DNA of 53,502 bases from a virus (taxonomy: Duplodnaviria > Caudoviricetes), in the IMG/VR virus record IMGVR_UViG_3300018432_000016, positions 1-53,502 of that record; one strand, given 5' to 3'. The position numbers and the translations under genes are program-made. The notes beneath the pieces were generated by a model, which searched no databases, was not told the DNA's origin, and worked only from the letters and a program-made list of their open reading frames with translations. Of the stretch, positions 1-53,502 are shown piece after piece (the stretch's first letter is position 1; each line of letters begins with the position of its first letter).

Positions 1-567
1 AGGGCGGGCGCGGTCCCGCGCCTCGGCGAGGAGAGACTCCAGACGGAGGCGTTCGGCGTGCTCGCGTTCAGCGCGGGCGGTCTGCTCCTCCACTTCGCGG
101 CGGTACTCGTCGCATTCACGTTCGTTGCGGACGGCGTGCTCGCGGGCTCGGTCCCGCTTCCCCCGCATGGATGCGAATTCGACCTCGGCGCGGTCGGCGC
201 GTTCGGCTTCGCGGGAGGCGTCGTCGAGGAGGGCGTCGGTGCGGGCGATGTGCTCGCGGAGGGCGTCGATCTGCCGTTCGTATGTGGCGACGAGGGCATC
301 CCGGTCCTCCCGCTCCTCCTCCTCCGGGGAGGGGTGGGGGGCGAAAAACGCCTCGGCGCCGAACTCGTCGGGCGCGGCGGTCGCGGTGTGCTCGACGACG
401 GCGCCCTCCAGCCCGGGGCATGCGGCGTGCGCGGCCACAACAGAGCCGTTGCGGTCGACGACGACGAGCCACCCGGAGGTGGCGTCGATCCGATACCCGT
501 CGTCGTACACGCGTTCGTGGAGGACCCGCCCCCCCTTGGGGCTGCGGAGGGTGAGCTGTACGGGCAT
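1..567 (-). CDS. Hypothetical coiled-coil protein, 5' part (continues at 53502 if circular)
   Basis: Not in ORF track; ATG 567 with GAGGAG SD; MPVQLTLRSPKGGRVLHERVYDDG...LESLLAEARDRARP is open to base 1; E/R-rich helical C-half. Confidence 0.75.
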   Translation of the reverse strand, partial: MPVQLTLRSPKGGRVLHERVYDDGYRIDATSGWLVVVDRNGSVVAAHAACPGLEGAVVEHTATAAPDEFGAEAFFAPHPSPEEEEREDRDALVATYERQIDALREHIARTDALLDDASREAERADRAEVEFASMRGKRDRAREHAVRNERECDEYRREVEEQTARAEREHAERLRLESLLAEARDRARP

Positions 568-607
568 GCGGGCTCCTCGGGCGTGGGACCTATCGGGGGG
601 GTTCAGT

Positions 608-796
608 CTAGGGGGTGGTTACCTGGACAGGGCGGCCGACGGGAACGAGGACGATGTGCGGGGGGCGGTCGAGGAGGAGCTGCACGAGGTGGTCGTCGAC
701 CGGGTACAGCCCACGGAGGACACCGTCGACGCCTTCCCCCCGTACGTGCTGCCCGAGGTGCTCGTCGGTGAGGTCTGCCGCCCGGAACGTGTCCAC
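608..796 (-). CDS. Hypothetical protein
   Basis: 62 aa ORF with GGGGAGG SD and GC3-biased codons. Confidence 0.6.
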   Translation of the reverse strand: MDTFRAADLTDEHLGQHVRGEGVDGVLRGLYPVDDHLVQLLLDRPPHIVLVPVGRPVQVTTP

Positions 797-841
797 GCCC
801 TCCAGCCTCCCCGAGGTGGGCTCGGGGCGCTGGAGGGGGCA

Positions 842-1156
842 TTACAGGCGGCCGGCGGCCTCGTCCTGTTTCGCCTCGCGATGAATCTTTAGGATCGTCT
901 GTTCGGTGGAGTCGGCGGCCTGCGCGATGTGCCGGAACAGGACGCGGCGGCGGCGTAGGTCGAGGACGAGCCGTTTCCGTTCGGTGGACAGTTCGGCGAC
1001 CCGGTCCTGCGCGTCATGGATCGCCCCGGTCGTCTGCCGCATGAGGGCGAGCTGCTCGTCGGTCTCGTCGTCGCCGGTGAGTGGCAGCGGCGGCAACTCC
1101 CGGACGGATTCGGGTTCGGGCACGGCGGGGGGCTCCTCGATCGCGACGGCGGTCAC
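842..1156 (-). CDS. Helix-turn-helix DNA-binding protein (alternative start 1210)
   Basis: C-terminal LVLDLRRRRVLFRHIAQAADSTEQTILKI HTH pattern; GTG 1156 lies 7 nt after a TAGGTT -10 box. Confidence 0.6.
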   Translation of the reverse strand: MTAVAIEEPPAVPEPESVRELPPLPLTGDDETDEQLALMRQTTGAIHDAQDRVAELSTERKRLVLDLRRRRVLFRHIAQAADSTEQTILKIHREAKQDEAAGRL

Positions 1157-1163
1157 GACACGC

Positions 1164-1208
1164 AACCTATCCGGGGGGGCAGGTTCGGCGCGCGGAGTTG
1201 CGGCGGTC
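1164..1208 (-). promoter_or_regulatory. Putative late promoter: 21-bp box (18/21 match) + 18 nt + TAGGTT
   Basis: Same box and spacing as at 27006 and 39704. Confidence 0.6.
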
Positions 1209-1650
1209 ATGTGGGGAGTCCGAGCTGCTCGGCGTACCGGGCGTCGCCGGTTCGCAGGTACCCGTCGAGGTCCCGCCCCCGGATGACGAGGTCCGGGTTC
1301 CCGGCCTTCGTCTGCCAGTACACGGGGGCTCCGTCGTACTCGACGGCGTCGACGACGAGGACACCCGCGTCCCCGGCGAGGACGACCGCGTCCACGTACT
1401 CGACGGGCACGCCGGCGCGGAGGATTCCGCGCGTCGAGTTCTCCCGGTCGACGGCGTCGGCGAACGCCTGCGCGAGGGACTCCAGGAGGCGGGCGTCCTC
1501 GACACCTCGGGCGGCGGTCTCGCCTTCGCGGACGGTCGTGTCGCGGCGAAGGTTGGACAGGCGGTCGGCGAGCAGCCGGTCGAACGCGAGGCGGGCCTGC
1601 GCTCGGGCGGCCGGGGCGGGCCGGGGCTCGGGGGTGGGCATGAGGGGCAC
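1207..1650 (-). CDS. Hypothetical protein
   Basis: 147 aa; GTG with AGGAG SD and upstream CCCACGCC. Confidence 0.7.
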   Translation of the reverse strand: MPLMPTPEPRPAPAARAQARLAFDRLLADRLSNLRRDTTVREGETAARGVEDARLLESLAQAFADAVDRENSTRGILRAGVPVEYVDAVVLAGDAGVLVVDAVEYDGAPVYWQTKAGNPDLVIRGRDLDGYLRTGDARYAEQLGLPT

Positions 1651-1771
1651 GGGGTCTCCTGTCGGGTTAGGCGTGGGGTCCCCCGTGGGTGATGCGGCTA
1701 CCGGCCCGCCGTCGAGCGGCTGTCGGGCGGGCGTCGGGCGGCCACGGGGGGAGCCACCCGACGCCCCGCGA

Positions 1772-1788
1772 ACTATACCCTCCCCCTA
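1772..1788 (-). promoter_or_regulatory. Promoter repeat TAGGGGGAGGGTATAGT (copy 1)
   Basis: Exact 17-bp copy at 51425-51441; ends in TATAGT -10 box. Confidence 0.55.
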
Positions 1789-2562
1789 CCCGGTGAGGGG
1801 GGTTCGGCGGTCCGGCCCGTCGAGGGTGACGACCATTCCCAACCCGTTGAGCCGGGACGCGACCCGCTCCCCGAGGTTGGCGCGGATCAGTTCCCCGGTC
1901 GCGTTCGTGGTGACGATCGTCGGCAGCCGGCGGGCGTACCGGGCGTCGATCACCCGATACAGGACCTCGGCGGTCCAATCGGAGGCGCGTTCGGCGGCGA
2001 GGTCGTCGAGGAGCAGCAGCCGCGCCCCCTCGACGGCGTCCAGGGTCTCGACGGGTGTGCGGCCGGGGCGGAGCCCGTCGAGGAACGCGGGGACGGCGAC
2101 GGCGACCGCCGGCAGCATGGCACGCTCGCCGACGAGGAACCGGAACGCGGCGACCGCCTCGTGTGTCTTGCCGACGCCCACCGGCCCCCGGATGACGAGG
2201 CCGTCGATCTGCCGCCGGTACAGGGCGATCGAGGCGCGGGTGACGGAGGAGTTGGTCGGGCGGGTGGCGTCGAACCGGCCGAACCGGCGGTCGAGCCCGG
2301 CGAGGGTGGCGGCGACGGCCCGCTCGCGGCGGAGGTCGTCGATGCGCTGCTGCCGGGCGGTCCGTTCCTGCGCGGCCTGCTGCCGGACGGGGCGGGACCG
2401 TTCGGCGATCTGCCGAACGCGCTCCTCCCAATCGACGACGGCCGGCTCGGGGCGCTCGCGGGGCTGCTGCTGCCGGCGGCGTTCGACCTCGGCGGCGAGG
2501 CGCTGGAGGTCGGCGTCGGGCGGGTGTTCGGGTTCGGGGCTCGCGGCGTGGGACTCAGTCAT
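1786..2562 (-). CDS. DnaC/IstB-like AAA+ ATPase (helicase loader)
   Basis: Walker A GPVGVGKT, Walker B LLLLDDL, IDARYARRLPTIVTTN, GERVASRL, DGPDRR; directly downstream of the initiator. Confidence 0.9.
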   Translation of the reverse strand: MTESHAASPEPEHPPDADLQRLAAEVERRRQQQPRERPEPAVVDWEERVRQIAERSRPVRQQAAQERTARQQRIDDLRRERAVAATLAGLDRRFGRFDATRPTNSSVTRASIALYRRQIDGLVIRGPVGVGKTHEAVAAFRFLVGERAMLPAVAVAVPAFLDGLRPGRTPVETLDAVEGARLLLLDDLAAERASDWTAEVLYRVIDARYARRLPTIVTTNATGELIRANLGERVASRLNGLGMVVTLDGPDRRTPLTG

Positions 2563-2564
2563 GG

Positions 2565-3458
2565 CTAGAACGCTCCTCGGTGTGCGTCAGGGTCGGTCGG
2601 TATGTGTTGCCGTGGACCGTAGGCGCCGGAGGTAACGGTTCGGGGCGTTTCTAGGGCGGCGTGGAGGGTCTGGAGGGTGACGGGTCGACCGGCTCCCCGG
2701 AGGTCGGCGAGCGCCTTCCGGATCCGCTCATCGTCGTACCGGGGAGGCTTGCCCGTCGCGGCGGCCGAGCCCTGCCCGTCGACGGGTACGTCGAGGGCGC
2801 GTTTCACGATGCCGAGGAGGGCGAGGTAGTTCGCCATTCCGCCGCACGCCTCGACGTGCTCGCGGGTGACGGCGGCGGCGACGGAGCCGAGGACCCGTTT
2901 TCGGTCGGCGGCGGTGAGTGGTCCGTCCTCGACGAGGGCGAGTTGCCGCGCCTCTCCGTCCGCCCCGGGTTCCGTAGGAACCCGCTGGTCTTGTTCCGTT
3001 GTCTTTTTACTCGCGGGTGAACCACTGCGGGTTAGCCGCGTCGGGTTTCCCGCACTGGTCGGGTCGCCCGCACGGTTTGGCGTCGATCCGCTCGGGTCGC
3101 CCGGGTCGGTGAGGGTGTAGTCCTCCTCGGTGTACTTCCCGCCTTCCCCGCGCTGCCGACCGGAGCGCACGAGGTACCCGGTCCGCTCCAGCTCGGCGAG
3201 CCCGGACAGGAGGGAATCGCGACCGTCGGTCGCCTGCCGTTGCATGAGGTTCTGACTCACGCGGAACCCGGCGGCGTGCCCAAGGAGGTACGCGAGGAGT
3301 CCTTTCGCCTTCCACGACAGGCGGTCGTCGCGCATCCATCGATTAGGAACCTGCGCGTACCCGTCGCCGGGCAGCTCGGGCCGGATTACACCCACGAGGA
3401 ACGCCCCTCGTGTCCGGGAGTGGGTTGTGTCTGTAGCATGGGGACCTCGCGGTTTCAT
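2565..3458 (-). CDS. Phage replication initiator with N-terminal HTH (alternative start GTG 3395)
   Basis: YAQVPNRWMRDDRLSWKAKGLLAYLL...LAELERTGYL motif; initiator-loader gene pair; repetitive central linker. Confidence 0.8.
   Translation of the reverse strand: MKPRGPHATDTTHSRTRGAFLVGVIRPELPGDGYAQVPNRWMRDDRLSWKAKGLLAYLLGHAAGFRVSQNLMQRQATDGRDSLLSGLAELERTGYLVRSGRQRGEGGKYTEEDYTLTDPGDPSGSTPNRAGDPTSAGNPTRLTRSGSPASKKTTEQDQRVPTEPGADGEARQLALVEDGPLTAADRKRVLGSVAAAVTREHVEACGGMANYLALLGIVKRALDVPVDGQGSAAATGKPPRYDDERIRKALADLRGAGRPVTLQTLHAALETPRTVTSGAYGPRQHIPTDPDAHRGAF
2987..3106. repeat. Putative replication origin: CGGGT iterons plus A/T-rich tract inside the initiator gene
   Basis: CGGGT at 3014, 3028, 3042, 3060, 3093 (each followed by N3-CC) and 3102, next to a T-rich tract at 2987-3010. 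Confidence 0.5.
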
Positions 3459-3476
3459 TAGGCGTGGGACAGCGAG

Positions 3477-3518
3477 CCGACGGCCCGGCCCTCCCCTCGG
3501 GGGGGGCCGGGCCGTCGG
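3477..3518 (-). terminator. GC-rich hairpin (terminator or attenuator, no U tract)
   Basis: CCGACGGCCCGGCCC...GGGCCGGGCCGTCGG inverted repeat between genes. Confidence 0.6.
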
Positions 3519-3536
3519 TGTATCCGGTGGGGGACG

Positions 3537-4304
3537 CTACGCCCGCCCCAGGTGCTCCAGCAGCTCCGGGGAACCGGCCGCCCGCTGAGTAAGAACCCAC
3601 ACGGTGTGTTCCCGCCCGTAGTGCTCGCGGGTGACGATGGTCCCGTCGGAGCCGGTGGCGGGCTCCAGCCACCCGCCGTCGACGAGTTCCACCCGGCGCG
3701 GCCGGACGGAGTTGTCGCGGAGCCCGGTGGCCTGCGCGATCTGGAGGTCGGTCAGCCCGACGAGTTTCGGGTCGCGGGCGACTTGCGCGACCGCGTCGAG
3801 GACCCGCCGGCGGTTCGTGCCCGCGTTGGGTGCCGCCCGGAGTGCGGCGTCCTTCGCGGTCGCCCGCCCGTCGTGGCGGGCGAGACCGGCCCCGGAGGCG
3901 CCGGGGGATACCCGAGCCACCCCCCGGCGGGTGGGCGTGCTCCTGGAGGCGTTGAGGGCGTCGACGTGCCGGACGAACCGGCCGCGTTCGGCGAGGAGCG
4001 CCTGCGCGGACCCGTCGAGCCCCCGGCCCTCGATCGCGAGGCGGGCGGCGATCGAGGCGAACCTCGTCGCGGCCTGCCCGGCGTCGAGCCCCGCGTACCC
4101 GTCCTCGGCGTCGAGGTCGACCTCGGGCAGTGCGGCCGACGCCTCGGCGCGGAGGAACTCGACCGCGCGCCCCAGGTTGCGGGCGCTCGTCTGGAGGACC
4201 GACGACCACGCCCTCGCGCGGCGAACCTCGATCGGGGCGGTCGCCGCCCCGAGGTGGCGGGCCACCCCCCGGAGGGCGGCCAGCTCGGCGGCGGTCGTGC
4301 TCAC
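3537..4304 (-). CDS. Protein with C-terminal winged-helix domain
   Basis: RRRVLDAV...GLTDLQIAQATGLRDNSVRPRRVELVDGGWL. Confidence 0.7.
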   Translation of the reverse strand: MSTTAAELAALRGVARHLGAATAPIEVRRARAWSSVLQTSARNLGRAVEFLRAEASAALPEVDLDAEDGYAGLDAGQAATRFASIAARLAIEGRGLDGSAQALLAERGRFVRHVDALNASRSTPTRRGVARVSPGASGAGLARHDGRATAKDAALRAAPNAGTNRRRVLDAVAQVARDPKLVGLTDLQIAQATGLRDNSVRPRRVELVDGGWLEPATGSDGTIVTREHYGREHTVWVLTQRAAGSPELLEHLGRA

Positions 4305-5128
4305 TTCGTCTCCTCGCGGGTGACCTTGACGCCCCGGTACGTGCGGGTACTGATCGTGCGGATCTGCCGGATGACGGCGGCGTCGGCGTCGCGCTGCTGC
4401 TCGGCGAGGCGTTTCCGCAGCGCCTCGACCTCGCGGGCGGACGGCGCGAACTTGCCGAGCCCGACGAGCCCGTCGAGCCCGATCAGGCGGGCGACGACGT
4501 TCCGGGCGACCTCGCGGGCGTCATCCTCGGACAGGTTGACGGGGACGGTCGTCCCCGCCTGCCGGGCGGCGCGCTGGAGGGCGTCGCCGGCGACGTACGT
4601 CGACAGCTCGTCGTCGACGAGCCACCCGACGAGGGAGGGAACGTCCCACGTCGACGAACCCGAGGCGTAGTCGGGGCGGACGGCGATCCGCTGTCCGACC
4701 CCGTCGGGCACGAACAGGGACGCGGTCAGCATCCCGTCGAGTTCGGCGCCGGACACGGCGAGCGCCTCCTCCTCGGCGATGGCGTCCGCCTCGGCGGCGG
4801 CGGCGGTGAACGCCTCGGCCACGGACCGCAGGGACTCCCCGGCGGACACGACGCGGCGGACGAGGTCGTACGTGTCCTCGGGGACGACGACGGTCCCCCG
4901 GGCCTGCCGCACCATCGTCGCGGCGTGCCGGAGAGCGGCGATCAGGTCGCGGCGGAGAACCGGGGCGAGCGCCCGGAGCGCGTCGGCGTCGAGTTGCCCG
5001 TCCGGCCCGCCGATCGGGGCCGGCAGGTTCGGCGCCTCGGGCTCGGGCTCGGTGGCATCGGCGAAGGTGGCGGCGAACGCGAACGGGTCGACGCGCAATG
5101 CGTCGAGGGCGGGGTCCTTGTCGGTCAC
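4301..5128 (-). CDS. Hypothetical protein
   Basis: GTG 5128 with GAGGAG SD; coding-like composition from VTDKDPALDAL; 4-nt overlaps on both sides. Confidence 0.75.
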   Translation of the reverse strand: MTDKDPALDALRVDPFAFAATFADATEPEPEAPNLPAPIGGPDGQLDADALRALAPVLRRDLIAALRHAATMVRQARGTVVVPEDTYDLVRRVVSAGESLRSVAEAFTAAAAEADAIAEEEALAVSGAELDGMLTASLFVPDGVGQRIAVRPDYASGSSTWDVPSLVGWLVDDELSTYVAGDALQRAARQAGTTVPVNLSEDDAREVARNVVARLIGLDGLVGLGKFAPSAREVEALRKRLAEQQRDADAAVIRQIRTISTRTYRGVKVTREETK

Positions 5129-5562
5129 GGGGTCTCCTCGGTTCGGGTGGGCGTGGGAAGGGGGCGGATCGCGGTCGAGCTGTCGTCGCCGAGCTGCCGC
5201 CAGTAGCCGGCGCGGTCGCGCTGCTGCCGGACGACGACGACGAGGACGCCGAGCACGTCCAGCCCGTACCGGGCGGCGGCGGCGGCGAGGAACCGGAGCG
5301 TCGCCTCCAGGAGGGAAGGGGGCGGATCCTCGGAGCCGGTGTACTCGACGATCGCGACCTGCTCGGCGCCGTCGATGACGAGCTGCCGCATAGCGGCGAC
5401 CTCGTCGGTTGCCTCCCGGTTCGGGTCGAGGGCAAGGATCACGAGGTGCTCCTCGTCCATCGGGGACAGCCCGACGAGGATCGTCTCGCCGCAGCGTGGG
5501 GGGCGGCCGAGCCACCGGGGGATGGTGGCGACGATCGTCGACGGGTCGGGGGGGGCGGTCAT
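5125..5562 (-). CDS. Hypothetical protein, DUF4192 N-terminal-like
   Basis: PSTIVATIPRWLGRPP..ETILVGL resembles the actinobacterial DUF4192 N-terminus; ATG with GGAG SD. Confidence 0.5.
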   Translation of the reverse strand: MTAPPDPSTIVATIPRWLGRPPRCGETILVGLSPMDEEHLVILALDPNREATDEVAAMRQLVIDGAEQVAIVEYTGSEDPPPSLLEATLRFLAAAAARYGLDVLGVLVVVVRQQRDRAGYWRQLGDDSSTAIRPLPTPTRTEETP

Positions 5563-5578
5563 GGCTGCTCCAGGGGTA

Positions 5579-5615
5579 GGCGTGGGCCGTACTGTCCCCC
5601 CGATTATACGCACAC
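5579..5615 (-). promoter_or_regulatory. Class-2 promoter: TATAAT-C-GGGGGG-ACAGTAC...CCCACGCC
   Basis: Perfect TATAAT (5603-5608) in intergenic high-GC DNA; same design at 9314-9345. Confidence 0.7.
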
Positions 5616-5642
5616 CTAACGCGGGTTCGGGTAGACCCGGCA

Positions 5643-5686
5643 CGCCACGAGCCCCCGGCCTCGGGTGAGGGCGGGGGCTCGTGGCG
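5643..5686 (-). terminator. Hairpin terminator after HNH gene
   Basis: CGCCACGAGCCCCCG...CGGGGGCTCGTGGCG stem. Confidence 0.65.
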
Positions 5687-5713
5687 CGGGGTCACGGCGC
5701 GGTACGGGTCACC

Positions 5714-6157
5714 TTACGGGCGATCGATATACCCGGGCAGGTGCTCCAGTCGCCACGCTCGGGAGACCTCGGCGGCGGCCTCGGGGGCGTCGAACGTCCC
5801 GAGGGTCAACAATCGACCCTCGATCTTGACGCGTGCTTGCCAGCGGCTCCCCGAGCGGGTCGGGTAGACGCCTCGATATCCGCTCGCGGCCCGGCCGCGC
5901 ACATTGCCCGAGAATTCGGCGGGTGTGACGACGCGGAGGTTCGCTCGACGGTTGTCGAGCTTGTCTCCGTTGACGTGGTCGCCGAACACGGCGCGGCCGG
6001 CGTCGACGATGCCGAGGAGCCATCGGTGCAGGAGGACGACGGTCGGTCGAACGCCGGTGAGTTGCGCGTACCCGTGACTCCCGATCGAGAGGCGGCCGGG
6101 GAGGGTCACGTCGTCGTCGAGCCGGACGGCGTCGCCACTCGCGGTGAGGTACAGCAT
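5714..6157 (-). CDS. HNH endonuclease with AP2-like DNA-binding domain
   Basis: LLHRWLL...DHVNGDKLDNRRANLR, then SGYRGVY..RWQARVKIEGRLLTLGTFDAPEAAA. Confidence 0.9.
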   Translation of the reverse strand: MLYLTASGDAVRLDDDVTLPGRLSIGSHGYAQLTGVRPTVVLLHRWLLGIVDAGRAVFGDHVNGDKLDNRRANLRVVTPAEFSGNVRGRAASGYRGVYPTRSGSRWQARVKIEGRLLTLGTFDAPEAAAEVSRAWRLEHLPGYIDRP

Positions 6158-6684
6158 CAGACGATGCACTCGCCTCGGTGAACGGCGAGGTCGTATCCGG
6201 TTGTATGGGCGAACGGCGGTTCGTCCCCGTACTGCCCGCCGACGGTGGCCGGCGTCGCCCACGGATCCGAGGCGGGCCGCTGCTGCTGCCCCCCGCCGAA
6301 CCCGCCCCCGCCGGTGTTGCCCCGGGTCGTCTTGCGAACGGTGGCCTGCGCGTACCGCAAGCTCGGCCCGACCTCGTCGACCTGGAGTTCGACGACCGTC
6401 CTCTTGTTGCCGTCCTTGTCGTCCCAGGAGCGTTGGACGAGGCGGCCGGTCACGATCACCCGCATTCCCTTGGCGAGGGACTCGGCGGCGTTCTCGGCTG
6501 CCTCCCGCCACACGGAGCAGCGCATCCACAAGGTTTCCCCGTCCTTCCACTCTTGGGACTGCTTGTCGAACGATCGGGGGGTGGAGGCGACCGTCCAGTT
6601 CGCGACGGCGTGACCGGCCGGCGTGAACCGCAGATCGACCTCCCCGGCGATGTTGCCGACGATCGTCGTTACGGGCTCGTTCAT
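6157..6684 (-). CDS. ssb: Single-stranded DNA-binding protein
   Basis: [23 protein letters not shown]...[27 protein letters not shown]...[10 protein letters not shown]; Gly-rich tail, DPW, DEPPF. Confidence 0.95.
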
Positions 6685-6715
6685 GGGTTGTGCTCCTGTC
6701 TCGCGGTTGCGTGGG

Positions 6716-7072
6716 TCAGAACGGGGGAGGTGGGGTGGGACCTTGCACGGTCCACGGGTCCGGGGTGACGGTGTCCGCGTAGCAGTCGGTGAAGTGCGGC
6801 CCCTCCTGCTGTCCGCATGAGGGCTCCGGGTCCTCGGCGGGCTCGGTGTCCGGAACCGGGGCGTAGTCGAGCTGCCGGCGGTCGGGTCCGAGGCACACCT
6901 CCTCGGCGTCCTCCCCGGTGTTCCCGACGGCGAACACGGCGCGGTGTTGCTCGCCCTCGGCGGGGACGAGCCCACACAGACCGCACGGGGCGTCCTCGGC
7001 GGGCTCGGCGTCCCACTCGGGCGGGTAGTCCGGCCCGGGGCGCTCCGGGCCGGGACCCTCGCGGCCGGTCAC
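6716..7072 (-). CDS. Hypothetical acidic, Cys-containing protein ending in PPPPF
   Basis: GTG overlaps upstream stop; CGLC motif. Confidence 0.6.
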
Positions 7073-7464
7073 GATGCGCGCCCGTTGCTGCACGAGACAG
7101 TGGGGGTGACGATCATTTCCTGCCCGATGCCCCGGTTCGACGGGTAGATGAATTGGCCGGGGTCCATGCAGAACGGTGCGCTGCCGTCGCCGCGCCGCAC
7201 GAAGAACGGGTGATCCTCAACGGTCAGTTTCCACACGCCGGAGGTTCCGCTCCCGCACGGGAGGTCCTCGATGGTGACGCCGCCGGTGTGCTGCCCGGGA
7301 ACTCGCGGGACCTGCTTCCACACCTGGACGGGGGCGATGACGGCGCACGAGTTGGCGACCGAGCCGACGGCGAGCGCCGGCGTCGCGGTGGCGGTGACAA
7401 TCCCGGCGGTCGAGGCGGCGACGAGCCCGGTCGTTGCGGCGGCGGTAACGAGTCTGCGGATCAC
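7069..7464 (-). CDS. Putative secreted protein
   Basis: Signal-like N-terminus (IRRLVTAAATTGLVAAS...PALA), four Cys; AGGAG SD. Confidence 0.65.
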   Translation of the reverse strand: MIRRLVTAAATTGLVAASTAGIVTATATPALAVGSVANSCAVIAPVQVWKQVPRVPGQHTGGVTIEDLPCGSGTSGVWKLTVEDHPFFVRRGDGSAPFCMDPGQFIYPSNRGIGQEMIVTPTVSCSNGRAS

Positions 7465-7520
7465 GGTTGCTCCTATGAGGCGTGGGACGGGGGTGGGGTA
7501 GTGCTGGAGGGCGGTTCGGG

Positions 7521-8165
7521 TCACCGGGCGCCCCGCAACGCGTCGGACGCGGAGCGGAGGACGGACTGCAACCCGGACAGCTTCGACCGGAGGTTATGCA
7601 TGCCCTCGCGGGCGGTGCGGCAGGTCAGGTCGAGGAGCTTGACCCGCTCGTACAGCTCCTCGCAGGCGAGCATCGCCTCGGCGTTGCGCTGCTCCGCCGA
7701 CCGGGCGGTCGAGGCGATGAGGGCGCGGGCGTACCCGAGGTCGTAGGCGAGCTGCGCGGCGCCCCGCTCCTCCTCTTTCGTGGTGAGGAACCCGGCGCCC
7801 CGCTCGATGCGGTCCAGGGTGTCGACGATTTCCCGTTCCACCTCCTCGGGCGTGTACGGGCGGGAGGAGGCGTCGGGGTTCGTGGTGATGTGCCGCAGCC
7901 CGCCCGTTGTGCGGGCGTCGCCCTCGCGGGCGGTGGGGTCGACGGCGCCGGGCCGGTCGCGGGGGACGATGGCCTGCGGAACGGACACGACCTCCCAACA
8001 GGAGGAGCACACCTGCTCGCCGTCGACGAGGCGGCGGTCCGGCGCCGGGTGCGTACAGCCGGGGGCGCCGGCGTTCGGATCCTCGTCGAGGAGTCCGACG
8101 GTTCCCTCGACGATGGTCGAGGCGGGTCCGTCGAGGTCGCCGTACGCCTCGTCGTCGGCGCTCAC
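7521..8165 (-). CDS. Coiled-coil protein, possibly UvsY-like recombination mediator
   Basis: Long helical C-half next to ERF; function inferred from position only. Confidence 0.55.
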   Translation of the reverse strand: MSADDEAYGDLDGPASTIVEGTVGLLDEDPNAGAPGCTHPAPDRRLVDGEQVCSSCWEVVSVPQAIVPRDRPGAVDPTAREGDARTTGGLRHITTNPDASSRPYTPEEVEREIVDTLDRIERGAGFLTTKEEERGAAQLAYDLGYARALIASTARSAEQRNAEAMLACEELYERVKLLDLTCRTAREGMHNLRSKLSGLQSVLRSASDALRGAR

Positions 8166-9085
8166 GAGCCGGCCTCGATGCGGCGCCGCTGCTCGTCGAT
8201 CAGATAGCCGAGGGGCGCCGTGTGCCCCTGCGGAGACCGGACGGGCACGTCGAGGAGGGGGAGGGCGCGGTGCCGGACGCCGGCCAGGTCCTCGACGGTC
8301 GTCGTCCCGACGGCGGCGGTCAGCGCCCGCGCGGCACGGTCGACCTCCTCGGGAGTGAATGGGCGGGACGGCTCGATGTTCGTGCGGTCCGGGTCGTCGG
8401 CGGCGCTCGCCTCCGTGGGGATCAGGAACGCGGCCAACAGGGCGGACTTGATGGCCTGCGAGTACGCCTTGCCGGTGGACTTGTCGCCGGTGTCAGCGCC
8501 CTCCCCCCACCCGTCCAGTTCCTCGGAGGAGCCGTCGGCGGCGAGGAACCGCAGGCGGACGTGGACGTGTGTCACGTAGTTGTACCCGGTGCCGGAAGAG
8601 CGGGGCCGCTGCTCTCGTTCCCGGTCCAGAGTGGAGGGGAGGACGACGAGCCCCACCTCGGCGAACAGGTCGTGCAGGGCGGCGTACACGTCGTCGATGC
8701 CCCGGAACGAGTAGCCGCCGGCTTTCTGTTCGGCCTGCCTGCCCTTGGCGATGGGCTGGACGCGGCGGAACACCTCGGCGAGCGCCTCGGCGGCGGTCAG
8801 CGGGTAGGACTCGCGGAGCGGCTCGGAGTCCGGCGAATACGCGGACTCGTCAATCTCGGGCAGCCGGCCGAACACGGGCACGCCGGAGAATGTCTCGACG
8901 GACACCGGTATCGCCCCCTGCGGCGTGAGGTGGAACGCGCCGATCGGGGGCAGCGCGTCGGACTCCGGCTCCGGCGTGGGCTGCTCGGGGGCGGGTAGGT
9001 CCTCGACGGGTGTCGGGGACGGGTCGACCGTGGTGGGCGCGGGTTCGCCGGCCGGCTCGGGTCGGGTGCGGGCGGCGGGCATCAT
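8162..9085 (-). CDS. ERF-family ssDNA annealing protein
   Basis: YSFRGIDDVYAALH...DGS...GEGADTGDKSTGKAYSQAIKSALLAAFLIPT. Confidence 0.9.
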   Translation of the reverse strand: MMPAARTRPEPAGEPAPTTVDPSPTPVEDLPAPEQPTPEPESDALPPIGAFHLTPQGAIPVSVETFSGVPVFGRLPEIDESAYSPDSEPLRESYPLTAAEALAEVFRRVQPIAKGRQAEQKAGGYSFRGIDDVYAALHDLFAEVGLVVLPSTLDREREQRPRSSGTGYNYVTHVHVRLRFLAADGSSEELDGWGEGADTGDKSTGKAYSQAIKSALLAAFLIPTEASAADDPDRTNIEPSRPFTPEEVDRAARALTAAVGTTTVEDLAGVRHRALPLLDVPVRSPQGHTAPLGYLIDEQRRRIEAGS

Positions 9086-9294
9086 GCCTCCAGGCGTGGG
9101 GTCGAGGGGATCGTGCCGGCGGCGTACGCGTCGAGGTAGGCGCGGAGCACGTCGGGAAGGTCGACGCCCTCGCGGGCGGCGCGTTCCTCGGCGGCGGCGC
9201 GGCGGTCGGCGTTCACGTACAGCCACCATCGGGACGACCCGCCCTCGATCTTCGGCGGGCGTCCGGCCCGTCGAGGTCGGGCGGTTGTGGTCAC
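9082..9294 (-). CDS. Ribbon-helix-helix DNA-binding protein
   Basis: GRPPK...WLYVNADRRAAAEERAAREGVDLPDVLRAYLDAY. Confidence 0.7.
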   Translation of the reverse strand: MTTTARPRRAGRPPKIEGGSSRWWLYVNADRRAAAEERAAREGVDLPDVLRAYLDAYAAGTIPSTPRLEA

Positions 9295-9313
9295 GGGTAG
9301 GACCTCCTCTGTC

Positions 9314-9345
9314 GGCGTGGGATGCTTACCCCCCGATTATAGGCA
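9314..9345 (-). promoter_or_regulatory. Class-2 promoter for the recombination/replication operon
   Basis: TATAAT (9336-9341)-C-GGGGGG-TAAGCAT-CCCACGCC, then GAGGAGG SD. Confidence 0.7.
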
Positions 9346-9367
9346 CAGGAAACGGCGGGTGGGGATC

Positions 9368-9748
9368 ATGCGGGCGGGAGAATTGCGGCGGGTCGCCTAC
9401 GAACGGCAGGGCGGCCGGTGCGCGGTCACCGGCGCCCCCCTCGGCAACCTCGACGGCGGGTGGCATCTACACCACAGGCGGCCGGGCAGCATGGGCGGCA
9501 CGGAGCGGGCGAACCAGCAGCGGCCCGGGAACGTGCTCGGGCTGCTCGCCCGCGTCCACAATTTCGGGGCGGCCGGGCTGCTCCTCGACGGACGGGTGCG
9601 GTCAGTACACGGCAACCCGGAGTGGTCGAAACCGTTGGGGCTGCTGCTGTCGGCGTCCGTCGACGACCCGGGCTCGGTGCCGGTGCGGCTCGCCGGCCTC
9701 GGATTCGTGTTCCTCCTCGACGACGGCGGGGTGCTGCCGGTCGGTTAG
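9368..9748 (+). CDS. HNH-like endonuclease with degenerate Zn ligands
   Basis: [11 protein letters not shown]...[12 protein letters not shown]...N...H..VHGNPEWS...GLLL...DDGG, actinophage HNH pattern. Confidence 0.7.
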
Positions 9749-10560
9749 GCGGTGACGGTCGGACCCGGGTACCGGCCGTTGATCGCGATATACGTCGCCG
9801 CCACGGGGACGGCGCCCCGCAGGAACACGCCGGACGCCTGAATGTTCACAGACCGGATGGCGTCATTGTTCATCGCCGGCAGAATGTGCCGGGTGCCGTT
9901 GCGGGGCGCGTAGCTGCCGGACAGGGCGCATATCTGCGTCGTCGCCCCGGCCCCGCCGTTGTACTTGGCGAGCCCGGAGACGGTGACCCACCCGTCCCGG
10001 TCGATCCAGAACCGCAGGTCCTCGTACACGCCGTCACCCCACGCCCCCCACCCGGTAGACCAGGGGGCGGCGGCCTCGGAGCGGATCGTCTCGACGAAGT
10101 CGCGGCGGGTGAGCGATTCGGACGCCGACGGCTGCGGCGACAGGGACCGGGGCTCGGTGAGGAACAAGGCGTTCGCGGTGCCGTCGGCGTTGCGGGACCA
10201 CACCTCGTTTCCGTCGGCGATGAGGTGCTGCCCGGTGGACGGCCCAATCTGGAGCCCATGCCCGGTGGACACGTCGGAGGCGTCGGTCGTGGAGGTGATG
10301 CGCAGGCGGGCGACGGTGACCTCGGACGCCGGGTCGATGGTGCCGGCCGGCCCGGTCGGGCCGGTGTCGCCCGTGTCGCCTTTCGGCCCGGCCGGGCCGG
10401 TGAGCCCGGTCGGTCCGGCCGGGCCGGTTTCGCCTTGCGGGCCGGCCGGCCCCTCGGGTCCCTCGGGTCCCTGCGGTCCGGGTGTCCCGGAGCCGGTGAG
10501 GCGGCGGCGGAGGAGGCGGTCGTGCCGGTTGAGCATCTGCCCGGGTGTCTCGCGGGCCAT
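9745..10560 (-). CDS. Minor tail/fibre protein with collagen-like repeats
   Basis: (GXY)n run [19 protein letters not shown]...; last gene of the tail operon. Confidence 0.8.
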
Positions 10561-11711
10561 CAGGCGAGTCCTAACGTCATCGTGACGGTTTCCGAGGTGC
10601 CCTGCCCGGCCGGCCGGATGCGGCGGCCGACGATGCGGGCGGACAGCTCGTGCGGCCGGCCGTCCGGCGGGTCGGGCCACAGCCGGTCGGCGGCCTGGAG
10701 GGTGACGGTGTCGCCGAGCCCGTAGGAGGCGAGGTCGGGTCCCCGGTCGCCGCGCACCGTGAGCCCGGTGAGCTGGACCTCCTCGGCGACGAGGGCGGCG
10801 AGTTCGGCGGCGGTGGCCCGGTCGAGGCGGGCCTGCGTGACAGGCTCCCCCGGTTTGCCGGCGGCGGTGCCCTCCAGCAGGGCGAACCCGGCCTCGACTT
10901 CGCCGGTGGTCTGCACGGAGCGGAGGAGCGTGTCGTCGTCGTCGGTGCCGACGCCGAGGAGGTCCGTGGGGATACCGGTGCCGTCCTCGGTCACGTCGTA
11001 GCCGAGGACCTCGTTCGACTGCCGCGACCCGGGGCTGCTCGTCCACACGAGGGCGCGGGAGGAGCTGGAGCCGAGGCGGGCAGCCTGGACGAGGGTGAGG
11101 GTGAACGCGCCGGACGCCTCGTCGTATCCGGGGGCGATGCGCCACTCCAGGGGGGCGGCGTCGGCGACGGCGGTCAGCTCCTCCAGGATCGTCGAGTCGT
11201 CGGCGAGGCGCACCGCGTAATCGCTCGTGGTGCCGACGGTCGTGTCGGGAAGGATCAGCCCGCCCATGCTGCCGCCGGGGACAGCGAGGGCGTCGGCGAG
11301 GATCGCCCGCTGTATGGCGGCGTCATCGTCGCCGGTGAACGTGCGGTCCTGCACGACTTTCCGGGCGCCGAGGTAGGACTCGGGGGTCGCCATCGTGAGT
11401 TTCATGCCGGTACCGGAGCGGACCCGTTTCCATACGACCCCCGCCCACAACGCCGGCCGGGACACCTCGCGGCCGGCGGCGGTGGTCACCCGCTGCGCGA
11501 ACATGATGGTCCGGCGTTGCCGGGTGGCGGTCCACGGATCGGAGGCGCGGACCTCCTCGTCGAGGAGGGGCACGGTGCCGTTACCGGTGGCCGGCCCGCC
11601 GATGACCTCCTGCAAGTCGACGGCGAGGAGGGGGAGCTGCGCGAGCGGCCGGCGGGTGGCGAGGTCGCAGAACGTGTAGCGCCAGTGGATGCGCCGGTCG
11701 GGTTCGGTCAC
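10560..11711 (-). CDS. Minor tail protein (baseplate hub, ReqiPepy6 Gp37-like)
   Basis: [32 protein letters not shown]...RIVG motifs; position. Confidence 0.75.
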
Positions 11712-12457
11712 CCGCGCCAGCCCCGCGACCAGAACGCGCGGTGTGTGCGCGGCCCGACGACGGTCCCGTCGGCGTCGGCGCCGGCGACGCCGACCTGCTG
11801 CTGCGCACGACGGATGACGTGCTGCGTCTGCCCCAGGTAGTTGCCGGTGACGGGCAGCAGCGGCAGTGCCGGGGACCACGGTTCGGCGTTGAGGAACCGT
11901 TGCAGCCGGCGGACCGGCTCGGAGTTCTTCGCCCCGTAGGCGATGGGCGGCAGGTGTGAGCCGTCCAGCGCGGCCGGTGTGGGCGCCGTGGGCGGGCTCG
12001 TGGCGTACGCCGGGTGCCCGTAGCCGACGACGGCCGACGTGGACCGCCTGCGGCGCCACACGCCCCCGCCCCGGTCCTGCGAGCCGGTGACGCCGGACGT
12101 GGTGTTGCCCTCGATCGTGGTGATCGTGCCGTCCGGGTTGACGGCCTCGACGATGCCGACGTGTTGGATGCGGGCGAGGGCGTCACCGGGGAAGTCGTAG
12201 AACACGAGGTCCCCGACGCGCGGCGCCCGGTCGGCGCGGCCCTGCCTGCGATACCAGTCGTACAGGGTGGGCGTGTAGGCGGTTTTCGCGATGAGCCCGG
12301 CGGCGTCGGCCTGCCCGAACACCCACCAGCAGAACTGAGCGCACCACGCCACCCGATCCGCCCCGTACGCCCGCCCGTACGGGTTGGACCCGCCGGCGGC
12401 CTCGACGGTGCCGATCTGCGCGCGGGCCACGTCGAGGACCCGTCCGGCAGTGGTCAC
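11708..12457 (-). CDS. Endolysin: CHAP domain plus C-terminal peptidoglycan-binding domain
   Basis: AWCAQFCWWV, PRVGDLVFYDF, HVGIVE, TIEGNT; C-terminal VRRLQRFLN...DGTVVGPRT. Confidence 0.9.
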   Translation of the reverse strand: MTTAGRVLDVARAQIGTVEAAGGSNPYGRAYGADRVAWCAQFCWWVFGQADAAGLIAKTAYTPTLYDWYRRQGRADRAPRVGDLVFYDFPGDALARIQHVGIVEAVNPDGTITTIEGNTTSGVTGSQDRGGGVWRRRRSTSAVVGYGHPAYATSPPTAPTPAALDGSHLPPIAYGAKNSEPVRRLQRFLNAEPWSPALPLLPVTGNYLGQTQHVIRRAQQQVGVAGADADGTVVGPRTHRAFWSRGWRG

Positions 12458-12600
12458 GGCTGCTCCGTCTCGGTGCCGGCGGGCAGGTGCTCGGGGTCCT
12501 GCGGGGGCTGCTCGGCGGGGTCGTCGGGGCGTAGCCCGTTGTCGGTGCGCCGCGCGTACTCGTCGTCGGCGGTGAGGTCCTCGGACTGCGGTCCGGTCAC
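12454..12600 (-). CDS. Small acidic hypothetical protein
   Basis: 48 aa; GAGGAG SD; 4-nt overlaps. Confidence 0.45.
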   Translation of the reverse strand: MTGPQSEDLTADDEYARRTDNGLRPDDPAEQPPQDPEHLPAGTETEQP

Positions 12601-12830
12601 TGCTGCTCCTCGGTGTCGGGGCGGAGAACCCATACCTCCAGGGCGCACGACACGTCGCGGGTGTCCTGCCCCTGCGAGTCGGGTTCGGTGAAAGTGACGG
12701 GCACGACGTGCCCCTCGACCTCGTCGGGAACGGGGTCGGCGACGGCGGCGACGGTGGGGCCGTCGGTGGACAGGTCGGGGATACGGTCGCCCGGCCGCAA
12801 GTCGCGCGGATCGAGGGTCAGGTATGGCAC
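12597..12830 (-). CDS. Hypothetical protein
   Basis: GTG with GAGGAG SD; DLRPGDRI motif. Confidence 0.6.
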   Translation of the reverse strand: MPYLTLDPRDLRPGDRIPDLSTDGPTVAAVADPVPDEVEGHVVPVTFTEPDSQGQDTRDVSCALEVWVLRPDTEEQQ

Positions 12831-12844
12831 GGGTTCTCCTCGGG

Positions 12845-14428
12845 TCAGGTGTCGGCGCCGCGTTGCCACAGCATGTGCAGGGTGCATCGCGCGAAATCTG
12901 AGGTTCCGACGGACTGCGTCGAACCGGAGTTCTGGAACACCTGCACGGTGACCACGTCATCGACGGACAGCCACAGCACCCCCGACGCCTCGACGCCGGC
13001 GTCGGAGGCGGACCCGAACTCGCCGGTCCCCCGGCCGATGGGCTGGACGGCGCCGTTGCGGTGGACGCGGATGCATCGGCGGCCGGCGGCGGCGGCGGCG
13101 ACGGAGAACCCGGTCGTCACCCAGTAGTAGCCGGCACGCTTGCATACGACGTTGGCGCCGGACCCCCACATGCCGTGCGAGTCGTACGCCTCGGCGTCCC
13201 AGGAGATGGGCACCCACGCATTGTTGGTGAGCCCCCCGGAGGCGTCGCGGGCGAGGCGGAGGACGGGGCCGGTGATGGTGTCGAGGCGGGCCGGGTTGCT
13301 GGCCCCGGTGGGGGCGTTGACGACGAGCCCGTGCCAGAGGAACGGAACGACCTTCGCCCCGGTGGCGCCGGTGGCGGAGCGGGCCATGCCCTCGTTCGTG
13401 TCGATGATGACGTGTTGTGCGTCGTCCGGCCCAATCTGCACCGGGTGCAGGGTGGACGGTGTGCCGGAGTTGTCTGCCTCCCGCTCCTGCGCGTCGTTCG
13501 TGGCGGTGATCCGCAGGCGGGGGACTTCCAGGGCTTGCGCGTTGCCGCCGGTGGCGTCGCCGTGGACGGTGGCCGGGCCGAGGGCAACGTCCCCGTACAC
13601 GCCGTCGTCGGGTTCGGTGTTGATGCCGAGCCACGCCACGCCGCCGGCGCCGTCGCGGGTCTGAATCTGGTTCGCGTCGAGGACGAGGTTCGCCGCGTTG
13701 TCGGCGCCGACCTGGAAGGGGTGCCCGGTCGAGGACAGGGACACGTCGGTCGTGTTGGCGAACCGGAGCCGGTCGACGAGCAGCGGCCCCCACGCGGCGG
13801 CGGCGGCGGACCAGCGGCGGAGTCCCCACGTCGGGTGGTCGAGGAGCTGCCCGTCGTACGCGCCGTTCTGGGCGGTCTCCCCGGCGCGGAGCGGCTGGAC
13901 CCCGCCCACGGCGACCTGTTGGGGGACGATCGTCGGCGTGAACGTCACCGTCCCCGAGCCGGGGGGGACGGTGATCGTGCCGAGGGTGAGCGAGTTCGGG
14001 GGGGCGTCCGGCAGCACGGCGCCGGCGAGGACGGGTGTGCCGGGGACGACCCGAACGTCGGCGTCGTCCTCGTCCTCGTTCGGTTCGTACGCGGTGTCGC
14101 GGACGGAGACGACGAGCCGGTCCAGGCGGGACAGGGTGGCGTCGCGGGCGCCGATCGCGCGTTCGACGGCGGCGTCGTTCACGACGACGTAGTCGCCCTG
14201 CGACCCGCCCTGCGTGCCGGCGATGACCCACCGGCACGGGTTGACGGTGAGCGCCTCCGGCCCGAGGAGGGTCACCTCGCCGACGTGCCCGGCCGCGTTG
14301 GGCAGGACCCCGGAGTACGCGTGGAGCCCGCCGGCGGAGGCGGGCTGGAAGTGCACGCGGATGAGGCGGTGATCCTCGGCGGGCAGACCTTCGGGCGCGT
14401 TCTGGAGGTTGGTTGCGCGGACGGTCAT
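12845..14428 (-). CDS. Minor tail protein (putative receptor binding) with C-terminal C1q-like domain
   Basis: N-terminal QGDYVVVND...RLDRLVVSVRD baseplate domain; C-terminal WVPISWDAEAYDSHGMW...AGYYWV...VQVFQNSG. Confidence 0.8.
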   Translation of the reverse strand: MTVRATNLQNAPEGLPAEDHRLIRVHFQPASAGGLHAYSGVLPNAAGHVGEVTLLGPEALTVNPCRWVIAGTQGGSQGDYVVVNDAAVERAIGARDATLSRLDRLVVSVRDTAYEPNEDEDDADVRVVPGTPVLAGAVLPDAPPNSLTLGTITVPPGSGTVTFTPTIVPQQVAVGGVQPLRAGETAQNGAYDGQLLDHPTWGLRRWSAAAAAWGPLLVDRLRFANTTDVSLSSTGHPFQVGADNAANLVLDANQIQTRDGAGGVAWLGINTEPDDGVYGDVALGPATVHGDATGGNAQALEVPRLRITATNDAQEREADNSGTPSTLHPVQIGPDDAQHVIIDTNEGMARSATGATGAKVVPFLWHGLVVNAPTGASNPARLDTITGPVLRLARDASGGLTNNAWVPISWDAEAYDSHGMWGSGANVVCKRAGYYWVTTGFSVAAAAAGRRCIRVHRNGAVQPIGRGTGEFGSASDAGVEASGVLWLSVDDVVTVQVFQNSGSTQSVGTSDFARCTLHMLWQRGADT

Positions 14429-14432
14429 AGGT

Positions 14433-15359
14433 TCACTTCCACGTCGAGGAGGCGGAGACGGACAGGGTCGAGGCGTCGCCGTCGGGCGCCACGTACGGCC
14501 CCTCGTGGGACAGGCGGAGCGTGTTCTCGCCGGGCACGATCAGGGGGAACGAGCCGACGAAGTCGACGAAGATCGACACGCCATTGAGCCGGACCGTCGC
14601 CGACCGGGTGTCGACGACGAGCACGTCCCCGGCGCCGAGGTCGCGGGCGATGGTGAACCGGATCCCGGTCGTGTTGTTGATGACGGAGGGGCGCTGGAGC
14701 GGCCCCCGCAGCGTGTACGTCGCCTGCGCGTCCTCGTCGCCACGGTTGTCGACGACGAGGGTCCCCTGCGAGGAGGAGTGCGTGCCGTAGGTGAACGGGT
14801 AAACGATCGGGTAGGTGAGCCCCCCGGCGGGCTCCGGTAGGCCGGTGGACAGCAGCTCGGCGGCCTGCGCGGCGTCGAACTTCCACGGGTCGGCGGCAAC
14901 CATGACGAACGACCACTCGAACGACCGGTCGTCGACCCACCGGGGGCCTTTGGGTTGCCCGGTGGCGCGCAACCACAGGGACAGCTCCCCGGGCTCGTCG
15001 GGCGCCGTGTAGAGCACCGGATGCCGGGAGGAGGCGACGGCCAGCAGACGGCGCCACGCGCGGAGCGCGGCCGGCCGGTCGGGGCAGGCGGTGAACCCAG
15101 GGTCCGACGCCCCGAACGACAGGACGCGGGGGCCGTACGAGGTGTCCCCGTCGTACCCGCCGTCCCCGTACGGCCGCTCGTCGATCGGCGTCGACGCGGT
15201 CGGCGCATACCAGCCCTCCGGCTCGTCGACCCACCACTGGCAGCCCTCCTCGTCGACGGCGTTGAGGACGAGCAGCGGGTTGTCGGCCGGCCCGAACCGG
15301 GCTCGCCACTGCTCGTCGGTGAGCAGCCACGACCGTTCGGCGACGTGAAGTTCGGTCAC
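14433..15359 (-). CDS. Distal tail protein (Dit)
   Basis: Follows tape measure; AADPWKF, GGLTYPIVYPF, NRGD, IVPGENTL. Confidence 0.8.
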   Translation of the reverse strand: MTELHVAERSWLLTDEQWRARFGPADNPLLVLNAVDEEGCQWWVDEPEGWYAPTASTPIDERPYGDGGYDGDTSYGPRVLSFGASDPGFTACPDRPAALRAWRRLLAVASSRHPVLYTAPDEPGELSLWLRATGQPKGPRWVDDRSFEWSFVMVAADPWKFDAAQAAELLSTGLPEPAGGLTYPIVYPFTYGTHSSSQGTLVVDNRGDEDAQATYTLRGPLQRPSVINNTTGIRFTIARDLGAGDVLVVDTRSATVRLNGVSIFVDFVGSFPLIVPGENTLRLSHEGPYVAPDGDASTLSVSASSTWK

Positions 15360-17890
15360 GCGGTGCCCCCGAGGAGTGCGACGGGCCGGGTCGCCCCGGA
15401 GGAGAGCTGCCACCCGAGGTCGTTCCCGACGTGCGCGGCGAGGATCCGCTCGTCCATGCCGGGCGCCGGGTGTACGTCGATCTGCACGTTCGCCCCGCCG
15501 ACGGAGGTGGAGGCGGTGCCGGTGACGCCGGGCAGGTTGCCGGAGAGGAGCCCCCGGAGCAGGTCGTCGGCGACGCGTCGCTGCTCGGGGGTGGCGACGA
15601 GTTCGTCGTCGCGGAGGAGGGCGAGACCTTCCCCGCCGTCGGCGGTGAACACGCCGCCGGAGTGGAGGCGAGGAATGTCCGGCGGGTTGACCGTCACCCC
15701 CATGATCGTGAACTCTAGGAACCCGTTCAGTCGGTCGATGACCTGTTCGTTGATGAATCCCCGGACGGCCCGGAAGATCGACCCGGCCACGTCGCCCACG
15801 AACGAGGCGGCCTTACTGATCCCGTTAACGAGTCCCCGGATCAGGTCGCCGCCGGCGTTGAGCAGCAGGGACCCGAGGTTGCCGAGGGCGGAGAGGATCT
15901 TCCCCGGCAGACCTTTCACGAAGTCGACGACTGTACCGATACCGCTTTTCACCTTGTCGACGACGGCATTAAAGGCGCCGACGACCTTATCTTTGATGGC
16001 ATTAAAGGCGTCGACGGTGAATTTCTTTACCTTATCCCAATTGGCGATAATCAATGCGACGAGCCCGACGACGAGTGCGATGACCCACCCGATCGGGCCT
16101 AGGGCGATGAACCAGGCGAGGGCCATGCGGGCGGCGGCGAGGAGCGCCTGCGCGCCCATGAGCACCCATCCGGCGACGACGCGGGCCACGGTGCCGGCCA
16201 TCGACGCGGCCATGATGGCGCCCTGCACCACGAACCCGGCGGCCATGACGGCGAGGGATGCGACGGTGCGGATCTGCGCGCCCAACCAGGCGGCGGCGAC
16301 GACGGCGGCGTTGATGACGGCGGAGATTCCCATGCCGATCCACGCGCCGACCGTGAGCCCGGCGGACAGGATGGCGGCGAAGCTCATAGCGGCCCACCGG
16401 GCGACGATGAGCGCCGACTGTGCGACGTAGACGATGCCGGTGCCGATCGCGCCGGCGGCGGCCATTCCCCACCCGATGAGGGTCATCGTGCCGGAGGCGA
16501 TGGCGGCGAACCCGAGGCGGGCGAGGGCCGGGATCAGGACGATCGTGATACCGGTCGCTATGTCCTCGATGGTGCCCTTGTGCTCCGTCAACCAGTCGGA
16601 GAATTTCGTCAGGGCGGGCATCACGTTGTCCTCGACATACCCCCGGATGGTGTCTAGGGCGGGGGCGAGGTTGTCCTCCAGCCATGTTGCGACGGCCTCG
16701 ATGGCCGGGCGGAGGTTGTCGCCGATCCACGTCGCGGCGCCCTGGATAGCGGGGATGAAAGTCGACGTGAGGACGGAGGCGATCGTCTCGATGATCGGGA
16801 CGACGACCCCGCCGATGATGTCGACGAACGCGGTCTGTGCGGTCCTCCAGAACGTCGTGAGGTTCGTCGAGGCGTTGTCGTTGAGGGTGGTCCCCAGGTT
16901 GCCAACGGCGCCCTCGACCTGCCCGAGCCCCTCGACGGCGGTCGACGGGTCCATCTGGAGGATCGCGTCGCCGAGGTCCTCGTACTGCGTGCCGACGAGT
17001 TCGGCGGCGGCGGCGGAGCGGAGCGCCGGGTCCTCGGTGTTGCGGAGCGCGTCGAGGACGCTGTCGAGGGCGGCGGACGCGGCCGGCCCACCCTCCTGCA
17101 TGGCGGCGAAGTAGTTGTCGGCGTTGAGCCCGAGGGAGCCGAGCGCCTCGGCGGCGCCCTCCCCCGCCTCCCGGCCGATGATGCCCATCTCCCGCAGCGC
17201 GTCGGCCGCAAAATCCGCGTTGGGGATGCCGGCGGCAAGCGCCTGATTGATGAGCCCCACCGACTGCGAGCCGTTGAGTCCTAGCTCGGAGAATGTGGAG
17301 CCGTACTCGCCGACCACGTCGAGGAGGTCCCCGCCCCGGTCGGCGCCCTCTTGGAATCCTCGGGTGAGTACGTCGAGCGCCTCCTCGGCGTTCGCGGCGA
17401 GCCCGGTTTGGATCATGCGGCCGACGGCGGCGGAGGTGGCACCTACATCCTGTTCCATCGCCGTGGACAGGTCGAGGACGGAGCCGGTGACGGCCTGGAG
17501 GTCGGCGGAGGAGGCGTCGGCCATGCCGCCGACGTTCTGCACGACGGAGCGGAGGGCGTCGTTCACGGCGCCGAGGGAATCCCCGTAGGCGTTGGCGTAC
17601 AGGTCGCCGGCGACCTGCCCGTACCGCTCGGATTCGGCGCCGGACGCTCCGAGCTGCGCGGCGAGTTTGTCGCCGAGGGCGGCCTCCTCCAGGGCGGCGG
17701 CGAACCCGCCGGCGACGACCGCCCCGGCGGCGGCGATCCCGGCCGCCATCTTCGTCGAGAACGCGTCGGCGCCGGACTCCCCGGCTGCTTCCATCGCCGC
17801 CGAGACCTTGGGTTCGATTTCCCGCTGTATCTCGGCCTTGTCGGCGTCGCCCCGGATACGGACCGCTGCCTCGCCGATGACGACCGCCAC
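15356..17890 (-). CDS. Tape measure protein
   Basis: 844 aa, Ala/Gly-rich helical, hydrophobic segment, GPIGWVI...IIANWDKV, IPRLHSGG. Confidence 0.95.
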   Translation of the reverse strand: MAVVIGEAAVRIRGDADKAEIQREIEPKVSAAMEAAGESGADAFSTKMAAGIAAAGAVVAGGFAAALEEAALGDKLAAQLGASGAESERYGQVAGDLYANAYGDSLGAVNDALRSVVQNVGGMADASSADLQAVTGSVLDLSTAMEQDVGATSAAVGRMIQTGLAANAEEALDVLTRGFQEGADRGGDLLDVVGEYGSTFSELGLNGSQSVGLINQALAAGIPNADFAADALREMGIIGREAGEGAAEALGSLGLNADNYFAAMQEGGPAASAALDSVLDALRNTEDPALRSAAAAELVGTQYEDLGDAILQMDPSTAVEGLGQVEGAVGNLGTTLNDNASTNLTTFWRTAQTAFVDIIGGVVVPIIETIASVLTSTFIPAIQGAATWIGDNLRPAIEAVATWLEDNLAPALDTIRGYVEDNVMPALTKFSDWLTEHKGTIEDIATGITIVLIPALARLGFAAIASGTMTLIGWGMAAAGAIGTGIVYVAQSALIVARWAAMSFAAILSAGLTVGAWIGMGISAVINAAVVAAAWLGAQIRTVASLAVMAAGFVVQGAIMAASMAGTVARVVAGWVLMGAQALLAAARMALAWFIALGPIGWVIALVVGLVALIIANWDKVKKFTVDAFNAIKDKVVGAFNAVVDKVKSGIGTVVDFVKGLPGKILSALGNLGSLLLNAGGDLIRGLVNGISKAASFVGDVAGSIFRAVRGFINEQVIDRLNGFLEFTIMGVTVNPPDIPRLHSGGVFTADGGEGLALLRDDELVATPEQRRVADDLLRGLLSGNLPGVTGTASTSVGGANVQIDVHPAPGMDERILAAHVGNDLGWQLSSGATRPVALLGGTA

Positions 17891-17893
17891 GCG

Positions 17894-18250
17894 CTACCCC
17901 CCTGATCGTCCGGCCGGCCCCCCGGCCTCCTGCGCCCGGCGCATCGCCCGTTGCTGCGCCGGTGTCCTGCCCCACGTCGCGGCGCGGGCATCCCGGTCGG
18001 ACCGGTCGGCGCGGCCGGCCCGGGTGGGGAACGTGAACGAGGCGAGTTGCTCGTCCAGCTCCCCGCGCCGTTCGGTGTTGTCCTCGTCTTCCTCCAGTAG
18101 GAGGCAGTACAGCAGGTCGAACGCCAGAGTTGCGGGCAGCTCCAGGAACGACCGGGCGCCGGCGGTGAGGGTCAGCGGCGCGAGCTTCCCTTCGACGTAC
18201 GACCGGTTCGTGACTGCCCACGCCGCGAGGACGTGGGCTTCCGGGTAGGG
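17894..18250 (-). CDS. Tail assembly chaperone, C-terminal (T) part via -1 frameshift
   Basis: Open frame PYPEAHVLAAWAVTNRSYVEG... in -1 frame overlapping the upstream chaperone; ends just before tape measure. Confidence 0.7.
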   Translation of the reverse strand, partial: PYPEAHVLAAWAVTNRSYVEGKLAPLTLTAGARSFLELPATLAFDLLYCLLLEEDEDNTERRGELDEQLASFTFPTRAGRADRSDRDARAATWGRTPAQQRAMRRAQEAGGPAGRSGG

Positions 18251-18870
18251 CGCTTGACCGCATCCCCGGTGATCCACTCCGACAGTTCGGTGAGGGCGGC
18301 GAGCTGGACGCGGTGCCGGGGCGAGTTCATGACGAACTCGAACCGGCGGCGGGAGGAGCCGTCGTCGAACACGTCGAACTCGCCGATCGCCTGCCGCAGC
18401 TCGGTCGCGGTGAGCAACGTCCCGTCGTGCCACTCGTAGCGGGGCTCGGCGTCCTCGGGGGGCTCGGGTGCGACCTCGCCCTGCTCCTCGTCCTCGCTCG
18501 GCATCCACTCGACCGGCTCGCCGTCGGAATCCTCGACGAACAGGACGACCTCGCCGTCGTCGTCGGTGACAGGTCCGTCGGGGAACCTCCAGTCCGCCGA
18601 TACCCCGTCGTCGTCGCGGAGGCTCGTCCGCAGGAGGACGGCGGTCGCGTTCGCCTGCTGGACCTCGGTGCGGGCGTTCATCATGCCGAGGATGGCGCCG
18701 GCGTCGGCGTCGAAGTAAGCATCGAACTCCTCGACGAACCGGTCGGAGTCGGTCTCAACCTCGATCCCGAACCGGCGGAATCGGCGGTCGGCGAGCGCGG
18801 CCGGGCGTTGCCCGAACACGGGGAGACCGGGAGGGGCCTCGGGGGACGCGGGGGTGTCGGTGTCTGCCAC
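18172..18870 (-). CDS. Tail assembly chaperone (G)
   Basis: Acidic protein ending KRPTRKPTSS...; CGC CCT ACC candidate slip site at 18244-18252. Confidence 0.75.
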   Translation of the reverse strand: MADTDTPASPEAPPGLPVFGQRPAALADRRFRRFGIEVETDSDRFVEEFDAYFDADAGAILGMMNARTEVQQANATAVLLRTSLRDDDGVSADWRFPDGPVTDDDGEVVLFVEDSDGEPVEWMPSEDEEQGEVAPEPPEDAEPRYEWHDGTLLTATELRQAIGEFDVFDDGSSRRRFEFVMNSPRHRVQLAALTELSEWITGDAVKRPTRKPTSSRRGQSRTGRTSKGSSRR

Positions 18871-18931
18871 ACCGGGGAGGTTAGTACCCCCCCGGTGATG
18901 AGTTGCGGCGACCGCTCGGTTCCGAGCGGTT

Positions 18932-19009
18932 CACCCGTTCGGGGGACGCGACACGACACGCGGCGCGGCGGTACTTGCCCCTCCCTCAATACCCGTGTAC
19001 AAATCTCTT
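18932..19009 (+). promoter_or_regulatory. Class-1 leaderless promoter cassette, copy A
   Basis: CACCCGTTCGGG..GACACGACACG..GTACTTGCCCC..TACCCGTG-TACAAA-N6-ATG. Confidence 0.75.
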
Positions 19010-19213
19010 ATGCGCATCGCGACCCCCACCGCCCGCCGTTCCCTGACCCACGCCCTCCAGCCCGCCGGCACCCGCGCCGCATGCGGCCGGAACCTTCCGA
19101 CCGCTACCGTCCGGGAGACCGACGGCACCCGCGCCGACCTCTGCCTCTATGTCACCTGCGGTGCCTGCCGCGACCGCCTCAACCTCGACACGACGGGTAA
19201 GGGTCAGCGGTAA
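19010..19213 (+). CDS. Small Zn-finger-like protein (H...CG...VTCxxC)
   Basis: THAL...ACGR...VTCGACR; same pattern as 44506-44754. Confidence 0.7.
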   Translation: MRIATPTARRSLTHALQPAGTRAACGRNLPTATVRETDGTRADLCLYVTCGACRDRLNLDTTGKGQR

Positions 19214-19344
19214 CCGAACCCGCCCGGCCGCTCCGGGCGTAACAAATCGAGCGGGGGGACTGGCCGCCCCCGAGACTAGCGGCCCTCACTCTTACGGGGG
19301 GGCATAGTGCCCCCCGGGTAAAGTTCCCACGCCTAGGAGCCGAT

Positions 19345-19641
19345 GTGTCATTCATGAGCAACCGCCCCCGTATCACTGCCGCCGCGATCCGCGACGCCGC
19401 GACCCGCCTCGCCGGGACGGTCGTCCTCGACCTCGCCGACCTGTCCGTCGGGCCGGCCCTGTACCTGCCCCGCCTGGAGGCGTTCGCGTCGATCGACGGC
19501 GAGGACCTCGGCGTCGACGACGGGACCCTCGTCGTCCTCGTGTTCCCCGGCGAGGCGCGGGACCTGATCGAGGAGCACGGCACGCCCGGCCGGGCGGCCG
19601 AGGTCCGTACCCGCGAGCTTCGCGCGGCCGGTGTGCTGTGA
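19345..19641 (+). CDS. Hypothetical protein
   Basis: CCCACGCCT-AGGAG upstream of GTG. Confidence 0.7.
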   Translation: MSFMSNRPRITAAAIRDAATRLAGTVVLDLADLSVGPALYLPRLEAFASIDGEDLGVDDGTLVVLVFPGEARDLIEEHGTPGRAAEVRTRELRAAGVL

Positions 19642-20342
19642 GCGTCCTCGCCGAGGTCGTGGACCTCGCCGCCGTCCGGGGCGCGCACGCCCGCGCCATC
19701 CCCGTCGAGCAGTACGTCGCCCCCCTCACGCTCGACGAGATTGACGCCGAGGTCGAGGCGATCCGCGCCGAACTCGTCCGCCCGTTGCAGCGCCTCGCCC
19801 GGTTGCGGGCGGCCGGCGCGCATCTCACGGCCGGATTCTCGACGTGGCATGAGGCGGTCGAGGCGTGGCTCGGGGACCTCCAGTCGCTCCGCCTCCAGGG
19901 CTCCCCGGAGGCGGTCGCCGAACGTGAGGCGCTCGTGTGGTCGATCCGGGAGACCGGGGCGGCGACGCGGGCGATCCGGGAGCGGCTCGGCGTGTCCGCG
20001 TACGCGGTGAACGAGGCGCTGCGGAAGCTCGACCCGGCGCCGGAGCGAGTGGAGGGCGCCGACGGCCGGTCCCGGTCGTCGAGGACGGGCCGGCAGCAGC
20101 CGGTCGAGGTGCTGCCGGCGCCGACGGGCCGCGTGTGGCAGGTGGCGGCGGAGTGGCTGCGTCGCCACCCGGGCGGGTTGACGCTCGTGGAGTTGGCGCG
20201 GGTAGCGGGCTGGACGGAGGGCAAGGCGTCCGGCGCCCTGTCCGACCTTGTGCGGGTGCGCGGGTTGGCGGTCCGCACGGAGGAGCGGCGGGACGGGCAG
20301 CGTGTCCACGTTCACGCGGTCGCCGGGGAGGTGACGGCGTGA
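19638..20342 (+). CDS. Dual HTH / winged-helix DNA-binding protein
   Basis: GAATRAIRERLGVSAYAVNEAL, VEGADGR, GLTLVELARVAGWTEGKASGALSDL. Confidence 0.75.
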   Translation: MSVLAEVVDLAAVRGAHARAIPVEQYVAPLTLDEIDAEVEAIRAELVRPLQRLARLRAAGAHLTAGFSTWHEAVEAWLGDLQSLRLQGSPEAVAEREALVWSIRETGAATRAIRERLGVSAYAVNEALRKLDPAPERVEGADGRSRSSRTGRQQPVEVLPAPTGRVWQVAAEWLRRHPGGLTLVELARVAGWTEGKASGALSDLVRVRGLAVRTEERRDGQRVHVHAVAGEVTA

Positions 20343-20539
20343 CCGTGGAGCAGCCCCGGGACGCCCTCGGGCAGTTCGCGTCGCGGGAGTGCCCGACGAC
20401 GTACCGGCTCCTCGCCTCCGTGCGGCCCGTGGACGAGCCCCGGGCGCGTCCGGGCGGCGGGTGGTCGGTGGAGGCGCCGAGGTGCCCTCACGGGCATTTC
20501 GCGCGGTGGGCGGCGGTGAACTGCCGGCCGTGCCGTTAG
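20339..20539 (+). CDS. Small Cys/His protein
   Basis: GTGA overlap; QPRDALGQF...CPHGH...CRPC. Confidence 0.55.
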   Translation: MTVEQPRDALGQFASRECPTTYRLLASVRPVDEPRARPGGGWSVEAPRCPHGHFARWAAVNCRPCR

Positions 20540-20696
20540 GGTCGTCGGCGGCGAGCCGGACGCGGCCGGGGGTGGCCCACTACTGCCCGAACGATGCGAC
20601 CGGGGGACCGCGCCCGATGCGGCCGAGGACCCGAGCCCGGGAGGAAGGGGCTCGGGTCCTCGCGCGTCACCGGTCGATCACCTACAGTGACGCCCT

Positions 20697-20894
20697 ATGT
20701 CCTCGCGTCCCCCGCTGCCCGAGACCGTCCTCGTCCCCCGCATCGAAATGCCCCCGACAGCCCGTCCAGACGCCCGGAGGCGGCCTCGCGGCCCGTGGTG
20801 GCTACCCACGGCGGGGGAGGCGGCGGTCGGGCTGTTGTACGTCGCGTGCGGGTTCGTGATGGTGCTCGTGTTCGTGGCGATGCTCGGCAACTAG
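20697..20894 (+). CDS. Small membrane protein
   Basis: C-terminal hydrophobic helix; TACAGT 8 nt before ATG. Confidence 0.5.
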   Translation: MSSRPPLPETVLVPRIEMPPTARPDARRRPRGPWWLPTAGEAAVGLLYVACGFVMVLVFVAMLGN

Positions 20895-21232
20895 CGGCCG
20901 GCTAGGCGGAGGTTGTCGGTCAGGAACGGGTTACCGCGCCACGTCGGCGTGCCGTCATGGTGGAACAGGGCGTACCGGACGCCCTCCGTCACAACGTCCA
21001 CGTACGGCCCGCGAGCGTCCACGCCGGGCCGTTTTACAATACTGCGCTCCAGGCGGCGGGTTTTCTTGCCGACCTGCCGGCGGGCGCCGGCCTGCACGTT
21101 GCCGGCCCGTCGGGTCAGGTCGGCGACGACCGGCCCCCCGCCGGAGCGCACGTACTTACGGAGGGCGTCGGGGTCGACGACGGCGTACGTGTCGGCGGAT
21201 ACCCGCACGCCGACACCACTTTTGCGGGCCAC
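20891..21232 (-). CDS. Neck/tail completion protein (HK97 gp10-like)
   Basis: TRRLERSI...YALFHHDGT...NPFLTDNL. Confidence 0.75.
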   Translation of the reverse strand: MARKSGVGVRVSADTYAVVDPDALRKYVRSGGGPVVADLTRRAGNVQAGARRQVGKKTRRLERSIVKRPGVDARGPYVDVVTEGVRYALFHHDGTPTWRGNPFLTDNLRLAGR

Positions 21233-21245
21233 GAGGGGGCTCCTG

Positions 21246-21818
21246 TCACATGAGGGGGACGACGACGCCGACGGCGACGCCGGCCACGTTCCCCGACGGC
21301 CCGAGGGTGACCGCGTCCGCGAGGTCGACCCGCGCCTCCCCCACGTTCTCGCGGGTCAGATACCCGCCGGTGGCGGCCTCGGCGACGGCGCGGGTCAGGT
21401 GGTCGAGGTCGAGCCCGATCGCGTACCCGTGCCGGTCCAGGTCGTCGCGGGAGGGCAGGGTGCGGAGCTGCCCGAGCCCCGGCGCGGGGCGGACGACCTG
21501 TACCTCCAGGATGACGGAGCGGATCTTCTGGCCCCGGTTGACGCCGTTCGTGCGCGGAACCCGCACGGGCGGGGACGGTGCGGCCGGGTCGAGGGCGCGG
21601 ATGGTGCGTTCGTAGGCGACGTGCACCTGCCCGGCGTCCACGTCCCATGCGATGACGCGCGGCTCCCCACCGGCCACGAACCGGCGGGCCGGCAGGGGAA
21701 CGGGCGCGTCGAGGTCATCGGGGTCGGCGTGCTCGGCGTAGTAGGCGGCGACCCGGTCGAGCAGGGCACGCGCGACGGCGGCAGGCGTCGGCGGCCCGTG
21801 CCCGACCGGGAGCGCCAC
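21246..21818 (-). CDS. Tail terminator-like structural protein
   Basis: ALLDRVAAYY...LPARRFV...IAWD...GPSGNVAG; position in head-tail block. Confidence 0.65.
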   Translation of the reverse strand: MALPVGHGPPTPAAVARALLDRVAAYYAEHADPDDLDAPVPLPARRFVAGGEPRVIAWDVDAGQVHVAYERTIRALDPAAPSPPVRVPRTNGVNRGQKIRSVILEVQVVRPAPGLGQLRTLPSRDDLDRHGYAIGLDLDHLTRAVAEAATGGYLTRENVGEARVDLADAVTLGPSGNVAGVAVGVVVPLM

Positions 21819-21820
21819 GG

Positions 21821-22012
21821 TCAGGACTCCGAGGAGCCCGAGGACTGCTGCTCGTCGACCTGCCGGACGGCGGTGGAGGAGCGGAACAGTGCGACGGCCC
21901 CGTCCTTCGTGGTGCCACCCTCGGTGGGGTTGTCGCCGGAGGTGGGGCCGGTGAGGTAGTCGGCGGGGTCGCTGGACAGTTCGGTCCGGTTCGGTTCGGT
22001 GGGCATCGTCAC
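21821..22012 (-). CDS. Small hypothetical protein
   Basis: 63 aa ORF filling the gap, overlapping the upstream stop. Confidence 0.45.
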   Translation of the reverse strand: MTMPTEPNRTELSSDPADYLTGPTSGDNPTEGGTTKDGAVALFRSSTAVRQVDEQQSSGSSES

Positions 22013-22608
22013 TCCTGGGTCGTGGTCGTGGTGTCACCGGCGCCGGCGGCGTCGGTGGTCTGCGCGCCCTCAGCGCCGATCTCGACGGTGCCGGCGGGGG
22101 GCGTGAACGCGGCGGGGGCGCCCTCGGGGGACCCGTCCGTCGCCGTCGCGGTGGGGGCGGTGGGGAGCTGCCGGTCGGCGACCGCCGCGACCGGGGCGGC
22201 CGGCGGGGTCTCCTCGGGCTGCTCCCCGTAGGCGTCGAGGAGGCGGCCGATCTTCTCGCCCTTGCGGCCGGCGATGGTGAGGTGCTGCTCCGGGTGGTCG
22301 TCGTTCCACTCGCGGAGCAGGTCGTCGAGTTCGTCGACGGTAAGCGCGTTCAGCTCGTCGTACGTGGTGGCCTTGCCGGCGGCGGGCCGTTCGGCGTCGA
22401 CGGAGCCCTCGGCGAACCGCTCGCGGATCACGTCGTCGGAGTTGGCGGACACGAACCGGCCGAACTCTGTCCGGCCGGCCGCGTCGGCGGAGTTGTACTC
22501 GTCGGCGAGGCGGTCGACGGTGTCCTCGTCGAGCCCGGTGCGGGTGAGGCGTTCGCGGGGGAACGCGGGTGTCCGGGCGGCGGGGAACGGTGCGTACGGG
22601 TCGGTCAC
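22009..22608 (-). CDS. Hypothetical protein with HeH/SAP-like domain
   Basis: LNALTVDELDDLLRE...LTIAGRKGEKIGRL. Confidence 0.6.
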   Translation of the reverse strand: MTDPYAPFPAARTPAFPRERLTRTGLDEDTVDRLADEYNSADAAGRTEFGRFVSANSDDVIRERFAEGSVDAERPAAGKATTYDELNALTVDELDDLLREWNDDHPEQHLTIAGRKGEKIGRLLDAYGEQPEETPPAAPVAAVADRQLPTAPTATATDGSPEGAPAAFTPPAGTVEIGAEGAQTTDAAGAGDTTTTTQE

Positions 22609-23294
22609 GGGACCTCCTCGGTCGGGAGCGGGTAGTACTTGGCGTCGGTGTCAGGAGACCACGACGAGGAGGGCCGGCGGGATCCGAACGGGTTGGTCGA
22701 GGCGATCCACAGGTCCACGGGTGCGAGGCCGGTGTGCCCGGCGGCGATGAGCGTCGACGCGGCCTGCTGCGTGAACGTGACGCCCTGCCGGACGATCTGC
22801 GTCACCGTGCCCGGCAGGGTGGACGTGTCGGGGTCGAGGCGGGCTCGGGCGAGGGCGTCGGCGAGGTGTGCGGCGTGCAGCCGGCCGGCGTCGCCCGCGT
22901 CCCGCCCGAACCGGTACCGCAGGCGGAGGGGGCTGGACGCGGTCGGCAGGCGGGCGGCGGTGCCGGGCGCGGCCTCCAGGTACCCGCCCCGGGCGATGCG
23001 GTAGTCGGCCGGGTCGAGCGGGTCACCGGCGGCGGTGCGGACGGCGAGCAGCTCGGCGACGGGCCGGTTCGGGAGGCGGACGGCGCGCGGCCCCCGGCAC
23101 GGGTCGCCCCCGCAGGAGGGGGCCGCGTATAGCTCGACGGCCCGCTCGCGGAGCCCCGCGTACCGGCGGCCGGTGAGCGCATACAGGACTCCGGTCGCGG
23201 CGTCGAGGTAGGTCTGCCACTCGTCGTCGCCGCCGGGGAGGGTGGGGCGGTCGGCGGGCAGGTCGTCGACGGCCGCCCACGCTGCGAGGGCCAC
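22605..23294 (-). CDS. Head-to-tail adaptor
   Basis: AATGVLYALTGRRY...LPGTVTQIVRQGVTF...TGLAPVDLWIASTNP, cluster-B-like adaptor motifs. Confidence 0.85.
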   Translation of the reverse strand: MALAAWAAVDDLPADRPTLPGGDDEWQTYLDAATGVLYALTGRRYAGLRERAVELYAAPSCGGDPCRGPRAVRLPNRPVAELLAVRTAAGDPLDPADYRIARGGYLEAAPGTAARLPTASSPLRLRYRFGRDAGDAGRLHAAHLADALARARLDPDTSTLPGTVTQIVRQGVTFTQQAASTLIAAGHTGLAPVDLWIASTNPFGSRRPSSSWSPDTDAKYYPLPTEEVP

Positions 23295-23297
23295 CGG

Positions 23298-23957
23298 TTA
23301 CGGCGCCGGGACAGCGACGAGCCCGTTCGTGGAGAGGTCGGGCATGGTGGCGACCCGGATCCACTGGAACACGCGGGACGACTCATACTCCCAATCGTCG
23401 AACGCGCCGGTCCCGTAGTTGGGGTTCTGCTGCCCGGTGCCCTCATAGGACACGGCGACCGGGTCGCCGCCGATCGAACGGGTTCCGGTCTCCCGCAGCT
23501 TTTCGCGGGGCAGCAGCCACCGGACGTAGGGGAACGCGTCGTCGACGCCGTCGTCGTGGACGGCGGAGGACCACAATTCGATGGCGACCCCGTTCCCGGA
23601 GACGACGGAGCCGACCTCGGGGGCGGCGTAGCCGAGGGCGTCCCCGTCGGCGTCGACGAGGACCGTCCCTGAGTTGAGGAACTCTTCTAGTTCCGGGTCG
23701 GGGTAGCACAGCTCTAGGGCGTCGATGGTGAGCCCCCGCACGGTGTCGGGCGCCTTGTAGTACAGGCACGCGCGGCCGGCGCCGTTGAGTCGCTCCTTCT
23801 CCTCGCCTTCCCTGTAATTCATCGTGAAATCAAGCTTGACGAGGTTGTCGGTGACGTACGCGTTGTCGGCGCCGACGAGGGCGGCGCCGGTCGGCCCGAG
23901 GCGGACGACGCGCATTCCGAGGGCGAACACGGAGCCGGTCTTTGTGCGGGTTGCCAC
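23298..23957 (-). CDS. Major tail protein
   Basis: MRVVRLG...GEEKERLNGAGRAC...ELCYPDPEL...GVAIELWS. Confidence 0.85.
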   Translation of the reverse strand: MATRTKTGSVFALGMRVVRLGPTGAALVGADNAYVTDNLVKLDFTMNYREGEEKERLNGAGRACLYYKAPDTVRGLTIDALELCYPDPELEEFLNSGTVLVDADGDALGYAAPEVGSVVSGNGVAIELWSSAVHDDGVDDAFPYVRWLLPREKLRETGTRSIGGDPVAVSYEGTGQQNPNYGTGAFDDWEYESSRVFQWIRVATMPDLSTNGLVAVPAP

Positions 23958-23974
23958 GGTGGGAACTCCTCGGG

Positions 23975-24808
23975 TCAGGCGGTGAGGTCGACGGGGATGG
24001 CGAAGTGCGCGGAGCGGTCGAAGGTGGCGGCGACGACCTTCGTCCCGCGTAGGTTGAGCGTGTTCGTGCGGGTGTCGACGGCGCCCTGTCCGACGCCGAC
24101 CCGGTCCAGAGGGGAACGGCGGACGACGACGGGTCCGGTGGCGTACAGCCATCCGACGCCGGCGGCGGCGTCCTCCCCGTCGGGTGGGGTGCCCGGGTAT
24201 CCGGCGTCGGCGACGACGAGGTTCCCGACACGGGTCGTGAGCAGATTCCCGTCGCGGGTCAGGTCGGGGAGGAACGGCTCCAGGGTGCGGGAGGCGTGGA
24301 GGTACACCTGCTGCCCGTGCAGGGCTTCCCCGGCGGCCTGCTGGAGCAGCCCGAGCGCCAGTTTCGGTGCGGCCGGCGTGCCGGCGTTGAGGATGGTCGG
24401 GCCGTCGACGAGGGACAGGTTCGCGGCGTCCACGTCGCCGGCGTCGTAGGCGGCGCGGGTCAGGTCCCCGTTCCACAATTCACGGGCGATGGCGTAGGAC
24501 TCGACGGCCTCGACGGCCCGGTCGAGTTCGGCGGCGAGCTGGACCTCGTCGAGCCCGAACGTGGAGTGACACGGGTGGACGATCTGGAGGTCCCACGGCC
24601 GGTAGGTGACGACCGGCGTCGGGCCGTCGGCGCCGAGGTCCTCGTACTCCTCGTCGGTGCAGGCGGCGAACGCCCGGTACCCGCCCGGCGATTCGGGTGC
24701 GTACGTGAGACCCCGCTCCCACCCGGGCTCGTCGAGGGTGGTCACGGCGGCGCGGATCAGGGAGTGGACGGGGATGGTCGCCCTCGGGGCGGCGACGACG
24801 GTCAGCAC
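23975..24808 (-). CDS. Major capsid pentamer protein
   Basis: Follows main capsid gene; WERGLTY, ESYAIARELW, TRVGNLVVADAGY, WLYATGPVVVRR. Confidence 0.75.
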   Translation of the reverse strand: MLTVVAAPRATIPVHSLIRAAVTTLDEPGWERGLTYAPESPGGYRAFAACTDEEYEDLGADGPTPVVTYRPWDLQIVHPCHSTFGLDEVQLAAELDRAVEAVESYAIARELWNGDLTRAAYDAGDVDAANLSLVDGPTILNAGTPAAPKLALGLLQQAAGEALHGQQVYLHASRTLEPFLPDLTRDGNLLTTRVGNLVVADAGYPGTPPDGEDAAAGVGWLYATGPVVVRRSPLDRVGVGQGAVDTRTNTLNLRGTKVVAATFDRSAHFAIPVDLTA

Positions 24809-24842
24809 AGCGGCTCCTCGCGGTCAGGGTGGGGACCGGTCA

Positions 24843-24877
24843 CCCCTCCCCGCCCGGGTCGGTCGGGCGGGGAGGGG
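24843..24877 (-). terminator. Hairpin after major capsid gene
   Basis: CCCCTCCCCGCCCG...CGGGCGGGGAGGGG, 14-bp stem. Confidence 0.65.
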
Positions 24878-24885
24878 GGATCAGG

Positions 24886-26844
24886 TCAGGCGGCGAGGAG
24901 TGCGGCGGTGTCGCGGGTGCCGGACACCATGCCGAGCGGCCGGGTCGTGATGACGCCCCGGATGGCCTCGACGCCCCGGTGTGCCACGCCCTCCCACGAC
25001 TCGGAGAACGTCTTGTACTCGTTGCGCTGGTTCAGCGTGGAGTCGCGGACGACGCCGAGGTCGAGGGTTCCGCCGTCGAGGTGCAGCATGTCGCCCTCGA
25101 CCCACAGGTTGGCCTCGATCTTGGCGGGGAACGCGGCCACGGCGCCGGCGGGGGTGAACGCCCCGTACGCCTGCGCGGGGATACCGCCGGTGGGGATGAC
25201 GCCGGCGGCGGCGGCGCGGGCCGGCAGCCCGTCCAGGTGCCATGTGATGTTGACGCCCCGGCGCTGGAACCACCCGTTGATGGTGGCGTCGGCGACGTTG
25301 AGCGCCTCCAGCTCCCCGGCCATGCCCCGCGTGAGGTCGGCGCGGAGCAGGTCGCGGACCCACTGCGGCAGCACCATGCGGAGGGCGACGGCGTCGTCGA
25401 GGCGGTAGAACGACCGGTACTGCGCGAGCAGGTGGTCGAGGAATGTCAGCAGGTCGCGGGTCGCCCCGAGGACCTCCCCGCCGGTGACGGTGGTCGACAG
25501 TGCGCCGAGCTGCGCGAGCAGCCGGTTCTCGGCGATGCGGGCGTGCGCGATCTGCGCGGCGGTGATGTTGGCGGCGGTGCCTTCCGGGTCGAACCGGGCG
25601 GAGGCGTTGCGGAACAGCAGGCACAAGGTGATGGCCTCGACGTACGCCTCGACCTCGCCGGGGCACAGCACCTCTAGGCATGGCTTCGTCGGCCCGGAGT
25701 ACACGCCGTCGACGGTGTTCGCCGGGTCGCCGGCCTCCTCGTCGTCGGCGAGGGTCCAGAATCCGACGGCGCCGGCGAGGTCACCGAACGACAGGTGCTC
25801 GCGCCAGCGGACGCCGCCACGCTCGGCGCCGAAGTTCGCGAGCGCGTCCCGGATGGGCCGGGCGGTGGAGCCGAGGACGGGCACGTCGTACAGGGACTCG
25901 ATGGGTCCGCACAGCCCGCCGGCGGCGACGATGGCGCCGTTCGACGCGGCGTACTCGCCGGCGGCGCGGAGCGCGTCCCGGGAGGTGGCGGCGGCCACGA
26001 TGGGCGTGTTCCGGTCGACGGAGTTCTCGCGGAGCATGCGCTCCTCGGGGAACGAGGTCCGGATGGTGGCGACGGGGACGTGCTCCCCGTCGGCGCCGGT
26101 GCCGTGTCCTCGGCGGATCGAGTCGATGCGCAGACCGAACGCGTCGCCGAGCTGCCGGGCGGATTCGATCACCCCACCGGAGTCGAGGCCGACGGCCTGG
26201 AGTCCGGCGGCGGCGACGAGTGCGTTCGACGCGCGGGGCGCCGTGTAGGCGGGTGCCTGCCCGGTACGGGAGGCGGGGGCGGTGCCGGAGCCCATGCCGC
26301 CGGAGGCGCCGGGGCGGGGGAGGGTGGTCGCGCGGCGGCGGGTGCCGGAGGCGGCGACCGGTTCGGGCTGCTGCTGCTGCGCGGGCTCGGCGGGTTCCTC
26401 GTCGGTGTTGCTGTCGCCGGTGTTGTCGCCGTCCTCGTCGTTCTCCTCGTCCTCCGGGCCGTCGGCGGGCCGCTGGAGGCGCTGGAGGGCGGCGGAGGCG
26501 GCGTCGCGGCGGGCGGTCTCCTCCTCCTCGATCTGCTGGAGCCGGCCCTCGGCGACCTCGACGGCGTCGCCGAGGGAGGTGATCCGCTCGATCGTCTCGG
26601 AGGTGACGGTGGCAACGTCGATGCCCTCGGCCTCGGCGCGGGCGGCCTCGACGACGGCGTCGAGGGCCTCGGCGTCGAGGGTGCCGAGGTACTCCTCGAT
26701 CTGCTGCCGGGTGAGGGGCTCGGCGCCGTCGGGCACGTCGAGGAAGGCGAGTGGCGACTCGGGGGCGTCGGCGACGAGCGCCAGCAGCAGACCGGAGTCG
26801 CTCCAGCGGGCGCGGGCGTTCGGGCGGTTCGGGCGGTGTGACAC
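24886..26844 (-). CDS. Major capsid (hexamer) protein with N-terminal scaffold-like region
   Basis: Acidic/coiled-coil N-terminus; AAGGLCGP..LYD, RGGVRW, KPCLEVLCP, LDLGVVRDSTLNQRNEY..FSE. Confidence 0.9.
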   Translation of the reverse strand: MSHRPNRPNARARWSDSGLLLALVADAPESPLAFLDVPDGAEPLTRQQIEEYLGTLDAEALDAVVEAARAEAEGIDVATVTSETIERITSLGDAVEVAEGRLQQIEEEETARRDAASAALQRLQRPADGPEDEENDEDGDNTGDSNTDEEPAEPAQQQQPEPVAASGTRRRATTLPRPGASGGMGSGTAPASRTGQAPAYTAPRASNALVAAAGLQAVGLDSGGVIESARQLGDAFGLRIDSIRRGHGTGADGEHVPVATIRTSFPEERMLRENSVDRNTPIVAAATSRDALRAAGEYAASNGAIVAAGGLCGPIESLYDVPVLGSTARPIRDALANFGAERGGVRWREHLSFGDLAGAVGFWTLADDEEAGDPANTVDGVYSGPTKPCLEVLCPGEVEAYVEAITLCLLFRNASARFDPEGTAANITAAQIAHARIAENRLLAQLGALSTTVTGGEVLGATRDLLTFLDHLLAQYRSFYRLDDAVALRMVLPQWVRDLLRADLTRGMAGELEALNVADATINGWFQRRGVNITWHLDGLPARAAAAGVIPTGGIPAQAYGAFTPAGAVAAFPAKIEANLWVEGDMLHLDGGTLDLGVVRDSTLNQRNEYKTFSESWEGVAHRGVEAIRGVITTRPLGMVSGTRDTAALLAA

Positions 26845-26981
26845 GGGTTGCCCCCTCCAGGGGATCGCGGACAGGACGGACGGTGCGTCGTCTCTGCGAG
26901 CGGTACCCCTCGCGCCCTATGGGCGGGGGGCGGGGGAGCGGGCCACTAGGTAGCGCGACGCCCCCCTGCTCGTACGGACGG

Positions 26982-27026
26982 ACCGTAGAACAGGGGGGCG
27001 GGTGCGCGTGCGGAGTTGCGGCGGAT
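26982..27026 (-). promoter_or_regulatory. Putative late promoter ATCCGCCGCAACTCCGCACGC-N18-TACGGT
   Basis: Exact 21-bp copy at 39704-39724 with identical spacing to a TAnnnT box. Confidence 0.7.
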
Positions 27027-27220
27027 CAGCGGCGGGGCGGTCCCCACGAGCGGGCGTCGACGAGTTGCTCGCGGACTTTCCGGACCGCCCGGTCGAGGGC
27101 GGCGCGTTCGCGGCCGGTGCGCTCGCCGTGCCCCTCGGCGCGGTCGTCGAGGTTCTCTCGGCGCTCGGCGATCGCGGAGGCGAGGGCGTGCCACTCGTTC
27201 GCCGTGAGCGATGCGCTCAC
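27026..27220 (-). CDS. Hypothetical protein
   Basis: GTGA overlap; helical 64 aa. Confidence 0.55.
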   Translation of the reverse strand: MSASLTANEWHALASAIAERRENLDDRAEGHGERTGRERAALDRAVRKVREQLVDARSWGPPRR

Positions 27221-27471
27221 CGGTCGGCCCATGCGTCGGCGTCCTCGTCGAGGGCACGCTCGACCTCGCACGTCGAGCAGTCGCAGTCGTCCTCGCAGTC
27301 GTCGCCCTCGACCGCGCCGCACTCGTCACACCGGTCGGGGCCGGCGACGGCGGAGTCGTCGGGTGTCGCCCGGTGCGAGTGACTCGTGCCGGTCATGTGC
27401 CACCATCCGGTGCCCTCACAGCGCTTAATGGTGGCGGCGCACACGCCGCAGGTGGACAGGCGGGCGGTCAT
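27217..27471 (-). CDS. Cys-rich acidic small protein
   Basis: CGVC...WWH...H; CDEC...CEDDCDCSTC. Confidence 0.6.
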   Translation of the reverse strand: MTARLSTCGVCAATIKRCEGTGWWHMTGTSHSHRATPDDSAVAGPDRCDECGAVEGDDCEDDCDCSTCEVERALDEDADAWADR

Positions 27472-27683
27472 CAGTACCCCCGGAAGGCGTTGGGCGGGCG
27501 GTGGCTGCTCGGGCGCTTGACGACGGTCTCCCGGGCGAGGCGAAGCTCCTCGACGTAGTGCCCGTGGAGGGCGGCGGCGACGTGGTGCCGAACGTCGTCG
27601 CGGACGCGGGCCGGGTCGACGCCGTATTCGGCGGCCCACGCCTCCTCGTCAATATCGAGGGACAGGGTCAGGGCGACGCGCAT
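27471..27683 (-). CDS. Hypothetical protein
   Basis: 70 aa; LDIDEEAWAAEYGV...VRDDVR. Confidence 0.65.
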   Translation of the reverse strand: MRVALTLSLDIDEEAWAAEYGVDPARVRDDVRHHVAAALHGHYVEELRLARETVVKRPSSHRPPNAFRGY

Positions 27684-27686
27684 CAG

Positions 27687-27854
27687 TCAGACCTCCAGGG
27701 CGAGGGGGGCGACGGTGATCGAGTCGACGCGGAGCAGTTCGACGCCGTACTCGGCGACGAGGTCGAGCTGCTGCCCGTCCTCCTCGACCGAGGTCGGGAT
27801 AAGGGCGAGCTGCTGCCCGTCGGCGAGGCGGCGGGGGCGGGTGGAGCGGGACAC
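27687..27854 (-). CDS. 55-aa peptide with tandem QQLAL/QQLDL motifs
   Basis: Not in ORF track; CCCACGCCT-GGAGG upstream of GTG; VSRSTRPRRLADGQQLALIPTSVEEDGQQLDLVAEYGVELLRVDSITVAPLALEV. Confidence 0.6.
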   Translation of the reverse strand: MSRSTRPRRLADGQQLALIPTSVEEDGQQLDLVAEYGVELLRVDSITVAPLALEV

Positions 27855-27880
27855 GGGGACCTCCAGGCGTGGGAACGGGG

Positions 27881-27908
27881 CGGGGGCGCCGGGTCAGGGG
27901 CGCCCCCG
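27881..27908 (-). terminator. Hairpin closing cassette B
   Basis: CGGGGGCGCC...GGCGCCCCCG. Confidence 0.55.
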
Positions 27909-27914
27909 GGGGGA

Positions 27915-28118
27915 TCAGACGAAGTCAGGGTGTCCGGCGGCGTGCTTGGCGCCCTCGGCCTGCGCCTTGCCCTTGGCGACCTTGACGGCGGCGGGGAGGT
28001 AGGCGAACCGGACGCCGAGGTAACCGCAGGAGCAGACGGCCCGCATGGCCTTGCCTCCGCCGTTGCAGACGACGATGGTGCGGACGGTGTGGGCGGCGGG
28101 GGTGCTCGTCGTGTTCAT
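27915..28118 (-). CDS. Small Zn-finger-like protein (CxC...HxxxH)
   Basis: AVCSCGY...KHAAGH; leaderless ATG after cassette B. Confidence 0.7.
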   Translation of the reverse strand: MNTTSTPAAHTVRTIVVCNGGGKAMRAVCSCGYLGVRFAYLPAAVKVAKGKAQAEGAKHAAGHPDFV

Positions 28119-28195
28119 GGGATGAATATATACACGGGTATTACCCGGGGGGAAGTACCTCGGGGGCGTGTCGTGTTTTTCTCACCCGAACGGGT
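28119..28195 (-). promoter_or_regulatory. Class-1 leaderless promoter cassette, copy B
   Basis: ACCCGTTCGGGTGA..ACACGACACG..GGTACTTCCCCCC..TACCCGTGTA-TATATT-N6-ATG. Confidence 0.8.
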
Positions 28196-28694
28196 CGCCC
28201 GGCCGGGTGAGGAGCCGGGCCTCCAGCTCCGGCCGGCACACCGGGCAGGCGCGACGATGCCCCCGCGCCTTTAGTTGCCTCTCCCGGGTGCGGTCACCGG
28301 TCCAGGTGCGGGCCAGGCGCCACCCGATACCGGCTTTCGCAACATGCCGGGGCAGGTTCGCGCCGGTGCCGGCCGCGTGGTGCGCGAGCCGGTTCCCGAG
28401 GTTGCCGGGGCTGGCCCACCCGAGGTAGTGGAGGGCGTGCCCGAACGGCTCGTCGAAGTGGAGCAGGTAGATCGTGCCGGGCCACCCGCGTTCGACGACG
28501 AGCGGGTTCTCGATGACCTGCCCCGGTATGTCGGGCCGGAGGTCCGGGCCGGGTTGCCCGAGGGGCGGGTGACCGGCGCCGTTGCAGCGGAGCCCGTGCC
28601 ACTCCCCGCCCGTGCGGACGCCGTGGTGCCACACGAGCCCGCGCCGGGTCTGCGCGCACGAGCGGCGGCAGACCCGGCAGCGGACCCGGGTCAC
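28182..28694 (-). CDS. GIY-YIG family nuclease with N-terminal Zn finger
   Basis: TIYLLHF...HYLGWA...NRLAHHAAGTGA...RERQLK...CPVC; N-terminal CRVC...HH...C. Confidence 0.8.
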   Translation of the reverse strand: MTRVRCRVCRRSCAQTRRGLVWHHGVRTGGEWHGLRCNGAGHPPLGQPGPDLRPDIPGQVIENPLVVERGWPGTIYLLHFDEPFGHALHYLGWASPGNLGNRLAHHAAGTGANLPRHVAKAGIGWRLARTWTGDRTRERQLKARGHRRACPVCRPELEARLLTRPGDPFG

Positions 28695-29002
28695 GGCCGG
28701 CGGACCGGGTGCAGAGTCCACCCGGCGTCGTCGAGCAGCTCGACGAGGAGGTGCGCCTCGCCGGCGATCTTCCCCTGCCGCTCGTCGACCTCGACGAGCA
28801 CGTCGTCGAGCGCCTCGATCCGTTCGGCGCGGTCGACCTCGGACTCCTCGACGATGCCGGCGGCGACGCGGAGCCGCTGGACCTCCTCGACGAGCTGCCG
28901 GACGAGGTCCTCGTCGGAGACGAGGCAGCGGGGCTCGTCGCCGTCGTCGTGGGCGAGGGTGAGACAGGCGAGTTCCCGGGTCGTCCCGGAGATGACGCTC
29001 AC
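28691..29002 (-). CDS. Hypothetical protein
   Basis: GTGA overlaps; acidic helical. Confidence 0.6.
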   Translation of the reverse strand: MSVISGTTRELACLTLAHDDGDEPRCLVSDEDLVRQLVEEVQRLRVAAGIVEESEVDRAERIEALDDVLVEVDERQGKIAGEAHLLVELLDDAGWTLHPVRRP

Positions 29003-29286
29003 AGCTCGACAACCTGTTCGGTCACGGTCGCGAGGTACCCGTGCTCGCGCATGCGGCGGAGGAGGCGGGCGTCGTCGGGCCACTCCGAGGAGGGGCCGAG
29101 CCCGTACCGGAGCCCGTCCTCGGCGTCCCACGCGTCGCGGGCGGCGGCGGCGAGGTGCTCGTCGGCCTTGCGCCGGTTCGCGAACAGGGCGAACACGAGG
29201 GGGGCGGCCGGGTGCGGCTGCCCGTCGACGGTGAGGGCGGCGCCGTTGCGGTTCGCGAGGGTCACGGCGTAGACGGTGGCGATCAC
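28999..29286 (-). CDS. Hypothetical protein
   Basis: GTGA overlaps; VIATVYAVTL... Confidence 0.6.
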   Translation of the reverse strand: MIATVYAVTLANRNGAALTVDGQPHPAAPLVFALFANRRKADEHLAAAARDAWDAEDGLRYGLGPSSEWPDDARLLRRMREHGYLATVTEQVVEL

Positions 29287-29426
29287 GCGTCGAGCCCGGC
29301 GAGGTCGCGCCACGCGGCGGCGTTGGCGCGGAGGGTGGCGGCGTAGGCGGGTTCGGTGCGGTCGGCGGCGCGGGCCTGCCGGTCGCATCGGGTCGCGGCG
29401 AGCGCGGCCCGTTGGGTGCGGGTCAT
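29283..29426 (-). CDS. Small hypothetical protein (47 aa)
   Basis: ATG with AGGAGG SD and CCCACGCC; MTRTQRAALAATRCDRQARAAD... Confidence 0.55.
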   Translation of the reverse strand: MTRTQRAALAATRCDRQARAADRTEPAYAATLRANAAAWRDLAGLDA

Positions 29427-29439
29427 GGGTCCTCCTGTA

Positions 29440-29475
29440 GGCGTGGGAGTGTGCCCCCCCTTTATACACGGGGAA
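29440..29475 (-). promoter_or_regulatory. Class-2-like promoter CCCGTG-TATAAA-GGGGGGG...CCCACGCC
   Basis: Same layout as 5579 and 9314. Confidence 0.6.
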
Positions 29476-29477
29476 CT

Positions 29478-29768
29478 CTAGTCGTGGGGGATGACATTCC
29501 GGGGAGAGGCAGGCGACGCGGGTCGAGGGGTGAGGCTCGACCCGCGTCGCCACCGGGGCGGGGCGCCTGCACTGGCCTGCGGCAGCTCCCGGGCCGGGTA
29601 CTTGTGCGACACGTCGTACGGGTCGCCGTGCCGGATGGTAGCGCCGAGCATGAGCGCGGCCGGCAACCCGACGACGAGCAGCGGGGCGGCGGCGAGGACC
29701 GGGTGCGCGCCCCACAGCAGGGCGGCCAGCAGCCCGGCGGCGAGGAGTGCGGCGGCGTTGCCTCTCAC
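29478..29768 (-). CDS. Small membrane protein coupled to FtsK (Spd-like candidate)
   Basis: GTGA overlap with FtsK stop; two hydrophobic helices. Confidence 0.55.
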   Translation of the reverse strand: MRGNAAALLAAGLLAALLWGAHPVLAAAPLLVVGLPAALMLGATIRHGDPYDVSHKYPARELPQASAGAPPRWRRGSSLTPRPASPASPRNVIPHD

Positions 29769-31258
29769 GCCGGGATCCGCGTCGACGGGGCGTACAGCGG
29801 CCCGGCGATGACGGGGGCGGGCGCGTACCGGTCGGCGAGGACGGCGAGGGCGTCGTCGTCGACGTACGCGAACCGGCAACGCACCGGCTCCGACCCGCCC
29901 TCGGCGAGCACGTAGCCGACGCCGGGCAGCTCGGGGGCGATCTGCTCCGTGCGGGCGCCCCGGGCTCGGGCGCCGGCGCCGAGGATGAGGTCGCCGACGG
30001 GTTCGACGGTGCGCAGCCCGACCCGGTAGGAGATGAGGTCGCGGACGCCGAGGGTCTCTTTGCGGGGGTCCTGGGTGGCGACGACGACGGACACGGCGGC
30101 GGCCCGCCCTTGGGACAGGAGCAGGGACAGGGCGTTCTCGACGCGGGTGCGGATGGCGGGCGGGGCGTACGCGGTGATCGCCGACACCTCGTCGACGATG
30201 ACGAGGACCAGGGGTTCGGCGGCGGTCGGCGTGTGTGTGCGGACCGGGCCGCCGGGGCGGCGCGGGTTCCGCATGGCGAGGAGGCGGGTTTGCATGGCGG
30301 CGACGGCCTCGTCGAGGAGGTCGGCGATCGAGGTCTGCCACGGTGCCCCGCCGGCGGCCTGCCCCCCATACACGAACCGGTCGAACAGTGGCGCCCCGCC
30401 GGACAGTTCGGCCCCGCCCTTGGGGTCGACGGCCCACACGGACACGAGCCCGGCGCGGATGGCCGGCCCGAGCCCGGCGAGGAGGGACCAGACGACGGAG
30501 CCTTTTCCGGCGCCGGTGACGCCGGCGACGAGGAGGTGTGAGCCGAGGACGGGGAGGGTCAACGCGTGCCCGTCCTCCCGGACACCGACGGGCACTGCGC
30601 GGAGGTCGACCTCCTCGGACACCGGGGGGACGGGCACGGGTTGGTCGAGGGGGTCGCGGACGAGGCACAGCAGGTCCACCTCGTGGGGGCGGCCGGGCAC
30701 GGCGCGGGCTCGCGCGTCGAGGACGCCGAACGACTGCGCGAGCCGGTCCCCGGCTTGGCTCCAGTCGACGACGGTCTGCCCCGGCAGCATGCGGACCCGG
30801 ACCCGGTCGACCTCGCGGGTCGAGGTGACGGCGAGCAGGTCGGGCAGGTGCTCGCGTTTGCCTCGGATGGTGAGCCCGGCGGTCGAGGTGGCGGGCTGCC
30901 AGCGGCGCCGGTAGACGAGCGCCCGGCGGGTGCGTGCGCGGCAGCGTTGCCACACCCACCGGTCGAACCCGGGCGGGGAGGTCACTCTCCAGGCGACGAG
31001 AATCGTCACGACCGTTATTGCGCCTGCGGCGAACGGTGTCCACCCGTACCGGACGTGCGTCCAGGCGACGGCGGCGTGCCCGCCGAGGACGGCCACCCGG
31101 CGTGGCCGGCGGAGCAGCCACCCGAGCAGCCGCAGCAGCCACCCGAGCACCCACGCGAGGAGGAACAGCCCGGCGAACCGGCGGGCGAACCGCTGGAGAC
31201 TCCAGTCGACGACCCGCTGCCCGAGGGATGGGCGGAGCGAGTCGCCGAGGAGCCTCAC
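29765..31258 (-). CDS. FtsK/SpoIIIE DNA translocase, AICE/plasmid TraB-like
   Basis: N-terminal TM helices; SHLLVAGVTGAGKGS Walker A, VDPKGGAEL, VIVDEV Walker B, QGRAAAV..ATQDPRKE. Confidence 0.9.
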   Translation of the reverse strand: MRLLGDSLRPSLGQRVVDWSLQRFARRFAGLFLLAWVLGWLLRLLGWLLRRPRRVAVLGGHAAVAWTHVRYGWTPFAAGAITVVTILVAWRVTSPPGFDRWVWQRCRARTRRALVYRRRWQPATSTAGLTIRGKREHLPDLLAVTSTREVDRVRVRMLPGQTVVDWSQAGDRLAQSFGVLDARARAVPGRPHEVDLLCLVRDPLDQPVPVPPVSEEVDLRAVPVGVREDGHALTLPVLGSHLLVAGVTGAGKGSVVWSLLAGLGPAIRAGLVSVWAVDPKGGAELSGGAPLFDRFVYGGQAAGGAPWQTSIADLLDEAVAAMQTRLLAMRNPRRPGGPVRTHTPTAAEPLVLVIVDEVSAITAYAPPAIRTRVENALSLLLSQGRAAAVSVVVATQDPRKETLGVRDLISYRVGLRTVEPVGDLILGAGARARGARTEQIAPELPGVGYVLAEGGSEPVRCRFAYVDDDALAVLADRYAPAPVIAGPLYAPSTRIPA

Positions 31259-31288
31259 GGGGGGGACAGTAGCCCCCCGCCCTAGAGG

Positions 31289-32131
31289 TCAGGCGGTGAG
31301 TTCGACGGTTGCCGGCTGGACGGTCGACCCGTTCCACACCCCGTCGAGGGTGAGCGGCTGCTCGGTCGTCCCGTTCCACAGTGACCACGCCTCGGTGGGC
31401 GGCGTGTAGTCGGCGACGGTGATGGCGTAGCGGTCCTGCACGTAGGAATGCCAGACGGCCCGTTCGGCGACGGTGAGCGGGTGATCCCAGATGCAGAACT
31501 CCCACATGCGCGCGGGTAGACAGTTGCTGCTGCCTGAGTTGGACAGGAACAGCCGGAAAGTGGCGGCGGCGCCCGTGTTCGGGGGCAGGTCGGTGGTCGC
31601 GGCGGTCGCACCGTCGCTGGTGCCGTTGTGGAACACCTCCGTCGTGAACCTGTCGGCGGCGGCGGTGATGACGTTGGGGACACCTGTGCTGATCGCGTCG
31701 CGGGTGTCGCTCCCGGCGGCGGCGCCGCCTTCCCGGTAGTTGGTGAGGCTGACGCTGGTCGTCGTGGGCACGTTCAGGATGAATCGGCGCGCCGCGACGG
31801 TGGCGCTGTAGACGGATGCGATGCCGCGCGGCGTGGTGCCGCTGGTGCGCTTCCACACGACGCCGACCGTGTAGTCGTCGGGCATGTCGAGGGAACCGGC
31901 CAGGGACACCCCCGACGTGGCGGTCGTGCTGACACAGGGGATGCCGTTGCCCTCACCGGCCGTGGTGGTGCGGACCGGTGCGCTCGCGGCGGGGGACGAG
32001 GGGGCGAGCGACTGTCCGGCCACCCGGTCGACCCACGTCGGGATGGTGTCCCCGTCGGCCTTGCCCGCCGTGGGGTCGTCGGACCGCCACCAGCGGAACA
32101 GGCCCGGAACGTCGGCGGGGGTGCGGGTCAT
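31289..32131 (-). CDS. LamG/concanavalin-like virion protein
   Basis: GLFRWWRSDD...DGDTIPTWVDR...EFCIWDHPLTVAER...YVQDRY. Confidence 0.65.
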   Translation of the reverse strand: MTRTPADVPGLFRWWRSDDPTAGKADGDTIPTWVDRVAGQSLAPSSPAASAPVRTTTAGEGNGIPCVSTTATSGVSLAGSLDMPDDYTVGVVWKRTSGTTPRGIASVYSATVAARRFILNVPTTTSVSLTNYREGGAAAGSDTRDAISTGVPNVITAAADRFTTEVFHNGTSDGATAATTDLPPNTGAAATFRLFLSNSGSSNCLPARMWEFCIWDHPLTVAERAVWHSYVQDRYAITVADYTPPTEAWSLWNGTTEQPLTLDGVWNGSTVQPATVELTA

Positions 32132-33477
32132 GCCGTGCGCAGGATGACGGTGCCGGCGGGGGTGCCGCCCGGCACGGCCGCCCCGGCGGCGAGGACGAGG
32201 AGCGGTTTCCCGGTCAGGTCGGCGTAGGCGCCGGTCGTGGCGACCGTGGCAAGTCCGGTGACCGTGGAGGCGGCCTGGGTGCCGGTGTGGTTGGCGCGGG
32301 CCTTCGCCGCCGTGTCCCCGGTGTCGACGTAGTCCTTGCGGGTGAGTTCGGATGCCTGTGCGGGCGGAGTTGCCGTAACAGTCATCCGTTGAGCGGCGAT
32401 TGCCGCGCCTCCTGCGGACCGGCGGACGAGGGTGTCGCTCGTTGCGCTGCTGGTTGCCCCGTCGAGGAGGGTGCGTAGGGCGGCGGGCAGCGTCTTGTTC
32501 GTGGTGCCGTCGGTGATGGTGTCCGCGTCCTGGGTGCCGGTGTGCGTGGCCCGGTCCCGCAGGGCGGCGTCGGTGGCGTTGGCGGTGGCCGAGGTCGTGA
32601 TGGTGATGGTGTCGGCAGCGTCGTTGACGAGTACCGAGATGTTGCCGAGGCCGACCATCGCCGCGCCGATGGTGTCCCGGATGGTTTCCGGGTCGATCGT
32701 CTGCCCGGTCCAGTCGATGGTGAGCGTGCCGGCCGCGTCGTCGTAAGAAATGTCGAGGTCGGCGCCGACGGCCTGCAACATGCCGCCGACGGTGTCCTCG
32801 ATGTACTCGCGGAGGTCGGTGATGCTCGCCGTCGTCTGTACGCCGGTGTGCGTCTCCCGGTCGCGGAGGGCGGCGTCGGTGGCGTTGGCGGTGGCCCCGG
32901 CGGCGACCCCGGCGAGCTTGGTGCGCTCCTCCGGGGTGATGTAGCCGGGGGTGAGGGCGTCGAGGGCGTCGGCGAGTTCGTCGTCGTCGACGTAGCCGGA
33001 CAGGTCGACGGGCGGTATGGCGGCGATCGCCGCGTCGAGTTGCTCGTCGGTCACATGCCCGGACAGGTCGACGCCGGGTATGGCGGCGATCGCGGCGGCG
33101 AGCTCCTCGTCGGTCACGTACTCGTCGTGCGCGTGCCCCTCGGGGGCGGCGGGGGCGCCGCCGGTCGCCGGCTCCAGGGTGTCGAAGTCGACCTCGTCCG
33201 GGTCTTCGTCGGCGACGAGGAACGTCCGGTCCCGGGGGCCGCCCGGGACGCGGTCCGTCCAGCGCATCCGGTACAGACCTCGGACGAGCCCGTCGACGCG
33301 GGCGGTCCCGTCGGAGCCGATGCGGACCCGCTCCGACCCGCCGACGACGCCGCCTGCCGTGTCGATGGGGCGGTCGAGGGTCAGGGCGCCGACGAGCCCG
33401 ACGGCGGCCGGCCGGCCGGTCGGGGACCGGTACGGCCCGAACGTGAGGGCGAACACGCCCGGGGCGGGTTCGGTCAC
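32128..33477 (-). CDS. Repeat-rich virion fibre/decoration protein
   Basis: 3x (DLSG)Y/HVTDEELAAAI and ATANATDAALRDRxTHTGxQ repeats; LATVATTGAYADLTGKP. Confidence 0.7.
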   Translation of the reverse strand: MTEPAPGVFALTFGPYRSPTGRPAAVGLVGALTLDRPIDTAGGVVGGSERVRIGSDGTARVDGLVRGLYRMRWTDRVPGGPRDRTFLVADEDPDEVDFDTLEPATGGAPAAPEGHAHDEYVTDEELAAAIAAIPGVDLSGHVTDEQLDAAIAAIPPVDLSGYVDDDELADALDALTPGYITPEERTKLAGVAAGATANATDAALRDRETHTGVQTTASITDLREYIEDTVGGMLQAVGADLDISYDDAAGTLTIDWTGQTIDPETIRDTIGAAMVGLGNISVLVNDAADTITITTSATANATDAALRDRATHTGTQDADTITDGTTNKTLPAALRTLLDGATSSATSDTLVRRSAGGAAIAAQRMTVTATPPAQASELTRKDYVDTGDTAAKARANHTGTQAASTVTGLATVATTGAYADLTGKPLLVLAAGAAVPGGTPAGTVILRTA

Positions 33478-35051
33478 GGCCGGCGGAGGCGGGCGAGACC
33501 GGCGCGGGCGGCGGCGGCCAGGACGGGGCGCATGCGGTCGTCGACGACGCGGCGGACCGCGTCCTCGTCGTGCCCGTGCCCCCGAGCCCGGCGGGTGAGG
33601 GGGGCGGACCCGGCGGCGAGGAGGACCCGCGCCCCGGATGCGGTGATGTGCGCGCGGCCCCGGATCGGGAAACCGGGCGTATTCACGCACAGGGCGGCGA
33701 CGAGCCGGACGTTCACGTCGCCCGGGTTGGCCCGCCAGTCCCCGGAGATTGGGTGTCGGCCGAACTCCTCGATCTGCTGCCGGGTCAGGTGGGGTCGCAT
33801 CGCCCCGGCGAACCACACGCCGAAATCGTCCTCGCCGACGATCACGTCCGCGTACGCCGACGAGGTCGAGTCGTAGTGCGCGAGCGCGGGCATGACGCCG
33901 TGATCCATGTTCATATCGTGGCCGCCCCCGAACGACAGGACACCGGTCGGCACCTCCTCGCCCTCCTCCGTGAACGTGGAGCCCTGCGAGGTGAACGTCC
34001 GGTACCCGGCCTCCCCGAGGCGGGGGGCGTACACCTCACGGTCGAGGATGCCGGCGTGCGGGACGCCCCACTGTGCGATGTACCCCCACACTTGCCCGGT
34101 GGGGACACCGTTCGGGCGGCGGCCGAGGTAGACGTGCCGGCCAGGATCGGGAACGTCGACGCGGGCGAACCATGCGCGCGGCGGCAGGACGGGGGCGATC
34201 GTTTCCGTGTCGGCGGCGACGGAGGCGAGGAGCGCCTGCCGGCCCCGGGCGGGCTCCAGGATGCGCAACGCGGAGGAGGCGACGACGGGCAGCGCCTCGG
34301 CGGGCTGCTCGGCGGGGGCGATCCCGGCCTCCTCGGCGCCGAGCCCGTCGTCGAGGACGATGTACGCGGACGGGAACGCGGCGAACGGGGTAACGGTGCA
34401 CTGTGCGATCGACCCTTGGGTTACGCGCATCCGGACCCGCTCCGGGAACCCGTCCTCGTCCTCCTCCAGCACGTCGATTTCGGCGGCGACCTCGCCGAGG
34501 TCGACGGACACGCCCCGGAGGACCTGCTCGCGCACGTAGTCGAGGGTCGCTCGGGAGCCGGGCTGGTCATCGTTGGGGACGAACCATCCGGTCGCACGCC
34601 ACCCCCACACGCCCTCCCCGAACGGCTGCCCGGTCTCCCGGTTGATTTCGGCGGCGAAGTCGAGGCGTTCCATCGTGTCCAGGCGACCGCACACGATCGC
34701 GGCGGAGTGACCTTCGAACCCGCCGTCCGGGTTGCGGAGCATCGCCATAAGCGACTGAGGCAGGTCACGGCGGCCGAGGCTGCCGGGCTCGATGTACCGG
34801 TCGTCGGAGGTCGTCCAGCCCTCCAGCACGACGGCGGGGATGGTGAACGGGACCCCGTTCTCCGGTGGGGCGAGCTGCTGGTCGAGGGGGGTGCGTTCGG
34901 CGGGCGGGGGGGCCTGCTCCTCGACCTCGACGACGGCCGGCGCCTCGTCCTCGACCGGGGGGGCGGTGGCGACGAGCGCGGCCAGCTCGCCGCCGGTCGT
35001 CCAGCGGGCGAGCGACTGCTCGGTTCCGAGCGGTCGGCGGGTGGCGGGCAT
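33474..35051 (-). CDS. Capsid maturation protease (cluster-B-like)
   Basis: GHSAAIVCGRLD, LRGVSVD, PFAAF; C-domain GYIAQWGVPH, HYDSTS, GEDDFGVWFAG, SGDWR, VNTPGFP. Confidence 0.85.
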   Translation of the reverse strand: MPATRRPLGTEQSLARWTTGGELAALVATAPPVEDEAPAVVEVEEQAPPPAERTPLDQQLAPPENGVPFTIPAVVLEGWTTSDDRYIEPGSLGRRDLPQSLMAMLRNPDGGFEGHSAAIVCGRLDTMERLDFAAEINRETGQPFGEGVWGWRATGWFVPNDDQPGSRATLDYVREQVLRGVSVDLGEVAAEIDVLEEDEDGFPERVRMRVTQGSIAQCTVTPFAAFPSAYIVLDDGLGAEEAGIAPAEQPAEALPVVASSALRILEPARGRQALLASVAADTETIAPVLPPRAWFARVDVPDPGRHVYLGRRPNGVPTGQVWGYIAQWGVPHAGILDREVYAPRLGEAGYRTFTSQGSTFTEEGEEVPTGVLSFGGGHDMNMDHGVMPALAHYDSTSSAYADVIVGEDDFGVWFAGAMRPHLTRQQIEEFGRHPISGDWRANPGDVNVRLVAALCVNTPGFPIRGRAHITASGARVLLAAGSAPLTRRARGHGHDEDAVRRVVDDRMRPVLAAAARAGLARLRRP

Positions 35052-35062
35052 CGTGTCTCCTG

Positions 35063-35317
35063 TCATCGGACGGGGCCGTACTGGTCGTCGCGGCGGGCGA
35101 GGACGTAGCCCCGCAACCACAGCGTTCCAAGCTCGGAGCGGGGGTCGTGCGGGCAGGCGGTCGAGTCGTCGCCAGCACCGTAGGCGGCGCGGCCGGCGTC
35201 GTACGCCTCGACTTGCTCCTCCGACGGTTCGGGTACGGGCGCGGAGGCGACAAGGACGGCTAGGCGCCCGGCGCCGTCGAGCCGGTATATCTGCTGGTAT
35301 GCGGTCGGACGGTTCAC
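35063..35317 (-). CDS. Rmf/CrpP-fold small protein
   Basis: AYDAGRAAYGAGDDSTACPHD...LWLRGY matches the ribosome modulation factor-like pattern. Confidence 0.6.
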   Translation of the reverse strand: MNRPTAYQQIYRLDGAGRLAVLVASAPVPEPSEEQVEAYDAGRAAYGAGDDSTACPHDPRSELGTLWLRGYVLARRDDQYGPVR

Positions 35318-35538
35318 GTTCCGTCCCTCGGCATCCCGTCGCGTTCGGCGCCGCACTGGCAGCAGAACCACGCGATCATGGCGTCGGCCGGGTGCCACCA
35401 GTGCCCCCCGCCTCGGCGGCAGGCTCGGCGGGTTCTCCACCGGTGCCACGGGCTCGTGTCGACGAGGGGGCGGACGGGAAACTCGTACCCGCCGACGACG
35501 GGTGGTCGCACGGTGGCGTGGTGCGTCGGGTGGGTCAT
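35314..35538 (-). CDS. Small Cys/His protein
   Basis: CRRGGGHWW...CCQCG; 4-nt overlaps. Confidence 0.55.
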   Translation of the reverse strand: MTHPTHHATVRPPVVGGYEFPVRPLVDTSPWHRWRTRRACRRGGGHWWHPADAMIAWFCCQCGAERDGMPRDGT

Positions 35539-38500
35539 CGGCGGGTACTCCTGCCCGTGCGGTCACGGTTGATGCCTGCGTTTTCGGCGGCGTGCTTGGC
35601 GGCGAGGGCGGCGTTCCCCTTGCCGGTGCGCGCGAAGTAGTACTCCGTCCAGGAGATGCGCCGGTTCCCCTCCAGGAACTCCAGCAGCTCCGGGGAGGCG
35701 TACCGGTAGACGAGCCGGATATCGCCGGCGAGGAGGTCCCGCACGTCGATGCCGCGCGCCTGCCCGGCGGCGTTGACGCCGTGCGTTTTCACGACCTCCA
35801 GGGCGGCGACGTACTGCTGCTCGACGTGGAGCGCGTACTCCTCCTGCACCTCGGCGCGGGTGGGCATCCCGTCGCGGGACCCGTGCCCGCCGACCCGGGG
35901 GTGTGTGACGCCGGGCCGGCCGAGGGTGGCGTCGAGATGTTCGTACGCCTCCTGCCACTCCCCGTCGGATGCCATGCGTTCGGCGAGGTCGTCGGCGATG
36001 CGCTTGTTCTCGTCGGTGTAGGTGAGGAACGCGTCGAGGTCATCCCAACGCTGCCCCTCGCGCGGGTCGAGGGAGTCCATGCGGGCGGTGAGGTGGACGG
36101 CGAGGTCGTCGAGCTGCTCGTCGGTCAGCGCCGACAAGTACGTGTAGTCGAGGCGCATCGGAATTCCGGCCTCGTCGGTGGCGGCCTGCCGGGTCCGGCC
36201 CCGCGCCTGCTGCCGGCGGGGCCGGACCGGCTCGGTCGGGGGGGAGACGACGGGCGGGCCGTTGCGAACGGCCGGGCGGGCAGCGGGGGCGGGCGTCGAA
36301 CGCTGCTCGATCCGGTCGGGTATGCGGTTGATGATCGAATTGAGGTTACGAAGTTTGCGGCGAGCCGCCTCCCGCTCCTCTTTGCCCATCTCGGAGGCGT
36401 ACCGAAGTTCGTCCTCCAGGATGCCGGTCCGCTCGCGGAGAGTGCGGCGGGCGGCGTCCGGGTCGCTGACATAGATCCGACCCTCGTCCAGGTCCACCCG
36501 CAGACCGGGCGCCTCCCCTTCGTCCTCCAGCAGTTCCACGCCGTAGCGCACCTCGTCGAGGGTCTCCTGCGAGGGGGCTCGGCCGGGTAGGCGTTCCTCC
36601 GTCACCTCCGGTGCGCCGTTGCGGGCGGCGCGGGCGGCCTCGACGGCGGACGTGGGGCGCTGCTCGGGGCGGCCGGTGTCGGGCAGGTACACCCGCTCGT
36701 CGACGGTGGCGTCCCGGGTGGGGATCGGGCGGCCCGGGTTCTGCTCCTCGTAGGCGCGGCGGCCGATGGTCTCCAGTTCGGCGCGGGTGTCCCGGCCGTC
36801 GGTGTAGACGGGCACGTAGTCGCAGTGACAGCCCTTGTGGTCGCCGGGGGCGAACGATCCGCCGATCCACTCGCCGCCGGTGCCGGACGTGTCGAGGGCG
36901 TCATCGTCGAACGAGGCGAACACGACCCCGTCGAGGTTGGCGTGCGGCCGGAACGGGCGGGCACTGATCCCGTAGGACCACTCGTATTCGACGACCTCCT
37001 GCCCGTGGTCGCGGAGGAACCCGTCGAGCAGCTCCCCGGAGGTGAGCCCGTTCCGGACGCCGGTGCCGGAGTCGTCGCCGGGGACGCCGCCGACAACGGC
37101 GAGGGCGTCGCGGACGAGCCCCGGCGGGACGATCGAGGACGGCAGTTCGCCGACCGGGTCGACGGTGGGATCCGGGTCGTACAGGCGGTCGGCGGCCAGG
37201 TCGCGGAGCCCGCCCTCCAGGACGGGCCACGACGCGTCGGCGTTGTCGGCGAACCGGTCGCGGAGGGCGCCGATCTGCCGGGCCACGTCCGGGTCGGTGC
37301 GGTCGAGGTCGGCGATGCCGACGGCGGCGTCGAGCGCCTCCTCGGCGGCGGTCGCCGTCCACTCCGTGTACTGCTCGCGGAGCCGGCCGAACGCCTCGGC
37401 GAGGAGCTGCTGCTCCTCCAGCCCCAGGGCGGCGACGAGGGGCCGGCCGAGGGAGGCGAGGACCTGCTCGGGTGGCTGCCCGGCGACGGCGTCGCGGGCG
37501 GCTGGTTCCCGCTGCGCGGCGGCGCGGGCACGGTTGCCGGCCCGTTCCAGGGCGCGGAGGAGGGCGGCGTCGGCGGCGGCGGCGATCCGCTCGCGGAGGG
37601 TGCGTTCGATGTTGGCGAGCCGGCGGGATAGGCGCCGCTGCCTGTCGGTGGGTGCGGCGGCGGCGGCGAGCGCGAGGGGGGCGGCGGAGGCGGCCGGCAG
37701 GGCGGGCGCCTCCGGTGTTGTCGGCTCCTCCGCCGGGGCGTCACCGGCGGGCAGGGCGGCCGGCCCGGACGGGGGGACGCCGGGGATTGCGCCGGTGTGT
37801 GCCACTGAGAGGCCGAGGACCCGGTTCACGTCGTCCGGTTCGTAGCCGGCGCGGAGCAGTCGGTCGGCGATGGTGGCGACCTGGAGGAGCCGCTCGACGG
37901 CGAGCCCGGTCTCCCCGACGGCGTCGTCGCCGGTCTCCACTTCCTCCGGCGGGGCGTGCGACTCGTCGATGCCCCGCAGTTCCCGGTACGCCCGGCCGTC
38001 GATCAATCCACGGTCGTAGGCGTCGTTCGCGGCCGACGACATATCGGCGGGGGCGACGAGTCCGGACGGGTCGAACCAGACGACGACCCGGCGGATCAGG
38101 TTCTCCGGCCACGCCCCGACGGAGCGGAGCCGGTGCCGCATGTAGCCGAGGGTGAGCCCCTCGACGGCGGCGATGGTGATGGGCTCTTGATGGTGCCGGA
38201 ACGTGTCGGAGCTGATCTGCCACGCGTTCCAGTGGTTCACGTCCGACAGCCCGGTAATCACCTCGGGCGGCACGTCGAGGCCGATGCCGAGGCGGGTCAG
38301 CAGCCGCGCCTCCCGCTCGTTCGTGAGCGGGTCGAGGGGCCGGCCGAACGTGAGGTGTCGGACCCGGTCGAGGTACTGGTAGGCGCCCCGCTTGATCATG
38401 GGGACGACCTGCGCGGCGGAGCCGTCGAGGGTGAGCGGGGTCGTTAGCTGTGTAACGAAGTCCCGGTCGAACTCGTCCTCCTCGTCGTCTTCGTCGGGGA

Positions 38501-39374
38501 GCGCGTCCAGCTCCTCCGGCCATAGGAGGACACCGTTCCCGGAGGCGCGGGACCGGAGGGCGGCGTCGTCGCCCTTTTCGATGAGGAGCAGCCGCTCACA
38601 TACGCCGATGAGGGAGCGCATGGGGGAGTCGGGTTCGGAGGACCATTCGGCGTCGGCGGTCCATAGGCGGACGACGGTGGTCGTCGCCGGGTCCAGGTCG
38701 ACGGCCTCGGAGTCCCGGCCCTCGCCGGTGACGAGCCGGAAGTAGCCGGGCGGCAGTTCGGGGTTCATGCCCCGGAACCGGCCGTCCTGGAAGGTCAGCT
38801 CCGATATGGAGCGGATCGCCCACTCCTCCCGGCCCTGCCCGTTGTCGGCCTCCGGGTAGTAGCGGCCGACGAGGTAGCACTCGCCGGCCTGTTCGTAGTT
38901 GCGGGTGAGGGGGGACAGGATCGCGGCGCCCCCGCCGGACGGCGAGTACCCGGTCAGTTCGTTGAGGGCGGAGCGGGCGGCCTGGACGAGGTCGTCGGGG
39001 AGGGCGTCGGTGTCGTACACGGCGGTCGTGCCGTCGCCGGATTCGATCCACCCGTATTCGTCGGTGAGTTCGGCGACCTCGTCGGCGCCGTCGGGCCGGT
39101 CCCCGGCGTACAGCCGGATATGGGCGGCGTTGTTGGCAAGGAACCGCATTGCGTACCCGACCTCGGGCAGGGCGCGGGCGTACCCGAACGAGGCGCGCTG
39201 CCACTCGCGGCGCTTGGATGCTTTGGCGAGGCGGGCGCCTTCCTGCGCGGTGATGACGGCGGCGGAGGCGACGAGGGAACCACGCGCCCGGGGGCGGCCG
39301 GTCAACACCTCAGCGAACGGGGAGGACCTCCGGGCGGGGCGGACCCAGTCGAGCCAGGCGGGCAGAGTTGCCAC
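35535..39374 (-). CDS. Portal protein fused to MuF-like minor head domain and C-terminal extension
   Basis: EWQ...PEVGYAMRFLANN, RLGIGLDVPPEVITG..NHWNAW (portal); H.NLDG...PGDHKGCHCD (MuF). Confidence 0.85.
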   Translation of the reverse strand: MATLPAWLDWVRPARRSSPFAEVLTGRPRARGSLVASAAVITAQEGARLAKASKRREWQRASFGYARALPEVGYAMRFLANNAAHIRLYAGDRPDGADEVAELTDEYGWIESGDGTTAVYDTDALPDDLVQAARSALNELTGYSPSGGGAAILSPLTRNYEQAGECYLVGRYYPEADNGQGREEWAIRSISELTFQDGRFRGMNPELPPGYFRLVTGEGRDSEAVDLDPATTTVVRLWTADAEWSSEPDSPMRSLIGVCERLLLIEKGDDAALRSRASGNGVLLWPEELDALPDEDDEEDEFDRDFVTQLTTPLTLDGSAAQVVPMIKRGAYQYLDRVRHLTFGRPLDPLTNEREARLLTRLGIGLDVPPEVITGLSDVNHWNAWQISSDTFRHHQEPITIAAVEGLTLGYMRHRLRSVGAWPENLIRRVVVWFDPSGLVAPADMSSAANDAYDRGLIDGRAYRELRGIDESHAPPEEVETGDDAVGETGLAVERLLQVATIADRLLRAGYEPDDVNRVLGLSVAHTGAIPGVPPSGPAALPAGDAPAEEPTTPEAPALPAASAAPLALAAAAAPTDRQRRLSRRLANIERTLRERIAAAADAALLRALERAGNRARAAAQREPAARDAVAGQPPEQVLASLGRPLVAALGLEEQQLLAEAFGRLREQYTEWTATAAEEALDAAVGIADLDRTDPDVARQIGALRDRFADNADASWPVLEGGLRDLAADRLYDPDPTVDPVGELPSSIVPPGLVRDALAVVGGVPGDDSGTGVRNGLTSGELLDGFLRDHGQEVVEYEWSYGISARPFRPHANLDGVVFASFDDDALDTSGTGGEWIGGSFAPGDHKGCHCDYVPVYTDGRDTRAELETIGRRAYEEQNPGRPIPTRDATVDERVYLPDTGRPEQRPTSAVEAARAARNGAPEVTEERLPGRAPSQETLDEVRYGVELLEDEGEAPGLRVDLDEGRIYVSDPDAARRTLRERTGILEDELRYASEMGKEEREAARRKLRNLNSIINRIPDRIEQRSTPAPAARPAVRNGPPVVSPPTEPVRPRRQQARGRTRQAATDEAGIPMRLDYTYLSALTDEQLDDLAVHLTARMDSLDPREGQRWDDLDAFLTYTDENKRIADDLAERMASDGEWQEAYEHLDATLGRPGVTHPRVGGHGSRDGMPTRAEVQEEYALHVEQQYVAALEVVKTHGVNAAGQARGIDVRDLLAGDIRLVYRYASPELLEFLEGNRRISWTEYYFARTGKGNAALAAKHAAENAGINRDRTGRSTRR

Positions 39375-39377
39375 GGG

Positions 39378-39671
39378 TCACTCCCACGAGGACAGGAGCC
39401 CGGAGACGGCGCTCCAGGCGAGGACGGCGCCGGCCGGTGCGGCGACGGCCGGGACGGCGGCGACGAGCCCGGCCCACCCGGCGGCGACCCACACGGACAC
39501 GCACCACGGGCAGGTGACGAAGTAAGCGAGGCGGCCCTCGGCGTCGTCGGCGAGCTGCTCGCGGACGGGCCGGGTTATCTCGTCCTCGACGAGGAGTCGG
39601 GTCAGCCGGAATGTTGCGAGGGCACCGACGGCGAGCACGACCGGATCACGGAGCACGCTCGGGTTCCCCAC
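39378..39671 (-). CDS. DUF1360-family membrane protein
   Basis: LATFRLTRLLVEDEITRPVR...TCPWCVSVW. Confidence 0.8.
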   Translation of the reverse strand: MGNPSVLRDPVVLAVGALATFRLTRLLVEDEITRPVREQLADDAEGRLAYFVTCPWCVSVWVAAGWAGLVAAVPAVAAPAGAVLAWSAVSGLLSSWE

Positions 39672-39679
39672 GCGGGGGG

Positions 39680-39724
39680 ACGTTACCGAGGGGGCACCGG
39701 GGGGCGTGCGGAGTTGCGGCGGAT
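39680..39724 (-). promoter_or_regulatory. Putative late promoter ATCCGCCGCAACTCCGCACGC-N18-TAACGT
   Basis: Exact 21-bp repeat of 27006-27026; heads the DUF1360-portal operon. Confidence 0.7.
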
Positions 39725-39728
39725 ACGG

Positions 39729-39763
39729 CGGAGCCCCCGGCCTCGTCGAGGGCGGGGGCTCCG
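39729..39763 (-). terminator. Hairpin closing cassette C
   Basis: CGGAGCCCCCG...CGGGGGCTCCG; core nearly identical to the hairpin at 5643. Confidence 0.65.
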
Positions 39764-39775
39764 GGGCCGAGCGGG

Positions 39776-40003
39776 TCAGGCGGTGAATGGGTCCGCCTGC
39801 ACTGCGGCGCCGAGGTCGGCGGCGGCGCGGGAGAGATTGCGCTCCGCCTCGGCCATGTCGCGGCGGATACGCGCGACGCTGCGAGCGTGGGTGGTACGGG
39901 CCAGCTCGTGGGGCAGGCTCACCTCGATGAGCCACGTCAGGTAGCGAATACTCTCGCGGGCTTCGTCGGCGGTGGGGGCGGCGTGGGCGTTCGTCGTGTT
40001 CAT
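39776..40003 (-). CDS. Small helical hypothetical protein
   Basis: Leaderless ATG after cassette C; MNTTNAHAAPT start similar to the 28118 gene. Confidence 0.7.
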   Translation of the reverse strand: MNTTNAHAAPTADEARESIRYLTWLIEVSLPHELARTTHARSVARIRRDMAEAERNLSRAAADLGAAVQADPFTA

Positions 40004-40080
40004 GCCATGATTATATGCACGGGTATTGCCGGGGGGGGGTACCCGGCATGCGACGCGCCGGCGTGTCGCCCTATCGGGGG
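40004..40080 (-). promoter_or_regulatory. Class-1 leaderless promoter cassette, copy C
   Basis: CCCGATAGGGCGACACG..GGTACCCCCCCC..ATACCCGTGCA-TATAAT-N6-ATG. Confidence 0.75.
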
Positions 40081-40421
40081 GGAGGGCGCGACCTCGACAG
40101 GCGGAGAGGCTCCGTGTCGGGGGGCTGGAGGGGCCGGCCCTCCCGAGCCCGACGGAGCTGCTCCCGCAACCACCCGACCTCGGCCTCCAGTTCGGCGACC
40201 CGGAAGTCACGGCCGGCCCGCTCCCGGGCGCGGCGCTCGTCCTCGACGGCCCGCTCGCGGCGGAGCCTGCGGAGTTCCCGCTCCTGCCACGCCCGGACAC
40301 CTCGGGTCAGCGGTCCGTTGGCGCCGGACAGGCGTTCGGCGGCCCACACGAGGAACCCGCCGACGACGAGGACGGCGAGGAGGACCGGCTCTTTCGCGGC
40401 GGACAGGAGGAGGTCGATCAT
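40071..40421 (-). CDS. Membrane-anchored coiled-coil protein (holin-like candidate)
   Basis: One TM helix plus coiled coil. Confidence 0.55.
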   Translation of the reverse strand: MIDLLLSAAKEPVLLAVLVVGGFLVWAAERLSGANGPLTRGVRAWQERELRRLRRERAVEDERRARERAGRDFRVAELEAEVGWLREQLRRAREGRPLQPPDTEPLRLSRSRPPPR

Positions 40422-40987
40422 GCGGGTTCGTGTTCGACGACGCGCCGGAGCCGGTCACGCTGCCAGAGGATGAACGTGCCGACGGCGAGGACGGCGTGTT
40501 GCGCGCCGCCGGCGACGAGGCCGGTCCCGGCCCGGTAGTCGACGCCGAGCCCGACGACGATGACGGCCTGCCCGGCGAGCATGGCGGCGACGCCGGCGAG
40601 CCGGAGGGGGGTGCGGAACCGGTCGGACAGAAGGACGCCGGTGCCGAGCCCCCCGAACGCGAGCCCGAGGAGAACCCTCCAGTCGGCGGCGATGCCGAGC
40701 CCGCCGAGGGCGGTCACGCCGAGCCCCGCGTACCAGGAGGCGAGGAGGGCGTGCCCGAGGATGACGGGTCCGCCGCGACGGATGGCGAGGCCGAGGAGGA
40801 CGAGGGTCGCCGACCCGTACAGCAGCCACCCATACGCGGGTTCGGCCGCCCGGGAGTCGAGCCCGGCGTCGACCCCGCCGATGTAGTCCAGCCCCCGGAG
40901 GGCGGCCTGCCACAGGGTGACGAGCTGGAGGGCGACGAGGACGGGGTGCGTGCGGCGGGGCTGCCAGTCGCCCCGGAGGCGCCTCAC
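40418..40987 (-). CDS. Multi-pass membrane protein (holin candidate)
   Basis: About six hydrophobic segments; GTGA overlap. Confidence 0.6.
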   Translation of the reverse strand: MRRLRGDWQPRRTHPVLVALQLVTLWQAALRGLDYIGGVDAGLDSRAAEPAYGWLLYGSATLVLLGLAIRRGGPVILGHALLASWYAGLGVTALGGLGIAADWRVLLGLAFGGLGTGVLLSDRFRTPLRLAGVAAMLAGQAVIVVGLGVDYRAGTGLVAGGAQHAVLAVGTFILWQRDRLRRVVEHEPA

Positions 40988-41322
40988 GAGGAGGCGACCC
41001 GGTACGGCTGCCAGGGGCGCCAGCCCCGGAGGCTGGAGGAGCAGCCGCAGCCGCGTTGCCGGCGGACGACCGCGTCGACACCCCCGTCGAGGACGAGGCG
41101 GGCGTCCTGCCGGGGTGGGGCGTTGTACCGGGGGACGAGGGACGGTGCCGGGTCGTACGGGCGGTCGACGCGGAGAATCCGGTCGCGGCCCTCCGCCTGC
41201 CACACGTACAGGCGTTCGCGGGTGATGACGGCGAACGCGGTCCGGTACACGAGCCCGCCGACCTGGACCTCGGCGGGGAACATATCGCGGACGACGACCG
41301 GCGACTCCTCGGAGGCGGTCAT
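40984..41322 (-). CDS. Hypothetical protein with GCGC motif
   Basis: DMFPAEV...AVITRERLYVW...GCGCSSSLRGWRPW. Confidence 0.65.
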   Translation of the reverse strand: MTASEESPVVVRDMFPAEVQVGGLVYRTAFAVITRERLYVWQAEGRDRILRVDRPYDPAPSLVPRYNAPPRQDARLVLDGGVDAVVRRQRGCGCSSSLRGWRPWQPYRVASS

Positions 41323-42362
41323 CGGGTGACGCCTCGGGAGTAGTCGTACCCGGCGAGGAGCCCGCACAGGGCGTCGGCGATGTGCGCGTGCCCTCGGGGG
41401 GACGGGTGCAGCCCGTCGGCGCCGATCATGGTCGCCGGGTTCCACCCGGGGGACGGGTCGACGATGACGACGTTCACACCCTGCGCTCGGGCGGTCGCGG
41501 CCTCCTGGAATTGCACGTCGGCGTACGCCTCGACGGCGGCGGCGTCGGCCAGTAGGTACCCGTCGCCGGGCAACGGCAGGGGGCGGACGAGGACGATCAG
41601 GGGCGGCGTTTTCGACAGGGTGCCCACGTAATCGAGGTACGGCCCCTTGCCGGTGGCGGCGGTCCCGCGTGGGCGGACGGCGATCGAGTGCGGCCCGTCG
41701 GCGAGGGTGGGTTGCACGGTGACCGGGCAGTACGGGCGGCCGGTCGCGGAGGTGCGGCACACGTTGTCGGTGTCGATGCCGGCGACGACCTGCCCGTCGG
41801 CGAGCACGTCGAACTCGCCGCCGTCGGAGTCGTCGAGCCCCCCGAACCCGATAACCATGTTCGACCCGGTCGTCGTGAACGACCACGATGCGACGCCGTA
41901 CTGCCCGGCGGTCATGCGCCAGTTGTGCCCGCCTGTGAAGTCCGCGACGGCGATCCGTTCCCCGTCGCCGGTGGGGGTGATCGAACCGGAGTCCTCGGGG
42001 ATCGCCGAGGACAGGGACAGGTACCGCAGGGCGGCCCGCAGGGACCACCGGTAGCCGCGCAACGCCTGCGCGTCGGTGCCGTGGTTCTTCGTGTCGTTGA
42101 TGGTGGCGTCGAGGACGACGACCCCGGAGGTGCCGACCGTCCAGGCGCGCGGCCCGTTGAGCAGGTCGAGGGCGGCGTCTTGCATCTGATAGCCGGACAC
42201 GGCGCGCGGCACGTAGGCCATGCCGAGCCGGCGGGCTGTGCGTTCCATGTACCGCTGCCCGGGGGCGATGCCGTTGTGCAGCCCGGCGAGGTAGGAGTGC
42301 CCGTACCCGTAGAGGGGGACGCCCTCCAGGGCCGGGCTCGGGATCCAGGGGGAGGCGGTCAC
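41319..42362 (-). CDS. SGNH/GDSL hydrolase with inserted beta-sandwich domain
   Basis: YGHSY (block I), AVSG (II), TIND (III), DGLHPSPRGH (V). Confidence 0.85.
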   Translation of the reverse strand: MTASPWIPSPALEGVPLYGYGHSYLAGLHNGIAPGQRYMERTARRLGMAYVPRAVSGYQMQDAALDLLNGPRAWTVGTSGVVVLDATINDTKNHGTDAQALRGYRWSLRAALRYLSLSSAIPEDSGSITPTGDGERIAVADFTGGHNWRMTAGQYGVASWSFTTTGSNMVIGFGGLDDSDGGEFDVLADGQVVAGIDTDNVCRTSATGRPYCPVTVQPTLADGPHSIAVRPRGTAATGKGPYLDYVGTLSKTPPLIVLVRPLPLPGDGYLLADAAAVEAYADVQFQEAATARAQGVNVVIVDPSPGWNPATMIGADGLHPSPRGHAHIADALCGLLAGYDYSRGVTR

Positions 42363-42586
42363 GTCGGGGACGGTACCGGGGGGGAGGGGGCAGTCGCGGC
42401 GGCCTCCTCGACTCCGGGGATCGGCTCGACCTTCCACACGATGACGGTGCAACCGGCGGCCTCGTGCAGGGCGACAAACCGGTCGAGCCCGGCGCGGGTC
42501 GCCCGGTAGCAGCGGCCGACGACGACGGGCCGCAGCCCGGGGGTGAGCCGGTAGGAGGAGACCGCCCGCCACGGCCGGCGGGTCAC
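42359..42586 (-). CDS. Hypothetical protein
   Basis: GTGA overlaps. Confidence 0.55.
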   Translation of the reverse strand: MTRRPWRAVSSYRLTPGLRPVVVGRCYRATRAGLDRFVALHEAAGCTVIVWKVEPIPGVEEAAATAPSPPVPSPT

Positions 42587-42801
42587 GAGTTGGCTCCGGA
42601 GTTGCGGCCGGCGGCGTACGCGGCGCGGGACACCCGCTCGACCTCGGCGGAACAGTCGCGGCCCGGAGTCTCGCGGAGATGCTGCTCGACGCGGGCGACG
42701 GCGTCGTCGAGGCGTTGCGGCGCGTGTTCACCTCGGATCGGCCCGAGCATCCCTCGGGCGGCGCCAAGTAAGTCGAGGAGAATCTCGCGGTCGGTGGTCA
42801 C
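42583..42801 (-). CDS. Hypothetical protein
   Basis: GTGA overlaps. Confidence 0.55.
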   Translation of the reverse strand: MTTDREILLDLLGAARGMLGPIRGEHAPQRLDDAVARVEQHLRETPGRDCSAEVERVSRAAYAAGRNSGANS

Positions 42802-43118
42802 CGGTCGCGGCCGATCGCGCCGGGCGGGGGCAGCGGCGGCGGCGGACGCCGGTACGCGCCGGTCGGCGCCGGGTGCTCGGCGGTCTCCAGGTCCTCCGGT
42901 CGCGGGTCGACGCGGGCGAGCTGCTCCGTCGACGGGCCGGGTTCGGCGCGGTGCCGGCGGAACCCGGTCGCCTCCAGCCCTTGCCGGTGCTCCTGCTGGT
43001 GCCGGATGGTGCGGGACTCGGCGTCGATGGCCCGGCCTCGCGCGGTCAAGGCGACGAACAGCGCGAACGCGGCCAGCCCGAGGGCGACGGCGGCGACGAT
43101 GACGGCGGCGTAGGTCAT
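42798..43118 (-). CDS. Membrane-anchored hypothetical protein
   Basis: N-terminal TM helix; AGGAG SD. Confidence 0.6.
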   Translation of the reverse strand: MTYAAVIVAAVALGLAAFALFVALTARGRAIDAESRTIRHQQEHRQGLEATGFRRHRAEPGPSTEQLARVDPRPEDLETAEHPAPTGAYRRPPPPLPPPGAIGRDR

Positions 43119-43447
43119 GCGGGCTCCTGGAGGCGGACGAGCGGGTCGGCGTGTAACGCGGGCTCCCCGGGTTCGACGAACGCCCGGTGACGGTCGCCGG
43201 CCGGGTGCCCGGCGAGGATGCGGCGTTGCCGGCGGTCGGCGGACGCCTTCGCGGCGGCGTGCTGTACGTCGAGGTCGTACTCGACGGCGGCCCGGTGTAG
43301 TTGCATGCCGAACCACCGGAGGTCGGTGGGGTCGTCGAACACGACGACCTCGGTGCGGCCGGTGAGGACGAGGCGGCCCCGGTCGACGGTGACGAGCCAC
43401 GGGAACCCGGCGTCGTCGCGGAGGGTGCGTTCCTGCGGTAGGGGCAC
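43115..43447 (-). CDS. Hypothetical protein
   Basis: GGAGG SD; 110 aa. Confidence 0.65.
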   Translation of the reverse strand: MPLPQERTLRDDAGFPWLVTVDRGRLVLTGRTEVVVFDDPTDLRWFGMQLHRAAVEYDLDVQHAAAKASADRRQRRILAGHPAGDRHRAFVEPGEPALHADPLVRLQEPA

Positions 43448-43540
43448 GGGGTCCTCCAGGGACGCGGCCGGAACGGCAGGATCCCCGCCCCGGGGGGAAA
43501 CCGGGGCGGGGACCCTCGTCCCGACGGTACGGGGGCGCGG

Positions 43541-43570
43541 GTACTTGCCCCCCTAATATGTCACGGGTTA
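43541..43570 (-). promoter_or_regulatory. Class-2-like promoter with inverted GTACTTGCCCCCC box
   Basis: ACCCGTGACATATTAGGGGGGCAAGTAC on minus strand. Confidence 0.5.
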
Positions 43571-43576
43571 TGGCGG

Positions 43577-43930
43577 TTAGGCGACACAGCGGGTCGTGGC
43601 GGCGAGGTTGACGAGGTGCCGGGCCTCCTCGCCGGTGATGCCGAGGTCCCGCATCGTGACAGTCGACATTTCGGCGACGGACACTCCGGCGGTGACGCCC
43701 TCGCACACCCGGTCGGCGGCGAGGAGCAGCTCGTCGGCGTTGGCGGGGATGCCGGCGTCGCCGAGGAGGTCGCGGAGGAACGGGTCCACCTCGACGGGGG
43801 CGAGGGCCTCGACGGCGGGCGGGGCGGCCTGGAGGGCGACGGCGGGTGTGCCGGAGGTGAGGATCGAGGCGAGGACGGCGAACGCGGCGACGACGAGGGC
43901 GAATGCGGCGAGGGTGCGGGCGTGGGTCAT
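43577..43930 (-). CDS. DUF732-like secreted protein
   Basis: Signal helix; FLRDL..AGI...ADRVC...G...EARHLV..AATTRC. Confidence 0.75.
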   Translation of the reverse strand: MTHARTLAAFALVVAAFAVLASILTSGTPAVALQAAPPAVEALAPVEVDPFLRDLLGDAGIPANADELLLAADRVCEGVTAGVSVAEMSTVTMRDLGITGEEARHLVNLAATTRCVA

Positions 43931-44001
43931 GGGAACTCCTGTAGGCGTGGGACGGGCGGATCATGCGGGCGTGGGACGGGTGGGGCGGTTCGTTACCGGG
44001 T

Positions 44002-44036
44002 CGCGGCCGGCCCGAGGTCTCCCCGGGCCGGCCGCG
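44002..44036 (-). terminator. Hairpin closing cassette D
   Basis: CGCGGCCGGCCCG...CGGGCCGGCCGCG, 13-bp stem. Confidence 0.65.
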
Positions 44037-44041
44037 CGGGA

Positions 44042-44296
44042 TCAGAGGTGGACGGGGGCCGGGGGGAGGTCGGCGTCGGCGACGTGCGGCCCGTAGGCGG
44101 CGACGACCTCCGGGTGACGCTCGGCCGTCCAGGCGGCGAACTCCTCGTCGGTCGAGCAGTCGAGGGGGCGGAGGGCGACGCGGTAGGCGTCGAGGTCCAT
44201 TGCGGCGAGGCGCCGCATATCGGCGATGAACTCTGCGATCCGGGCGGCCTTGACTTCGCGGCGCTTGGCGGCGGTGTAGCGGACGTTGTTTGCCAT
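44042..44296 (-). CDS. Small hypothetical protein
   Basis: Leaderless ATG after cassette D; MANNVRYTAAKRRE... Confidence 0.7.
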   Translation of the reverse strand: MANNVRYTAAKRREVKAARIAEFIADMRRLAAMDLDAYRVALRPLDCSTDEEFAAWTAERHPEVVAAYGPHVADADLPPAPVHL

Positions 44297-44372
44297 GCGT
44301 CTATTATGCACACGGGTAATGGGAGGGGGAAGTACCGACACGCCGCGTGTCGCGTCGGATCACCCGTCCGAG
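44297..44372 (-). promoter_or_regulatory. Class-1 leaderless promoter cassette, copy D
   Basis: CGGGTGATCCGACGCGACACG..GGTACTTCCCCC..TTACCCGTGTG-CATAAT-N6-ATG. Confidence 0.8.
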
Positions 44373-44505
44373 GGGACGCGGCACCCGCACTCCGGGCACT
44401 CCCCCTCGTCGAGGTCGTCCTCGACCCACGCCGAGCAGCAGGGGCAGCAACGGCCGGCGGGCCGGTCCCGGGGATCCCGGGCCGGCCCGTCCGGGCTGGA
44501 GGCGT

Positions 44506-44754
44506 TCAGCGGGTGTACCCGGCCCACCGGTGACCGGCCGGCGTGTTGATCGGCTTGCCGTAGAACTCAGGGCGGGTCGGGGCGGTGGCCTTGCGGCACT
44601 TCGTGCAGGTGACCTCGGCGTCGGTGAGCTTGACGGTCGAGCGGGCGGTCGAGCGGTAGCGGACGGCGCCGCAGGAGACGGAGGGCCGGCCGTCGATGAT
44701 GCGGGCGGCGTGGACGGTGGCGGAGGAGCCGATGCGGGCTGCGGTCGTTGTCAT
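44506..44754 (-). CDS. Small Zn-finger-like protein (H...CG...VTCxxC)
   Basis: TVHAA...SCGA...VTCTKCR; leaderless ATG after cassette E. Confidence 0.7.
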   Translation of the reverse strand: MTTTAARIGSSATVHAARIIDGRPSVSCGAVRYRSTARSTVKLTDAEVTCTKCRKATAPTRPEFYGKPINTPAGHRWAGYTR

Positions 44755-44833
44755 GGGATGATTATATGCACGGATATTACCCGGGGGGAAGTACCGGCGC
44801 GCGTGTCGCGTGTCGTGTCCCCTTATCGGGTGA
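44755..44833 (-). promoter_or_regulatory. Class-1 leaderless promoter cassette, copy E
   Basis: CACCCGATAAGGGGACACGACACGCGACACG..GGTACTTCCCCCC..ATATCCGTGCA-TATAAT-N6-ATG. Confidence 0.8.
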
Positions 44834-44834
44834 C

Positions 44835-44945
44835 CTACCGGACCGGTGGCGTCACCGACAGGCGCTCGTGGAGGATGCGGTCCCGGATCACCCGAGGCAA
44901 CGGGCGCGGCGCCGACGGGGGCGGGCAGGCGGGAAACGACGGCAC
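44835..44945 (-). CDS. Possible 36-aa peptide
   Basis: Upstream CCCCCGCCTACCCCTGGAGC nearly identical to the leader of the 5562 gene. Confidence 0.3.
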   Translation of the reverse strand: MPSFPACPPPSAPRPLPRVIRDRILHERLSVTPPVR

Positions 44946-44988
44946 ACGGGCTCCAGGGGTAGGCGGGGGGTCCAGTCATGGTGACGCA

Positions 44989-45026
44989 CGGAACCGCCCC
45001 GAGGGAACAGACCCGGGGCGGTTCCG
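44989..45026 (-). terminator. Hairpin closing cassette F
   Basis: CGGAACCGCCCCG...CGGGGCGGTTCCG. Confidence 0.65.
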
Positions 45027-45035
45027 CGTGAACGG

Positions 45036-45815
45036 TCAGGAGCCGGCGACCTCGGACCACTCCAGCGGCCGGGGCTGCTCGCGCGGGTCGTCGTCGACGG
45101 CGGGCTCGGGGCAACGGTGCTCCCGCGCGTCGCGCTCGGCGAGTCCGCGACCCTCGATGGTCCGGTTTGAGTGCCATCCGAGGGAACGCCACCCGCACGC
45201 GGCGTGGACGGCGCGGAACCGGTCCTCGTCGCGATTACCCGACGGGGCGCGGTACCGCTCGACCGTGGCGGGCTCGGCGCACACGCACGCGTCGACGGGG
45301 GCGGAGCAGTTGTCGCAGTGGACGACGGTCGCGCCGGCCGGCGCGTCGGGGGTGATACCGGGGGCTGCGGCGTCGAGGGCGGCAGCGGCGTCGCTGGCGA
45401 TGGGGAATCCACCGGTGCGGCGGGCGCCGGTCAGGTCGTACCCCCACCAGTGGGCGGACTGGTAGGAAACGCGGCCGGCGGCGACCCCGGCGCGGACAAC
45501 CTCGGCGAGGCCGCGACCGATGTTGCGCAGCTCGACGACCGGGGCGACCTCGGCGGACTCCTCGGGCTCGTCGTCGGTGGGGAGGGCGTCGAGGGCGGCG
45601 GCGCGCTCGCGCATGATGCGCTCGCCGGCGGCGCGGAGGGTGTCCTCGTCGACGCCGGTCTCGGCGGCCACCTCGGCGACGGTGTCGAGCGCCTCGACTT
45701 CGATCGCGCGGCCGATGTGGAGGCGGGCGGCGATGTTGCCGGAGCGGGTGCGGCAGGGGAAGCCGGCGGGGGTGTGGCAGCGGGGGCAGCGGTTCGCGGT
45801 GCGAGGCGTGGTCAT
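45036..45815 (-). CDS. Multi-Zn-finger-like protein
   Basis: N-terminal CPRC..AGFPC....H..R; CDNC..C.C; C-terminal H..CGW...H.C. Confidence 0.7.
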   Translation of the reverse strand: MTTPRTANRCPRCHTPAGFPCRTRSGNIAARLHIGRAIEVEALDTVAEVAAETGVDEDTLRAAGERIMRERAAALDALPTDDEPEESAEVAPVVELRNIGRGLAEVVRAGVAAGRVSYQSAHWWGYDLTGARRTGGFPIASDAAAALDAAAPGITPDAPAGATVVHCDNCSAPVDACVCAEPATVERYRAPSGNRDEDRFRAVHAACGWRSLGWHSNRTIEGRGLAERDAREHRCPEPAVDDDPREQPRPLEWSEVAGS

Positions 45816-45904
45816 GGGAAGATTCTATACACGGGTAATCCCCGGGGGGAAGTACCCGGGGAGGCGATCTTCGCGCGTGTCGTGTCGGATCACCCGAACG
45901 GGTG
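45816..45904 (-). promoter_or_regulatory. Class-1 leaderless promoter cassette, copy F
   Basis: CACCCGTTCGGGTGATCCGACACGACACG..GGTACTTCCCCCC..TTACCCGTGTA-TAGAAT-N6-ATG. Confidence 0.8.
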
Positions 45905-46021
45905 CCCGTCCGCTCGGAACCGAGCGGACGCCCGCCGGTCCGCTATCCGGATCGCCCTGCCGATCCCCAACGCGACCGCCACCGACGCCGCGACCCACGC
46001 GAGGCAGCCGGCGGTGATCAC
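45890..46021 (-). CDS. Small membrane peptide
   Basis: GTGA overlap; LAWVAASVAVALGIGRAIR. Confidence 0.5.
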   Translation of the reverse strand: MITAGCLAWVAASVAVALGIGRAIRIADRRASARFRADGHPFG

Positions 46022-46473
46022 CGGGCGAGGCGGGCTCGGACGGAGGCCACGACCGCCGTCGACGACGCATACCGGCGGCCCGTCGGAGACCGCCAGTAGC
46101 CGGACCCAAGCTCGACCCACTGCTCCGGGGGGTGCGTGCGGGGATGCTTGACGCGGCGCCGTTTCGTCACCTCATCTTCGCGGGCCGGCTCCGGCTCCCG
46201 GGGATGCCGGGAACCTCGCGGGTGCGCGCCGGCGGGCACGTCGTCCTCCGTCTCCGCCAGGTCGTACAGCACGCCCCGCAGCCGGGCGTACGCGGCGACG
46301 GTGGCCTCGGTGTACGCCCTCGCGATGGCCTCCCCGATCTGCTGCGGCCGGCGGGCGACGAACGCCCACCCGGGGCAGGTGGGGGTCGCGAACCGGAGCG
46401 ACCCGTCGTCGAGGCGGCGGACGTGGAGGGTCAGCTCGGCGGGCTCGTGCGGCCGGCGGCCGGAGGTGGACAC
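46018..46473 (-). CDS. Hypothetical protein with HicB-like N-terminus
   Basis: GAGGAG SD; LHVRRLDDGSLRFATPTCPGWAFVAR. Confidence 0.55.
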   Translation of the reverse strand: MSTSGRRPHEPAELTLHVRRLDDGSLRFATPTCPGWAFVARRPQQIGEAIARAYTEATVAAYARLRGVLYDLAETEDDVPAGAHPRGSRHPREPEPAREDEVTKRRRVKHPRTHPPEQWVELGSGYWRSPTGRRYASSTAVVASVRARLAR

Positions 46474-46475
46474 GT

Positions 46476-48326
46476 TCAGCTCCTCGGGGCGGTCGGTAGT
46501 TGCTGGTTGGCGACGGTCGTGGAACCGCCCCGGCGGACGCCGAGGAGCCGGGTCACGAGCCACACGTACGCGTCGAGGCGGCCCGGTGACTGCTGCCCCT
46601 CCGTCCAGGTCGTCAGTTCCAGCTCCAGGAGGGGCAGGGTGCCGACGTGCGAGACCTTGTTCGTTTCGACGGCGACGGCGACCGGCGTCGCCCGCAGCCG
46701 CTTGCCGACGGTGGCGGTCACGCCGTGCAGGCGGGCCGGGGGTGCGCTCGTCGCCGAGTCGAGGAGTCCCCGTTCGATGCGGTCGAGGACCTCGGCGAGC
46801 TGCCGCAGGTCGCCGGCGTCGGCGGTGACCTCCTCGGCGGGGAGGCGCTGCTCGACTGCCGCCCACCGGAGGGCGGCGCGCTGGAGGAGTTCGTCGCGGC
46901 CGACGGGGCGGCCGGTGGGGCGGCGGGTGAACGGGTCGACCTCGCCGGCGTCGGTGACCTCGTCGAGGGTGCGTGCCTGCCGGACGAGCCGTTCCCACGC
47001 CTGGACGAGTTCGTTCCGGAAGGTCTGCGGGACGAGGTTCTGTTCCCACACGACCTCGTCGGCTTGGGTGTCGACGGCGAGGAGCCACGCGGCGCGGGTC
47101 CACTCCGCCGAGGTCATGCGGCGCGAGCGGTCGTGGGTGACGTAGGCGCGGCCATCTTTGCCCCGGTAGCCGGCGACGAGCCCGGCCTCGTCCTGCCCGC
47201 CGGAGGAGGGGTCGACGGCGACGACTCGCAGCGTCGACGCGCCGACGTAGTCCGACGGCCGGCGGTTGCGGGCGATGGGCGCCTCGGCGAACACGGCGCC
47301 CTCCGGGGGGGTGGGGTGCTGCTGGTACAGGGAGCCCCACGCGGTTTCCCCGACCTCCAGGCGGCGGAGCTGCCAGTCCTCGGGGGTGCGGCCTCGGGCG
47401 GATTCCAGCCACTCGCCGGGGGGGCGGCCCAGCGAGTCGGGGAGCCACCCGGGGGCGAGGTTGCCGTCGTCGTCGAGGCGCGGGGCCTCCGCCTGCGCGG
47501 GGATCGACACGAACTCCCATCGGCGTAGCTCGTCGGGGAGGGCGCGTTCGTGCCCCAACACGTAGCCGTACAGGTCGTCGGGGTGCCACCGGGTTTGGGT
47601 GAGGATGACGAGGGCGGCCGACGGCAGTCGGGGGACGGCGACGTTCTGCCACCAGGCGAGGACCTTCGCCCGGTGCTCGGGGGAGTCGGCCTGCTCCCGG
47701 TCTTTGTACGGGTCGTCGACGAACAGGGCGTCGAGCGGTTTCCCCGTCCACCCGCCGCGCATGCCGTAGGCGATGAGCCCGCCCCGGTGCCCGGCGATCG
47801 AGAACCGGGACACGCTCGTCGAGTCGCCCCGGAGACTGATCCCGAGGAGATCCTGCGCGAGGGGGCGCGGGTTGAGCACCGTCCCCGACCCGTAATCGGC
47901 GATCCAGTTGCGGACCTCCCGGGAGAATGTGGTCGCCACGTCCGCCTCGAAACTCGCGATCCCGATGCGGAGGTCGGGGTTACGGACGAGCAGCCATAGG
48001 GGGGTGGCGATGGTGAGCCGGCGCGATTTGCCCTCCTGCGGTGGGGCGGCGACGGCGAGGCGGGCGGAGTGCCCGGCTTCCATGCGTTCGACGGCGCGGA
48101 GGACGGCGGCGTCGATGAGGGCGAGCGCCGGCGTTTCGACGGTGGCGAGCGGGTCGATCGCGTGCGCGAGGGCGCCGGGTGACGGGTAGCGGGTGCGGCG
48201 ACGGCGCCGCGCGAGTTCGCGGGCCACGCGTTCGGCGACGGCGACCCGCTCGTGTGCGGGCAGGTCGCGGGTCGCGGCCTCCAGGGCGAGGCGGAGCCGC
48301 TCGCGGTCGACGACACCCGCCGTCAT
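46476..48326 (-). CDS. terL: Terminase large subunit
   Basis: APPQEGKS, TGKPLDALFVDDPYKDR..ADS, QTRWHPDDL, LYQQHP, VAVDPS, SPGRLDA. Confidence 0.95.
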   Translation of the reverse strand: MTAGVVDRERLRLALEAATRDLPAHERVAVAERVARELARRRRRTRYPSPGALAHAIDPLATVETPALALIDAAVLRAVERMEAGHSARLAVAAPPQEGKSRRLTIATPLWLLVRNPDLRIGIASFEADVATTFSREVRNWIADYGSGTVLNPRPLAQDLLGISLRGDSTSVSRFSIAGHRGGLIAYGMRGGWTGKPLDALFVDDPYKDREQADSPEHRAKVLAWWQNVAVPRLPSAALVILTQTRWHPDDLYGYVLGHERALPDELRRWEFVSIPAQAEAPRLDDDGNLAPGWLPDSLGRPPGEWLESARGRTPEDWQLRRLEVGETAWGSLYQQHPTPPEGAVFAEAPIARNRRPSDYVGASTLRVVAVDPSSGGQDEAGLVAGYRGKDGRAYVTHDRSRRMTSAEWTRAAWLLAVDTQADEVVWEQNLVPQTFRNELVQAWERLVRQARTLDEVTDAGEVDPFTRRPTGRPVGRDELLQRAALRWAAVEQRLPAEEVTADAGDLRQLAEVLDRIERGLLDSATSAPPARLHGVTATVGKRLRATPVAVAVETNKVSHVGTLPLLELELTTWTEGQQSPGRLDAYVWLVTRLLGVRRGGSTTVANQQLPTAPRS

Positions 48327-48499
48327 TCGATGACCGCCCCGGCGACGATCGAGGCGGCGATGGCGGCGTACACGTCGGAGGCGGTCACGTAGGACCCGGC
48401 CCGGTCGAGGGCGTACAGCGTGAGCAGCAGCAGGAGGAGGGCGATCAGTCCGGCGACGAGGGGGCGGAGCCACCTGTCACGGTGCCCGTTCCATCCCAC
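48323..48499 (-). CDS. Small membrane protein
   Basis: GTG 8 nt after TAACGT; two hydrophobic segments; ATGA overlap with terL. Confidence 0.55.
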   Translation of the reverse strand: MGWNGHRDRWLRPLVAGLIALLLLLLTLYALDRAGSYVTASDVYAAIAASIVAGAVIE

Positions 48500-48510
48500 G
48501 GAGAGTGACG

Positions 48511-48693
48511 TTACCGGGGGGGACGGGTGAGCGCCCGCGCGGCTGCCCTCGTCCGGTCCTCGGCGGTGCGGGCGGCGAGCCAGCAGGCGAGGCAGGTCGT
48601 CGGCGCGTACGTCCAGCAGCCGCACCCGCCGAGGCATGGGTACCGGCCGAGGGTGCCCTGTTCGGGTTCGCCGTACGGGCAGTCAGTCGCCAC
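48511..48693 (-). CDS. Small Cys-rich protein
   Basis: CLGGCGC...CLAC. Confidence 0.5.
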   Translation of the reverse strand: MATDCPYGEPEQGTLGRYPCLGGCGCWTYAPTTCLACWLAARTAEDRTRAAARALTRPPR

Positions 48694-48874
48694 GGGCCGC
48701 CTCCTCGTCGTGGACGTGCCGGGCGTGGTCGCGGCCGGCGTATGCGGCGGAGGAGGGGCCGGTGGCGACGGCTTCCCACCGGCCGCAGGCGCACGTCCAG
48801 GCGACGCCCCACGGGTATTCGGTCTGCGCGATCGCGTGCGGGTCGGCGTCGGCGGGGGTGGGGGCGAGCGTCAC
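48683..48874 (-). CDS. Small Zn-finger-like protein (CxC...HxxxxH)
   Basis: WTCACG...DHARHVH; TACCCT 6 nt before GTG. Confidence 0.6.
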   Translation of the reverse strand: MTLAPTPADADPHAIAQTEYPWGVAWTCACGRWEAVATGPSSAAYAGRDHARHVHDEEAARGD

Positions 48875-48899
48875 GCCCGGAGGGTAGCCCGGGGGGTAG

Positions 48900-49124
48900 C
48901 TACAGGTGGGTTCCGCCGCGCGCCCGGGTGGCGAGCCCCCGCAGCCACTCCTCGACCTCCGGCAGGGCGACGACGCGGACGACCGTCCCGTCGGGCAGGG
49001 GCAGGTCGGCGAGGTCCAGCTCGCAGCGGGCGAGGTCGGCGATCCGGTCGAGCAGCTCCGCCTCCGGGCGTGAGACCGCCCGGGGTTCCGTGGCGGAACT
49101 CCGGGCGGTCTGCTCGTCGGGCAT
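48900..49124 (-). CDS. Hypothetical protein
   Basis: MPDEQ...; coding-like composition. Confidence 0.5.
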   Translation of the reverse strand: MPDEQTARSSATEPRAVSRPEAELLDRIADLARCELDLADLPLPDGTVVRVVALPEVEEWLRGLATRARGGTHL

Positions 49125-49134
49125 GGGGCGGAGG

Positions 49135-49311
49135 CTACCGGCGCGCGGGCTCGGCGGCCGGTTCATCGGCAGGCGGGAGGGGGTGGTCGTTGCGGGCGGT
49201 GAGCGCCGTTCCGATGGCGAGGACGACGGCGAGCCCACCCAACCCGAGGGCGAGCAGCTCCAGGGGGGTGACGCCGGCGGCGATAGCCGTCGCGGCGGCG
49301 ACGGTCAGCAC
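49135..49311 (-). CDS. Small membrane protein
   Basis: GGAGG SD; hydrophobic helix. Confidence 0.45.
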   Translation of the reverse strand: MLTVAAATAIAAGVTPLELLALGLGGLAVVLAIGTALTARNDHPLPPADEPAAEPARR

Positions 49312-49715
49312 AGGACCACCTCCCCGCGCGGCCACGGGATGCGGGGCTGCTTCCCGGCACCGTCCCACGGCATGGCCCACCCGTCGGCGACGAGGACCTC
49401 GGCGAGGTCCTGCGGCCCGGCGCCGAGGTCGACGACGACGGTTCCGAGGTCCCGGCCGCCGTACTTGTCGTCCTCCAGGTCGACGAGGACGACACGGGTC
49501 CCGGTGGGGACGAGCCCGGCGACGTGGACGTACGTCTCCGGGCCGCCGGGCTCGGCGAGTTCGCGGGTTGCGGCGCCCCGTACGCGGACCTTGCGGCGCC
49601 GGTATTCGCCGCGCCCCCGGTCGACCCACACGTACACGGTGTCCCCGTCGCGCCAGCCCTCGACGACCCCGTTTTCGTACAGGGGGGCGGGCACCGGCGG
49701 CAGTGCGGCGGTCAC
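49305..49715 (-). CDS. Thermonuclease (SNase-like) family protein
   Basis: DGDTV, VRVRG..TRE, DKYGGRDLG, LVADGWAMPWDG. Confidence 0.85.
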   Translation of the reverse strand: MTAALPPVPAPLYENGVVEGWRDGDTVYVWVDRGRGEYRRRKVRVRGAATRELAEPGGPETYVHVAGLVPTGTRVVLVDLEDDKYGGRDLGTVVVDLGAGPQDLAEVLVADGWAMPWDGAGKQPRIPWPRGEVVLC

Positions 49716-50293
49716 GCGGCGACCTGCTCGGGGATGGCGACGACCTCGACGAGGGGCCGGCGGACGAGTCGGCAGGCGACCCGGTTGACGAGGGCGTCGA
49801 CGGTGAGGGCGGCGGCGTTGACGGCGGCGACGGGCAGGAGGAGGGGTGCGACGAGGACGGCGGCGAGGAGGACGCGGAGGAGGTCCTCGCGGGCTCCGTC
49901 CCGGCGGGCGGGGGACACCCACGCCCCGAGGCGGACACCCAACCAGTATCCGAGGTTGCGGAGCGGGTGGTCGGGGTCGAGTTGCCGCAGCCCGTCGAGG
50001 AATTCGCGGTCGGCCTGGACGGAGGTCAGTTCGGGGAGGAGCCGGTCGGGGCGGCCGGCGCGGTGCCACGCGTTGAGGTCGTCGCAGCGCTTGTCGTGCC
50101 GGATGGCGGCGGGCGTGATCTTCCCGGAGGTGGGGAGGAGGACGCGGAAGGGGCGGGGGACGGAGGCAAGGTCGGTCACGTACCCGGCCTCGACGACGAC
50201 GCCGTTCTCGTCGAGGAGGTCGGCGGTCAGTTCGTAGCATTCCCCCTCGTCGTGCTGGAGGGGGCGGATCGGGGGGAGGGGGAGGAGGAACAC
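49712..50293 (-). CDS. DUF1353-family protein with C-terminal TM helix
   Basis: GYVTDLASVPR, AAIRHD, ADREF, YWLGVRLG. Confidence 0.8.
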   Translation of the reverse strand: MFLLPLPPIRPLQHDEGECYELTADLLDENGVVVEAGYVTDLASVPRPFRVLLPTSGKITPAAIRHDKRCDDLNAWHRAGRPDRLLPELTSVQADREFLDGLRQLDPDHPLRNLGYWLGVRLGAWVSPARRDGAREDLLRVLLAAVLVAPLLLPVAAVNAAALTVDALVNRVACRLVRRPLVEVVAIPEQVAA

Positions 50294-50396
50294 AGCGAAC
50301 TCCGGGGGGTAACGGATCGTGACCCGGTGATTACAGCACGACCCCGCCCCGACTACCGGGACACAACCTGACAACGTCCCCCGACAATCCCCGCAA

Positions 50397-50723
50397 CTAC
50401 TGCCGACCGCCGTCCGGTGGACGGAGGAACTCCTCGACCGCGAGGCGGGCGAGCCGGCGGGCCGCAGCCTCCGTCAACCGCAGCACCGAACCCGGCAGCA
50501 AGTCGAGCCCCGCGAACGCGTGCGCGACCCGATCCTCCAGGTCTGCGAGGTCAATCAGGCGGGCGGTCATCGCCTCCCCGCACGCGTTGCACTCGACCCA
50601 CGTCCGCCCACCGTCCGCCCGCTCATACCAGTCGTGCGGGTGGTCGGGGCAGCAGCAGCCGGCGGCGGGTAGCCCGAGCCGGTCCCGTTCGGTGTCGTCG
50701 AGCTGCCGGTCGTACGCGGTCAC
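50397..50723 (-). CDS. Hypothetical Cys-containing protein
   Basis: CPDHPH...CNACG; GTGA overlap. Confidence 0.6.
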   Translation of the reverse strand: MTAYDRQLDDTERDRLGLPAAGCCCPDHPHDWYERADGGRTWVECNACGEAMTARLIDLADLEDRVAHAFAGLDLLPGSVLRLTEAAARRLARLAVEEFLRPPDGGRQ

Positions 50724-51043
50724 GACTGCTCGCCTGCCTCGTCGAACGCGGCCCGGAGGTCGTCGAGCGGAACCTCGACACACTCCGTTGTGACGGTGTC
50801 CCGACCGCCATATCCGCCCTCCCGGCGCCACGCGGTGCGGCAGGACGTGTCGGGTCCGCCGGAGAACAGGTCCCGGAACGGGCGGACGCCCCGCTCCCGG
50901 CCGCGCTCCTCGGCGTGTGCGATCTGCGCGGCGAGGTGTCGGGCGAGGTCGTCGAGGACGAACTCGGGCAGGTCCCGGCCGTCCTTCCATGCGACGAGGG
51001 CGCCGTCCGCCTCGGCGCGGTGCTGCCGGGTCGGCTCGGTCAC
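50720..51043 (-). CDS. Hypothetical protein
   Basis: GGAGG SD; GTGA overlaps. Confidence 0.6.
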   Translation of the reverse strand: MTEPTRQHRAEADGALVAWKDGRDLPEFVLDDLARHLAAQIAHAEERGRERGVRPFRDLFSGGPDTSCRTAWRREGGYGGRDTVTTECVEVPLDDLRAAFDEAGEQS

Positions 51044-51417
51044 TGCCCCTCCCCTGCCGGTCCGACGAGGAGGAGGCGGAGGGATCCGAGCTGCTCGTCG
51101 AGGGCGGACGCCCACCGGAGTTCGGACGCGGCCGGCTGAAGGTTGCCCTCCCGGAGGCGGGCATGCGCGACGAGCACGCGCTCGTCGCGGAGCTGCTCCC
51201 GCTGCTCGATCAGGGCGCGGACGCGGGCGAGGATCCGCTCTTCCCCGATCCGCTCGTGATGCGCCAGGGTCTCGGCGACGAGGGCGGAGAGGGTGGGGGA
51301 GTCCGGGTCGTACCGGTCGCGGTCGGCCCACGTCGAGGCGACGGTGGAGCCGGCGTCGAGGAGCCGGTCGGCGAGGCGGCGGCGGGGCTCGGGTGCTGGA
51401 GGCGTGGGAGTCATCAT
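51040..51417 (-). CDS. Hypothetical coiled-coil protein
   Basis: Leaderless ATG 7 nt after TATAGT. Confidence 0.65.
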   Translation of the reverse strand: MMTPTPPAPEPRRRLADRLLDAGSTVASTWADRDRYDPDSPTLSALVAETLAHHERIGEERILARVRALIEQREQLRDERVLVAHARLREGNLQPAASELRWASALDEQLGSLRLLLVGPAGEGQ

Positions 51418-51424
51418 GCCCGGC

Positions 51425-51441
51425 ACTATACCCTCCCCCTA
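51425..51441 (-). promoter_or_regulatory. Promoter repeat TAGGGGGAGGGTATAGT (copy 2)
   Basis: Exact copy of 1772-1788. Confidence 0.55.
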
Positions 51442-51726
51442 GTGTCTTGGGGTGGGGGTGTCGACGGAGTGTCCCCGAGGTCGCACGTCCGGCAGACGAG
51501 CCCCGCCCCCCTCGGGCGGAGGACCCGCATCCGGCAACACGAACACACGGGCAGTGGCGGGGGCTCCGTGCTCACGCCCCCCGATCCTGCCGTGTCCGGG
51601 CCGGGAGTCGCGGCGCCGGTCCCGCTCGTCGAGGACCTCGGCGGCCAGCCACCCGGCGACGGCGCCGGCGAACAGGAGGCAGGCGACCGTCCCGGCGAGG
51701 ACGGCGAGCGCGACCGGCAGGGTCAA
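51439..51726 (-). CDS. Small membrane protein
   Basis: TTGA overlap; N-terminal TM helix. Confidence 0.45.
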   Translation of the reverse strand: MTLPVALAVLAGTVACLLFAGAVAGWLAAEVLDERDRRRDSRPGHGRIGGREHGAPATARVFVLPDAGPPPEGGGARLPDVRPRGHSVDTPTPRH

Positions 51727-51884
51727 CGCTGGCCCCGGTCCCACGCGGCGAGCCCGAGGCGGAGGAGGTTCCGGATCACCTGCGAGCGGGTCCACTCGTG
51801 CTCGGCGGCGATCCGGTCGACCCGGGCGAGGGCGGCCGGGGCGATGCGGAGCCCGATCGGTTCACGTCTAACACTGTCTGACAC
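51723..51884 (-). CDS. CopG-like ribbon-helix-helix protein (53 aa)
   Basis: Not in ORF track; EPIGLRIAPAALARVDRIAAEHEWTRSQVIRNLLRLGL. Confidence 0.75.
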   Translation of the reverse strand: MSDSVRREPIGLRIAPAALARVDRIAAEHEWTRSQVIRNLLRLGLAAWDRGQR

Positions 51885-51990
51885 GTTCGACAGTGTCGCA
51901 CGCCCGCCTCGCCTCGCGGGCCTCCAGCCACACGCCGCCGGCGAGGCATGCCACGCCGGCCAGCATGCCGAGGAGGAGCCACACGATCAC
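51868..51990 (-). CDS. Membrane peptide
   Basis: VIVWLLLGMLAGVACLAGGVWL; GTGA overlap. Confidence 0.4.
   Translation of the reverse strand: MIVWLLLGMLAGVACLAGGVWLEAREARRACDTVERVRQC
51871..51896. promoter_or_regulatory. Palindromic operator ACACTGTC-N10-GACAGTGT over the RHH start
   Basis: Perfect 8-bp inverted repeat in locally AT-richer DNA. Confidence 0.55.
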
Positions 51991-52070
51991 CGGAGCAGGA
52001 TCGCGGCGACGACGGCGGCCACGACGAGGACGACGCCGAGGAGAGCGAGCCGGACCTCGTCGCCGGTCAC
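51987..52070 (-). CDS. Membrane peptide
   Basis: 27 aa hydrophobic; GTGA overlap with terS. Confidence 0.4.
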   Translation of the reverse strand: MTGDEVRLALLGVVLVVAAVVAAILLR

Positions 52071-52597
52071 GGCTCGATTCCTTCGTCGAGGGCGTCGTCG
52101 AGGGGGTCGGCGTAGTCGACGCCGAGGGACAGGAGCGCCTCGTTGACGGCGTCGTCGATGCGGCGTTCCGCGTCCTCCGTGGTCATCTGCACGCGGGTCA
52201 CACCGGCCCACCGTTCGGGGGCTGTGCGCGCCAGGTAGTCGCGGGCTGCGCGCCAGTCGTCGGAGAACGCGGTCCGCCAGGCGGCGACGGCGGCGACCTC
52301 GGCGACGGCCTGCGCGCGTGTGACGGATTCCAGTAAAAGGAGGTACGGGGCGTCGGCGTCGGAGGGTTCGGCGCCGGCGTCGCGGGCGGACGCTGCTTCG
52401 CGGCCTCGGGCGAGCCACCCGGCGAGGGTGGACTGTGAGATGCCGGCGGCTTGGGCGGCGACTTTGAGGTATGAGCCGGCTTCGACGGCGGTGACGATGG
52501 CGTCGTGGGTTTCCTGGGTGAGCCGGGTCGGTCGGCCGCGCCCCATGCGTTCGACGAACGCGGTCGGCAGGTTGGGGTGTTCGGTCACGGTCAGCAC
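52067..52597 (-). CDS. terS: Terminase small subunit (HTH)
   Basis: GRPTRLTQE...AVEAGSYLKVAAQAAGISQSTL..WL.RG...DWRAA..YLAR..PERW. Confidence 0.75.
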   Translation of the reverse strand: MLTVTEHPNLPTAFVERMGRGRPTRLTQETHDAIVTAVEAGSYLKVAAQAAGISQSTLAGWLARGREAASARDAGAEPSDADAPYLLLLESVTRAQAVAEVAAVAAWRTAFSDDWRAARDYLARTAPERWAGVTRVQMTTEDAERRIDDAVNEALLSLGVDYADPLDDALDEGIEP

Positions 52598-52776
52598 CTG
52601 CCCTTGTCGGTGACTTCCCGGATGGCCTCGGCGAGGTGTGGGTGCCGGGCGAGGAGGGACGGGTGCGGCCCCCGCCGGGCCAGATCGGAGCCCCGGGCGA
52701 GGGCGAGGATGCGGGGCGGGGGCTCCAGGCGGTCGGCGGCGGCGCGGAGGAGTGCGGCGACGCGGGCGCGGATCAT
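52591..52776 (-). CDS. Hypothetical protein
   Basis: MIRARVAALLRAAADRLEP; ATGA overlap. Confidence 0.55.
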   Translation of the reverse strand: MIRARVAALLRAAADRLEPPPRILALARGSDLARRGPHPSLLARHPHLAEAIREVTDKGRC

Positions 52777-53042
52777 CTGGTGGCCTTCGTGATCGTGCTG
52801 TCGGTGACGGTGCCCGCTTGTTCGGCGGCGTCCCGGGCGATGGCGTCGTCGAGGAGCCACTGCCGGGCGGCGTCGACGAGTCCGAGGACGGTGGGGCGGT
52901 CGAGGTCGGCGAGGATGGCGCCGTCGGGGTCTTCGGCGACGACCGATATGCGGCCGAGGGCGGCGGCCCGTATGCGGACCTTCGTGCGCCTAGTGGTGTC
53001 CTCGGCGGCCCACCGGTCGACCGGGTCGGGTGTGGTGGTCAC
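52773..53042 (-). CDS. Hypothetical protein
   Basis: AGGAG SD before GTG. Confidence 0.6.
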   Translation of the reverse strand: MTTTPDPVDRWAAEDTTRRTKVRIRAAALGRISVVAEDPDGAILADLDRPTVLGLVDAARQWLLDDAIARDAAEQAGTVTDSTITKATR

Positions 53043-53095
53043 GGGTGCTCCTGTCGTCGGGGGCGGCGTGGCCGGCGTGGCGCGTGCCTTGCCTG

Positions 53096-53314
53096 TCACG
53101 ATGCCCCACCGGGGCCGTTGTCGTGCCCGGGGGAGGGGCAGGTGTCGATGTAGGCGTGCCCCCCGTCGGGCAGGTCGACGAGGGTGGAGGTCCACCCGTA
53201 CGCGGCGGCCTCGTCGCGCCCGTGAACGCTGGTTCGCGACCGGGTGTGGAACGCGCCCCGGCACGGCTGCCCGCTGCGGAGGCGGTCACACGTCAAGGTG
53301 ACGAGGGCGGTCAC
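53096..53314 (-). CDS. Small Cys-containing protein
   Basis: LTCD...C...AAAYGW...DTCP..H. Confidence 0.6.
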   Translation of the reverse strand: MTALVTLTCDRLRSGQPCRGAFHTRSRTSVHGRDEAAAYGWTSTLVDLPDGGHAYIDTCPSPGHDNGPGGAS

Positions 53315-53502
53315 GACAGGACCTCGGCGAGGCGCAGACCGGACTCCCCGTCGAGCATGGCGCGGGCGAGGTGCGGCTGCCCCGAGCAGGTCTCCAGGTG
53401 CAGGGCGAGGAGCCGGCGAACCTCCCGGTAGGTGAGGAGGATCGCGTCCTCCGGGAAGTGGTCGAGGTGCGGGCGGCGAGGGTCCTCGTCGATGGGGTGC
53501 GG
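53311..53502 (-). CDS. 3' part of the protein that begins at 567 (if circular)
   Basis: PHPIDEDPRRPHLDHFPEDAILLTYREV...LAEVLS*; frame starts exactly at 53502. Confidence 0.65.
   Translation of the reverse strand, partial: PHPIDEDPRRPHLDHFPEDAILLTYREVRRLLALHLETCSGQPHLARAMLDGESGLRLAEVLS

What the first reader, a model, noticed from the sequence alone, without database searches (positions are those of the whole stretch)
29478..31271. Conjugative-type FtsK/TraB translocase plus membrane partner inside a virion head module: candidate phage-plasmid spreading by both particles and DNA transfer
Seen: a 497-aa FtsK/SpoIIIE ATPase (N-terminal TM helices, GVTGAGKGS, DPKGG, VIVDE, QGRAA..ATQ). It appears intact, has its own leaderless promoter (TACTGT-N7-GTG) and is translationally coupled to a 2-TM protein. 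It sits between the capsid protease/fibre genes and the major capsid gene, and it ends right after the ATPase with no gamma wHTH domain. Known: single TraB-type FtsK proteins plus small Spd membrane proteins mediate dsDNA conjugation and intramycelial spread of actinomycete plasmids and AICEs. Inference: with no integrase and an initiator-plus-loader replicon, this phage could persist extrachromosomally and pump its genome through septa or into neighbouring hyphae, bypassing receptor-level defence.
Basis: partly seen in the sequence, partly recalled or inferred. Interest (0 to 1): 0.88.

Follow-up and report, generated by a model that had tools for sequence, protein, structure and literature searches.

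The report
Conjugation-type DNA pump inside a phage
A soil actinobacterial phage carries an intact membrane-anchored DNA pump whose closest relatives drive conjugation of small integrative elements, always paired with a tiny membrane protein, which makes particle-free spread of phage DNA a testable but unproven idea.

Summary
Window 29765-31258 (-) encodes an intact 497-aa FtsK/SpoIIIE ATPase: two N-terminal membrane helices, an FtsK alpha-beta motor, no gamma domain. It overlaps (GTGA) a conserved 2-TM gene at 29478-29768. The window is a complete 53.5-kb, 73% GC tailed phage without integrase, ParA/ParB or XRE repressor.

The protein belongs to the pMR2 clade of AICE conjugative Tra proteins (40-57% identity). 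Of 80 chromosomal homologues, 70 lie beside pMR2-like rep and/or int. Only tra was captured; no other AICE or plasmid gene matches the window.

Six related phage contigs keep protease, FtsK, coupled 2-TM gene, small genes, capsid gene, plus an invariant TA.T.TCC element 7 nt before the start codon. The same FtsK clade also sits beside an integrase in a prophage (L205) and among recombination genes in another phage (L006). So it is a portable accessory cassette, not a head-assembly gene. Three distant prophage relatives lack it.

Best reading (about 0.4): a membrane dsDNA pump that moves phage DNA into adjoining cells. FtsK-like genes in actinophages are already annotated; the AICE-Tra ancestry, the lineage-restricted partner and the separate control element are the new points.

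The parts
31259..31278 (-). G6-CTACTGT-C7 hairpin directly before the FtsK start codon. Its loop holds the -10-like TACTGT (31266-31271), 7 nt before the GTG: a candidate leaderless promoter and/or insulator/terminator of upstream transcription.
   Evidence: Sequence read. TA.T.TCC and its distance to the start codon are invariant in 7 of 7 clade loci, while the arms change between G-run/C-run and C-run/G-run. Pair count: 63% of cells paired, 5 of 7 pairs changed on both sides, and 24-25 of 500 shuffles reach the observed values. This is suggestive only.
29765..31258 (-). 497-aa membrane-anchored FtsK/SpoIIIE-family ATPase of the pMR2 clade of AICE Tra proteins
29478..29768 (-). 96-aa 2-TM protein whose start overlaps the FtsK stop (GTGA). 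It carries the conserved motif GLPAxLM...R(H)GDPYD after TM2. The family is restricted to this phage lineage.
   Evidence: present in 6 of 6 loci. 35 clusters, none on a contig longer than 55,222 bases. 13 representatives out of 1.84 billion. No Pfam, PHROG, NCBIfam or PADLOC family.
29454..29473 (-). Conserved intergenic element CCGTGTATAAA plus a G-run just after the 2-TM stop. It is promoter-like for the next small genes and closes the two-gene cassette.
   Evidence: (conserved in 6 of 6 clade loci)
29283..29426 (-). 47-aa ORF with an AGGAGG ribosome-binding site; its stop overlaps the start of the next gene
27026..29286 (-). Run of eight small soluble ORFs (55-170 aa) of unknown function between the cassette and the capsid gene. 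Several are conserved in clade relatives. An early-type leaderless promoter motif lies at 28127-28137.
31289..33477 (-). LamG-like gene (31289-32131) and fibre/decoration-like gene (32128-33477), inserted between protease and FtsK. The fibre gene occurs only in the window and L110; both genes are absent in L002, L003, L004, L005 and L103.
33474..35051 (-). Prohead protease (upstream flank)
   Evidence: phrog_859, phrog_18402
24886..26844 (-). Major capsid protein with an N-terminal extension of about 220 aa (downstream flank)
19354..20539 (+). Opposite-strand island. Its 234-aa double-HTH protein (19638-20342) has a homologue directly beside the FtsK cassette in prophage L205, so a functional link is possible.
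   Evidence: (36% identity over 208 aa, E 1e-17)

Best explanation
Shown: a lineage of high-GC actinobacterial siphoviruses captured the tra gene, and only that gene, of a pMR2-type actinomycete integrative and conjugative element. The phage copy keeps the full architecture: a two-helix membrane anchor plus an FtsK alpha-beta motor with Walker B and arginine-finger motifs. It is under purifying selection. It is always followed by a translationally coupled, lineage-specific 2-TM protein, and preceded by its own conserved -10-like/hairpin element.

Inferred: the pair forms a membrane-embedded ATP-driven dsDNA pump that is expressed as its own unit rather than as part of the capsid operon.

Most likely use (speculative): late in infection, or after induction in temperate carriers such as L205, it pushes replicated phage DNA through the membrane or septum into an adjoining cell or compartment. 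The genome would then spread without a particle, as AICE Tra and Streptomyces TraB/Spd proteins do for their own elements.
For: Identity. Identity is 40.5% to pMR2 Tra over 454 aa, E 6e-74, and 45-57% to chromosomal copies. Of 80 such loci, 70 have a pMR2-like rep and/or int next to tra, and 56 have both. Of 80 metagenome loci, 38 have rep and 27 have int. pMR2 itself has the canonical reg-tra-spd-rep-xis-int layout.

Tree. All 9 phage-context and 7 unknown-context rows form one group (support 85/68). That group lies inside a starred clade (100/99) together with AICE rows L104, L020, L105, L107, L108 and L037.

Integrity. There are no stops in 6 clade orthologues; dN/dS is 0.30-0.64. The fold is an FtsK motor. 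The membrane helices are kept even in the shortened variants.

Cassette. The GTGA-coupled 2-TM gene is present in 6 of 6 loci. A coupled 2-TM ORF also follows the FtsK of prophage L205. A 5-TM ORF follows that of L016, and an annotated membrane protein follows that of phage Gilgamesh. In AICEs, tra likewise overlaps the next gene in 126 of 145 loci, and 25 of these next genes are hydrophobic, including DUF2637-like ones.

Own control. The TA.T.TCC element is invariant in 7 of 7 loci.

Precedent for the idea. Thoma et al. [quoted passage not shown]
Against: There is no functional data of any kind. No clt-like repeat array was found near the gene. The protein has no DNA-recognition domain, so how it would select phage DNA is unknown.

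The host is unknown. Many pMR2-type AICEs sit in non-mycelial genera such as Cellulomonas, Nocardioides and Mycobacterium, so 'hyphae' is an assumption.

A sub-lineage (L004, L005, L110; 408-415 aa) has lost about residues 95-197, the helix and small domain before the RecA core. This argues against a strictly canonical hexameric pump in all members.

The gene evolves faster than its structural neighbours: dN 0.32 against 0.11-0.17, and omega 0.52 against 0.20-0.40. The 2-TM gene is only weakly constrained (omega 0.81).

Three distant prophage relatives with the same protease-capsid layout lack the gene, so it is dispensable.

In L205 the cassette sits beside the integrase and XRE-like genes. 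That is a typical place for exclusion or defence genes expressed from a prophage.

The Walker A motif reads GKGS, with Gly where FtsK has Ser. This holds for the whole family, and its effect is unknown.
Confidence: 0.4

Rival explanations
1. Exclusion or competition module. The membrane ATPase plus 2-TM partner protects the infected or lysogenic cell against incoming DNA (superinfecting phages, AICEs or plasmids), or interferes with resident AICE transfer. It does not move the phage's own genome.
For: In prophage L205 the cassette lies between a tyrosine integrase/XRE-like gene and a divergently read regulator cluster. The cassette is accessory and portable between phage genome contexts. It has its own control element. 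It evolves fast. FtsK-like ATPases occur in defence systems: PADLOC mad8 E 4e-12 and SspH E 9e-6, but these are generic domain matches.
Against: The PADLOC matches are far weaker than those to AICE Tra, and no partner gene of those systems was matched among the 8 window proteins scanned. No exclusion role is known to me for any TraB/Tra-type protein (recalled, not searched). In the window the phage shows no lysogeny genes, so a prophage-protective role would not apply here.
Confidence: 0.2
2. Host-cell manipulation. The pump acts on host or phage DNA at division or sporulation septa. For example, it might keep phage DNA in, or move it into, daughter cells or spores, or disturb host FtsK-dependent segregation and development.
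For: Papers on Streptomyces phages list FtsK-like genes among candidate manipulators of host development (PMC10117723 and PMC13587820, passages read). The fold is that of the septal translocase FtsK. The membrane anchor is conserved.
Against: The protein descends from conjugative Tra, not from chromosomal FtsK. It lacks the gamma domain that directs FtsK on the chromosome. The host and its life cycle are unknown.
Confidence: 0.15
3. One reading: the phage is a phage-plasmid that persists extrachromosomally and spreads both as particles and by conjugation.
For: There is no integrase. A putative initiator ORF (2565-3458, no family match) overlaps an IstB/DnaC-like loader (1786-2562). One ORF runs across the contig ends, consistent with a circular assembly. 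The tra homologue is present.
Against: No ParA (PF13614, PF01656), ParB or XRE-type HTH was found in six frames, while the control genomes rang. No AICE or plasmid rep, int, xis or Spd homologue is present. An initiator plus loader is ordinary for lytic and temperate phages. A circular assembly also arises from circular permutation or terminal redundancy. No FtsK more than 57% identical was found in one genome each of 185,579 species (best 80 of 543), so no carrier strain is in evidence.
Confidence: 0.08
4. A role in head assembly or DNA packaging, suggested by its place between protease and capsid genes.
For: The position is conserved in 7 clade loci and in the distant phage L016. In L014 an FtsK homologue lies directly before the large terminase gene.
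Against: A standard large terminase is present at 46476-48326. The protein is membrane-anchored. The same FtsK clade sits outside head modules in L205 and L006. Distant relatives with the same head genes lack it. It has a separate control element.
Confidence: 0.03

Closest known systems
Tra of pMR2 (Micromonospora rosaria, NC_006910) and the 'pMR2 clade' of AICE Tra proteins defined by Ghinet et al. 2011 (PMC3218068, passages read)
   Same: The alignment spans nearly the full length, membrane anchor included (40.5% identity over 454 aa, E 6e-74). Size is similar (about 480-550 aa). There is no gamma/wHTH domain. The P-loop reads GKGS. The stop overlaps the next gene.
   Different: It sits in a tailed-phage genome with no int, xis, RepSA, regulator or Spd/DUF2637 neighbours. 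The coupled partner is a lineage-specific 2-TM protein. In the nearest AICEs examined the coupled partner is WhiB-like, and in Micromonospora AICEs it is DUF2637-like.
TraB of Streptomyces plasmid pSVH1 with its Spd proteins (Thoma et al. 2015, PMC4447253, abstract and passages read)
   Same: A membrane-associated FtsK-like dsDNA translocase encoded next to small membrane proteins. This is the mechanistic model for particle-free DNA spread.
   Different: Identity is only 31% over 331 aa of the motor, E 3.5e-14. TraB has 772 aa with a C-terminal clt-recognition domain (per the paper) that is absent here. It has a canonical GKS P-loop. No SpdB2 homologue is in the window. No clt-like repeats were seen.
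'FtsK-like DNA translocase' genes annotated in actinobacteriophages, e.g. Streptomyces phage Gilgamesh gp10; PHROG 1358
   Same: A phage-borne FtsK/SpoIIIE ATPase followed by an overlapping membrane-protein gene. It is classed as a moron or auxiliary gene. Function is unknown, and papers only speculate.
   Different: Identity is only 28% over half the protein, E 2e-6. Gilgamesh gp10 has 637 aa and lies in the left arm of a 129-kb genome. No phage in the 50,697-record collection has a closer copy: 6 records matched, none covering 80% of the query.
Chromosomal FtsK (PDB 2IUS, 2IUU, 6T8O)
   Same: Best structural match for the alpha-beta motor: Foldseek E about 1e-19 over about 380 aligned columns. 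The Walker B and QGRA/ATQ motifs align.
   Different: About 21-23% identity. There is no gamma domain. The N-terminus has two helices rather than a multi-span domain with a long linker. NCBIfam FtsK scores 13.8 bits against a cut-off of 1566.

Membership tests
FtsK/SpoIIIE ATPase family (Pfam PF01580) | Profile match above the curated cut-off | tested here: met
   35.1 bits against a cut-off of 24, E 1.2e-8
FtsK/SpoIIIE ATPase family (Pfam PF01580) | RecA-type motor fold with Walker A, Walker B and the arginine-finger region | tested here: met
   AF2 model with pLDDT 84.7. The top 10 Foldseek hits are FtsK motor domains. VIVDE and QGRAA..ATQ are conserved. Walker A is the variant G-x-T-G-x-G-K-G-S, seen in 81 of 102 family sequences.
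FtsK/SpoIIIE ATPase family (Pfam PF01580) | Hexameric ring that translocates dsDNA | not testable with these tools
   No oligomer was modelled and no biochemistry is available
pMR2-clade AICE Tra (Ghinet et al. 2011) | Groups with pMR2 Tra and its AICE relatives in a phylogeny, apart from Streptomyces plasmid TraB | tested here: met
   Trees of 116 and 39 rows. The phage clade is nested among AICE rows. pSVH1 TraB is far outside, with an end branch of 6.65.
pMR2-clade AICE Tra (Ghinet et al. 2011) | Encoded in an element with integrase and RepSA-type replication initiator next to tra | tested here: not met
   PF00589 and PF00239 are absent in six frames. pMR2 int, xis, rep and DUF2637 find nothing in the window at E below 0.01.
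pMR2-clade AICE Tra (Ghinet et al. 2011) | Mediates conjugative transfer of its own element | not testable with these tools
   Needs mating assays
Streptomyces TraB (pSVH1/pIJ101 type) | C-terminal wHTH that binds 8-bp repeats of a clt locus | tested here: not met
   The protein ends about 19-25 residues after the motor, and residues 483-497 are disordered. No repeat array lies in 26800-33500.
Spd proteins (SpdB2 and others) as partner | Sequence relation of the 2-TM protein to a known Spd protein | tested here: not met
   No Pfam, PHROG or NCBIfam family. pSVH1 SpdB2 and pMR2 DUF2637 give no match in the window. Spd proteins are diverse, so an analogous role is not excluded.
Phage-plasmid | Plasmid-type maintenance genes (partition, plasmid replication) beside phage genes | tested here: not met
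   ParA (PF13614, PF01656) and ParB (PF02195) are absent while the controls rang. No plasmid rep match.
Type VII secretion EccC/EssC | NCBIfam equivalog score; several tandem ATPase domains | tested here: not met
   36.2 bits against a cut-off of 509 for EccCa, and 21.6 against 347 for EccCb. There is a single ATPase domain.
Known anti-phage defence systems (PADLOC) | Specific model match together with the system's partner genes | tested here: not met
   Only generic FtsK-domain matches: mad8 E 4e-12, SspH E 9e-6, HerA E 6e-4. The seven neighbouring proteins scanned have none.

The most novel reading that the evidence does not exclude
A clade of tailed phages, some apparently virulent and some temperate, has domesticated an AICE conjugation motor together with a new 2-TM partner. 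With it they pass naked phage genomes directly into neighbouring cells or compartments. This would be a second, particle-independent infection route that bypasses receptors and adsorption blocks. A stand-alone double-HTH protein (the window 19638-20342 family, adjacent to the cassette in L205) may supply the DNA recognition that the pump itself lacks.
Probability: 0.25. Interest if true: 0.9.

Novelty: new variant of a known kind. Interest (0 to 1): 0.55.

Why it matters
FtsK-like genes are routinely annotated in actinobacteriophages, but nobody knows what they do. This case ties one such family by sequence and phylogeny to conjugative AICE Tra proteins. It defines a compact cassette: control element, pump and coupled 2-TM partner. 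The cassette travels between unrelated phage genome contexts. One copy lies in a prophage of an isolate genome (L205), so deletion and transfer tests are feasible. If the pump moves phage DNA between cells, phage host range, plaque spread and receptor-based resistance in actinobacteria would need rethinking, and the line between phages and conjugative elements would blur. If it is an exclusion device, it would be a new use of a conjugation motor. te Poele et al. [quoted passage not shown] This finding qualifies that statement for the pMR2 clade.

Tried and rejected
Complex prediction of FtsK (alignment A1) with the 2-TM protein (A2): no verdict, score 0.00 against a mark of 0.32, and the controls were not run. 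It counts neither for nor against binding.

RNA evidence: one DNA run was listed, a soil metagenome that may be the source of the window; no RNA holder was listed.

ESM Atlas look-up for the 2-TM protein: only unnamed clusters at scores of 0.88 or less, so no lead.

clt-like repeats: the repeat finder on 26800-33500 gave only low-identity, GC-rich chance families, apart from three 82-nt repeats inside the fibre gene.

The sigma-70 consensus scan found 0 promoters and 2 terminator-like sites against 1.5 expected. It is uninformative in a 73% GC genome.

The idea that the 2-TM protein is the holin was set aside. The CHAP endolysin is at 11708-12430. Other small membrane proteins lie beside a GDSL lipase at 39378-42362. 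The idea is not excluded.

Homology of the window 2-TM family to the 80-aa 2-TM ORF after the L205 FtsK: hhalign E 0.015 over 22 columns, probability 3%. I treat this as an analogous arrangement, not as shown homology.

Hairpin covariation before the FtsK start: 24-25 of 500 shuffles reach the observed values, and slid controls (-1, -2) give equal pairing because the arms are homopolymer runs. This is suggestive only.

Their context stays unknown.

Literature. Six searches found no paper that describes a pMR2-type or AICE-type Tra in a phage, or tests a phage FtsK-like gene.
Full report
THE WINDOW. The window is a whole IMG/VR virus record of 53,502 bases (CheckV 98% complete). It has 71-76% G+C, and nearly all genes are on the minus strand. 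One ORF runs from 567 through position 1 and continues from 53502 to a stop at 53311 (252 codons). The contig is therefore a closed assembly of a circular, or circularly permuted, genome.

Family scans give the following map:
- large terminase, 46476-48326;
- portal, 35535-39374;
- prohead protease, 33474-35051;
- major capsid protein, 24886-26844;
- head-tail adaptor, major tail protein, tape measure (15356-17794) and minor tail proteins;
- CHAP endolysin, 11708-12430;
- SSB, 6157-6684; ERF recombinase, 8162-9085; IstB/DnaC-like loader, 1786-2562, overlapped by a 297-aa ORF with no family match.

Six-frame searches found no tyrosine or serine recombinase, ParB, ParA or XRE-type HTH, while the control genomes rang. 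No tRNA was found. No phage in GenBank is close at the DNA level. The capsid protein is at most 44% identical to those of Arthrobacter, Gordonia and Microbacterium phages. The only sequencing run that holds the region is a soil metagenome.

THE OBSERVATION. It is correct in every sequence detail. ORF 29765-31258 (-) encodes 497 aa with an FtsK_SpoIIIE Pfam match above cut-off and PHROG 'FtsK/SpoIIIE-like' matches. Hydropathy shows two membrane helices. The AlphaFold2 model (pLDDT 84.7) has four N-terminal helices, a small alpha/beta domain and a RecA-type core that ends at about residue 478, followed by a disordered tail. Its best structural matches are FtsK motor domains and the conjugation coupling protein TcpA. 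A profile alignment to Pseudomonas FtsK shows that the protein stops where the FtsK beta domain stops, so there is no gamma domain. It also shows that the P-loop reads GKGS where FtsK has GKS. That variant occurs in 81 of 102 family sequences examined.

The stop codon overlaps the GTG of a 96-aa ORF with two hydrophobic helices. Thirty bases separate the upstream LamG-like gene from the FtsK start. These bases hold GGGGGGCTACTGTCCCCCCC directly before the GTG.

WHAT FAMILY IT BELONGS TO. A word-indexed search of 5.8 billion proteins scored 8000 candidates and found 1810 relatives at E of 0.001 or less. In the plasmid collection the best compact hit is pMR2 of Micromonospora rosaria, at 41% identity over 80% of the query. 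pMR2 shows the textbook AICE layout of regulator, tra, small genes, DUF2637, rep, xis and int.

In one genome each of 185,579 species, 543 of 600 pattern hits encode a relative. Among the best 80 (38-57% identity), 62 have a pMR2-like rep, 64 a pMR2-like int, 70 either and 56 both, always just downstream of tra. Only one locus (L064) matches any other window ORF, and that ORF overlaps the SSB gene. Among the best 80 metagenome loci, many of them very short, 38 have rep and 27 have int.

Conversely, when all annotated pMR2 and pSVH1 proteins are run against the window, only Tra (40.5% identity, E 6e-74) and TraB (30.8%, E 3.5e-14) match. int, xis, rep, DUF2637 and SpdB2 do not. NCBIfam models for EccC, EssC, FtsK and TraD all score far below their cut-offs. 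The protein is thus a member, by descent, of what Ghinet et al. 2011 call the pMR2 clade of AICE Tra proteins (PMC3218068, passages read), but it is not in an AICE.

RELATIVES IN PHAGES. Six other contigs carry the same arrangement: L002, L003, L004, L005 (the same contig as L106), L103 and L110. The order is portal, protease, FtsK (62-84% identical), coupled small ORF, small genes, capsid gene. Five of the six have FtsK directly after the protease. The window's fibre-like and LamG-like genes are a further insertion; only L110 shares the fibre gene.

All six full or partial orthologues are free of stops. Pairwise dN/dS is 0.30-0.64. Between the window and L005, omega is 0.52 for FtsK and 0.81 for the 2-TM gene, against 0.20-0.40 for five structural genes. 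dS is limited by the extreme GC3, so these ratios are inflated for all genes.

A sub-lineage (L004, L005, L110; proteins of 408-415 aa) has lost about residues 95-197 but keeps both membrane helices.

The small ORF is a real gene. In 6 of 6 loci it starts 4 nt before the FtsK stop. It has two hydrophobic helices and an invariant G-L-P-A-x-L-M...R-x-G-D-P-Y-D block. Its family is tiny: 35 clusters in 5.8 billion proteins, none on a contig longer than 55,222 bases, and 13 representatives in 1.84 billion. It matches no library family.

OWN CONTROL ELEMENTS. The 45 bases before the FtsK start align in 7 of 7 clade loci. T-A-x-T-x-T-C-C is invariant, and its distance to the start codon is fixed at 7 nt after the hexamer. 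The flanking arms switch between G-run/C-run (window, L002) and C-run/G-run (L003, L004, L005, L110), which keeps a hairpin in 6 of the 7 by eye. The formal count is only suggestive: 63% of cells paired, and 24 of 500 shuffles are as high.

Just after the 2-TM stop, a second conserved element (CCGTGTATAAA plus a G-run) is present in 6 of 6 loci. That motif has six copies in the window against 0.07 expected, all intergenic and all pointing at the next gene. Five of them share about 40 nt and place a TATATA-like box 6-8 nt before an ATG. This phage therefore appears to use leaderless promoters widely.

The FtsK/2-TM pair looks like a self-contained unit set into, but not part of, the capsid operon.

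PHYLOGENY AND OTHER CONTEXTS. In a 116-row quick tree the window falls in a 100%-supported group of ten with the syntenic phage loci.

In a careful 39-row tree, all nine rows with a phage context and seven rows of unknown context form one group (support 85/68). The unknown-context rows come from contigs of up to 56 kb. No AICE row falls inside the group. The window clade of 11 rows has support 100/100, and L205 joins it at 91/89. This group sits inside a starred clade (100/99) with AICE rows L104, L020, L105, L107, L108 and L037, itself inside the wider AICE radiation. The root is a midpoint. Capture by a phage from an AICE is the reading suggested by nestedness; it is not proven.

The phage contexts differ:
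- L205 is a prophage. It has a tyrosine integrase (PF00589, 56.5 bits), XRE-like genes, FtsK, an overlapping 80-aa 2-TM ORF, a homologue of the window's 234-aa double-HTH protein (36% identity, E 1e-17), and siphovirus tail genes.
- L006 has FtsK among RecE, RecT, methyltransferase and DnaB genes.
- More distant FtsK homologues in other viral contigs lie before the terminase gene (L014), after a helicase gene (L010, L013), or among methyltransferase and ParB-like genes (L008).
- L016 is a distant phage (capsid 34% identical). It has a 647-aa FtsK between protease and capsid genes, followed by an overlapping 5-TM ORF. Its branch is long and its origin is unresolved.

In a sample of 401 actinomycete genomes, 12 matched the capsid protein. 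I fetched six regions. Three of them (L191, L195, L196) have both protease and capsid matches, and none of the three has an FtsK match. The gene is therefore accessory and portable.

WHAT IT MOST LIKELY DOES. Shown: descent from a conjugative dsDNA translocase, a retained membrane anchor and motor, purifying selection, an obligatory small membrane partner, and a separate conserved control element.

Inferred: it still works as a membrane DNA pump.

Which DNA it moves, and in which direction, cannot be read from sequence. I rank the possibilities as follows:
- transfer of phage DNA to adjoining cells (about 0.4, including the identity layer);
- exclusion or competition (0.2);
- manipulation of host segregation or development (0.15);
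- the phage-plasmid model (0.08);
- packaging (0.03).

The transfer idea has a printed precedent for SpdB2 homologues in phages phiC31 and VWB (PMC4447253, passage read). It is weakened by several points: there is no DNA-recognition domain and no clt-like site; a domain has been lost in one sub-lineage; the host is unknown; and the L205 cassette sits in a lysogeny-type neighbourhood.

COMPARISON WITH WHAT IS KNOWN, AND NOVELTY. FtsK-like genes in actinophages are an established annotation, and recent phage papers mention them only as possible host-development modulators. Three things are new here. First, the assignment of one phage family to the AICE pMR2 Tra clade. Second, the definition of a conserved cassette with a lineage-restricted partner and its own control element. 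Third, the evidence that the cassette moves between phage genome contexts. I rate it a new variant of a known kind, of moderate interest. Interest would be high if particle-free spread were demonstrated.

Noticed in passing
window 18993-19003 (+), 28127-28137, 29461-29471, 40012-40022, 44763-44773, 45824-45834 (-): The motif CCGTG[TC]A[TC]A.A occurs 6 times against 0.07 expected. All copies are intergenic and point at the next gene. Five share about 40 nt (GGTACTT, C-run, GGGTAATACCCGTGTATATA, then 6-8 nt, then ATG). This looks like a family of leaderless promoters with an operator-like inverted repeat.
   Followed up: partly
window 1-567 and 53311-53502 (-): A single ORF of 252 codons runs across the two contig ends, so the 'linear' record is a closed assembly of a circular or circularly permuted genome.
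   Followed up: partly
window 19354-20539 (+); L205 4626-5593 (-): The only multi-gene block on the opposite strand lies inside the tail module. Its 234-aa protein has two HTH regions (MarR_2 match). Its homologue lies directly beside the FtsK/2-TM cassette in prophage L205. It may be a regulator or DNA-recognition partner of the pump.
   Followed up: partly
L004, L005, L110 and proteins P0034, P0039, P0044, P0113: A sub-lineage of the phage FtsK is 408-415 aa long. It lacks about residues 95-197 of the window protein (the long helix and small domain before the RecA core) but keeps both membrane helices.
   Followed up: partly
window 32128-33477 (-) and 31289-32131 (-): The fibre/decoration-like gene has three 82-nt internal repeats (66-83% identical to the reference copy). 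A LamG-like gene (Laminin_G_3, 22.4 bits, below the 27.6 cut-off) follows it. Both are inserted between protease and FtsK; the fibre gene is shared only with L110.
   Followed up: no
window 39378-42362 (-): A GDSL-lipase-like gene (41319-42362) is followed by several small membrane proteins, one of them DUF1360. This block lies between terminase and portal, far from the CHAP endolysin at 11708-12430. It may be a second lysis-type cluster.
   Followed up: no
window 35535-39374 (-): The portal gene encodes 1279 aa, but the portal profile covers only residues 29-638. The C-terminal half has no family match.
   Followed up: no
window 24886-26844 (-): The major capsid protein has 652 aa. Phage capsid homologues align only from about residue 222-243 onward, which leaves an N-terminal extension that may act as a fused scaffold.
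   Followed up: no
L020, L104, L107, L024, L025 and other AICE loci: In AICEs, tra overlaps the next gene in 126 of 145 loci. In the nearest relatives of the phage clade that next gene encodes a Cys-rich WhiB-like protein (a strict motif is met in 18 of 145). In Micromonospora AICEs it is a multi-TM DUF2637-like protein.
   Followed up: partly
L007 (IMG/VR contig): This 'viral' contig has tra followed by a pMR2-like rep and int, and its Tra is nearly identical to a Kribbella AICE copy. It is probably an AICE filed as a virus.
   Followed up: no
window, 25 G-run/C-run sites listed (e.g. 19296-19315, 27882-27907, 43531-43553, 51559-51582): Short hairpins made of a G-run and a C-run recur. 8 of the 12 G-then-C sites are intergenic. 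They may be terminators or RNA-stability elements in this high-GC phage.
   Followed up: no
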